Below, in pieces: positions 1 to 32,000 of a DNA stretch of 32,000 nucleotides. The stretch comes from Nostoc sp. PCC 7120 = FACHB-418 (GTDB lineage: Bacteria; Cyanobacteriota; Cyanobacteriia; Cyanobacteriales; Nostocaceae): contig NC_003272.1 of assembly GCF_000009705.1 (NCBI RefSeq), forward strand, positions 4,200,001 to 4,232,000, in the 5' to 3' direction. How positions within the stretch are numbered: the first letter of the stretch is position 1; each line of letters starts with the position of its first letter. The translations under genes were made by a program, and so were the position numbers. A model generated the notes under the pieces. That model saw only the letters and a list, made by a program, of their open reading frames with translations. It did no database searches and was not told where the DNA came from.

Positions 1-148
1 CATAGATATGTTTAAGGATAAATGAGGGTATTTGTCAACCTGCCCCTACTGCATTTAATTGCAATATCAAAATGATATTTCTTGCCAGCCACCTTCACAG
101 TAGGCTGGCTTTTGTCTTGGAAATTGCAGATATTACCAGGAGGACTTT

Positions 149-343
149 ATGACTTACCTAGAAAAGCTCAATCCTTGGTGTATAGTACGGTTGTTACCAA
201 ATATGCAGAACCGGATTGTTGCTCGTTTTCGCCGCCGCAGCGATGCCGAAGCTCATCTACAAGTTTTGCGCCGACTCATTCCCAGTGTCAGTTTTAGACT
301 GATTTTCGATGTGCATTTAGAACAGCAAAATCTAACTGCCTGA
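149..343 (+). CDS. small hypothetical protein (64 aa)
   Basis: ATG-initiated ORF in the track. It is basic and Arg-rich (RFRRRSDAEAHLQVLRRL) with no recognisable motif. I only vaguely recall similar small cyanobacterial ORFs. Confidence 0.35.
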   Translation: MTYLEKLNPWCIVRLLPNMQNRIVARFRRRSDAEAHLQVLRRLIPSVSFRLIFDVHLEQQNLTA

Positions 344-674
344 AGTTAACGGTATCAATATCTAACGATCGCAATGATCCAAATATATCGTTAGTTAGGG
401 TGCGATCGCTGATCGCGTTCCGCCTAGCGTAGCCGATCGCACAACTCAGCAGCGAAAATCTGGCCGATGTCCGGTATTGCTAAGACAAAAGGTTTGGCAA
501 TTGTAGATCAGTATTACTCAATTTGCTGTGAGGTTAGGCGATCGCCTCTGTACTCTGCTTTGCTAATTACCGACAGTCGGCACTTAATACCATTACCACT
601 CAAGATTAATTTTTCACAGCTATTCAAAAAAATGTGCAGTAAAAAGCTTTTAACCTAAGCAATCCTGCGAATTA

Positions 675-800
675 ATGCTCGAAAATGCACAACGAATGCT
701 CGAAAATGCACAACGAATGTTCAAAAATGCACAGCGAATGCTCAAAAATGTACAGCGAATGCTCAAAAATGTACAGCGAATGTTCAAAAATGTACAATTA
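675..800 (+). repeat. 21-bp tandem direct repeat, 6 units (ATGCTCGAAAATGCACAACGA and variants)
   Basis: Units start at 675, 696, 717, 738, 759 and 780. Units 1 and 2 are identical, units 4 and 5 are identical, and substitutions accumulate stepwise along the array. The array ends 10 nt before the ATG at 811. Confidence 0.92.
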
Positions 801-810
801 ATGTCTCAAT

Positions 811-1431
811 ATGTCTCACATTTTGCAAGCAAAAGTCTCAATTGTGGGAACTAGAACCCTTGCCATACACCATTTTGGCATTGATGCTTTACCGCTACAA
901 GCAACTGAGAAAGATGGTGTAGCTGGTAATAGTCCCAATGAGTGGAAAAAGACTGTTCTCATGGATGAGGAACGCCAGTTATTTCTGTTGCCAACGTATT
1001 TTTTCGGCTGCATTAAGTATGGCGGTAAAACTGTCAAACGGGGCAAAGGTAACTTACTTGCAGATATTGCCAGCACTTTACAAGTCATGGATGACCAGAT
1101 TTATATCTGTAATAGCGATGGGGCGATTCAGTTACCAGATCCACCTCAAGTAATTGAGGCGGGGACTATCAAAAATGAGAAACTACCTGATAGCTATGTT
1201 GAAGTGATTGGTGTGCGTAACCCATCAACTAAAGCGAGGAATATTCGTTACCGCGTGGCTGTGAAACCTGGATGGCAATGTTCATTTACTATTCTTTGGG
1301 ATTCGGTTGTCGTTGATCGAAAGTCATTGGAAACAGCAATTATCAACGCTGGAACTTTAGTAGGTGTTGGTGATGGTAGGCAAAGCATTGGCTACGGAAG
1401 ATTTGAGCTAAAAGAATTTAGCATTCTTTAA
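811..1431 (+). CDS. hypothetical protein, 206 aa, with a RAMP-like C-terminal glycine-rich loop
   Basis: Clean ORF. The C-terminus is LVGVGDGRQSIGYGRFELKEF, a GxGxxxxxGxG-type loop. The N-terminal strand is AKVSIVGTRTLAIHHFG and the central segment is LLPTYFFGCIKYGGKTVKRGK. Size and motif order recall small Cas7/Csm3-like RAMP proteins. This is pattern recognition only. Confidence 0.6.
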   Translation: MSHILQAKVSIVGTRTLAIHHFGIDALPLQATEKDGVAGNSPNEWKKTVLMDEERQLFLLPTYFFGCIKYGGKTVKRGKGNLLADIASTLQVMDDQIYICNSDGAIQLPDPPQVIEAGTIKNEKLPDSYVEVIGVRNPSTKARNIRYRVAVKPGWQCSFTILWDSVVVDRKSLETAIINAGTLVGVGDGRQSIGYGRFELKEFSIL

Positions 1432-1525
1432 ATATCCGTCTCGTTTCGTCAGGTCTCCTTAAGGCGAGTCCCGTCACCTTCCGTTTCGTCACGTCATGTT
1501 GTGTCAAGTCGAGTTTGGTTAAGTC

Positions 1526-1909
1526 ATGTCTGTTGAACTTTACAAACAAGTCAAACAAAAACGCCAACATCCAAACCTGCCTGTTTACCAATGGAAGCGT
1601 CAACCCCTTGAACAATGGAAAATCACTCGGCATTCTATCTACACCAGAGATGAGGGATTGTGCCAAAGTCCAAATAACCAGCCACCAAAAGTCAATGGAT
1701 TATGTCAAAGAACAGTCAGTTTAAAGACTGCTCACATCGACTACATTCGCCCGTTGTCATCTGGTGGTAGTAACCATGCGTCCAACTTGAGAACTCTTTG
1801 CCCCGTCTGCCATGCGCTTAGGCTTGACCGCAAGCATGATGGCATGAGACATAAACTGGTCAAGAAAGGTTTAATCCCTGTCAACTGGAAACAGTTTGTT
1901 TGGGATTAA
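1526..1909 (+). CDS. HNH endonuclease
   Basis: HNH core HIDYIRPLSSGGSNHASNLRTLCPVCHALR (His, Asn, and a C-x2-C/H pair). Same strand as the 811-1431 ORF, 94 nt downstream of it. Confidence 0.8.
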   Translation: MSVELYKQVKQKRQHPNLPVYQWKRQPLEQWKITRHSIYTRDEGLCQSPNNQPPKVNGLCQRTVSLKTAHIDYIRPLSSGGSNHASNLRTLCPVCHALRLDRKHDGMRHKLVKKGLIPVNWKQFVWD

Positions 1910-1951
1910 ATTGTCGGCAATCGCCCGACAAGCGACTGAAACAAATGATAA

Positions 1952-1980
1952 AGCCCCTAGCCCTGTAAGGGCTAGGGGCT
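1952..1980. terminator. bidirectional intrinsic-terminator-like hairpin between convergent genes
   Basis: Perfect 12-bp stem AGCCCCTAGCCC / GGGCTAGGGGCT with loop TGTAA, followed by TGGGTTTT. It lies between the HNH stop (1909) and the LysM gene stop (2000). Confidence 0.7.
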
Positions 1981-1999
1981 TGGGTTTTAGGAAAAGGGT

Positions 2000-2767
2000 T
2001 TAGGAGAAATCTGCTAATGAAACATCGTATCCGCCGTATTCTTCTAAATATTTAAGAATCGATGTTCCATACTCGTCATAGGACACTTGGTTTTTTAATA
2101 AAAGGTCAGCCAGTCCATAAGGCCCGCGCAAGTGTGCGGCTGCTAAAATTCCGGAAAGCGTGATAGTGATTGTTCTGGAGTTAAATAGGGCTTGCTTACC
2201 AAGGTAATTTTCCAAAGATTGCCCATGAGTAGCAAAGTGCTGGTTAATTCGCTCTAAATTAAGCTTAAAGGCTTCACGAATAGCTGTTTCTTGGACAGTT
2301 GTGGATTTGAGAAAATCTGATTTACTTCTAATACCCATCTTCCCTGTCCATGTACCATTCCAATAATTTCTGTTCACTCCATTCGCTCCACCAATATAAG
2401 GGTTAGAGGTATTGTAATAACCAAGATCCATTAGTAAGGCTTCGCCGAACTGATATTTACCTATGAAACCGAGTGAGTTTTCCACTTGATATTGTTGTGG
2501 GTTTCCAGATGGTACTCCCGATTCAAATGCACCTAGTGCTTCTAACATAGAATGAACATTACCCTTTTTAGTAGAACCAAGATGGAGTGGAATTGGGTCA
2601 ATCTCAGGAATAAGAAGTGTCATCCCGATTGTTAACTGGTCGGGGTTATTACCAATGCGATCGCGATTAGCTTCGTGAATTATGGGGTATAAATTACCAT
2701 CTCCATAATGTTTCTGAGCAATCTTGAATAATGTATCGTCTTTTTGTACAAGATATTCTCTCATCAT
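2000..2767 (-). CDS. LysM domain protein with a possible lysozyme/transglycosylase-like C-terminal domain
   Basis: N-terminal LysM signature YLVQKDDTLFKIAQKHYGDGNLYPIIHEANRDRIGNNPDQLTIGMTLLIP. The C-terminal part has FESG...GFIGKYQFGEALLMDLGYY, which recalls the SLT/GH23 E-S...G-x-x-Q pattern. That C-terminal call is weak. Confidence 0.85.
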   Translation of the reverse strand: MMREYLVQKDDTLFKIAQKHYGDGNLYPIIHEANRDRIGNNPDQLTIGMTLLIPEIDPIPLHLGSTKKGNVHSMLEALGAFESGVPSGNPQQYQVENSLGFIGKYQFGEALLMDLGYYNTSNPYIGGANGVNRNYWNGTWTGKMGIRSKSDFLKSTTVQETAIREAFKLNLERINQHFATHGQSLENYLGKQALFNSRTITITLSGILAAAHLRGPYGLADLLLKNQVSYDEYGTSILKYLEEYGGYDVSLADFS

Positions 2768-3089
2768 TCTCTCCTAGAATCCTTTAGTCATTGTGATAAA
2801 TTTGTTGTATGAACAACCTATTTCCTAGTTTTCATTATCATTAGGTTTTCCATGAAAGATTTTACGCAAATTTCTGATCAGCAAATATTTTTGTGAAACC
2901 AATTAAGAAGTTTAACAAAATAGAATATCCTCCCCTAAATGCAAAGAGGAGGATATTTTATAGTAAGGATTCAGGTCTAAAGTTGAGGTATTAAAGAAGG
3001 GGTCTGCACAGCAGGCTTAACCGTTGCTTTAATAGCTTGAGCAAAAAAGTTAATAACAGAACGTCCTTGATAAACACCTTCTATAAAAA

Positions 3090-3116
3090 AGCCACCAAAT
3101 TAAAATCTTGGTGGCT
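3090..3116 (-). terminator. intrinsic terminator hairpin downstream of the hydrolase gene
   Basis: 9-bp stem AGCCACCAA / TTGGTGGCT flanked by an A-run (3085-3090) and a T-rich tract. On the minus strand the hairpin is followed by TTTTTTAT, 28 nt after the stop at 3144. Confidence 0.6.
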
Positions 3117-3143
3117 TTCTTTTATTATATTTTTTTTTAGACA

Positions 3144-4019
3144 TCATCTGATTATTCTTTTGAGAAGTTCATTTAAATCAATCTTACGTTCATCAAGAAT
3201 CCGATAAGCAATCGATTTCAAATACCCCACAAAAGAATCATCGAATTTTAGAAAACCAAATTCCTCTAGCAAAAATTCCTTGATAAATTGAACTAGTAAA
3301 CGGTGTTGTACAGCGTATTTATCCTTCGGTTTACTGATTGTAATGTGATCTGAACCTGGAACTTTGAACGCTCGACCAAAATATCTTGCACCAGAGAAAG
3401 GTTCAACAATCTGCTTCTTGAGAATTCCTTTTCCATATAGCGGCAAATCTTCAATTAGCTCTTTCCCTTTAATTCTTAAGTTCTTGTTGTTTATGAGATT
3501 GAGAAAATCCTTATCTAAATCATTGAGCCACACATTACTTTGAGAAAATCTCAGTGCGCTAGCTTGAGTATGACCCATAATACTTGATAAAAGTCCTAGC
3601 ATATTTGCATATTTAGAACCCAAAGATGGTGATGCTACTAAAAACAAACCAATCTTGTTCAGACCTCTTTCAACTAGCAGTGAATATTGGTTGACGAGAA
3701 ACCGCCTTGTTACAATCCCTCCCATGCTATGACAAACAAATATAACTGCTGCACTATTAATTAAACCATCCAGTAGGAAGTATTCTCTGAGAGAATCAAC
3801 AACATCACTTAAGCTATAAGAACCCGTATTCAAACCAGTACGATAGGAAAATATATAAATCCCAATCTCTGCCAATTCATCTTCAATTAGAAGTAATATG
3901 AACCAGTACAGTCCATTTTCATTTCTCCAACAATCATCACTAGAATTTAGTCCATGAATAAATATTATAACTACGCCTTTTTCTTTACTTGGCTTTCTTA
4001 GCCATTTTCCTTGAGTCAT
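3144..4019 (-). CDS. alpha/beta-hydrolase (lipase/esterase-like, GxSxG)
   Basis: Nucleophile elbow VCHSMGGIV and an oxyanion-region start VVIIFIHGLNSSDDCW. This is typical of DUF676/PGAP1-like serine hydrolases. Confidence 0.8.
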   Translation of the reverse strand: MTQGKWLRKPSKEKGVVIIFIHGLNSSDDCWRNENGLYWFILLLIEDELAEIGIYIFSYRTGLNTGSYSLSDVVDSLREYFLLDGLINSAAVIFVCHSMGGIVTRRFLVNQYSLLVERGLNKIGLFLVASPSLGSKYANMLGLLSSIMGHTQASALRFSQSNVWLNDLDKDFLNLINNKNLRIKGKELIEDLPLYGKGILKKQIVEPFSGARYFGRAFKVPGSDHITISKPKDKYAVQHRLLVQFIKEFLLEEFGFLKFDDSFVGYLKSIAYRILDERKIDLNELLKRIIR

Positions 4020-4204
4020 AAGTTTGCGACCTTTGCAGTATGAGCGATGAAAAATAGAACTTTCCCAATTAAGGAGAGAACAAAAATAAACATATTTGTG
4101 TGTGCAAAACGAAACCTTTGGTTTTGCTGAGACTTACAAAATTTTGGGGCAATTTATTAAATGCAGGAGATAAGTACCTCCTGCACGGGTTGATAAAGCT
4201 AAAA

Positions 4205-4504
4205 TTAGCCGATAGCTCTCCACAATGATGGAGCTGCCGTTGGATTCCAGTCAGGGGCAAAGCTCGTATGTGAAGTTATGCACTGAAATCGGCTACCTTG
4301 GAAAATTACTACATCTCCGCTCATGTATTCTACGTTCATCGCCCAGTGAGGGTGAGGCGTTGAAGATGACGGAAGAGTATCACTATTGGTTGTCTCATTG
4401 GGACGCTGAGTGAATGGAGATTTAGCTGCGGATTTAACTGCAACCTTAGCTAAAGTCTTAGCTAAAGCCTTAGCACCCACTTTTAAAAATATTGGCAAGC
4501 CCAT
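4205..4504 (-). CDS. small protein: cationic amphipathic N-terminus plus CBM5/12 (ChtBD3-like) carbohydrate-binding domain
   Basis: The C-terminus HWAMNVEYMSGDVVIFQGSRFQCITSHTSFAPDWNPTAAPSLWRAIG fits the W..Y..GD.V.y.G..y.c...W.P....LW pattern of CBM5/12. I chose the internal ATG at 4504 (MGLPIFLKVGAKALAKTLAKVAVKSAAK...). The track ORF runs up to 4606 with an implausible Cys/Trp/Phe-rich leader. Confidence 0.6.
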   Translation of the reverse strand: MGLPIFLKVGAKALAKTLAKVAVKSAAKSPFTQRPNETTNSDTLPSSSTPHPHWAMNVEYMSGDVVIFQGSRFQCITSHTSFAPDWNPTAAPSLWRAIG

Positions 4505-4677
4505 TTGTTGAGTCCTGTGTTTATTGTTGACAAAACGACTATAAAATTTGGGGTATACCCAAAAGCAAATGTGCCAAAATAAGCGGGAAAAACAGCTTAT
4601 AATCAAGATTTAACAAGTTTGGGGTGGTATTCTAAATTGGGACAGCCCCAAACTTTCTGCTTAATTTTTGCGATGTA

Positions 4678-5958
4678 ATGCCTAGAAGAACTCACGGTGA
4701 TCAAGTTAAAGAGCGGGTCAAGCGTCTGTTAGAGGCGTTACTTTGTGTTGTCGATGGGGAATTTGAGGACGGTATTTCTGGTATTAAGCACAATGATTGG
4801 AAGGAGGAAAGCAGCACTAACCCCAAGCTAATTGTCGAAACCACCCTGAGACATTTAGAGTACTTGACAGATAAAGACAAATACCCAGGTAAGCTAACAA
4901 ATCCACAAATCCGAGAAGCCCTTCACCTTCTTGATAAAAAGAGAAATGATTCTCTATTAAAAATTCTGGAAGACCACCGTACCACAAAAAGAGGTTCTGC
5001 TAATTGGCACTTTACGTTGAAGCTATGGTCAAAAGATAAAAAAATAAATTTGGAGAAGTTTGAACAAGAGTGGGAAAGCAAAAGACCGGAAAAATCAAAA
5101 AAACCAGAAGATTTTAAACCAGTATCGAACCCAGATCCAAGTTCACATATAAACAACTCCACTGAATTAGAAAAAAAAGAGAAAGCACGAAAATTCCTAC
5201 GCTCATTTGATTGTGCAATACAGGAGAGCTATTTAAAACCAAAGATTGTTAAAGATAAATGCGGATTTTTCCCTACTCAGGTAGATAAAAGCGTTGAATT
5301 GTGGTTTAGATGGCGCTTAACAAAATGTATGGGAGATTTTGATAAAATCAAAAAAATTCAGATTGATATTGACTATAGTATAGTAAAAAATTTTAAGTTT
5401 TTTTGGCAAAAAATTGGTGAATATGTAGACAAAAAAGGCGATTTTGACAGTGATGCGGCAATTAATGAATTAATTAATGAATTAATTCAGCTTTGTGAAA
5501 AACAGCCTGTAATGATTGTTATTAAAAATGCTAAACAATTATCTCGTAATAGGCAAAAAGAGATGTTTGAGTTCTGTGAGATATTACTAAAATCGTTTAA
5601 AGGAAATATTGATAAGCATAGATCATATTTGGTTATCTTCCTAATAGAACGAAAAAATACTGATCAAGATACGAGTCAAGAATACTCTACTCAAATTGAT
5701 ATTGATAATGACTTTCTTCAACAAGAAATGATTGAGATAGAATTCATAAAATTTTTACAACAAGACATAGAAAATTGGTTAGATGAGAATCAAAGTAATC
5801 TTAAAGAAGAAAATTTTGATGCAGACATAAAACCCGAAATGATAAATTATTTATTGAAACAGGAATCTGACATATTACTAGATGAAATTTGTAAGAATGT
5901 ATTTAAGTTAAATAATGGTATTGCAGATGTTGAAGACTATTGGAGGAAATTCGCATGA
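4678..5958 (+). CDS. hypothetical 426-aa protein, first gene of the MoxR/vWA/DGR-target operon
   Basis: Long ORF, visibly AT-rich and Lys/Asp/Glu/Ile-rich. No catalytic motif is recognisable by eye. Its TGA stop (5956-5958) overlaps the downstream ATG (5955) as ATGA, which suggests translational coupling. Confidence 0.7.
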   Translation: MPRRTHGDQVKERVKRLLEALLCVVDGEFEDGISGIKHNDWKEESSTNPKLIVETTLRHLEYLTDKDKYPGKLTNPQIREALHLLDKKRNDSLLKILEDHRTTKRGSANWHFTLKLWSKDKKINLEKFEQEWESKRPEKSKKPEDFKPVSNPDPSSHINNSTELEKKEKARKFLRSFDCAIQESYLKPKIVKDKCGFFPTQVDKSVELWFRWRLTKCMGDFDKIKKIQIDIDYSIVKNFKFFWQKIGEYVDKKGDFDSDAAINELINELIQLCEKQPVMIVIKNAKQLSRNRQKEMFEFCEILLKSFKGNIDKHRSYLVIFLIERKNTDQDTSQEYSTQIDIDNDFLQQEMIEIEFIKFLQQDIENWLDENQSNLKEENFDADIKPEMINYLLKQESDILLDEICKNVFKLNNGIADVEDYWRKFA

Positions 5959-6995
5959 TGAGTGACAATAAAAAACCAGATTATGAATATACAGCAGAAG
6001 AAAAGTACCAAACTGAAGATGGTACTGAAGACCCTTGGAAGCAAATTTATTGTCCTTACCCTTACCTACCTAGCGATGAATTAAAAGAAGCTGTTAATTT
6101 AGCGATCGCACTCGAACGACCATTACTATTGGAAGGAGAACCAGGTTGTGGTAAAACTCGGTTAGCTGGAGCGGTTGCCTATGAATTTACCAAAAAAAAC
6201 GCAGAATATCTGTCAACCCAGGAAAAATTCTGGGCTTATTATATCTGGAATATTAAATCTACAATCCGCGCTCGTGATGGGCTTTATAGATACGATGCTG
6301 TTGCTCGATTGCGGGATGCTCAGTTGATGGGAACAGATCCAGACAAATTGCAAGATTTTTTAGGCGGCGAAGAAACTGAAGAATTAAAGCAAAGGTTAAA
6401 GGATAAAAAAAATTATAGAGAATTTGGAGCATTAGGTAAAGCTTTACAAAAACATGATTATCGGCCGATTTTATTAATTGATGAAATCGATAAAGCAGAT
6501 AGTGATTTTGCAAATGATTTACTACTGGAGTTAGAAGAATTACGCTTTGAAATTCCTGAAACTGGAGAGTCATTCCCTACACCTGAAAACAAACCGATTA
6601 TTTTTATTACGAGTAATCGAGAAAAACCTTTACCAGAACCTTTTTTGCGTCGCTGTATTTACTTTTATGTTGAATTTCCTGATGATAAGTTACTCAGAAA
6701 TATAATAGATAAGCGATTTGGTACGCTCACAGGCAGGAACAAACAAAAAATAAAAGATAAAGCCATAGAGATTTTTTATAACATTCGCGATTTGTTGGAA
6801 AAGCATCCAGGAAGTAAGCCACCAGGAACTAGCGAATTTATAGATTTTTTTAACGCTATTTTACAAAGAAAGAATCCCTTGGATGACTTAGATAACTTAT
6901 TTAATAGAACGTCATTACTGGGCATACTTATTAAAACAAAGCCAGACCAATTTTTAGTATCAAATTACTTAAAAGAGGAAAATCAGTACAAGTAA
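5955..6995 (+). CDS. MoxR-like AAA+ ATPase (AAA_5 type)
   Basis: Walker A LLLEGEPGCGKTRLA, Walker B ILLIDEIDKAD, sensor-1-like IIFITSNRE, Arg-finger region PEPFLRRC. I chose the start at 5955 because GGAGGA (5942-5947) sits 7 nt upstream. The track ORF begins at 5940. Confidence 0.9.
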   Translation: MMSDNKKPDYEYTAEEKYQTEDGTEDPWKQIYCPYPYLPSDELKEAVNLAIALERPLLLEGEPGCGKTRLAGAVAYEFTKKNAEYLSTQEKFWAYYIWNIKSTIRARDGLYRYDAVARLRDAQLMGTDPDKLQDFLGGEETEELKQRLKDKKNYREFGALGKALQKHDYRPILLIDEIDKADSDFANDLLLELEELRFEIPETGESFPTPENKPIIFITSNREKPLPEPFLRRCIYFYVEFPDDKLLRNIIDKRFGTLTGRNKQKIKDKAIEIFYNIRDLLEKHPGSKPPGTSEFIDFFNAILQRKNPLDDLDNLFNRTSLLGILIKTKPDQFLVSNYLKEENQYK

Positions 6996-7009
6996 AATAA
7001 ATCCCCCTT

Positions 7010-8254
7010 GTGAAGCTTATTATTAATTGCTTTATGAATAATTCTGTAGATGCTTCAATTTTGTTCAATGATTCTTCACCGCAGTTATTAGCAACAGGAA
7101 TTACTCAAACTCTAGAAGAGTATGAATCTTTATTATTAGACTTATTTCAAGAATTGCGACAAGCTGGAATGGCTTTAACCCCGGAACAATATGAGTTATT
7201 ACAAATTGCAGTTGAAAAAGGGTATGGTTTAGCCGGATGGGAAGATTTAAAACGGTTGTGTCGGTTACTGTGGGTTAAACCCTGCGCTAATTATGATATT
7301 AATATTTTTAATCGCGTCTTTAATAGTTATCTCCAGCAGCATCGTGCCAAAACACTTATAAACCCTGAACCAGAAACGCTAGCAGAATCACCAGAAAAAA
7401 CTTCTAATTCTCCTGACAGCACACCTTCTGTTGTAGAACCATTATCAAATCTTCCCCAAATCCCCCCCAGGAATTTTGAAAAACCACTATCTCTGCAACC
7501 GGATAAAGTAGAAACTCCAAGCGCGATCAAGGGTTCATCAACCCCCCCAAAACTTAAATTTGAGCAGTCAAATTTTGTCCTCAATCCCCAGGATTTTCCC
7601 ATCAATTTACAAGATGTTCAAAGAATTTGGCGTTTACTAAAAAAACCAGTGCGGCTTGGCTGGGAAGATGAATTGGACATTGAAGCCACCGTTGAGCGAA
7701 TTGAACGGGAAGGTTTTTTAACAGATGTGGAGATGCGTCCCAGAATGACTCGACAAGCCGAATTGTTGTTGTTAATTGATGATAATTCGGCAATGATCCC
7801 ATTTTTTCTAGCATTTGAACCTTGGATGCAAGCAATTAAAGAAGCTCGAATCACTCCCGCTCGGATATATCGGTTTACCAGCTATCCCGACGAATATCTT
7901 TATGAGTGGGAACGTCCAACTCTTGCTCATCCTCTGATTAATATCTTGCCAAAACTGCATCGCCACCGCACAATCGCCCTAATTTTCAGCGATGCTGGAG
8001 CCGCAACAATTACCTACAACCAAGACCGAATTGACGGAATATCAAAGTTTTTAATTGCCTTATCTCCCTGTGTTCGTCAGTTTATTTGGCTGAATCCCTT
8101 ACCGCATCAACGATGGGAATATACCTCAGCTTGGGGAATTAATGCGACACTTAATGGAAAAATGTTAACCTATGGCCTTGCTAGCTTACAAATAGCAGCC
8201 AAAGAAAATCCACAAGGGGATACGATTAAAATATGGCAAATCAATCCCCATTAG
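7010..8254 (+). CDS. vWA-like domain protein, MoxR partner
   Basis: The C-terminal half has vWA-like strands ELLLLIDDNSAMIPF (degenerate DxSxS MIDAS position) and IALIFSDAGAA. A Pro/Ser-rich linker occupies the middle. The gene directly follows the MoxR gene. The start is uncertain: GTG at 7010 or ATG at 7034. Confidence 0.72.
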   Translation: MKLIINCFMNNSVDASILFNDSSPQLLATGITQTLEEYESLLLDLFQELRQAGMALTPEQYELLQIAVEKGYGLAGWEDLKRLCRLLWVKPCANYDINIFNRVFNSYLQQHRAKTLINPEPETLAESPEKTSNSPDSTPSVVEPLSNLPQIPPRNFEKPLSLQPDKVETPSAIKGSSTPPKLKFEQSNFVLNPQDFPINLQDVQRIWRLLKKPVRLGWEDELDIEATVERIEREGFLTDVEMRPRMTRQAELLLLIDDNSAMIPFFLAFEPWMQAIKEARITPARIYRFTSYPDEYLYEWERPTLAHPLINILPKLHRHRTIALIFSDAGAATITYNQDRIDGISKFLIALSPCVRQFIWLNPLPHQRWEYTSAWGINATLNGKMLTYGLASLQIAAKENPQGDTIKIWQINPH

Positions 8255-8280
8255 GAATAAATTCCCAGGAAAGGGAGAAA

Positions 8281-8820
8281 ATGGATGATTTGACAACTCG
8301 CCGCCTTCGGGTTGTTGAACAACGTTATGGAAAAAAGGCACTGGAATTAGCTTATCATGCAGCCTTACCCCTGACACTCACTTCAAGTTTGCTTTATTGT
8401 CTGCGAGAAACTTTTGTTCCCGATTGTCCTTGGTATGCAATAGCCGATGTGTTGCTATCAGGGTTATGTGAAACGATAGGCTATGACTTGTATGAAATGG
8501 AAGATAACACAAGATATGCCTTAATAGAGAGATTGCGAGAGGATCAAAGGTTTGGGGAACAGCGACTCCATGACTTGTCTAATTTTATGTCCCATTACAT
8601 TTTAAATCGCTTCAAGCAAGAGACTAATGAATATCGACGCGAGTGGATACCATTATCATACTTGATAGCAGATGGGGAAGGGGTAAATGCTATCAAGGAA
8701 CAATTGCGAAACTTGCTAGAAGCCTTACCAGAAGATGATGAAGAACGTATCAAATGGAAAGAGTTAGAAAAAAATACGAGGATATCTTCAAAGAGAAAGG
8801 CTTTGAGCCGTTGTTATTAA
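8281..8820 (+). CDS. helical module of unknown function, possibly the frameshifted N-terminal part of DGR target 1
   Basis: ATG at 8281 is preceded by AGGGAG (8272-8277). The ORF ends 45 nt after an A7 run (8768-8774). At that run a -1 shift joins it in frame to the 8754-9824 ORF. Confidence 0.55.
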   Translation: MDDLTTRRLRVVEQRYGKKALELAYHAALPLTLTSSLLYCLRETFVPDCPWYAIADVLLSGLCETIGYDLYEMEDNTRYALIERLREDQRFGEQRLHDLSNFMSHYILNRFKQETNEYRREWIPLSYLIADGEGVNAIKEQLRNLLEALPEDDEERIKWKELEKNTRISSKRKALSRCY

Positions 8821-9824
8821 AACCGTCACAAGATGAGCCTGACGAAAAAACTATCTTAGATGATGAGGAAAAGGCAATTGCACAAGCAATCGGAGTTGAG
8901 TTAAAACCTTGTCAGTATGATGTCGCAGTTATTAGTCCCAGTTTTAAGTTTGAAACCGTAACAGTAAATGCTCTCGGAAAAGTAATTAACACAGAGCAAA
9001 AACAAGCAATTTACTATGTAGAGTTCTTAGGGAAAACACCGGGAGAACCCGCAGAACTAGGAATCGAGATGGTAGCGATTCCGGGGGGAACTTTTAACAT
9101 GGGTTCGCCAAAAAATGAGCCAAACCGCAGCCACCATGAAAGTCCCCAGCATACCGTAACTGTGCAGCCTTTCTTTATGAGTAAGTATCCTATAACTCAG
9201 GCACAGTGGCGATTTGTAGCACAGTTGCCCCAAATAAATCGGGAAATAAGCTCAGAACCATCTCGTTTTAAAGGAGATACTTTACCAGTAGAACAAGTCT
9301 CTTGGTACAATGCTGTTGAATTTTGCCATCGCCTTTCTAAATATACAGGTAGACCCTACACTCTACCAACCGAAGCCGAATGGGAATATGCGTGTCGTGC
9401 TGGAACAACAACCCCATTCTATTTTGGAAAAACCATTACTGGTGACTTAGCCAATTATGATGCTACAAGCAACTATTTAAATGAACCTAAAGGACAATAC
9501 AAGGAGCGAACAAACCCAGTAGGACAATTTCCGCCTAACGCCTTTGGTTTATACGATATGCACGGAAATGTATGGGAATGGTGTCTAGACGATTGGCACA
9601 ATAACTATAAAGGTGCGCCAACAGATGGCAGCGCATGGCTTGACAATAATGATAACCTTTATCAAAAACAAGGAAGTGCTGTGCTGCGGGGCGGCTCCTG
9701 GGACGACCTTCCTGAAGGCTGCCGTTCCGCGTCCCGCCTCAGCCTCAATAGGGCGGTGCGCGACCTCATCCTCTACAGTTTTGGTTTTCGTGTTGTCTGC
9801 GCGTTCGGGAGGATTCTTCAGTAG
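8754..9824 (+). CDS. DGR target protein 1: FGE-sulfatase / C-type-lectin-fold domain with C-terminal VR1
   Basis: FGE-sulfatase family motifs are present: MVAIPGGTFNMGSP, VSWYNAVEFCHRLS, LPTEAEWEYACRAGTTTPF, GLYDMHGNVWEWCLDDW, LRGGSW. The last roughly 45 codons are the variable region, matching TR. Confidence 0.9.
   Translation: MERVRKKYEDIFKEKGFEPLLLKPSQDEPDEKTILDDEEKAIAQAIGVELKPCQYDVAVISPSFKFETVTVNALGKVINTEQKQAIYYVEFLGKTPGEPAELGIEMVAIPGGTFNMGSPKNEPNRSHHESPQHTVTVQPFFMSKYPITQAQWRFVAQLPQINREISSEPSRFKGDTLPVEQVSWYNAVEFCHRLSKYTGRPYTLPTEAEWEYACRAGTTTPFYFGKTITGDLANYDATSNYLNEPKGQYKERTNPVGQFPPNAFGLYDMHGNVWEWCLDDWHNNYKGAPTDGSAWLDNNDNLYQKQGSAVLRGGSWDDLPEGCRSASRLSLNRAVRDLILYSFGFRVVCAFGRILQ
9684..9811 (+). 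other. DGR variable region VR1 (128 bp)
   Basis: Colinear with TR 12414-12541. I counted 19 mismatches by hand and every one is at a TR adenine. The flanking blocks CTGCGGGGCGGCTCCTGG and TTGGTTTTCGTGTTGTCTGCGCGTTCGGGAG are identical. Confidence 0.93.
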
Positions 9825-9922
9825 CCCTTTATACTTTTGTCCTTTTACCCTTTGTACTTGTTCTTTTTTACTTTTCTGTCGCCTTATGGCGACTCGAATT
9901 TTTCACCAAAATATGAAGATTA

Positions 9923-10762
9923 ATGGCACAAACTATAATTGAACATCATCGACGGACAGGGCTGCATTTTGTTGAAGACTTGGGGAATGGAGTTCAACTA
10001 GAGATGATGCTGATTAAAGGTGATATTTTTACGATGGGCGCACCAAAAACAGAGGAAGCCAGCAGAGATAGTGAACGACCTCAACATGAAGTGACTATTC
10101 AAACTTTTTTTATGGGTAAGTATCAAGTCACTCAAGAGCAGTGGAAAGCAGTAGCAGTACTACCGCAGGTCAACAGAAAACTCAACCCAGACCCATCTAA
10201 CTTTAAAGGTGCAAATCGACCTGTTGAGCAAGTATCTTGGTATGATGCGGTGGAGTTTTGCGATCGCCTGACTGCCCATACAAAAAGACCCTACCGCCTA
10301 CCAACTGAAGCAGAATGGGAGTATGCGTGTAGAGCCGGAACAACAACCCCGTTTCATTTTGGCGAAACAATTACATCAGAGTTAGCTAACTATGATGCTA
10401 CTAAAACTTATGGTGCTGGGGTAAAAGGAACGTATCGACAAGAAACGACAGACGTAGGGAGCTTTGGCGTAGCGAATCATTTTGGGCTATACGATATGCA
10501 CGGAAACGTATGGGAATGGTGTCTAGACGATTGGCATAGTAGCTATGAAGGTGCGCCGACAGATGGTAGTGCGTGGTTTGATAATAATGATAACCTTTCT
10601 CAAAAGCAAGGACAAGCCGTGCTGCGGGGCGGCTCCTGGAGCTCCTCTCCTGTAGTCTGCCGTTCCGCGTCCCGCGGCAACAACGATAGGGCGGGGCGCG
10701 TCTACCGCTACTACGCTGTTGGTTTTCGTGTTGTCTGCGCGTTCGGGAGGACTTTTCAGTAG
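9923..10762 (+). CDS. DGR target protein 2: stand-alone FGE-sulfatase / CLec-fold domain with C-terminal VR2
   Basis: Paralogue of target 1 with the same motifs (VSWYDAVEFCDRLT, LPTEAEWEYACRAGTTTPF, GLYDMHGNVWEWCLDDWH, LRGGSW). Only about 30 residues precede the FGE domain. Confidence 0.9.
   Translation: MAQTIIEHHRRTGLHFVEDLGNGVQLEMMLIKGDIFTMGAPKTEEASRDSERPQHEVTIQTFFMGKYQVTQEQWKAVAVLPQVNRKLNPDPSNFKGANRPVEQVSWYDAVEFCDRLTAHTKRPYRLPTEAEWEYACRAGTTTPFHFGETITSELANYDATKTYGAGVKGTYRQETTDVGSFGVANHFGLYDMHGNVWEWCLDDWHSSYEGAPTDGSAWFDNNDNLSQKQGQAVLRGGSWSSSPVVCRSASRGNNDRAGRVYRYYAVGFRVVCAFGRTFQ
10622..10749 (+). other. DGR variable region VR2 (128 bp)
   Basis: Colinear with TR. I counted 21 mismatches by hand: 20 at TR adenines and one at a TR thymine (TR 12499 T, VR2 10707 G). 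Confidence 0.93.
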
Positions 10763-10971
10763 CCCTTTATACTTTAGCTCTTTTCCACTTTGTACTTGTT
10801 CTTTTTTACTTTTTCTTAGCGTAACGGAGTGGAGCGTTGAAAATTTTTTTCAAATCAATCCAGGATAGAAACTAAATACATAAAAAATGAAGCCGCGAGT
10901 ATAAATAGATTAAGACTATTGACCCTGAGCGCAGCCGAACTGTTGATAAAAATATTAAGATTGATTAAAAA

Positions 10972-11316
10972 ATGAAAGAATTATCGGTCATCCAAAAGAC
11001 CTATGATTGTATTAAATGGTATGTGCCAATTATTGAGAGATTACCCAAAATTCATAAATTTACTTTGGGAGATAGAATTATCAATCAACTGTATGATTTA
11101 TTAGAGGGATTAATTAAAGCCAAATATGCTAAAAATAAACTACCTCAACTAGAATCTCTCAATAGCCAACTAGATATTTTACGCTATCAAACAAGAATGC
11201 TATTTGATTTTGATAAGATGTCAATTGAGCGATACGAATATGTTATCAAGCTAATAGATGAAATTGGTACGGAATTAGGGGGTTGGATTAAAAATCAAAG
11301 AAACAGAGAAAAATGA
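10972..11316 (+). CDS. avd: Avd-like accessory variability determinant (four-helix-bundle / 23S rRNA-IVS protein family)
   Basis: 114-aa helical protein directly upstream of the RT. Its N-terminus, KTYDCIKWYVPIIERLPKIHKFTLGDRIINQLYDLLEGLIKA, is typical of the four-helix-bundle family that includes DGR Avd. Confidence 0.85.
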   Translation: MKELSVIQKTYDCIKWYVPIIERLPKIHKFTLGDRIINQLYDLLEGLIKAKYAKNKLPQLESLNSQLDILRYQTRMLFDFDKMSIERYEYVIKLIDEIGTELGGWIKNQRNREK

Positions 11317-11333
11317 TATTTAAATAAAAGATA

Positions 11334-12392
11334 ATGAAACGTTACGGTAATCTTTACCAGGAAATCATTAATTTTGAAAATATACTTATAGCATCGCGTC
11401 AAGCACAAAAAAGCAAGCGGTTTCGGGACAATGTTTTAGATTTTAATTATCATCTAGAAACTGAATTAATTAAATTACAGAAACACTTAACAGATAAAAC
11501 CTATCAGCCAGGAGCTTACCGAACATTTCGTTTAACCAACCCCAAGAGTCGCTTAATTTCTGCCGCACCCTATCGAGATAGAGTTGTTCACCATGCACTA
11601 TGCAACATCATTGTGCCAATTTTCGAGAGAGCTTTTGTAGCTGATTCTTATGCTAACAGAATTGGTTTTGGAACCCATCGAGCGTTGAAAAAATTTACTC
11701 ATTCTGCTCGTAACAGCCCCTATGTACTTCAATGTGATATCAGAAAATATTTTCCGAGTATTGACCACATAATTTTAAAAGAATTAATCCGTCGTAAAAT
11801 CAAATGCCCCGATACATTGTGGTTAATTGACACTATCATCGATAATAGCAACGAACAAGAAACAGTGATTGATTATTTTGCTGGAGATGATTTACTCTCT
11901 CCTATAACTCGCAGGAAAGGTTTACCTATTGGAAATTTGACCAGCCAATTTTTTGCGAATATTTATTTAAATGGCTTTGATAAAATTATCAAAGAAGAGC
12001 TAAAAATATCCAAATATGTCCGTTATGTTGATGACTTTGCCTTATTTAGTGATGACCGAGAATTATTAGCCGATGCTAGACTAGCAATAGAAGCATATTT
12101 AGCTGAATTAAGGCTGAAAATCCACCCAATTAAAAGCCAATTATTTGAAACGAAAATTGGTGCAACTTTTCTGGGCTTCAGGATATTTTCTCACAAAATT
12201 CGGGTCAGAAATAGTAATTTACATCAAGCAAGGCGCAGACTTAAGCGATTGAAAACAGACTATGCTCAAGGTAAACTTGAACTTAATCAAGTAACTCAAT
12301 CTATGAGAAGTTGGATTGCTCACCTAGAACATGGTGATACTTGGCGATTACGCAAACAGATATTTACTTCCCTCCATTTTAGGAGAAAGTAG
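11334..12392 (+). CDS. DGR-type reverse transcriptase
   Basis: RT motifs are present: [16 protein letters not shown], the catalytic motif [12 protein letters not shown] (YxDD), and the DGR-diagnostic [17 protein letters not shown] (the I/LGxxxSQ motif). TR follows 21 nt after the stop. Confidence 0.93.
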
Positions 12393-12413
12393 AGAAGGGG
12401 TAGGCGAACCCGA

Positions 12414-12541
12414 CTGCGGGGCGGCTCCTGGAACAACAATCCTGAAAACTGCCGTTCCGCGTCCCGCAACAACAACAATAGGGCGGAGCGCGACAACATC
12501 AACAACAATATTGGTTTTCGTGTTGTCTGCGCGTTCGGGAG
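12414..12541 (+). other. DGR template repeat (TR), 128 bp
   Basis: Contains 32 adenines by my count, arranged as AAC/AAT codon runs. In the VR frame it reads [42 protein letters not shown]. It matches both VRs except at adenines. Confidence 0.93.
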
Positions 12542-12845
12542 TACTCTTCACCGCGAGAGTCGGCAGGTGGGAATCTGTCGAGAGTGCAACTGAAGAGTCC
12601 AGCCTACACCTGTGATGTCGGTGACGATATCCAAATATAAAACCGGGTTGCGTAGCTTGGTAGGCGAAAGCCGAACAGTTGCTCAACCCTACAAACAAAA
12701 TTCAAAATTCTCTGTCTTGACCATTTCAGGATTTTGGGCAGATCCAGCCAGAACCTAGCTCTGCATCGGATAGGGGTTATGACGAAATATAGCCGATGAG
12801 TATCGCAAAATAGCAGAAGAACAACAAAATATAGCTTGGGACACA

Positions 12846-13049
12846 GTGGAGCAATCAAACACTGGAGAGCCAATTACCAAGCATTACCATGTAATTCTGC
12901 ACTATGAGCGCATTGCAGAGGAAGAATCAAAGTTTGAGGCAATGCACAATACCATTATGGGAAATACGGTGGTGGAGAATGCCAATATCACCGTGATTGA
13001 GATTGATCCAGATATACCAATAGAGCCTTTAACGCGATCAAGGGATTGA
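12846..13049 (+). CDS. hypothetical protein (67 aa)
   Basis: GTG-initiated ORF from the track with no motifs. Coding status is uncertain. Confidence 0.25.
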   Translation: MEQSNTGEPITKHYHVILHYERIAEEESKFEAMHNTIMGNTVVENANITVIEIDPDIPIEPLTRSRD

Positions 13050-13298
13050 GTGGGCTAGTGAAATGAGATTTTCAGGACTTTAGTGCTATTGCGATCGCCA
13101 AAAGCTTAAGCTTCTTTACGAGACGCTGCGCGAACGCTTATCGCCTGCGGTGGAGCTTAGACCATCGCCTACTTGATTTCAGCTTACCGTTTTGTCTGCA
13201 CATAAATCTTTGTGATTTACAGTAGAGAATTTTCTCAATCACAGCACAACCATTGAAGGCACGCAGATCAAACACCCGAAACTGAAATCCTGAATCTG

Positions 13299-13886
13299 CT
13301 ATTTAACTAGCTGGACTGTTTTATAACCATACGAACCCATAGAATCCTTATTCTGCCGTTGCTGGTGGAGGGTTGCCAAATGCTCTAATGCTTGGTTCAG
13401 ACCTCTTGAAATGTGCCGCTCATATCGAGCTAATTTATCTGTATCTTGCGGCAAAGCCAGGGATTTTTTCTCCTCTTCCCTAATCTGTGCCTGCAAACTT
13501 TTCAGTTCTGCACCCCCACTTCTATCGCTCCCCAAATCAATGAGTGATTGCAAGGCATCGGGAAATTTAAAATTCATTTCAGCCCTTAAAATAGAGAGAT
13601 TGGCGATCGCCGCCTCCGCCTGCCAAAGCCGACTTAACTTTAGCCAACCCATTGCCACTTGCTGCACCAGCAGTTTTTCCGTAGCAGTTGTTGGTTGATA
13701 TTCGTCAATTAAGGACTGTACAAAGCCTGGAAATACCTCTAAATCTTCACCCATTACTAACGGTGGATTAACCGACAGTAACCCATGTCGTGTAGAGTTT
13801 CCAGAAGCAATAGATTTGCCCTTTTGTGTAACTGGGCCACGAGATTTTTTTCCATTGGCTCGACAAATTTCAGGATTGGCAACCAT
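13299..13886 (-). CDS. hypothetical protein (195 aa) at the distal end of the integrative element
   Basis: Clean ORF with a basic N-terminus (NGKKSRGPVTQKGKSIASGNSTRHGLL) followed by a helical region. I have seen this architecture near integrases, but its function is unknown. Confidence 0.6.
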   Translation of the reverse strand: MVANPEICRANGKKSRGPVTQKGKSIASGNSTRHGLLSVNPPLVMGEDLEVFPGFVQSLIDEYQPTTATEKLLVQQVAMGWLKLSRLWQAEAAIANLSILRAEMNFKFPDALQSLIDLGSDRSGGAELKSLQAQIREEEKKSLALPQDTDKLARYERHISRGLNQALEHLATLHQQRQNKDSMGSYGYKTVQLVK

Positions 13887-14034
13887 AAGCTTCTCTTACA
13901 AAATTAATAGTATATTCATCGCTTTTATTTCTTCACAAGTGGAAGAACTAATACAATTTGTGTATGTATAAAGTCGCAAGTCAAGTGGCTTGTATTAGTA
14001 ATTCCCTGTACTAAGACTTTGTGAGTGATCGCGG

Positions 14035-17000
14035 TCATGCTGGATTAACATCACTAATACTCACTGAACATGAGCGATCGCCCAAGTCAATAAATAATTT
14101 TTCACCCATCATTGTAAGCACTTCAGCTTCTGAACCTTGGTAGCTAACTTTATCCCCTTGTTTAAATTTGTAGACCTTTTGAGAAATTACCTCAAAGCTA
14201 TCGCTGATAGGGATTTCATCTAATTGTGGCTTAGAAATTGTAGATAAGTGTACGTAATTTGTAGACTCTTGAGAAACAAGCTCAAAGCTATTTCTGGCAA
14301 TACTTTCGGAATAACAATCTTGATTTGTAGACGTTGTAGACGATTCTCCATGTAAATTCTCATCCAAGTTCACAACTGGAGTATCTGTTTGTGGCTCAAC
14401 CAATGTTTTGACCTTCACATCATGAGAAAAATCGTCTACATCGTCTACAAAATCAGACTGTTTTTTCTGTAATTCAGTTTTCACGATAGTTTCAGGAGAG
14501 AAACAATTATCTACAAATCGTCTACAATCATCTACAGAGTTTTGACTATTTTCTTCTGAACTTCTTGTTTTTACAGTGGTTGCGGCTTTTTTATCAGTAG
14601 CCAACAAATCGTCTACAACTTTATTGGTTCTAAACTCTAATCGTTTACCAGTTCCTCTTAATTCTCCGTAACCCATATCTACTGCCTTAGTCATCAGTTC
14701 TCTAACCTCGGCTGATTTCATCCGGCCTTTAGCGTTTTGCCTGAGGCTGACATCTCTTGCAGTGAGCCATCCTTCCTCACCCAGTAATTGGCGTTTTATA
14801 GAAAGCTTAATCATGGCTAAAATTGCAGACTGTGTTGATTCCCCAGCTATTTGTAGATGCACTGTCTGAATCTGTGTTAATAGATGCTCAACGATGCCCG
14901 CAGCCTGTTGTACTCGAATTAAGGGAATGATTGCTGGTGGAGTTTCACAAAAAGAATCTGATAGTTCATGGATGAGATGGAGATTTAAGGATACTCGTCC
15001 CAACAACCCTGTACACTTTTTCAAGAACTCTTTCAACGCACCGTTTGGAAGCCGTCCGGCTTCAAGTTGCCATTTATTGTCCACACTACGGAAATATTCG
15101 TAAACCTCATCTGTAATATGGTACGTCTGAGGCGCACAGTTAAGTGTTGCCCTGTACAGTCCTTGAAGCAGTCCAGTTAAGTCAATAACCGGTGCGCTCT
15201 CATCTGGTAGTAGACGTATATCTTCATTCAGTATTGAAAAAGTAAATCTGGGTAGTAATCCATCACTTGCGCCAATCTGAAAATATTGATGAAGTATGGA
15301 GGGTTGTAATCCACCAAGCCAAGCTGTGTTAGTTGCCCCAACACAAATGTTCTTTGACACTTTAGCTTCACTGAATCCATCACCATCATACAAACTGAGA
15401 AATTCTTGACGGTCATTACCTTGACCACGCTTGTATTGATTGAATCCACCAAACAAACCTGATAATTCATCAACAACATTCAGTATTGAGTATTCTGGTG
15501 CTTTTGCAATGTAATCTTTCAATCCTTCCAATGTGGAGCCAGTTAAATACATTTTGTTTACTGGCTTTGGTGCTTCTGGTTGTGGAGTGGATTTATCAGA
15601 TTTTTCCCATGCAGCTAAATCTCTGTTGTATTCTTCTGATTCTTCTTTAAATCGTTTAACTTCTTCCTCTCTTAGAGCATTTAGGGGCTTTTTAACCAAA
15701 GCTCTAAAGATGATTGACTTACCAGTTCCAGACTCACCAACTAAAGCATGGTTAATAGCTGGATTTTGATAAAATCCATTGTGCCTATTTCCGATCAGAA
15801 CCTGTGTACCAAGCATATGTGATGAGCTAACTACGCTGATTAAACACATCATTAATGAGGCCTCTGATAGCGATTGGTTGCGCCCAAATAACATTAAGGC
15901 TGTCGCTATTGTTCTTGGTAAGAACTGCCTAACATCTAAATTAATCTTGGAACATCTTAATACTGTTTGAATGTCTTCTCTTATCAGTTCATTATCTTCA
16001 GACTTACGATGTTCTGCTTCTACATTGCCTAGAAAATTGTCTAATTTTACAGGATAATACTTTTTGTTTGCCTCAGTTTTAAAACGACTTATTTCTGATT
16101 TTGAAACCTGAGAATCTAGCAAATTGATGTACTCAGCTTTAATATCGTCGTATGGAATGGTGGCTGTAGTGTGAATAAGAACTTTTGATGGTTGGGCGAT
16201 CGCCTGTTGGTGTTTCTCTGGGATGATATGACCTTTTGATCTAGCGATGTCTAAAGTGACTCTAAAAATTTCTTTGGTGTCACAGTTTTTATGGCAATGA
16301 AACTGTCCTGTATGCTCATTGATGTGTAGGCTATCGCTACTATTTCCCCCATGAACAGGACACTTACAAGTTATCCAGTTCTTACGCCCTCCAGGTTTAT
16401 AACCTTCTAGATATTGAGACAGCTTCCGCATATCAGCCCAATCATCAGCAACAAGTGGATTGCCTTGTAATTTTGCCTCATGGTATGGGATTAGTTCTCT
16501 CAAACTTTTGTAGGTGTATCGTTTTCCAGTATTAAGGATGATTTGAGTTTGTCCATTAACGACGTTCTCTGACGCGAAATGCCAACACCCGGCCAGTCTC
16601 ATCACCCTTGATGGATTTTTGAGCGAGCGATCTGCATCTGCGTACTCTAGTAAGTCAGCTTGCAGACTTTTCCACTGCTGAGGATCGATGAACTGCTCAA
16701 AAGTCCAATAACTATGTATAGACCTACCGCCAGTGTCTATCTGCAAACTTGGTTCTGGCAATTGGAGCGATCGCCATAATTCTCTCTGTACTTCTTTATC
16801 TAAATCGTCATGTTCAATAAAAAGTGCGCGACAGTTAGTGATATCTTGATCTCTATGTCCAGGGCCATTCACAACCAAGTAAACCCCTCTACCCTCTGAT
16901 TGAAATTGCCTAACAATTTCGACTAGTTCATCTAAATTATTAGTTTCTGCCTTTCTCCCCTTATCATTGGTTTTTCGTGGATCGTTGCTAGGATAAAAAG

Positions 17001-17112
17001 CGCGGAGACAGACTGCATCATTTTGATTAAATCCAAGAGCTTTAAGTTGTTGACAGATTTGAGCTACGTCAATTGTAGGAGCATTTGCTCCTTTGCCTGT
17101 TTGTGCATACAT
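14035..17112 (-). CDS. replicative primase-helicase (primase/Prim-Pol-like N-terminus, CHC2-like zinc finger, P-loop D5/DUF3987-like NTPase)
   Basis: Acidic motif ALFIEHDD in the N-terminal region. Zinc-finger-like CKCPVHGGNSSDSLHINEHTGQFHCHKNC. Walker A LVGESGTGKSII. The C-terminal roughly 180 aa is low-complexity with repeated VDD and ST(T/N) elements. Confidence 0.85.
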   Translation of the reverse strand: MYAQTGKGANAPTIDVAQICQQLKALGFNQNDAVCLRAFYPSNDPRKTNDKGRKAETNNLDELVEIVRQFQSEGRGVYLVVNGPGHRDQDITNCRALFIEHDDLDKEVQRELWRSLQLPEPSLQIDTGGRSIHSYWTFEQFIDPQQWKSLQADLLEYADADRSLKNPSRVMRLAGCWHFASENVVNGQTQIILNTGKRYTYKSLRELIPYHEAKLQGNPLVADDWADMRKLSQYLEGYKPGGRKNWITCKCPVHGGNSSDSLHINEHTGQFHCHKNCDTKEIFRVTLDIARSKGHIIPEKHQQAIAQPSKVLIHTTATIPYDDIKAEYINLLDSQVSKSEISRFKTEANKKYYPVKLDNFLGNVEAEHRKSEDNELIREDIQTVLRCSKINLDVRQFLPRTIATALMLFGRNQSLSEASLMMCLISVVSSSHMLGTQVLIGNRHNGFYQNPAINHALVGESGTGKSIIFRALVKKPLNALREEEVKRFKEESEEYNRDLAAWEKSDKSTPQPEAPKPVNKMYLTGSTLEGLKDYIAKAPEYSILNVVDELSGLFGGFNQYKRGQGNDRQEFLSLYDGDGFSEAKVSKNICVGATNTAWLGGLQPSILHQYFQIGASDGLLPRFTFSILNEDIRLLPDESAPVIDLTGLLQGLYRATLNCAPQTYHITDEVYEYFRSVDNKWQLEAGRLPNGALKEFLKKCTGLLGRVSLNLHLIHELSDSFCETPPAIIPLIRVQQAAGIVEHLLTQIQTVHLQIAGESTQSAILAMIKLSIKRQLLGEEGWLTARDVSLRQNAKGRMKSAEVRELMTKAVDMGYGELRGTGKRLEFRTNKVVDDLLATDKKAATTVKTRSSEENSQNSVDDCRRFVDNCFSPETIVKTELQKKQSDFVDDVDDFSHDVKVKTLVEPQTDTPVVNLDENLHGESSTTSTNQDCYSESIARNSFELVSQESTNYVHLSTISKPQLDEIPISDSFEVISQKVYKFKQGDKVSYQGSEAEVLTMMGEKLFIDLGDRSCSVSISDVNPA
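14168..14618. repeat. inverted iteron array (TTGTAGAC / GTCTACAA), candidate replication origin inside the primase 3' coding end
   Basis: Five copies of TTGTAGA(C/T) start at 14168, 14238, 14259, 14325 and 14334. Six inverted copies of (G/A)TCTACA start at 14434, 14443, 14509, 14520, 14530 and 14611. They are roughly symmetric about position 14388. Confidence 0.7.
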
Positions 17113-17440
17113 GGCGATTTGTTATCCTTTATGCTAATAAATATTTAGAAATGCTTTGATGAACTGTTTGAGTACAATGACTTAGAAGTTTTGTCATCGG
17201 CTTCATACTCAATATCTTTGTTTTTATCCCGTTCTAAAAACTTATGTTGTCTTGTTTCAGAGCAACTAATAGCGGGAAATTCATTTTTGCACAGTCACTT
17301 AATTCTTTAATTGCGCTCTCTTAAGAGTTTGTCTTTTCTGGGGTAAAAATCATGAGTTTAGTTCACCCCTTTATGCACGAATAATCTTATATATTTGCTC
17401 TGAGGAGCGGTTGAATCTTGTTTTTGATAATTCTCGTGTA

Positions 17441-17707
17441 TCAATTGACCTTCCTTCCTCTTTTCTGTGGTTGATTAGATGGAAGGGACTGAAGATAAAT
17501 ATCTATCGCTCTTTGATGCGCCTGTGGATTATCTCTATTAGCAATCCAATCGAGTATTAAAGTAATGTTGTAAAGCGTAGTTCTGGAATTTATTTTTTGC
17601 CAATGGATTCCTTCTTCCCAAATCCCTTTGAGCCGATATCGCTTAAATGTTTCAGATGATAAACCTATTTGTTCTGATAGCTGTCTTTTGCTAACAAAAT
17701 AGTTCAT
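17441..17707 (-). CDS. AlpA/excisionase-like helix-turn-helix DNA-binding protein
   Basis: 88 aa. The HTH-like segment is KRQLSEQIGLSSETFKRYRLKG followed by IHWQKI. Its position between integrase and primase matches Xis/AlpA genes of integrative elements. Confidence 0.65.
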   Translation of the reverse strand: MNYFVSKRQLSEQIGLSSETFKRYRLKGIWEEGIHWQKINSRTTLYNITLILDWIANRDNPQAHQRAIDIYLQSLPSNQPQKRGRKVN

Positions 17708-17757
17708 ATCGGAGTTATTGTTAACGAACTAATCCAATATGAACCATTTTTACCAAT

Positions 17758-18492
17758 CTAGCGCGAAAGCGACTTTTCTTTTGTAACCCTTACCAGATAG
17801 CCTTTTTGACTGATTGATTCTTTTTTTCTACCTTGTCTTTGCAATTTTCCCTTAAAATAGATTCTGATTCTATCTTTTTTCATAAAAGCGGTAATTTTCT
17901 GCCTAGCTACCACAACAGGCATATAAAATCTTTTCCTAAACTCATCATCAACATTTGCTAACTTGATTGCCAAATCCATAATTTTCCATGTATGAGGGCT
18001 TTCTTCTCGATCAAAAGGATTTTCGCATCCTTGGAGTTCCCTATTTTGATGTTGTCTAAGAGCTAAATACTTTTTAACTCTCAGTTTCCCGCCTGAGTAA
18101 GTAGCAATAAAAACCATAAGGTCTCCCTCTTCTACCAATTCACGCAGCAAATGAGCAGGATGAGTAGCGAAAGAGTTGAGATTGGACATTTTTTCAAGCA
18201 TTTGATAAACAGATTTCCATAAATCTACCTCTGGCATAATTATCGGCTTTAATATTTTATCTACATTCCATTTAGCAAATTTATTATCAATAATTTGTCG
18301 ATAAAATTCTCCAACTACAAGCTGACGATACTTTATGATTAATCGTCCTGTATCTGTTTGCATCAAATCTTGGTTTTTTTCCTCAGATGTAAGTTCATTT
18401 AAAACACCACGAATAAAAATTTTAGAATGAAAATAAACTGATACAGGAGAAATACCATAAGGCATGGGTAAGAGTAACTTTTTTGTGTACAT
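17758..18492 (-). CDS. hypothetical protein (244 aa), element cargo or regulator
   Basis: Clean ORF between the integrase and the AlpA-like gene. No motifs recognised. Confidence 0.6.
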   Translation of the reverse strand: MYTKKLLLPMPYGISPVSVYFHSKIFIRGVLNELTSEEKNQDLMQTDTGRLIIKYRQLVVGEFYRQIIDNKFAKWNVDKILKPIIMPEVDLWKSVYQMLEKMSNLNSFATHPAHLLRELVEEGDLMVFIATYSGGKLRVKKYLALRQHQNRELQGCENPFDREESPHTWKIMDLAIKLANVDDEFRKRFYMPVVVARQKITAFMKKDRIRIYFKGKLQRQGRKKESISQKGYLVRVTKEKSLSR

Positions 18493-18694
18493 AACTTTCT
18501 CCGTTTTACTAATGTTTGTTAATTAAAACGGCTCTTCAGTTCATTTTATGGAACAGAATAATAAATAAAACCCAAAGATAGCCTGTATTCATTGCTGTGA
18601 CTGGGTTTTAAGTTTTTGAGCCTTTCTATAAAACTGTGATTTTAATGCTCCACCATAAAACCAACGCAAGAGCCATTAAAACCAGTTATACAGA

Positions 18695-19882
18695 TTAATC
18701 AATGGGACGTAAATTCAGCATTTTTAGATAATCTGCATAATGCTTTTCAATCATCTCAACGCTGGTATCGCACCATTTGCCTATGACTGATTCGGAAACG
18801 CCTTTAAGAATTTGAATAGTGATGAAGGTATCTCTACAACTATAAGGTGTAGTGTTTGGTTTAATCTGGTCAACAATTCTATTCCAGGCATTATTACAAA
18901 AATTGTTGTAGTTGATTACTTTTCCCTTTGGACTAGGAAAAACCAAATCATCTAAATAAGGATTTTCAGGTTTGATAGATATGAGTAAATTTCGTAATCT
19001 TTCTGAACAAGGGAATTGCCGTTTTTTGTTGTTTTTAGATCCCTGTACTCTTGTAGGGATACCATTTCCCGATGTTGTCACTGACTCTTCAAAGCGAATA
19101 TAACCACAGTCCTCTGCTATGTGCTTCCATTGAAGCCCAATTGCTTCTGATGGACGACAACCTGTCAGGAATAAAAATTCTACAAGTGAAGCATAATGAC
19201 TATAACTGATGCCTGTATAGCCTCTACCGTTCCAATTTCCCCGATGATCTTTAAATGCTTTAATAATTTTTTCTCTTTCTTGTTCTGAAAAAGCATTGGG
19301 TTTAGGTTCCAATTGATAACGGTACTTTGGCATCTCGTTAGCCATTCCCACATAAGGGTTAGAGTCAATCAACTTATGTTTTACAGCCCAGTTGCAAGCT
19401 GCATTAAGTTGAATCAATGCCCGCTTGGTTTGCCCTACTGTAGTTATCCTCTCCAATTCTGCTTTCACTTTAAGAGCATCCGGCAGTGGTATATTGCCTA
19501 AACGTTGGAACAGTTTGGTGAAGCTATTGTGGTATCCCTTAGTTGTTTCCTTGAGGCTTGATGATTTGTAATTGATATAACTTTCCCAAAGTTCTGTTAT
19601 TTTGGGTGTAAATTTGGGTGTAATGTCAGGTTCAACGGTACTCAGCACTGATTGAGGCTTGTACTTGTCCAGTGTTGGATCAAAATTTCCTGAAGCAATA
19701 TCCAACTCAATCTGATTCTTTTTTGCTTCTGCTGCTTTACGGCTTATTTTTGTATCGGGTAAACCAAGAGATAAATAGTATCTTTTCCCTCCATAACGAA
19801 ATCGTAGTTGTAACCGTCCATTGGAATCAATAATAGAGACATTTCCCTTGGGTACTTTCCCTGTAGGTGTTTTGGTGTACAT
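18695..19882 (-). CDS. int: tyrosine recombinase / phage-type integrase
   Basis: Catalytic-domain boxes LFLTGCRPSEAIGLQWKHI (Arg I), TPYSCRDTFITI (YxxR where HxxR is usual) and the C-terminal VEMIEKHYADY (Tyr nucleophile region). It sits next to the tRNA 3' end. Confidence 0.9.
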   Translation of the reverse strand: MYTKTPTGKVPKGNVSIIDSNGRLQLRFRYGGKRYYLSLGLPDTKISRKAAEAKKNQIELDIASGNFDPTLDKYKPQSVLSTVEPDITPKFTPKITELWESYINYKSSSLKETTKGYHNSFTKLFQRLGNIPLPDALKVKAELERITTVGQTKRALIQLNAACNWAVKHKLIDSNPYVGMANEMPKYRYQLEPKPNAFSEQEREKIIKAFKDHRGNWNGRGYTGISYSHYASLVEFLFLTGCRPSEAIGLQWKHIAEDCGYIRFEESVTTSGNGIPTRVQGSKNNKKRQFPCSERLRNLLISIKPENPYLDDLVFPSPKGKVINYNNFCNNAWNRIVDQIKPNTTPYSCRDTFITIQILKGVSESVIGKWCDTSVEMIEKHYADYLKMLNLRPID

Positions 19883-19921
19883 ATTACACTGTTTTTCGCT
19901 GATTATAGTACATCAGTTCGC

Positions 19922-19964
19922 TACACCCAATTTACACCCAATTTACCCTAAACAGACCCAATTT
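19922..19964. repeat. direct repeats ACACCCAATTT (two full units plus a third partial), candidate integrase arm-type sites
   Basis: TACACCCAATTT at 19922-19933 and 19933-19944, and ACCCAATTT at 19956-19964. Two inverted tandem copies (TTTGGGTGTA, AATTTGGGTGTA) lie at 19601-19622 inside the int 5' coding region. Confidence 0.6.
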
Positions 19965-20013
19965 TTTGTTCAAGTATGGTACTTAAGTACTATTAAATTA
20001 AGTATCTTATAAA

Positions 20014-20050
20014 CACAAAAAACCCTTGTAAGGCTTAACTCACAAGGGTT
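20014..20050 (-). terminator. intrinsic terminator of tRNA-Gly
   Basis: On the minus strand the stem is AACCCTTGT / ACAAGGGTT (9 bp, 12-nt loop) followed by TTTTGTGTTT. It begins 10 nt after the tRNA 3' end. Confidence 0.75.
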
Positions 20051-20060
20051 TTAAGATAAG

Positions 20061-20131
20061 AGCGGGCGGCGGGAATCGAACCCGCATTAATAGCTTGGAA
20101 GGCTATAGTTTTACCACTAAACTACGCCCGC
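20061..20131 (-). tRNA. tRNA-Gly (anticodon UCC)
   Basis: The reverse complement GCGGGCGTAGTTTAGTGGTAAAACTATAGCCTTCCAAGCTATTAATGCGGGTTCGATTCCCGCCGCCCGCT folds as a cloverleaf. Acceptor GCGGGCG/CGCCCGC, anticodon stem ATAGC/GCTAT, loop CTTCCAA (TCC), T-arm GCGGG-TTCGATT-CCCGC, discriminator T. CCA is not encoded. Confidence 0.92.
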
Positions 20132-20331
20132 GCTAACAACGCTTCAGTTATTGAAGCCGTAACCCGATACATAAGCTCCGGTTTAAGCAATAGACATGAT
20201 TTTCTATTGCTTTGTAGGTCTTTATGTATGAACTTCGACAAGTATAGCAGAAAATCTACTAAGAGTGCAAACCACAATAATGAATACAGATTTGCACTGA
20301 AGCTCATACCAAAAACATATCTTTAATAACG

Positions 20332-20365
20332 GCGTTACATAAATGTGGGATGATTTATGTAACGC
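20332..20365. repeat. perfect 13-bp inverted repeat (hairpin or operator)
   Basis: GCGTTACATAAAT (20332-20344) and ATTTATGTAACGC (20353-20365) separated by the 8-nt loop GTGGGATG. Confidence 0.8.
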
Positions 20366-20668
20366 AGAGAAGCAGGGAGCATAAGGAGTTTGAGGTTTAA
20401 ATACCTCCACTTTCATCTCATGATTCAGCAATTCCCTTTTAACTGATATCTCACTTAGCATTTTGGATTAAATTTAAACTTCTAGGACTAAAGGCTGAAG
20501 CCCATGAAAGGGGAACAAGTTCTGAATCAAGACTCAAGTCTCTATGGTTTCAGATCCAATGTACCCACATTGAAAATATCAATGTCTGTCAAGAGTAATA
20601 TTTCGGTATTTTTATGTTAAGATTTGACAAAATCTAGATAGTGCGTCGATAACAACAGCCGTCGTGTT

Positions 20669-21592
20669 GTGTCAAAAATAACTAAAAAGGCTGTTAAAAG
20701 AGGGAATATGCGTTTAATTCAAATATTAGAGGCTAAACCTAAATCATTTTCAATTTTATTAAGTATATTTACGGTTGGTCTCATAGGGTTAATTGACTAC
20801 TGTATTTCTCCTGAAATTTCTGTATCAATCTTATATTTACTTCCCATTGGCATTGCTGCATGGTTCGTCAACCAACATACAGGATTTTTCATAGCAGTAA
20901 GCAGTGATATTACTAATCTTTTAGTTAATCAAATTCAAGATCAATACCATTTACATCCGTTAATTCATTTTTGGAATGCACTGGTAATTTTAAGTTTTTT
21001 TCTATTTGTTAGTCATCTGCTTTCACAACTTAAAACTACATTAATCAATTTAGAGAAATTAGCACGTACAGATAATCTCACTGGGTTGACCAATCGAGGC
21101 TTTTTTTTAGATATAGTCAATAGCGAGATTGAAAAATCTTTGAGGCACAGAGAACCTCTCACACTGGCTTATTTTGATGTTGATAATTTCAAACAAATTA
21201 ACGATCAGTTTGGACATAGTTTTGGCGATCGCCTGCTGCAAATAATAGCAAAAAGTACTACTAACACTCTACGTAAAATAGATGTAATTGCTAGACTTGG
21301 TGGTGATGAATTTGCTATTTTATTACCGCGTACAAGTTATGAATCAGCAGAAGTAGTACTTCACCGATTGCATACAGTTCTTCTAGCTTCTATGAAGAAG
21401 GAAAATTTATCGGTAACTTTTAGTATTGGTGCTATTACTTTTAATAATCCGCCAAAATCAGTGGCTGAAATTATCGAAATTGCTGATAATTTAATGTATT
21501 TGGCTAAAAAGAAAGGTAAAAATTTATTGCAGCATGAATTGTGTGACTGGAAAGTGGGGAGTGAAGAATGGAAGGTTGTGAATAGTAAGTAA
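20669..21592 (+). CDS. membrane-anchored diguanylate cyclase (GGDEF domain with I-site)
   Basis: The N-terminus is hydrophobic with multiple TM segments. GGDEF active site ARLGGDEFAILLP, with RKID (RxxD I-site) five residues upstream, and YFDVDNFKQINDQFGH. The start is ambiguous: GTG at 20669 or ATG at 20708. Confidence 0.9.
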   Translation: MSKITKKAVKRGNMRLIQILEAKPKSFSILLSIFTVGLIGLIDYCISPEISVSILYLLPIGIAAWFVNQHTGFFIAVSSDITNLLVNQIQDQYHLHPLIHFWNALVILSFFLFVSHLLSQLKTTLINLEKLARTDNLTGLTNRGFFLDIVNSEIEKSLRHREPLTLAYFDVDNFKQINDQFGHSFGDRLLQIIAKSTTNTLRKIDVIARLGGDEFAILLPRTSYESAEVVLHRLHTVLLASMKKENLSVTFSIGAITFNNPPKSVAEIIEIADNLMYLAKKKGKNLLQHELCDWKVGSEEWKVVNSK

Positions 21593-22174
21593 GTTTTGAA
21601 TTACTATAAATTACGAAAATACCCCGGCTATGTAACCGAGGTGATTAGGAGAAGTCCAAATGTCAATTAAAAATATAAATACTGAGTCTAAATTTGGTTA
21701 ACTTGCAATATAGAAAAAAACTTTTGTTGTTGTATGTAAAATATTGTAACGGGTTTGTTACGCATTGGTCAACAACAATTGACATTAAAAATTTTATAAG
21801 AATTATAATTTATTGTTATAGTTTAGATGACTAAGCAGAAAATTTCTTTAATGGTTCTGAATTAACTTGAGCAATAAGCTATTACGCTTTGAAATTACAT
21901 AGTCCCTTGTAGGTTTGTTGACTGCTGTTAACCGTCAACAGGTAACACTAAAAGATGTGCAAGTTAAAGCAAGGACAGCTTACTCGGCGTTTAAAAAAGT
22001 TACAAATTGATAGTAGGGGACAAAAAATTAGAAGATATTTGTCAATGCGCCACGCCTCGGCATCATTCCCATTGTAAAAAATTAATTAGTCAGCCAGACA
22101 AGTGGCACAGCGATCGCATAAATATAGACTAAGCCAATGATGATGTTACGTATATACTGATACGTCTGCGATTT

Positions 22175-25100
22175 ATGTCATCGCCCTCTGATCACCCGTT
22201 GAGAATTGAACTTAGGCTCCCGTCTTCTCACCCTGAACTACTGGAAGGGTTAGATATATGGTTGCGTTTGGGTTTGATATCAGACACTCAAGTTAAGCAA
22301 ATATGTCGAGATTACCTTGTTTGTCGAATAGAGTTACAATCCCAATCTGTCCCGGAACCACAAAGGGTAGTTGCAACTATTAGAACACCAGAAAGGCCAT
22401 TAGTTGCTCAGTTACAAGAAAAACCCAGAAAACAACCAAAAGAACCGACACAACCCAACATCGCCAGCAGGATGTTGCAGTCGCTAGGAGAGGAATTAAG
22501 TGTTCGTTGGTTATTGTTTCTGGGTGTATTCTTAGTTGTAATTTCCTCAGGGGTATTGGCGGCTAGCCAATGGGAGAGATTCCCAGCATCTGGACAGTAC
22601 GGGGTTTTATTGGCTTATACTTTGAGTTTTTGGGGGTTTAGCTTTTGGGCTGGTAGACAAAATAACCTAAGATTAACAGCGCAGACATTATTGATTGTCA
22701 CGCTGTTATTAGTACCAGTTAACTTTTGGGCAATGGACAGTTTCGGGTTGTGGCACAATCCTTTAGATTGGGTAACAGTAGCGATCGCCACCCCAATATT
22801 AACGGTAGTAACAGTATTGCTGTGGAGAAATCGCACAGTTATCAGCAATTTCCCCAGAGGAAAACTACCGCTAATAAATCTTCTAGGGTTGAGTTATCTG
22901 CATTGGGGGTGGAAATTACCAGGATCTCCCTTAATTGCTGTTTATGTGGCGATGATTAGCACAACCATCATCACAATTTATCACAGTCGCCGCCAACCCA
23001 TTCCCTTGGTTGATGAAGGTGAACAACCCCATAAACCAATCATCAACATATATGCGGCTGTCATTGTCTACGCTTTATTACTCCTGCTATCGCGGGCAAT
23101 TTTCGTTGCTGGGGTTGAGATTACCCAATTAGGTTTAGCCATTGGTATTTGTGGTTGGTTAACAACTTGGATAGCACAGCAAGAAAGACAAAAACAAACA
23201 TCCCCCACATCTCCTACATCTCCTACATCCCCCCTCCCCTGGGAAAAACTCGGAGGTATTCTCCTGTTCATCGGTTGGCTAGTAGCAGTAATAGAACAGC
23301 CAGCCCAAGCGATCGCCGTTAGTGGCTTGATTTTGTGGGTGGGAGGAGTGCGCCTATACAGATACAGCTGGCAAGGTGATTTAGCCTTGATATTTGTCGT
23401 CGGCTTACAGACGATTTGGTTAGGTTGGCGGTTAGTTCCCTCTGGATTTAAGCAATTAGCGATCGCCTTTGGCACCCAACTCACCCAAGCCCAAAATGAA
23501 CCTTGGGCGTTAATCAGTATTGCTTTATTTCCTTATATAGTTTTCATGGTGGTGCTGACAGAAACCCTGCATCATTACCGCAAGCGTGAAGTTGCCCAGT
23601 TTGGCGAATTTTTAACACTGCTACTGGGTACTTGTTTAACAACGATCGCCACCGTTAATCCTACCTTGCGATCGCTCAATTTGTTGTTTTCCACCATCAC
23701 CTTAGTAGTCATCAGCAAACGTCGTTCTTCTGTACCTGTTCCTTTGGTATATCTAACTCACGTTGGTGGATTATTAACACTTTGTTCAATTATTGATAGA
23801 CTTTTACCGAACCTAGATTTACATACTTGGGCAAGCATTTTCCTCGTGTTGATGTTGGCAGAGTGGGTGTATAGTCTGGGTACTGGATTATGGCAACGTA
23901 GTGGCTGGTATATCGGTCTAGGATTAGCTGTTGTTAGTTTTTGGTTATTGTGGAATAATGCACAGCCTATCTGGGCGGGTGGCGTTGAAAGCCAAGCCCA
24001 TTGGAATGTGATTTGGTTAGTCACACCCATAGCCCTGACAGCTTTAGCCAGTCGCACAACAGACCATTACCGTACCACCAACAGTCTTTTAAGCATCCTC
24101 ACAGTGGGTATGGCACAGCTCTTAACCTTACCCTTACCCGGAACCAGATTGATTAGTTTGGCGGTGAGTACAGGTGTGATGTATGCCAATAGCCGTTACT
24201 TACCCAGTTTACAAGTTGCAGGGGTTACCATTGGTTTTGGTTTAAGCTTCGTTGGGGCGTTGCTGTGGGAAGGTTTACCACGCCTCACAGTTGCAGGATG
24301 GTGTGTTGTGGGTGCGATCGCTACCTTAGGTTTATGGTTAGGACGCACAGTATTACTACGCCGTCACCAAGAATTAGCCAGTATATATGCAGATGCGGCA
24401 GATAAATGGGCGATCGCTTTATGTGGCTTAGAACTATTAAATCTCACCCGTCATTCCCTAGTTGTTTATCAGGGGTTTGAAGCTCCTGGGGTTTTATACT
24501 TAATTGCTACAACTATCACCTTAGGGGCAATTACTTATCGTCATTGGCGACAACCCACAGACTGGGCATTTTATGGAATTGCTTGGTGTGTAGAGTTATT
24601 GATTGCTGAGGTTTTGGGATTTGGTGGACGTTCAATTATTCACGTAGCCATTGCCAATATCGCCTTGGGTTTATTCACCCAATTGTTAGGAGAGTGGTGG
24701 CGACGACGTTACCAATTAACTAAACTACCCAATAGTTTCCACATCCTGCCTGTATTTTATGGTTTATTTAGTGTACTACTGCGGTTTAACACCTTTACCG
24801 ATTGGTCGGGGTTGTGTTCCTTAGGTGTAGCCTTAATTTTCATTGGTGTAGGAAGACGTAGCCAAGACTTCAAACCCCTGCTTTACTTAGGGATTATTGG
24901 TGTATCCGTCTCAGCTTATGAGATGTTGTTCTATCAAATGTCACAAGCCTCTGGCGGTGGTTTAGGTGACGGCTTAATTGCGATGGCTGCTTTGGGTACA
25001 ACTATTATGTCTGCCTACCGCATCCTTACTCCTTGGGTGACAAATTACCTACGTCTTAGCACCCAAGAACTGAAACTCATTGCTCATCTACACTGGGCTT

Positions 25101-26074
25101 GGAGTAGCGCCTTACTCATGACAGCAATTACCTTACCCATCCAAGTTAATCGCCTTGTGGGGTTGGGGACGGGAGTATTTTTAATTACCTACGCCATCCT
25201 ACAAGGTAGAACAAAACCAGATGAATCCGTTTCCCGTGTTTTTGATCGCATCACCACCGCAGACTTATGGGTTTATCTCGGCTTTGTATTAATAGCTGGC
25301 ATGAGAGTATATTGGCGGGAAACTGCCGTAGGACAACTAATCACAGGGGTTTTAGTTCCTTGGAATGGTGCGATCGCCTGCGTATTTGCTTATTTCTTAT
25401 ATATCTTACCGTGGCAAAGTTGGGGATGGTCACAAAAACCTTGGCGACAAGCCGCCTATATTGTGCCACTAGTAATTTTAGGAGAAACCAGACTCTTCGT
25501 TCACCCCATTACATTACTCATAGCCGCAGGATTTTACATCTTTTTAGCCAAAGTAGGGGAAAACATCCGTTTTACTTATATTAGTGTGGCGTTGATAGAT
25601 TGGGCGCTATTTTCCTGGTTTCATCAGTTACGCCTCACCGATAACTTGTGGTATGTCACAGTGATTGGTTTATCACTGCTATATATTGCCCAAGTCGATC
25701 CAGAACTGGTACAGCCAGAATCTAAACTAACTCGTCACACCCTCCGAGTCTTAGGTAGCGGCGTAATATGTGGATGGGCAATCTTATTTCACCAAAATGC
25801 TCCTCTTCTGCCTGGAAGTTTGGCCTTAGTTGCCATTTTCGCCGGATTAGCTTTAAGAATCAGAGCATTTCTCTATGTTGGTACAGCCACTTTTCTCATC
25901 ACCAGTATTTACCAGCTAGTAATTTTTAGCTTGCGTTACCCCTTCTTAAAATGGGTTGTAGGTTTATTTGTTGGTATTGCCCTAATTTCCATCGCCGCCA
26001 ACTTTGAAACCCGCCGCGCTCAACTAAATTCCATCCTCCGCAACACCACCAATCAATTTGACGAATGGGAGTAA
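22175..26074 (+). CDS. very large polytopic integral membrane protein (1299 aa), function unknown
   Basis: After a roughly 110-aa soluble N-terminus the protein is an almost continuous series of hydrophobic segments rich in Trp, Leu, Gly and Ala, probably more than 30 TM helices. No catalytic motifs recognised. Confidence 0.85.
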   Translation: MSSPSDHPLRIELRLPSSHPELLEGLDIWLRLGLISDTQVKQICRDYLVCRIELQSQSVPEPQRVVATIRTPERPLVAQLQEKPRKQPKEPTQPNIASRMLQSLGEELSVRWLLFLGVFLVVISSGVLAASQWERFPASGQYGVLLAYTLSFWGFSFWAGRQNNLRLTAQTLLIVTLLLVPVNFWAMDSFGLWHNPLDWVTVAIATPILTVVTVLLWRNRTVISNFPRGKLPLINLLGLSYLHWGWKLPGSPLIAVYVAMISTTIITIYHSRRQPIPLVDEGEQPHKPIINIYAAVIVYALLLLLSRAIFVAGVEITQLGLAIGICGWLTTWIAQQERQKQTSPTSPTSPTSPLPWEKLGGILLFIGWLVAVIEQPAQAIAVSGLILWVGGVRLYRYSWQGDLALIFVVGLQTIWLGWRLVPSGFKQLAIAFGTQLTQAQNEPWALISIALFPYIVFMVVLTETLHHYRKREVAQFGEFLTLLLGTCLTTIATVNPTLRSLNLLFSTITLVVISKRRSSVPVPLVYLTHVGGLLTLCSIIDRLLPNLDLHTWASIFLVLMLAEWVYSLGTGLWQRSGWYIGLGLAVVSFWLLWNNAQPIWAGGVESQAHWNVIWLVTPIALTALASRTTDHYRTTNSLLSILTVGMAQLLTLPLPGTRLISLAVSTGVMYANSRYLPSLQVAGVTIGFGLSFVGALLWEGLPRLTVAGWCVVGAIATLGLWLGRTVLLRRHQELASIYADAADKWAIALCGLELLNLTRHSLVVYQGFEAPGVLYLIATTITLGAITYRHWRQPTDWAFYGIAWCVELLIAEVLGFGGRSIIHVAIANIALGLFTQLLGEWWRRRYQLTKLPNSFHILPVFYGLFSVLLRFNTFTDWSGLCSLGVALIFIGVGRRSQDFKPLLYLGIIGVSVSAYEMLFYQMSQASGGGLGDGLIAMAALGTTIMSAYRILTPWVTNYLRLSTQELKLIAHLHWAWSSALLMTAITLPIQVNRLVGLGTGVFLITYAILQGRTKPDESVSRVFDRITTADLWVYLGFVLIAGMRVYWRETAVGQLITGVLVPWNGAIACVFAYFLYILPWQSWGWSQKPWRQAAYIVPLVILGETRLFVHPITLLIAAGFYIFLAKVGENIRFTYISVALIDWALFSWFHQLRLTDNLWYVTVIGLSLLYIAQVDPELVQPESKLTRHTLRVLGSGVICGWAILFHQNAPLLPGSLALVAIFAGLALRIRAFLYVGTATFLITSIYQLVIFSLRYPFLKWVVGLFVGIALISIAANFETRRAQLNSILRNTTNQFDEWE
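23198..23233 (+). repeat. in-frame 9-bp tandem repeat (ACATCYCCY x4) encoding TSPTSPTSPTSP
   Basis: Units at 23198, 23207, 23216 and 23225, inside the large membrane protein gene. Confidence 0.85.
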
Positions 26075-26611
26075 TCAATTCAAAATTCGTCTTGAAAAAT
26101 TGAGTCACTGGGTTGGATAGCTTCCCCGGCTTGTAGCAAGTGGCGTTCCTAAGTCGGGAAACCAACCTACAGAACTTTCCGCAAAATTAGCATATTAGGA
26201 ATGCCAAACAGAATAAGGGTATGTCCGTATGTATGTATCTATCCCATTCTTTTTTTAAATTGGTATAACTATGGACTATTCCAGGGGCAAGTATAGCTGT
26301 TGCCAGTAGTGTTAGGACATCAATAGATAATACAACCTAGACACGACTTTTCACCCAGTCCCTAGTCCCCAGCTATATATACTTAATGGTGCGATACAAG
26401 CTTCAAAATAAACCCAAAAATAAGTATATTGTTATACGTATTTACTTAGTAGAATATATTGGTTTTATTTAATCTTCAGTAAAATCCATTAAAGATTGAG
26501 TAAATTAAATTATTTTTTAAGTAAAAATTATTCAAAAATAGTACTATCTGGGTGGTAAAAAAACTTACGTACTTAATTTAGCCAAATATTTAGTAAAAAC
26601 ATCATAAACTT

Positions 26612-27592
26612 ATGGACACCGGACGCAATTCTTTGCCCGCAGGCTCCTTATGGATGAGTATTTTTCACAATCTGGCATCTCATTTGGCTGCTATGCGTCC
26701 AAAACAATGGACAAAAAATCTAGTGGTATTTGCTGCGCCGTTGTTCGCCTTCAGTATCAATTTACAGTCCTTCCTGGGTGGGTTGTTTGCATTTATACTA
26801 TTTTGTTCTGCCTCCAGTGGTTTTTATCTCATTAACGATATTGCAGATGTCGCCTCTGACCGCCAGCATCCTGTCAAGTGTAAGCGGCCGATTGCGGCTG
26901 GGTTGGTGAGTATTCCAATAGCAATTGGGATGGCATTGATTTTACTAGGAGGCGCTTTGAGTATCAGCTGGTGGCGATCGCCACAGTTAGGTGCAGCTAT
27001 TACAGGGTATGCAGTTTTACAAGTTGCTTATAACCTAAAACTCAAACGCCTAGTGATTTTAGATGTAATTGCGATCGCCACCGGATTTGTCTTACGTGCT
27101 TTTGGCGGCGCGGCTGCAACAGACATTGTTTTATCAGCTTGGTTTTTACTTTGTACAGCCATGCTGGCGTTATTTTTGGGCATTGAAAAACGTAAAGCCG
27201 AATTGCGTTTGGCAGAAATTCAAGGTACAAAACTCCGTGCTGTACTCAAACGCTACTCCTTACCCCTCTTAGGACGCATGGAAAGCGTAGTCACCACAGG
27301 TACAGTCCTCGCTTATGCTCTTTGGAGTTCAGGCCCAGCTTTACGTGGCGCATCAACTCCTTGGATGCTAATAACCTTACCATTCGTACTGTATGGTATT
27401 TTCCGCTATCAACTTCTCAGCGACCCCCAAGAAATTGCCCATGAAGGCGAAGATCATCTAGAAAAAGGTGGACGCAGTGAAAGACCAGAAGAAGTCTTGT
27501 TAAAAGACAAAGGAATTCTCTTTACTGTGATTGGTTGGATCTGCACTTGTTTTTTAATTCTATGGTTAAAGAATCAGGGAGTGATTCAGTAG
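26612..27592 (+). CDS. UbiA-family prenyl-phosphate phosphoribosyltransferase (decaprenyl-phosphate PRPP transferase-like)
   Basis: N-terminal RPKQWTKNLVVFAAPLFA and the Asp-rich motif YLINDIADVASDRQHPVKCKRPIA (NDxxDxxxD). Multi-TM. This resembles the DPPR synthase family. Confidence 0.78.
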   Translation: MDTGRNSLPAGSLWMSIFHNLASHLAAMRPKQWTKNLVVFAAPLFAFSINLQSFLGGLFAFILFCSASSGFYLINDIADVASDRQHPVKCKRPIAAGLVSIPIAIGMALILLGGALSISWWRSPQLGAAITGYAVLQVAYNLKLKRLVILDVIAIATGFVLRAFGGAAATDIVLSAWFLLCTAMLALFLGIEKRKAELRLAEIQGTKLRAVLKRYSLPLLGRMESVVTTGTVLAYALWSSGPALRGASTPWMLITLPFVLYGIFRYQLLSDPQEIAHEGEDHLEKGGRSERPEEVLLKDKGILFTVIGWICTCFLILWLKNQGVIQ

Positions 27593-27614
27593 TTGACAAT
27601 GCGATGGGTGTTAT

Positions 27615-28220
27615 TTGAATTCGGAGCAAAGCAACGTGACGCATATCAAAACTTGGTTGAGTAAACTGCATTACTCAACCTTTATAGAGCAGCCTGATAA
27701 ATTACCAAAACAAATCCTTACTTTAGCTGAAGTTAAAATTGACTGGCTCAAAAATGCGGGGATTCGGGGCGTTATCCTTGACCTAGACAACACCATTATT
27801 TCAGAAGACGATCGCTACCTTGCTCCTTGGGCAGAAGATTGGATAGCCGAAGCCAAGTTAGCAGGCTTAAAACTTTTTATCCTCTCAAATGGGAAACGTC
27901 GCTACCGCGTTAAATATTGGTCACATCGCCTCGATATTAACGCCATCAGTCCAGCCAAAAAACCTTTTCCCTCAGCATTTCGCAAAGCTATGACTCAGAT
28001 GCGCTTGTCATCAAAAAATGTCTTAGTTATTGGTGATAGTTTACATACAGATGTTATGGGAGCAAAGTTTTCTGGATGCCGTTGCATTCAAGTTGCCAGT
28101 TTACCCCATCCATTGCGCTGGTGGGAAAAGCTAGCTGGCAAATGGGTACAGATACCTTATCCAAAGGGTAAAGAATTATGGGACTTTGAAGGAGCGTTTG
28201 GTTATAAAATCTTTTTGTAA
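27615..28220 (+). CDS. HAD-superfamily phosphatase (YqeG / subfamily IIIA-like)
   Basis: Motif I VILDLDNTII (DxDxT), motif II ILSNG, motif IV VIGDSLHTDVMG. The TTG start from the track is uncertain. Confidence 0.72.
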   Translation: MNSEQSNVTHIKTWLSKLHYSTFIEQPDKLPKQILTLAEVKIDWLKNAGIRGVILDLDNTIISEDDRYLAPWAEDWIAEAKLAGLKLFILSNGKRRYRVKYWSHRLDINAISPAKKPFPSAFRKAMTQMRLSSKNVLVIGDSLHTDVMGAKFSGCRCIQVASLPHPLRWWEKLAGKWVQIPYPKGKELWDFEGAFGYKIFL

Positions 28221-28298
28221 ATAGCTGAATAGAGATTAAAGTAATGTACTCTATTTACATCAATCAAAATATATAATAAATTCCCTAAATTAATATTG

Positions 28299-28637
28299 AT
28301 GAATAATCCAATTATCTTTGCTTTATTAATTTTAACTACAGTAGGCTTAAATACACTAGCGCAAACTCTATTGAAACTAGGCGCGGGACAGAACCCTTTA
28401 AACTTTTATTTAGTAGGCGGAATTTGTTGCTACGGCTTAAGCACAATTTTTTATGTCTTAGTTTTAGGGAAACTAAACTTATCCATAGCCTACCCATTAG
28501 TAATCGGATTAACTATTGTTCTAACTACAATAGCTGGGGCTGTAGTTTTGCGAGAAAAAGTTTTAGTTTCCCAATGGATAGGCATAGGTTTGCTGTTGAG
28601 TGGAATTAGTGCGATCGCTTTATCTAAACCCTCTTAG
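28299..28637 (+). CDS. small 4-TM SMR/EamA-like membrane protein (ArnE/ArnF-like candidate lipid-linked sugar flippase subunit)
   Basis: About 112 aa with four hydrophobic segments, which fits the size and topology of the SMR family. I chose the ATG at 28299; the track starts at the TTG at 28296. Confidence 0.65.
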   Translation: MNNPIIFALLILTTVGLNTLAQTLLKLGAGQNPLNFYLVGGICCYGLSTIFYVLVLGKLNLSIAYPLVIGLTIVLTTIAGAVVLREKVLVSQWIGIGLLLSGISAIALSKPS

Positions 28638-28666
28638 TTTAATCCAGGCGATCGCTTTCACTGGCT

Positions 28667-29617
28667 CTAGGTGTACAAAGCCTTCACCCACTGCCATTCT
28701 AAGCTCAAACCCTCCCTCAAAGAAACCTTTGGCTCATATCCTAAAATTTTCCGTGCCTTCGACACATCAGCAGCCGTGTGACGTGCATCACCCATTGCCT
28801 TTTCTATGTGATTTCTCTTAATTGGCTGACCAACGATTTGTTCCATCGTGTCTAAGACCTCAGCCAAAACCACCCTACTACCACCACCAATATTAAAAAT
28901 TTCTCCTACAGCAGCCGGTACACTAGCAGCCGCTAAATTTGCCGCTACAGCATCACTCACAAAAGTAAAGTCACGAGTTTGCTGTCCATCTCCGTAAACA
29001 GGAATCGCCTCATCCTGTAAAACAGATTTAAAAAACTTATGGAAAGCCATATCAGGGCGCTGTCTAGGGCCATATACAGTAAAGTAACGTAGAGCCACAA
29101 ACGGTACACCGAAATTTTTGTGATATAGCCCACACAAACGCTCGGCAGCTAACTTAGTAATGCCATAAGGAGAAACCGGTTGAGGCGGAATCCCTTCGTG
29201 AGTAGGTAAGGTTTCCGCATCCCCATACACACTAGAAGTAGATGCAAAGACTAACCTAGTTAATTGTTGAGCATCCTTAGCTGCTTCCAACAAAACTTGT
29301 GTAGCATTAATATTGCGCTCAGTATAAGCACGGAAACCATTACCCCAACTTGCCCTAACTCCCGCCTGCGCCGCCTGATGGTAGACCACAGTCACATCTT
29401 GGAGTAGGGACGGCCAATCTAGAAACTGAATATCTCCCTCAATGAAGGTGAAGTTAGGAAACGATTGTAAATGGGCAATATTTTTACGTTTTAATAAGGG
29501 ATCGTAGTAATCATTCACTTCATCAATCCCGATTACCTCTTCACCTTGTTTGAGTAGGGTTTCTACCAGGTGAGAAGCAATAAATCCTGCTGCTCCAGTA
29601 ACTATAATTTTCGCCAT
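28667..29617 (-). CDS. NAD-dependent nucleotide-sugar epimerase/dehydratase (extended SDR)
   Basis: Rossmann motif VTGAAGFIASHL, catalytic SPYGITKLAAE (YxxxK), and STSSVYG. Confidence 0.9.
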   Translation of the reverse strand: MAKIIVTGAAGFIASHLVETLLKQGEEVIGIDEVNDYYDPLLKRKNIAHLQSFPNFTFIEGDIQFLDWPSLLQDVTVVYHQAAQAGVRASWGNGFRAYTERNINATQVLLEAAKDAQQLTRLVFASTSSVYGDAETLPTHEGIPPQPVSPYGITKLAAERLCGLYHKNFGVPFVALRYFTVYGPRQRPDMAFHKFFKSVLQDEAIPVYGDGQQTRDFTFVSDAVAANLAAASVPAAVGEIFNIGGGSRVVLAEVLDTMEQIVGQPIKRNHIEKAMGDARHTAADVSKARKILGYEPKVSLREGLSLEWQWVKALYT

Positions 29618-29693
29618 TTTACCTACTTTATTCTTATTTTCTTAGTTTCTATAGGAATCCGATTTGATTCTTGAACAAATCTAAGTATCTGTA

Positions 29694-29743
29694 GGGTGGG
29701 CAATGCCCACCGTATCATGATTTTGGTGGGTATTGCCCACCCC
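29694..29743. repeat. two copies of a palindromic GGTGGGCAATGCCCACC-type small dispersed repeat
   Basis: GGGTGGGCAATGCCCACC at 29694-29711 and GGTGGGTATTGCCCACCCC at 29725-29743. Each can form a hairpin. They lie in the divergent intergenic region between the epimerase gene and purD. Confidence 0.75.
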
Positions 29744-30075
29744 ACCCATGTTTCAAAAATCAAGTACGAATCTTACATATCCACAGGTTAATAGTGACAA
29801 TGATGTTCCGTCATTATTTCCTAGTTATTTTTAGAACAATTATTCTAAATTTGGCAAATTTATTATGGGACTGGGGAAGGTGGGGCCCCCTCTGGGGATA
29901 AGGGGTAATGGGGATTGGGTAAAGAATGAATGATTCTTTACTTAACACGCACTACATCACCCTACAAATCAGCACTCCCCATCATAGGACTTGCATCAAG
30001 GTCAGAATTGGTGAAGAATTGATCCGCGAGAGTCATAAAGTACTCTCGCTTCGCCAGAGACGCAAGAGGGAATCA

Positions 30076-31353
30076 GTGAAAGTTTTAGTTGTCGGTAACG
30101 GGGGACGTGAACACGCTCTAGCGTGGAAACTATTGCAATCGCCACAAATTGAGCAAGTCGCCTGTGTGCCAGGAAATGGGGGGACGGCAACTTTGGCACG
30201 TTGCCAAAATGTATCTTTAGCCGTGGATGATTTTGAGGGAATTAGTCAATATGCCTTGAATCAGGGTTTTTCTTTGGTGGTAGTCGGGCCGGAAGTACCC
30301 TTGGCAAAAGGAATTACTGACTATCTACAAGAAAAAGGGTTGATGGTGTTTGGGCCAAGCCGAGCCGGAGCGCAAATTGAAGCGAGTAAGGCTTGGGCAA
30401 AAGCTCTGATGCAGGAAGCTGGGATTCCTACCGCCAAGGCTGCGGTATTTACAGAGGCAGCAGCAGCCAAGTCATATATTCAGGCACAGGGAGCGCCTAT
30501 AGTCGTCAAGGCGGATGGTTTAGCGGCTGGCAAGGGTGTCACCGTGGCAACGACAATTGAACAGGCACAGAGTGCCATTGATGCCATATTTCAAGGGCAG
30601 TTTGGTAGTGCGGGTGAGTTTGTTGTCATTGAAGAATGTTTGACTGGGCAAGAAGTTTCTGTATTGGCTTTGACGGATGGATTGACAATTCGTCCCTTGT
30701 TACCCGCCCAAGACCATAAGCGAATTGGGGAAGGGGATACAGGGGAAAATACAGGCGGGATGGGAGCTTATGCACCAGCACCAATCGCCACACCAGAGTT
30801 AATGGCACTGGTGCAAACCGAAGTTTTAGAAAGAGCGATCGCCACCTTACAATCTAAAGGCATCGATTATCGTGGTGTACTCTACGCCGGGTTGATGATT
30901 ACACCCAATGGCGATTTTAAGGTCTTAGAATTTAACTGCCGCTTTGGCGACCCAGAAACGCAAGTCATCCTCCCCTTATTAGCCACCCCCCTAGAAGAAT
31001 TGATTCTAGCTTGTGTACAGCAGCGTTTAGGTGAGCTACCACCCATTGCTTGGCAAGGGGGAGCATCCGCCACCGTAGTGGCAGCTTCCGGCGGCTATCC
31101 TGGGGATTATGAAAAAGGCCAAGTCATTACCGGCATTCCTCAAGCAGAAGCCACAGGTGCAACAGTATTTCATGCAGGCACAAAGTTGAACGCGCAACAA
31201 CAGATAGTTACAGATGGCGGCAGAGTCCTAAATGTTACAGGAATCGGAGAAAATTTCCAACAAGCCCTCGCGCAAGCGTACACTGGAATTAAAGCCATAG
31301 ACTTTTCGGGCATATATTACCGGAGAGATATTGGTTATAGAGTCAATAGTTGA
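30076..31353 (+). CDS. purD: phosphoribosylamine--glycine ligase
   Basis: VKVLVVGNGGREHALAWKL is the canonical PurD N-terminus. ATP-grasp motifs are present (PIVVKADGLAAGKGV, EFNCRFGDPETQ). I chose the GTG start at 30076, preceded by AGAGGG. The 50-aa upstream extension in the track ORF (29926) has no PurD similarity. Confidence 0.92.
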   Translation: MKVLVVGNGGREHALAWKLLQSPQIEQVACVPGNGGTATLARCQNVSLAVDDFEGISQYALNQGFSLVVVGPEVPLAKGITDYLQEKGLMVFGPSRAGAQIEASKAWAKALMQEAGIPTAKAAVFTEAAAAKSYIQAQGAPIVVKADGLAAGKGVTVATTIEQAQSAIDAIFQGQFGSAGEFVVIEECLTGQEVSVLALTDGLTIRPLLPAQDHKRIGEGDTGENTGGMGAYAPAPIATPELMALVQTEVLERAIATLQSKGIDYRGVLYAGLMITPNGDFKVLEFNCRFGDPETQVILPLLATPLEELILACVQQRLGELPPIAWQGGASATVVAASGGYPGDYEKGQVITGIPQAEATGATVFHAGTKLNAQQQIVTDGGRVLNVTGIGENFQQALAQAYTGIKAIDFSGIYYRRDIGYRVNS

Positions 31354-31375
31354 TAGTCCGAAGTCCATTGTTAAC

Positions 31376-31423
31376 TGTTGACCGTTGACCGTTGACTAAT
31401 AACAACTGACAACTGACAACTGA
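31376..31423. repeat. STRR-type heptamer tandem repeats (YGTTGAC x3, then CAACTGA x3)
   Basis: TGTTGAC CGTTGAC CGTTGAC (31376-31396), a TAATAA spacer, then CAACTGA x3 (31403-31423). They lie just downstream of the purD stop. Confidence 0.85.
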
Positions 31424-31498
31424 GCTAATGTCCAAAATAACTGTTAATTTTTAAGTTGTTGGGGTTCATAACCAAAGCTACTAACAACTTTATTAGAG

Positions 31499-32000
31499 AT
31501 GCTGGCGCTGTTAAAAACAATTCGAGAAGCGATCGCCAATTGGTGGTCAGAGTTCACACTCCAGACTAAACTGTTAGCCGCAGCCACTTTGGTGGTTTCC
31601 TTGGTGATGAGTGGTCTCACCTTTTGGGCGGTAAACACAATTCAGCAAGATGCCCAAGTGAATGACACCCGTTTTGGGCGGGATTTGGGTCTACTTCTGG
31701 CTGCTAACGTTGCACCCCTGGTTGCTGACCATAATCTGACTGAAGTTGCCCAATTTTCCCAACGCTTCTACAGCAGCACTTCTAGTGTGCGCTATATGCT
31801 CTACGCTGATGAAACTGGGAAAATCTTTTTTGGCATTCCCTTTTGGGAACCAGAGGTAGAAAACTCCCTCTCCATTGAGCGCCGGATACAACTACCAGAA
31901 GAGTACCCTGGTGACGGCGAAAAGCCAATGGTACGGCAACACATGAGTCCAGATGGAATTGTGACTGATGTGTTCATTCCCCTAATTGTCGATAAAAAAT
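31499..32000 (+). CDS. nblS: sensor histidine kinase, N-terminal part (NblS/Hik33/DspA-like), truncated by the window end
   Basis: The open frame from ATG 31499 to the window edge is not in the track because it has no stop. It reads MLALLKTIREAIANWWSEFTLQTKLLAAATLVVSLVMSGLTFWAVNTIQQDAQVNDTRFGRDLGLLLAANVAPL...FYSSTSSVRYMLYADETGKIFFGIPF. From memory, this matches the conserved N-terminus of NblS/Hik33. Confidence 0.6.
   Translation, partial: MLALLKTIREAIANWWSEFTLQTKLLAAATLVVSLVMSGLTFWAVNTIQQDAQVNDTRFGRDLGLLLAANVAPLVADHNLTEVAQFSQRFYSSTSSVRYMLYADETGKIFFGIPFWEPEVENSLSIERRIQLPEEYPGDGEKPMVRQHMSPDGIVTDVFIPLIVDKK

What the first reader, a model, noticed from the sequence alone, without database searches (positions are those of the whole stretch)
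4678..12598. DGR-hypermutated lectin-fold proteins embedded in a MoxR-AAA+/vWA operon: candidate programmable-recognition conflict or signalling system
Seen in the sequence:
- Nine same-strand genes with tight junctions. There is an ATGA stop/start overlap at 5955-5958, a 14-nt gap from 6995 to 7010, a 26-nt gap from 8254 to 8281, and an ORF overlap at 8754-8820.
- The order is unknown 426-aa protein, MoxR-type AAA+ (Walker A GEPGCGKT, Walker B LLIDEIDKAD), vWA-like protein, helical module, FGE/CLec target with VR1, second target with VR2, Avd, RT, TR.

Established knowledge:
- MoxR ATPases work with vWA partners.
- Comparative genomics has grouped vWA-MoxR modules with adaptor and effector proteins as putative conflict systems, and has noted FGE-fold domains as DGR targets in cyanobacteria.
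- As far as I know, no function has been shown experimentally for this combination.

Inference: the hypervariable CLec surface is a ligand sensor (phage, peptide or glycan) whose output runs through the MoxR/vWA machine. I could see no obvious toxin or effector domain. That makes the 426-aa protein and the divergently oriented hydrolase at 3144-4019 the candidates.
Basis: partly seen in the sequence, partly recalled or inferred. Interest (0 to 1): 0.85.

Follow-up and report, generated by a model that had tools for sequence, protein, structure and literature searches.

The report
Known DGR-linked MoxR–vWA conflict system
This is the chromosomal diversity-generating retroelement of Nostoc/Anabaena sp. 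PCC 7120, joined to an iSTAND-type MoxR–vWA "ternary conflict system"; this kind of system is already described in the literature, and in this strain a one-base deletion breaks its main hypervariable receptor gene.

Summary

The window is Nostoc sp. PCC 7120 (alr3490–alr3497).

- **System type.** The 426-aa protein is EAD4 fused to a divergent inactive STAND domain. The next two genes fold like NorQ/CbbQ (MoxR class) and NorD (vWA). The "helical module" is the vWA-linker domain. This makes it an iSTAND-type MoxR–vWA ternary system with a DGR-diversified FGS domain.
- **Already published.** Kaur et al. 2020 and 2021 and Doré et al. 2024 describe this class. Co-expression was reported for the N. 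punctiforme orthologue in 2025.
- **Eight genes, not nine.** ORFs 8233–8820 and 8754–9824 are one gene split by a one-base deletion in a poly-A tract (A7 here). The gene is intact (A8) in the near-identical strain NIES-23 and in all relatives.
- **Cassette and flanks.** The same eight-gene order recurs in another Nostoc with unrelated flanks. The flanking hydrolase is not conserved with it.
- **Function.** It remains experimentally untested.

Novelty is low. The practical value is that the PCC 7120 reference strain carries a broken sensor.

The parts
4678..5958 (+). Third component of the ternary system (alr3490): an N-terminal EAD4 adaptor (aa 7-133) followed by a divergent inactive STAND (iSTAND) domain.
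   Evidence: Pfam EAD4 scores 2.3e-36. The C-terminal part aligns by hhalign to Pfam-iSTAND-positive upstream proteins of related MoxR loci with probability 96.5%, E 7e-10, over 231 columns. 20 of 33 HMMER relatives carry PF19995 iSTAND. The Walker A and B positions read WFRWRLTK and IVIKNAK when aligned to an EAD4-NACHT protein.
5955..6995 (+). MoxR-class AAA+ ATPase (alr3491). Walker A is GEPGCGKT and Walker B is LLIDEIDKAD.
   Evidence: AAA_5 scores 4e-11. The AF2 model has pLDDT 88.7 and pTM 0.85. The best Foldseek hits are NorQ (E 7.5e-11, TMt 0.71-0.77) and CbbQ, followed by McrB and dynein. Sources name the homologues 'MoxR family ATPase'.
7010..8254 (+). Stand-alone CoxE-type vWA protein (alr3492; the likely start is the ATG at 7034). 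It has an N-terminal four-helix domain, a Pro-rich disordered linker and a vWA domain.
   Evidence: It is 100% identical to alr3492. VWA_CoxE is weak for this protein (7e-4) but precomputed for most homologues. NF041121 model positions 27-168 match. The AF2 model shows four helices, a disordered stretch and an alpha/beta domain. The best fold hits are the NorD vWA domain in the NorQD complex and VWF A1 (probability 0.95-0.99, E about 1e-3).
8233..8820 (+). 5' fragment of DGR target 1: the vWA-L (vWA-linker) helical domain (alr3493; start at ATG 8233 or 8281). After position 8775 the frame is out of register.
   Evidence: It matches the C-terminal part (positions 379-468 of 475) of the same NCBIfam model, NF041121, whose N-terminal part matches the vWA protein. 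It is fused to FGS in the 510-600-aa homologues.
8769..8775 (+). A7 homopolymer, the site of the 1-nt deletion that splits target 1.
   Evidence: NIES-23 has A8 here and encodes an intact 514/530-aa protein. This is one of only 2 differences in 13,545 bp.
8754..9824 (+). 3' fragment of DGR target 1 (alr3494): a beta-rich extension followed by the FGE-sulfatase/C-type-lectin domain that carries VR1.
   Evidence: FGE-sulfatase scores 2e-56. PDB sequence hits include PvdO, FGE and T. denticola TvpA.
9684..9820 (+). VR1. The last ~40 nt form the invariant IMH block.
   Evidence: It is 85% identical to TR, and 19 of 21 mismatches fall on TR adenines.
9923..10762 (+). DGR target 2 (alr3495): a short protein with only the FGS/CLec domain.
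   Evidence: FGE-sulfatase scores 2e-51.
10622..10758 (+). VR2.
   Evidence: 20 of 23 mismatches fall on TR adenines.
10972..11316 (+). Avd accessory protein.
   Evidence: NF033474 DivGenRetAVD scores 6e-42, 142 bits against a cut-off of 80. bAvd scores 3e-21.
11334..12392 (+). DGR reverse transcriptase (alr3497). It carries a derived T100A change relative to NIES-23 and other relatives.
   Evidence: RVT_1 scores 5e-22. PADLOC RT scores 6e-50. The motif [13 protein letters not shown] is visible in the translation. Residue 100 is compared.
12414..12550 (+). Template repeat (TR), rich in AAC/AAT codons, with IMH* at its 3' end. The DGR RNA spacer follows.

Best explanation
**What it is**
The region is an eight-gene cassette of Nostoc/Anabaena sp. 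PCC 7120 (alr3490-alr3497). It joins an iSTAND-type MoxR–vWA ternary conflict system to its own diversity-generating retroelement.

**Shown**
- The RT, Avd and TR form a DGR. Its two targets carry adenine-specific variation at the C-terminal surface of an FGS/C-type-lectin domain.
- The larger target is the FGS domain fused to vWA-L. In other systems this helical linker is the covalent C-terminal extension of the vWA protein.
- The vWA protein and the AAA+ protein resemble the NorD/NorQ and CbbO/CbbQ remodeller pairs.
- The first gene encodes an EAD4 adaptor on a catalytically dead STAND domain.

**Inferred mechanism**
1. The hypermutated lectin surface binds an invader-derived ligand (a phage protein or glycan).
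2. The vWA-L domain docks the receptor onto the vWA protein.
3. The MoxR hexamer uses ATP to remodel or threshold this complex.
4. The signal passes to EAD4–iSTAND. Its EAD4 domain recruits EAD4-tagged partners encoded elsewhere by homotypic interaction. In other cyanobacteria these partners are mostly NB-ARC/NACHT STAND NTPases. The likely outcome is death or arrest of the infected cell, which protects the filament.

**State in this strain**
In the sequenced PCC 7120 lineage the long receptor is split by an A8-to-A7 deletion. The RT carries a derived T100A change. The system is therefore probably impaired here.

**How sure I am**
- Classification: about 0.9.
- Sensor-to-output direction: about 0.5.
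- The overall confidence given (0.75) weights the classification more heavily than the inferred direction of signalling.
For: **DGR**
- establish the DGR parts and the adenine-specific TR-to-VR pattern.

**Identity of the locus**
- The vWA protein is 100% identical to alr3492.

**EAD4–iSTAND**
-.

**MoxR class**
- AF2 plus Foldseek give NorQ and CbbQ as best hits, E 7.5e-11, TMt up to 0.77.

**vWA**
- Homologues carry PF05762. The fold matches the NorD vWA domain and VWF A1.

**vWA-L**
- NF041121 spans the vWA ORF (model positions 27-168) and the helical ORF (379-468).
- Fully fused vWA–linker–FGS relatives P0088 and P0096 cover 93-94% of the concatenated query.
- Kaur et al. 2021 state that in a minority of iSTAND systems a separate gene encodes vWA-L with its effector (PMC8195603).

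**Synteny**
- The identical eight-gene order occurs in an uncultured Nostoc contig with unrelated flanks, and its own TR/VR pair shows A-specific changes.
- MoxR–vWA–vWA-L occurs in about 15 loci. FGS follows in L002, L003, L004, L006 and L015. Avd/RT is adjacent in L001 and L004.

**Frameshift**
-.

**Literature**
- PMC7159879, PMC10907252 and PMC12691664 for co-expression of Npun_F4885/4887/4888/4890.
Against: - No experiment shows defence or any other phenotype for this or any MoxR–vWA ternary system. PADLOC 2023 has no model for its non-RT parts.
- The window protein itself does not reach Pfam iSTAND, so the assignment is indirect, through homologues and profile-profile comparison. A placement in the related 'iSTAND2' family could not be excluded because no model was available.
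- The vWA fold match is weak in E-value (1e-3), and the MIDAS motif looks degenerate (DDNSAM).
- No second EAD4 gene or other effector lies in the window, so the output is unidentified.
- VR1 and VR2 are identical in all sampled PCC 7120-like assemblies and in NIES-23. There is therefore no sign of current diversification.
- Kaur et al. propose the opposite direction of signalling, with iSTAND as sensor and FGS as effector.
Confidence: 0.75

Rival explanations
1. Same system, opposite wiring (the Kaur et al. model). The inactive STAND protein senses the invader, perhaps its nucleic acid. MoxR gives ATP-dependent thresholding. The vWA-L–FGS protein is the effector arm, and its hypervariable lectin surface directly binds and neutralises invader molecules.
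For: This is proposed in PMC7159879 and PMC8195603. The iSTAND position carries variable N-terminal signalling domains (trypsin, caspase, TIR, EADs) in relatives, as expected for a signalling or sensing hub. The FGS domain sits where other systems carry enzymatic effectors.
Against: In every characterised DGR the hypervariable surface is a ligand-recognition surface, not a toxin (established knowledge: Mtd, TvpA; TvpA match). A non-enzymatic binder is an odd sole effector. EAD4 is classed among the adaptors that recruit effectors, which places the output on the iSTAND side.
Confidence: 0.25
2. The cassette is a decaying relic in PCC 7120. It has a frameshifted main target, a mutated RT and frozen VRs, so it does nothing in this strain.
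For: The only two differences from NIES-23 in 13.5 kb both hit the DGR cassette: A8 to A7 in target 1, and RT T100A at a position that is T or S in relatives. VR sequences are identical across all cluster members. The split allele is seen on 81 contigs. A relative (L001) has lost its FGS targets altogether.
Against: All other ORFs are intact. Target 2 is intact. An internal ATG at 8754 could still give an FGS-only protein. T100A is conservative. A single-base homopolymer change is readily reversible. This reading concerns activity in one strain, not what the system is.
Confidence: 0.35
3. It is a regulatory or signal-transduction tuning device rather than an immune system. The diversified lectin domains adjust recognition of endogenous or environmental ligands (Vallota-Eastman et al. 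2020).
For: PMC7517822 argues that cyanobacterial DGR targets are mostly fused to signalling domains and lists VWA-CoxE among them. No phage link has been shown.
Against: The partner domains (EAD4, iSTAND, and trypsin/caspase/TIR in relatives) are hallmarks of conflict systems. The cassette sits in unrelated contexts in different genomes, next to an integrase here, which is typical of mobile defence islands.
Confidence: 0.12
4. It is a VMAP-type ternary system, the commonest DGR-linked class in cyanobacteria according to Kaur et al. 2020.
For: The gene order (third component, MoxR, vWA) and the DGR/FGS association fit.
Against: There is no VMAP-C hit even at E<=10. The third component is homologous to iSTAND proteins. 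The MoxR N-terminus lacks the WxhapG and PsWRxa motifs (sequence). The vWA is CoxE-type with a four-helix N-domain, as described for iSTAND systems.
Confidence: 0.03
5. The DGR and an unrelated MoxR/vWA operon are juxtaposed by chance.
For: A 98-nt gap with a terminator-like hairpin (9878-9893) and a 209-nt gap (10763-10971) separate parts of the cassette.
Against: The vWA-L domain is physically fused to the VR-bearing FGS domain in all relatives. Synteny recurs across genera. Terminator-like sites are not more frequent than in shuffled sequence (9 found against 8.3 expected).
Confidence: 0.02

Closest known systems
iSTAND-type MoxR–vWA ternary conflict systems with an FGS domain (Kaur, Burroughs, Iyer & Aravind 2020, eLife 9:e52696; 2021, eLife 10:e70394)
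   Same: The gene order is iSTAND-component, MoxR, vWA. An N-terminal EAD sits on iSTAND. The vWA is CoxE-like. vWA-L is followed by FGS, and a DGR is associated. The split arrangement, with vWA-L plus effector on a separate gene, is explicitly described for a minority of iSTAND systems.
   Different: The iSTAND domain here is too divergent for the Pfam model. In this strain the vWA-L–FGS gene is frameshifted. There is no adjacent second EAD4-effector gene.
Nostoc punctiforme PCC 73102 DGR locus Npun_F4885–F4892 (mBio 2025, PMC12691664; PLoS One 2013, PMC3610870)
   Same: It is the orthologous cyanobacterial cassette: third component, MoxR (F4887), vWA (F4888), FGS targets (F4889/F4890), RT (F4892). 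Co-expression of these genes has been reported.
   Different: The first gene there carries a CHAT/caspase-like domain instead of EAD4, so the effector is built in rather than recruited.
Thiohalocapsa sp. PB-PSB1 DGR 4/5/7 VMAP-ternary loci (Doré et al. 2024, PNAS)
   Same: A DGR-diversified CLec domain on a vWA-linked protein sits next to a MoxR ATPase. It is proposed to act as an antigen sensor.
   Different: The third component there is VMAP with a trypsin-like peptidase. The vWA is fused to the target. The host is a gammaproteobacterium, and diversification was observed in nature.
NorQ/NorD and CbbQ/CbbO MoxR–vWA remodeller pairs
   Same: They are the best structural matches of both the AAA+ and the vWA proteins. 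An ATP-driven hexamer acts through a vWA adaptor.
   Different: Those pairs mature or activate metabolic enzymes (NO reductase, Rubisco). They have no iSTAND, EAD or DGR partner. The MIDAS motif here looks degenerate.
Bordetella phage BPP-1 DGR (Mtd) and Treponema denticola TvpA
   Same: The machinery is RT, Avd and TR. Mutagenesis is adenine-specific and acts on the C-terminal face of a C-type-lectin/FGE fold. TvpA is a direct sequence match.
   Different: Those targets are a phage tail-fibre receptor-binding protein and a surface lipoprotein. This target is cytoplasmic-looking and plugged into an NTPase signalling module.

Membership tests
Diversity-generating retroelement (DGR) | A TR/VR pair whose differences are confined to template adenines | tested here: met
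   19 of 21 (VR1) and 20 of 23 (VR2) mismatches fall on TR adenines. The rest lie mostly in the 3' IMH end.
Diversity-generating retroelement (DGR) | A DGR-type reverse transcriptase adjacent to the TR | tested here: met
   RVT_1 scores 5e-22. The LPIGNLTSQ motif, which I recall as typical of DGR RTs, is seen in the translation. The TR starts 22 nt after the RT stop codon.
Diversity-generating retroelement (DGR) | An Avd accessory protein | tested here: met
   NF033474 scores 142 bits against a cut-off of 80.
Diversity-generating retroelement (DGR) | A VR at the C-terminus of a C-type-lectin/FGE-fold target | tested here: met
   The FGE-sulfatase domains end at the VRs. TvpA is a sequence match.
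Diversity-generating retroelement (DGR) | Ongoing mutagenic retrohoming | tested here: inconclusive
   The VRs are identical in NIES-23 and in all PCC 7120-like assemblies. The orthologous cassette in L082 has different VRs with the A-specific pattern.
iSTAND-type MoxR–vWA ternary system | Conserved gene order: third component, then MoxR, then vWA | tested here: met
iSTAND-type MoxR–vWA ternary system | A third component containing an inactive STAND NTPase domain | tested here: met
   There is no direct Pfam hit. hhalign to iSTAND-positive proteins gives probability 96.5%, E 7e-10. 20 of 33 relatives carry PF19995. The Walker A and B positions are degenerate. iSTAND2 was not separately testable.
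iSTAND-type MoxR–vWA ternary system | An N-terminal EAD, peptidase or TIR on the third component | tested here: met
   EAD4 scores 2.3e-36. Relatives carry trypsin, caspase, TIR, EAD7, EAD8 or EAD9.
iSTAND-type MoxR–vWA ternary system | A MoxR-clade AAA+ without the VMAP-type N-terminal motifs | tested here: met
   Foldseek gives NorQ and CbbQ as top hits. No WxhapG or PsWRxa motif is present in residues 1-45.
iSTAND-type MoxR–vWA ternary system | A CoxE-like vWA with a four-helix N-domain, followed by vWA-L and a variable effector | tested here: met
   PF05762 is present in homologues. The AF2 model shows four helices. NF041121 is split over the two ORFs. vWA-L–FGS is fused in relatives.
iSTAND-type MoxR–vWA ternary system | A second copy of the same EAD on an effector protein in the same genome | not testable with these tools
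   None is in the window or on the plasmids searched. The PCC 7120 chromosome could not be searched.
iSTAND-type MoxR–vWA ternary system | A role in biological conflict (anti-phage or cell suicide) | not testable with these tools
   This is only a comparative-genomic inference in the literature.
VMAP-type MoxR–vWA ternary system | A VMAP-C domain in the first gene | tested here: not met
   There is no Pfam hit at E<=10 for residues 134-426. The region is homologous to iSTAND instead.
VMAP-type MoxR–vWA ternary system | A MoxR N-terminal extension with WxhapG and PsWRxa motifs | tested here: not met
   The N-terminus reads ...TEDGTEDPWKQIYCPYPYLPSDE..., with no match to either motif (motifs taken).

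The most novel reading that the evidence does not exclude
The EAD4 adaptor couples the hypermutated lectin receptor / MoxR–vWA module to EAD4-tagged NB-ARC/NACHT (NLR-like) proteins encoded elsewhere. A DGR-diversified "adaptive" receptor would then feed an NLR-type death machine, a two-tier sensor/helper network in a bacterium. The lineage-specific A8 tract in the receptor gene could act as a reversible on/off switch that limits autoimmunity. My evidence shows only two things. Outside this system, EAD4 is overwhelmingly fused to NB-ARC/NACHT STAND NTPases in cyanobacteria. A7 and A8 alleles coexist among near-identical strains.
Probability: 0.12. Interest if true: 0.7.

Novelty: already known. 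Interest (0 to 1): 0.3.

Why it matters
If the published hypothesis is right, these cassettes are the only known cellular analogue outside vertebrates of receptors diversified by targeted hypermutation and used for immunity. PCC 7120 is the most tractable multicellular cyanobacterium in which to test that.

The practical point from this check is a warning. The PCC 7120 reference lineage carries a frameshifted main receptor and a variant RT, so negative results in that strain would be uninformative. The near-identical NIES-23, or a repaired A8 allele, is the strain to use.

The analysis also re-files the locus as iSTAND-type rather than VMAP-type. It identifies the "unknown" first gene as an adaptor, so the effector must be sought elsewhere in the genome.

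Tried and rejected
1. **VMAP classification.** Rejected. There is no VMAP-C hit, the MoxR N-terminal motifs are absent, and iSTAND homology was found instead.
2. **Flanking genes as effectors.** Rejected for the flanking alpha/beta-hydrolase (3144-4019) and the CBM5/12 and LysM genes. tblastn found none of them in any related locus except NIES-23. PADLOC gave only a weak DUF626 hit.
3. **A second EAD4 in the window.** None found. None was found on PCC 7120 plasmids in PLSDB.
4. **Sequence search of the PDB.** The vWA family profile gave no hits. The AAA+ gave only generic AAA hits such as spastin and Vps4. Structure prediction plus Foldseek was needed.
5. **Terminator and promoter scan of 4000-13400.** Counts equalled the shuffle expectation, so the scan is not informative about co-transcription.
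6. **Integrative-island boundaries.** I searched for an att repeat of the tRNA-Gly 3' end and found none in the window (one search used a guessed sequence and is void).
7. **Programmed frameshifting or a conserved contingency tract at 8769-8775.** Not supported. The A-run is lineage-specific, since L082 has GAAGAAAAATAT.
8. **VR variants among 90%-identity cluster members.** I looked for these as evidence of activity. I found only chimeric contigs that look like assembly mis-joins.
9. **Kaur 2020 supplementary file as held.** It lists PCC 7120 only as a multicellular organism, with no accession for this locus.

Full report
**1. Observation**

- Gene 1 stops at TGA 5956-5958 and overlaps the ATG at 5955.
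- The AAA+ gene stops at 6993-6995 and a GTG follows at 7010. Homologues and the NIES-23 annotation point to the ATG at 7034 as the real vWA start.
- The vWA gene stops at 8254, and an ATG at 8281 sits behind a GGGAGAA ribosome-binding sequence.
- ORFs 8233-8820 and 8754-9824 overlap.

Profile searches confirm the family assignments:
- AAA_5 at 4e-11
- two FGE-sulfatase domains at 2e-56 and 2e-51
- Avd (NF033474, 142 bits against a cut-off of 80)
- an RVT_1 reverse transcriptase

A 137-nt template repeat (12414-12550) matches VR1 (9684-9820) and VR2 (10622-10758).
- 19 of 21 and 20 of 23 mismatches fall on template adenines, which make up only 34 of the 137 bases.
- Most remaining changes sit at the extreme 3' end, where IMH differs from IMH*.

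This is a bona fide DGR and not a chance repeat.

**2. Identity of the locus**

The vWA protein is 100% identical to alr3492 of Nostoc sp. PCC 7120. The other proteins are found exactly under PCC 7120 accessions.

The DGR of this strain has been cited before: Alr3497 and Alr3495 in PMC3610870, and "all3497" in PMC7517822.

**3. The first gene**

Residues 7-133 are Effector-associated domain 4 (2.3e-36). The remaining ~290 residues hit no Pfam model even at E<=10. Four results identify them.
- A BLASTP alignment to an EAD4-NACHT protein runs on past EAD4. It places WFRWRLTK opposite the Walker A GMGGIGKT and IVIKNAK opposite the Walker B VILDEAE.
- The genes immediately upstream of the MoxR homologue in related loci carry Pfam iSTAND (PF19995, 1e-13 to 1e-29). 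Their N-termini vary: trypsin, EAD4, caspase, EAD8, EAD9.
- A profile of the window protein and its two close homologues aligns to those proteins with 96.5% probability, E 7e-10, over 231 columns.
- An exhaustive HMMER search with the C-terminal part found 37 relatives. I scanned 32 of them together with the window protein. Of those 33 sequences, 20 carry iSTAND and 11 carry EAD4.

The protein is therefore EAD4 fused to a divergent inactive STAND domain. It is an adaptor or scaffold, not a toxin.

**4. The AAA+ and vWA genes**

Sequence comparison with the PDB gave only generic AAA hits for the AAA+ and nothing for the vWA. Structure prediction resolved both.
- The AAA+ model (pLDDT 88.7, pTM 0.85) matches best NorQ (E 7.5e-11, TM up to 0.77 on the target) and CbbQ, both MoxR-class. 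McrB and dynein follow.
- The vWA model (pLDDT 78.6) has a four-helix N-domain, a disordered Pro-rich linker and an alpha/beta domain.
- Its best matches are the NorD vWA domain in the NorQD complex and VWF A1. Probabilities are 0.95-0.99 but E is only about 1e-3.
- Most homologues carry PF05762 VWA_CoxE.
- The MIDAS position reads DDNSAM, against DD[S/N]xAM in the family, so metal-dependent binding is uncertain.

**5. The "helical module" and target 1 are one gene**

NCBIfam NF041121 (475 positions) matches the vWA ORF at positions 27-168 and the helical ORF at 379-468. The helical ORF is therefore the C-terminal extension of canonical vWA components, the "vWA-L" linker of Kaur et al. 2021.
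- In relatives the vWA protein is usually a separate ~375-410-aa protein. The helical domain is fused to the FGS domain in a 510-600-aa protein.
- Two more distant relatives fuse all three parts (P0088 at 936 aa and P0096 at 863 aa).

Alignment shows where the frames change. The window's helical ORF follows the homologues up to ...KWKELEK, and the FGS ORF follows them from KYEDIFKEKGFEPLLLK. The switch lies in the run GAAAAAAAT (8769-8775).
- My conceptual repair, adding one A, reproduces exactly a 530-aa protein deposited for Trichormus variabilis (WP_191002495) and the 514-aa BAY69120 of strain NIES-23.
- The NIES-23 chromosome segment (L081) differs from window 2281-15824 by only two changes in 13,545 bp.
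- The first change is A8 against A7 at this site.
- The second is G against A at window 11631, which makes RT residue 100 Ala here. It is Thr in NIES-23 and two other Nostoc, and Ser in a Merismopediaceae relative.
- The split allele is on 81 contigs from several assemblies, so it is real in the PCC 7120 lineage and not a single sequencing error.
- The A-tract is not conserved, since L082 has GAAGAAAAATAT. I therefore read it as a recent loss-of-function mutation, with a small chance of being a reversible switch.

**6. Is the linkage conserved?**

Yes.
- An uncultured Nostoc contig (L082) has the identical eight-gene order: EAD4-iSTAND 430 aa, AAA+ 354, vWA 401, vWA-L-FGS 531, FGS 286, Avd 114, RT 352, then TR. 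Its flanks are unrelated to the window's, and its VR1 differs from its TR at adenines in 12 of 15 mismatches.
- Among 80 genome loci retrieved with the AAA+ protein, about 15 have MoxR–vWA–vWA-L. These come from cyanobacteria, Chloroflexi and a Bacteroidota MAG.
- In five of them (L002, L003, L004, L006, L015) FGS follows the linker. In two (L001, L004) Avd/RT is adjacent.
- None of the window's flanking genes, including the hydrolase at 3144-4019, recurs next to any of them.

The conserved functional unit is therefore the eight-gene cassette.

**7. Comparison with what is known**

The architecture matches the iSTAND class of MoxR–vWA ternary conflict systems.
- The third component is an inactive STAND with an N-terminal EAD, peptidase or TIR.
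- The MoxR lacks the VMAP-type extensions.
- The vWA is CoxE-like.
- FGS is the commonest effector domain, found in 22% of systems (PMC7159879).

Further points from the literature:
- The split arrangement, with vWA-L plus effector on a separate gene, is described for a minority of iSTAND systems (PMC8195603).
- DGR association of ternary-system FGS domains in cyanobacteria is described in the same papers.
- Doré et al. 2024 propose that the diversified CLec is an antigen sensor signalling through MoxR.
- For the N. punctiforme orthologue, co-expression of the CHAT protein, MoxR, vWA and a target was reported in 2025.
- The VMAP alternative fails two defining features.
- PADLOC 2023 has no models for the non-RT components, and I found no experimental validation.

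**8. Mechanism**

Shown:
- the DGR parts and their adenine-specific imprint
- the fusion of the hypervariable lectin domain to the vWA docking linker
- a NorQ/NorD-like AAA+/vWA pair
- an EAD4–dead-STAND scaffold

Inferred:
1. The lectin surface recognises an invader ligand.
2. vWA-L docks it on the vWA protein.
3. The MoxR hexamer remodels or thresholds the complex with ATP.
4. EAD4 recruits EAD4-tagged partners by homotypic interaction.

In other cyanobacteria EAD4 is mostly N-terminal to NB-ARC/NACHT STAND NTPases, so an NLR-like partner is the likeliest output. None is in the window, and the genome could not be searched. Kaur et al. propose the opposite direction of signalling. I rate the sensor-first model at about 0.5 and the reverse at about 0.25.

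In PCC 7120 itself the system is probably impaired. The long target is frameshifted, the RT carries the variant residue, and the VRs are identical in all sampled assemblies.

**9. Verdict**

The interpretation coincides with published comparative-genomic hypotheses, so it is not novel.

The useful additions are:
- the correct subtype (iSTAND, split vWA / vWA-L-FGS)
- the identity of the 426-aa protein
- the exclusion of the hydrolase
- the finding that the reference strain carries a broken receptor that is intact in NIES-23

Noticed in passing
window 8769-8775 (L081 6481-6488): The homopolymer is A7 in PCC 7120 and A8 in NIES-23. The 1-nt deletion splits the vWA-L–FGS target into two ORFs. The split allele is on 81 contigs, and the intact allele is in NIES-23 and one T. 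variabilis assembly. The tract is lineage-specific (A5 in L082).
   Followed up: yes
window 11631 (RT codon 100): This is the only other difference from NIES-23 in 13.5 kb. The RT has Ala here where NIES-23, L082 and L001 have Thr and L004 has Ser. Its functional effect is unknown.
   Followed up: partly
proteins P0234, P0238, P0235 (cluster members of window 8754-9824 and 9923-10762): Some Logan and JGI contigs join VR1 or VR2 to the sequence downstream of the TR (C-terminus ...[21 protein letters not shown]), or join the VR1 body to the VR2 end. These are probably k-mer assembly mis-joins across the 31-nt identical VR/TR block. Recombination or cDNA intermediates are not excluded. No VR amino-acid variants were seen.
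   Followed up: partly
window 14035-20131, minus strand: A tRNA-Gly(tcc) gene (20060-20131), a tyrosine integrase with an Arm DNA-binding domain (18695-19882), a 244-aa ORF and a 1025-aa DUF3987 protein (14035-17112) lie just downstream of the cassette. They look like a remnant of an integrative element. No att-like repeat of the tRNA 3' end was found in the window.
   Followed up: partly
window 21617-21697, minus strand: There is an Rfam match to PsrR1 (photosynthesis regulatory RNA 1) at 69 bits against a gathering score of 42, next to a GGDEF diguanylate cyclase gene (20669-21592).
   Followed up: no
L001 (Nostoc linckia FACHB-104) 1955-7810: This related cassette has trypsin–iSTAND, MoxR, vWA and a 215-aa vWA-L ORF, followed directly by Avd, RT and TR. 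There is no FGS target or VR in the locus. It is either an orphan DGR or its targets lie elsewhere.
   Followed up: partly
window 9878-9893 (+): A GC-rich hairpin (GTCGCC-TTAT-GGCGAC) followed by a T-run lies 54 nt after the target 1 stop codon. About 60 nt downstream of VR1 and VR2 are conserved between the two targets. This could be a terminator or a DGR target-recognition element.
   Followed up: no
window 1526-4606: The genes upstream of the cassette are an HNH endonuclease ORF (1526-1909, +), a LysM protein (2000-2767, -), a DUF676/PGAP1-like alpha/beta hydrolase (3144-4019, -) and a CBM5/12 protein (4205-4606, -). None is syntenic with the cassette in other genomes.
   Followed up: partly
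window 12331-12615 (+) and 12348-12698 (-): These ORFs of 94 and 116 aa overlap the TR. The first is annotated as a gene in NIES-23. They are most likely spurious, because the region is the non-coding DGR RNA.
   Followed up: no
L005 (Anabaena azotica SJ-1 plasmid punname3): A related iSTAND–MoxR–vWA system with large non-FGS effector proteins (918 and 907 aa) sits on a 41.6-kb plasmid. This shows that such systems can be plasmid-borne.
   Followed up: no

What the first reader, a model, noticed from the sequence alone, without database searches (positions are those of the whole stretch)
9684..12541. Adenine-only TR-to-VR mismatch pattern at two variable regions indicates a functional DGR
I aligned the 128-bp TR (12414-12541) by hand against VR1 (9684-9811) and VR2 (10622-10749).
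- VR1 differs at 19 positions, all at TR adenines.
- VR2 differs at 21 positions, 20 of them at TR adenines.
- The two VRs also differ from each other at many of these sites.
- TR carries 32 adenines by my count, arranged as AAC/AAT codons (NNN, N, NNNN, N.NNN). This is the codon design DGRs use to sample many residues without creating stops.
- The conserved scaffold GGSW...CRSA.R...GFRVVC is the known CLec-type VR frame.

Inference: both VRs have received mutagenic homing since they duplicated.
Basis: seen in the sequence. Interest (0 to 1): 0.7.

Follow-up and report, generated by a model that had tools for sequence, protein, structure and literature searches.

The report
Known Nostoc PCC 7120 diversity-generating retroelement
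The adenine-only mismatch pattern is real and marks a genuine diversity-generating retroelement that has rewritten two lectin-fold genes, but it is the already published element of the model cyanobacterium Nostoc (Anabaena) sp. PCC 7120.

Summary
TR 12414-12541 has 32 adenines. VR1 differs at 19 sites, all TR adenines. VR2 differs at 21 sites, 20 of them adenines (hypergeometric p about 1e-14 each).

The cassette is complete:
- two FGE-sulfatase/C-type-lectin target genes, each with its VR 13 nt before the stop codon
- avd
- a DGR-type reverse transcriptase with intact motifs
- TR inside a conserved, covarying structured RNA

Both VRs were homed after the target genes duplicated. The paralogs are 68-86% identical upstream of the VR but 95/96 identical at non-adenine VR sites.

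Exact protein matches place the window in Nostoc sp. PCC 7120 (alr3494, alr3495, avd, alr3497). This DGR and its two VRs are already in the literature. So is its MoxR-vWA conflict-system context. Low-level adenine mutagenesis has been measured in the N. punctiforme orthologue.

Present-day activity is not shown. VR1 and VR2 are identical in every public assembly found, and all of those are one clone.

Side observations:
- a 1-nt homopolymer frameshift splits target 1
- the window carries a T100A change in the RT
- a conserved pyrimidine-rich element follows every VR in this RT clade

Ordinary and known; low interest.

The parts
4678..5958 (+). Gene for a protein with an N-terminal EAD4 adaptor domain (effector-associated domain 4). 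First gene of the conflict-system operon upstream of the DGR.
   Evidence: Pfam EAD4 2.3e-36. Exact match to BAB75189.1 of PCC 7120.
5940..6995 (+). MoxR-like AAA+ ATPase.
   Evidence: Pfam AAA_5 4.3e-11 and AAA 1.9e-8; a weak bpMoxR hit. A homologue lies 4-5 kb upstream of the RT in 42 of 80 related loci.
7010..8254 (+). vWA-like protein.
   Evidence: Weak Pfam VWA_CoxE hit, 7e-4, below the curated cut-off. Syntenic homologues in 18 of 80 related loci.
8233..8820 (+). N-terminal domain of target 1 (195 aa, no Pfam family). In this strain it is cut off from the lectin domain by a frameshift.
   Evidence: Sister assemblies encode a fused 530/514-aa protein, P0123/P0125. Homologues sit directly upstream of the lectin domain in 16 related loci.
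8765..8771 (+). A7 homopolymer, the site of the 1-nt frameshift that splits target 1. The read-through sequence of the fused sister proteins implies A8.
   Evidence: Sequence. The fused proteins read ...KELEKKYEDIF....
8754..9824 (+). Target gene 1 (alr3494), FGE-sulfatase / C-type-lectin fold domain carrying VR1.
   Evidence: Pfam FGE-sulfatase 2.2e-56. Cluster member BAB75193.1 is alr3494.
9684..9811 (+). VR1. It ends 13 nt before the stop codon.
   Evidence: 19 of 19 mismatches to TR fall at TR adenines.
9812..9875 (+). VR1 3' flank. It comprises the point where VR and TR diverge (VR GGAT.. against TR GTAC..), the stop codon, and then a conserved non-coding pyrimidine-rich element (AGCCCTTTATACTTTTGTCCTTTTACCCTTTGTACTTGTTCTTTTTT).
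   Evidence: 89% identical to the VR2 flank although non-coding. Conserved across species. C+T enrichment shown.
9878..9893 (+). GC hairpin followed by a T-run (terminator-like) after target 1.
9923..10762 (+). Target gene 2 (BAB75194.1; the gene-number order implies alr3495). It consists of the lectin-fold domain only and carries VR2.
   Evidence: Pfam FGE-sulfatase 2.2e-51. PDB TvpA 2y3c 3.7e-23, aligned through the C-terminal VR frame. Exact match to BAB75194.1.
10622..10749 (+). VR2.
   Evidence: 20 of 21 mismatches fall at TR adenines. The one exception is T>G at 10707, which gives an Arg codon that adenine mutagenesis alone cannot reach.
10750..10813 (+). VR2 3' flank carrying the same pyrimidine-rich element.
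10972..11316 (+). avd (accessory variability determinant).
   Evidence: Pfam bAvd 3.4e-21. PDB Bbp7 4dwl 0.0065. Exact match to BAB75195.1, which its source names as a DGR Avd protein.
11334..12392 (+). DGR reverse transcriptase (alr3497). The window carries Ala100 (G at 11631), whereas all sister assemblies have Thr.
   Evidence: RVT_1 5e-22. bRT 8ub7 6.9e-47. The motifs [16 protein letters not shown] and YVDD are present and their key residues (D135, G200-Q205, Y231-D234) are invariant in 18 homologues. SNP shown.
12414..12541 (+). TR (template repeat). Non-coding, starting 21 nt after the RT stop codon.
   Evidence: Identical in all sister assemblies.
12393..12693 (+). Conserved structured RNA that contains TR. 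A long-range helix (12396-12405 with 12602-12611) encloses TR. Downstream hairpins lie at 12560-12581, 12612-12632 and 12645-12689.
   Evidence: RNAalifold on 12 species. 19 pairs carry compensatory changes, 0 of 500 shuffles reach that, and slid controls give 10 or fewer. Coordinates.

Best explanation
This is the chromosomal diversity-generating retroelement of Nostoc (Anabaena) sp. PCC 7120. Its order is target 1 (alr3494), target 2 (alr3495), avd, RT (alr3497), then TR.

Mechanism. Steps 1-3 are inferred from the Bordetella phage BPP-1 paradigm and from the orthologue in Nostoc punctiforme.
1. A structured non-coding RNA of about 300 nt (12393-12693) containing TR is transcribed.
2. The RT-Avd complex copies TR into cDNA and misincorporates opposite template adenines.
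3. The cDNA replaces the homologous VR at the 3' end of each target gene. TR itself is left untouched. Directionality comes from the sequence just 3' of the shared GC-rich block, where VR (GGAT/GGAC...) and TR (GTAC...) diverge.
4. Shown here: both VRs carry substitutions essentially only at TR adenines. Both were homogenised to TR at non-adenine sites after the target genes duplicated. The 12 AAY codons plus 6 other adenine-bearing codons allow about 5e17 stop-free variants of the ligand-binding face of a C-type-lectin (FGE-sulfatase) fold.

The targets lie in an operon with an EAD4-adaptor protein, a MoxR-like ATPase and a vWA-like protein. They therefore most likely act as hypervariable sensors of a ternary conflict (immunity) system; this is a hypothesis from the literature.

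In laboratory lineages the element is, at best, active at a low level. The consensus VRs are fixed.
For: - Adenine-restricted mismatches: 19/19 and 20/21, p about 1e-14.
- Homing after duplication: 95/96 non-adenine VR sites identical between paralogs, including 41/41 third codon positions, against 68-86% identity upstream.
- Complete protein set: bAvd, RVT_1 and two FGE-sulfatase domains.
- The RT's best solved relative is the BPP-1 DGR RT 8ub7 at 6.9e-47, with the PIGxLTSQ motif and the YxDD motif (YVDD here, YMDD in bRT) aligned.
- The target aligns with the DGR variable protein TvpA through the C-terminal VR frame.
- The TR-flanking RNA structure is conserved with compensatory changes in 12 species.
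- 101 of 107 TR/VR pairs in related loci have at least 80% of their mismatches at TR adenines, with the same gene order.
- MoxR, vWA and N-terminal-domain synteny is conserved.
- Identity with PCC 7120 genes rests on exact protein look-up.
- Literature: PMC3521204 Table 2 lists Nostoc sp. PCC 7120 with 2 VRs. PMC3610870 names Alr3497/Alr3495. PMC7517822 covers the PCC 7120 DGRs. PMC12691664 reports adenine-specific variation in both targets of the N. punctiforme orthologue.
Against: - No VR allele other than the two in the window was found. VR1 and VR2 are identical in the eight longer contigs L003-L010; the two short contigs L011 and L012 carry VR2 only, also unchanged.
- All members of the 90% protein clusters carry the same VR peptides.
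- A metagenome scan and a C-terminal fragment search found only orthologues from other strains.
- These assemblies are one clone, and consensus sequences hide rare variants.
- Target 1 is split by a frameshift in this lineage.
- The window's RT has T100A at a position that is Thr or Ser in 98 of 104 homologues.
- VR2 carries one non-adenine change.
- No BPP-1-like hairpin directly follows the VRs.
Confidence: 0.93

Rival explanations
1. Quiescent or domesticated relic. The element diversified both VRs in the past, but in PCC 7120 laboratory lineages it no longer homes. The VRs are frozen alleles kept by selection or by lack of activity.
For: - VR1 and VR2 are invariant in every assembly and cluster member recovered.
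- Target 1 is frameshifted.
- VR2 has one non-adenine substitution.
- The window's subline has a missense change at a conserved RT residue.
Against: - RT, Avd and TR are intact, and TR is identical in all copies.
- Non-adenine VR sites show 0 of 96 and 1 of 96 changes, so the last homing was recent compared with the paralog divergence.
- All the assemblies compared are 99.8-100% identical, so there has been almost no evolutionary time.
- The position equivalent to T100 is Gly in the active BPP-1 RT.
Confidence: 0.3
2. Not retroelement-driven. The three repeats are ordinary paralogous sequence or gene-conversion tracts, and the adenine bias arises by chance or from a compositional mutation bias.
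For: None beyond the existence of repeats. De Bruijn assemblies do mis-join at the shared 31-mer, which shows that the repeats confuse assemblers.
Against: - Hypergeometric p about 1e-14 per VR.
- Substitutions go to all three other bases.
- The asymmetry is one-way: only the copy next to the RT keeps the adenines.
- The same pattern recurs in about 100 TR/VR pairs next to homologous RTs.
Confidence: 0.01

Closest known systems
Nostoc punctiforme PCC 73102 DGR (Npun_F4889, F4890 targets; F4892 RT) with CHAT, MoxR and vWA neighbours
   Same: It has the same RT clade and the same layout of two lectin-fold targets with neighbouring MoxR and vWA genes, and it is named as closely related to Alr3497/Alr3495 (PMC3610870). 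Adenine-specific variation in both targets and a highly expressed TR RNA have been measured there (PMC12691664).
   Different: It is a different species and was not compared directly here. Its upstream effector is a CHAT protein rather than the EAD4 protein seen here. For the PCC 7120 element I found no read-level activity data.
Bordetella phage BPP-1 DGR (mtd, avd, TR, brt), the prototype
   Same: It shares adenine-specific TR-to-VR information transfer. The RT is homologous (8ub7, 6.9e-47) and the PIGxLTSQ and YxDD motifs align. The Avd is homologous (Pfam bAvd; 4dwl 0.0065). The VR lies at the C-terminus of a C-type-lectin fold, and TR is embedded in a structured RNA.
   Different: - It is cellular, not phage-borne.
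- TR lies after the RT instead of between avd and brt.
- There are two targets rather than one.
- The targets belong to the FGE-sulfatase/TvpA subtype rather than the Mtd subtype.
- No GC hairpin lies immediately 3' of the VR; a pyrimidine-rich tract followed by a terminator-like hairpin is found instead.
Treponema denticola TvpA (PDB 2y3c), a DGR variable protein of the FGE-sulfatase type
   Same: Sequence homology at 3.7e-23. The VLRGGSW...C...R...GFR..C frame aligns at the C-terminus.
   Different: TvpA is a surface lipoprotein of a spirochaete. These targets show no secretion signal that I examined, and they sit in a cytoplasmic-type MoxR-vWA operon.
VMAP / MoxR-vWA ternary conflict systems with DGR-diversified FGS domains (Kaur et al. 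2020, PMC7159879; clade 5E of Dore et al. 2024, PMC10907252)
   Same: [quoted passage not shown]
   Different: The FGS domain is not fused to the vWA protein but to a separate 195-aa N-terminal domain of unknown family. No VMAP domain was detected. The vWA assignment is below Pfam's threshold.

Membership tests
Diversity-generating retroelement (DGR) | A TR/VR repeat pair whose differences fall almost only at TR adenines. | tested here: met
   19/19 and 20/21 mismatches at TR adenines; p 1.6e-14 and 3.5e-14.
Diversity-generating retroelement (DGR) | A DGR-clade reverse transcriptase with an intact catalytic YxDD and the [ILV]GxxxSQ motif. | tested here: met
   YVDD and LPIGNLTSQ are present and invariant in 18 homologues. 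RVT_1 5e-22. The best PDB match is the BPP-1 bRT 8ub7, 6.9e-47, with these motifs aligned.
Diversity-generating retroelement (DGR) | VR at the 3' end of a protein-coding target; TR non-coding and close to the RT. | tested here: met
   Both VRs end 13 nt before the stop codons of ORFs 8754-9824 and 9923-10762. TR starts 21 nt after the RT stop codon.
Diversity-generating retroelement (DGR) | An accessory gene (avd or an HRDC-type gene). | tested here: met
   Pfam bAvd 3.4e-21, against a cut-off of 40 bits with 76.2 observed.
Diversity-generating retroelement (DGR) | IMH at the VR 3' end versus IMH* in TR, plus a downstream hairpin or cruciform as in BPP-1 and Legionella. | tested here: inconclusive
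   A GC-rich invariant block (GTCTGCGCGTTCGGGAG) is followed by VR/TR divergence from position +129. No stable hairpin lies directly after the VRs; the VR2 flank folds no better than shuffles. A conserved pyrimidine-rich tract is present instead.
Diversity-generating retroelement (DGR) | Ongoing diversification: VR heterogeneity restricted to adenine sites within populations. | tested here: inconclusive
   No variant VR appeared in 10 sister contigs, in the cluster members, in one metagenome scan or in a fragment search.
C-type-lectin / FGE-sulfatase type DGR variable protein (TvpA-like) | An FGE-sulfatase fold domain with the VR forming its C-terminal strands. | tested here: met
   Pfam FGE-sulfatase 2.2e-56 and 2.2e-51 over the full model. 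The TvpA 2y3c alignment reaches the C-terminal GFR..C motif. No structure was predicted.
MoxR-vWA (VMAP-type) ternary conflict system | A MoxR-like AAA+ ATPase gene next to a vWA-domain gene. | tested here: inconclusive
   The AAA+ assignment is clear (AAA_5 4.3e-11); bpMoxR is only 0.0035. VWA_CoxE at 7e-4 is below the cut-off. Synteny of the homologues is conserved in related DGR loci.
MoxR-vWA (VMAP-type) ternary conflict system | A VMAP domain protein as the third component. | tested here: not met
   No VMAP family hit for any ORF between 4678 and 8820, even at E up to 1. PMC10907252 notes that only a subset of cyanobacterial loci has a recognisable VMAP domain.
MoxR-vWA (VMAP-type) ternary conflict system | An effector-associated adaptor domain (EAD) linking sensor and effector. 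| tested here: met
   Pfam EAD4 2.3e-36 in ORF 4678-5958.

The most novel reading that the evidence does not exclude
The conserved non-coding pyrimidine-rich tract immediately 3' of every VR in this RT clade is the clade's cis-acting target-recognition or homing signal. The tract consists of 3-6 repeats of about 8 nt of the form (R)YCCTTT(T), and is usually followed by a GC hairpin with a T-run. On this reading it takes the place of the BPP-1-type hairpin or cruciform and explains why only lectin genes carrying it are diversified. I found no description of it in the searchable literature.
Probability: 0.3. Interest if true: 0.45.

Novelty: already known. Interest (0 to 1): 0.15.

Why it matters
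As a finding it adds nothing new. The PCC 7120 DGR, its two VRs and its conflict-system neighbourhood are all published.

It does show that the first-stage reader can recognise a DGR from raw sequence with base-level accuracy.

The residual value lies in three side observations in a genetically tractable model organism:
- a frameshift-prone A-run that uncouples target 1's N-terminal domain from its variable lectin domain
- a subline-specific RT missense change
- a conserved pyrimidine-rich element after each VR, which could be tested as a homing signal

Tried and rejected
1. Population variation. I looked for VR alleles in contigs encoding the exact Avd or RT, in 90% protein clusters, in a metagenome scan with a VR-specific 33-mer, and in a search with the C-terminal 99 aa of target 2. 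I found only identical VRs, or orthologues from other species.

2. Base pairing between the purine-rich 5' flank of the TR RNA and the pyrimidine-rich element after the VRs. Same-locus duplex energies (mean -25.3 kcal/mol) are not better than cross-locus pairings (-24.5, p = 0.13). They are only slightly better than shuffles (-23.3). Composition explains the result, so I rejected the idea.

3. A DGR carried on the tRNA-Gly / integrase / DUF3987 island to its right. No repeat of the tRNA 3' end occurs in the window. Integrase and DUF3987 homologues accompany the DGR in 2 and 0 of 80 related loci respectively. The island is a neighbour, not part of the DGR.

4. A BPP-1-like hairpin directly after the VRs. 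None was found for VR2. Only terminator-like hairpins about 65 nt downstream appear.

5. Rfam. No family matches the TR RNA at the gathering threshold.

6. Contigs joining VR1 or VR2 to TR-downstream sequence (L097, L098), and a contig lacking target 2 (L009). The joins fall inside the shared 31-mer of a k=31 graph. I treat them as assembly artefacts rather than as recombinants or homing intermediates, though this is not proven.


Full report
**Observation**

A MAFFT alignment of TR (12414-12541), VR1 (9684-9811) and VR2 (10622-10749) has no gaps.
- TR has 32 adenines.
- VR1 has 19 mismatches, all at TR adenines.
- VR2 has 21 mismatches: 20 at TR adenines plus T86>G at window 10707.
- VR1 and VR2 differ from each other at 25 sites.
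- The hypergeometric probability of such adenine restriction is 1.6e-14 for VR1 and 3.5e-14 for VR2.

Partial homology continues 9 nt beyond the stated ends. Only three copies of the invariant 3' block exist in the window.

In the target frame TR encodes [42 protein letters not shown]. That is 12 AAY codons. No adenine substitution can make a stop codon, and about 5e17 peptides are reachable per VR.

**Anatomy**

On the + strand, in order:

| Coordinates | Feature | Evidence |
|---|---|---|
| 4678-5958 | EAD4-domain protein | Pfam EAD4 2.3e-36 |
| 5940-6995 | MoxR-like AAA+ ATPase | AAA_5 4.3e-11 |
| 7010-8254 | weak vWA-like protein | VWA_CoxE 7e-4, below cut-off |
| 8233-8820 | 195-aa ORF, no family | none |
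| 8754-9824 | target 1, carries VR1 | FGE-sulfatase 2.2e-56 |
| 9923-10762 | target 2, carries VR2 | FGE-sulfatase 2.2e-51 |
| 10972-11316 | avd | bAvd 3.4e-21 |
| 11334-12392 | RT | RVT_1 5e-22 |
| 12414-12541 | TR | starts 21 nt after the RT stop |

The RT keeps the motifs [16 protein letters not shown] and YVDD. Their key residues (D135, G200-Q205, Y231-D234) are invariant among 18 homologues. Its best solved relative is the BPP-1 DGR RT 8ub7 at 6.9e-47, with the PIGxLTSQ motif and the YxDD motif (YVDD here, YMDD in bRT) aligned.

Target 2 aligns with the DGR variable protein TvpA (2y3c, 3.7e-23) right through the C-terminal VLRGGSW...GFR..C frame.

**Was each VR homed after duplication?**

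Yes. The two target genes are 68% identical at 9100-9399, 72.5% at 9400-9683 and 86.5% in the 141 nt before the VR. There, third codon positions agree at 36 of 47.

Within the VR they agree at 95 of 96 non-adenine sites, including 41 of 41 third positions. They agree at only 8 of 32 adenine sites. Given even the lowest flanking divergence, the probability of at most one difference in 96 sites is 1.4e-5.

Purifying selection on the protein cannot explain identity at synonymous sites. Repeated overwriting from TR can.

**TR RNA**

Twelve species' sequences from the RT stop codon to about 330 nt downstream align well beyond TR. They support a long-range helix (12396-12405 with 12602-12611) that encloses TR. 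Three downstream hairpins follow, at 12560-12581, 12612-12632 and 12645-12689.

Nineteen pairs show compensatory changes. None of 500 shuffles reach that number, and slid controls give 10 or fewer. No Rfam family matches at the gathering threshold.

This fits published statements that sequences flanking TR form part of the RT-Avd ribonucleoprotein (as cited in PMC12691664).

**Identity and prior knowledge**

Exact protein look-ups give BAB75193.1 (alr3494), BAB75194.1, BAB75195.1 (Avd) and BAB75189.1 of Nostoc sp. PCC 7120, on a contig of 6,413,771 bp. The same proteins occur in NIES-23 and several FACHB strains.

The literature already covers the element.
- PMC3521204, Table 2, lists Nostoc sp. 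PCC 7120 among DGRs with two VRs.
- PMC3610870 names Alr3497/Alr3495 as a DGR related to those of Nodularia and N. punctiforme.
- PMC7517822 discusses the two DGRs of PCC 7120 and their dispersed lectin-fold paralogs.
- PMC7159879 and PMC10907252 describe DGR-diversified FGS domains in cyanobacterial MoxR-vWA ternary conflict systems.
- PMC12691664 reports low-level adenine-specific variation in both targets of the orthologous N. punctiforme element.
- From memory, not re-read here: the original DGR family paper (Doulatov et al. 2004) also listed Nostoc elements.

The finding is therefore correct but already known.

**Relatives**

The RT has thousands of homologues; the nearest outside this clone are 84-88% identical, in Nostocales. 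In 80 loci from other species the order target(s)-avd-RT-TR recurs. Of 107 TR/VR pairs detected there, 101 have at least 80% of their mismatches at TR adenines.

A MoxR homologue lies upstream in 42 loci, a vWA homologue in 18, and the 195-aa N-terminal domain in 16. Integrase homologues accompany the DGR in 2 of 80 loci and DUF3987 homologues in none.

**Is it active now?**

This could not be shown.
- Eight longer contigs from independent samples (L003-L010) carry the same VR1 and VR2; two short contigs (L011, L012) carry only VR2, also unchanged. The samples are FACHB strains, a UBA MAG, JGI samples and the PRJEB12287 runs used for Illumina error profiling (PMC4787001).
- These contigs are 99.8-100% identical to the window, so they represent one clone.
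- All members of the 90% clusters of both targets have the same VR peptides.
- A metagenome scan and a fragment search returned only orthologues from other species.
- Consensus assemblies cannot reveal rare variants, so this argues only against frequent sweeps.

**Side observations**

(a) Frameshift in target 1. The window has an A7 run at 8765-8771. It puts the 195-aa ORF and the lectin ORF in different frames. NIES-23 and a Trichormus variabilis assembly read through and give a 514/530-aa fused protein, which implies A8 there.

(b) RT missense change. Position 11631 is the one difference that sets the window apart from all seven sister assemblies compared base by base; they carry A where the window has G, and each has at most one further private difference apart from N-runs and gaps. 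It changes RT Thr100 to Ala. That position is Thr or Ser in 98 of 104 homologues, but it aligns with Gly in BPP-1 bRT.

(c) Pyrimidine-rich element after the VRs. The non-coding 50-60 nt after each VR-gene stop codon is conserved between the two targets (89%) and across species. Mean C+T is 0.76 for the 101 adenine-specific VRs, against a background of 0.50 +/- 0.09. The single decayed VR-like copy (L016 8446-8581, 11 of 25 mismatches at adenines) lacks it. I tested whether it pairs with the TR RNA 5' flank and found no support. Its role is open.

**Verdict**

Novelty: already known. Interest: low.

Noticed in passing
window 8765-8771 (ORFs 8233-8820 and 8754-9824): An A7 homopolymer splits target 1 into a 195-aa N-terminal ORF and the lectin-domain ORF, which lies in the -1 frame. 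Sister assemblies of the same clone (NIES-23 BAY69120.1, 514 aa; T. variabilis MBD2351835.1, 530 aa) encode the fused protein, which implies A8. This may be homopolymer phase variation or a laboratory-lineage mutation. A -1 slip at A_AAA_AAT would also restore the frame.
   Followed up: partly
window 11631 (RT codon 100): The one difference that sets the window apart from all seven sister assemblies compared base by base is G here where they have A. Each sister has at most one further private difference, apart from N-runs and gaps. It gives RT Thr100Ala at a site that is Thr or Ser in 98 of 104 homologues. The same allele occurs in Logan contigs from SRR34939177 and SRR34939198. The equivalent residue in BPP-1 bRT is Gly, so the effect is uncertain.
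   Followed up: partly
window 9812-9875 and 10750-10813; also downstream of about 100 VRs in L013-L096: A conserved non-coding pyrimidine-rich element, made of repeats such as GCCCTTT / ACCCTTT / CCTTTT, follows each VR-gene stop codon and is usually followed by a GC hairpin with a T-run. TR lacks it. C+T is 0.76 against a background of 0.50. I found no description of it in the searchable literature.
   Followed up: partly
window 12393-12693: TR sits inside a conserved RNA of about 300 nt with covarying helices. A long-range helix encloses TR and three hairpins follow it. No Rfam family matches. L012 carries an A>G change at 12396, the first pair of the long-range helix.
   Followed up: yes
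L097 (SRR22428081), L098 (SRR20172384), L009 (JGI 3300014713): Some contigs join VR1 or VR2 directly to TR-downstream sequence, skipping avd and the RT. One contig joins VR1 to the target 2 tail, so it lacks target 2. All joins fall in the shared 31-nt block. They are probably de Bruijn graph artefacts, but real VR/TR or VR/VR recombinants are not excluded.
   Followed up: partly
window 13299-20131, minus strand: This is a probable integrated element next to the DGR. It comprises tRNA-Gly(TCC) at 20060-20131, a tyrosine integrase at 18695-19882, a 1025-aa DUF3987 primase/helicase-like protein at 14035-17112, and small ORFs. No repeat of the tRNA 3' end was found within the window. These genes are not syntenic with the DGR in other species.
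   Followed up: partly
L005 from 17705 and L007 from 12845 (equivalent to window 18676 onward): Two contigs from PRJEB12287 runs diverge from the window just before the integrase gene. They continue into a 650-aa Peptidase_C14 + FGE-sulfatase gene, another lectin-fold paralog. This is either an alternative arrangement or a chimeric assembly.
   Followed up: no
window 653-820: A tandem array of about 7 copies of a 21-nt unit (AATGCTCGAAAATGCACAACG) lies upstream of ORF 811-1431, which has no Pfam family.
   Followed up: no
window 21617-21697, minus strand: An Rfam PsrR1 (photosynthesis regulatory RNA 1) match scores 69.3 bits against a gathering score of 42, which fits a cyanobacterial origin. 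A GGDEF diguanylate cyclase gene at 20669-21592 lies next to it.
   Followed up: no
window 10707 (VR2 position 86): This is the only non-adenine TR/VR difference (T>G). Together with the adjacent A>C it turns the TR codon ATC (Ile) into CGC (Arg), a residue that adenine mutagenesis alone cannot reach. It is either a point mutation after homing or a non-adenine RT error.
   Followed up: partly
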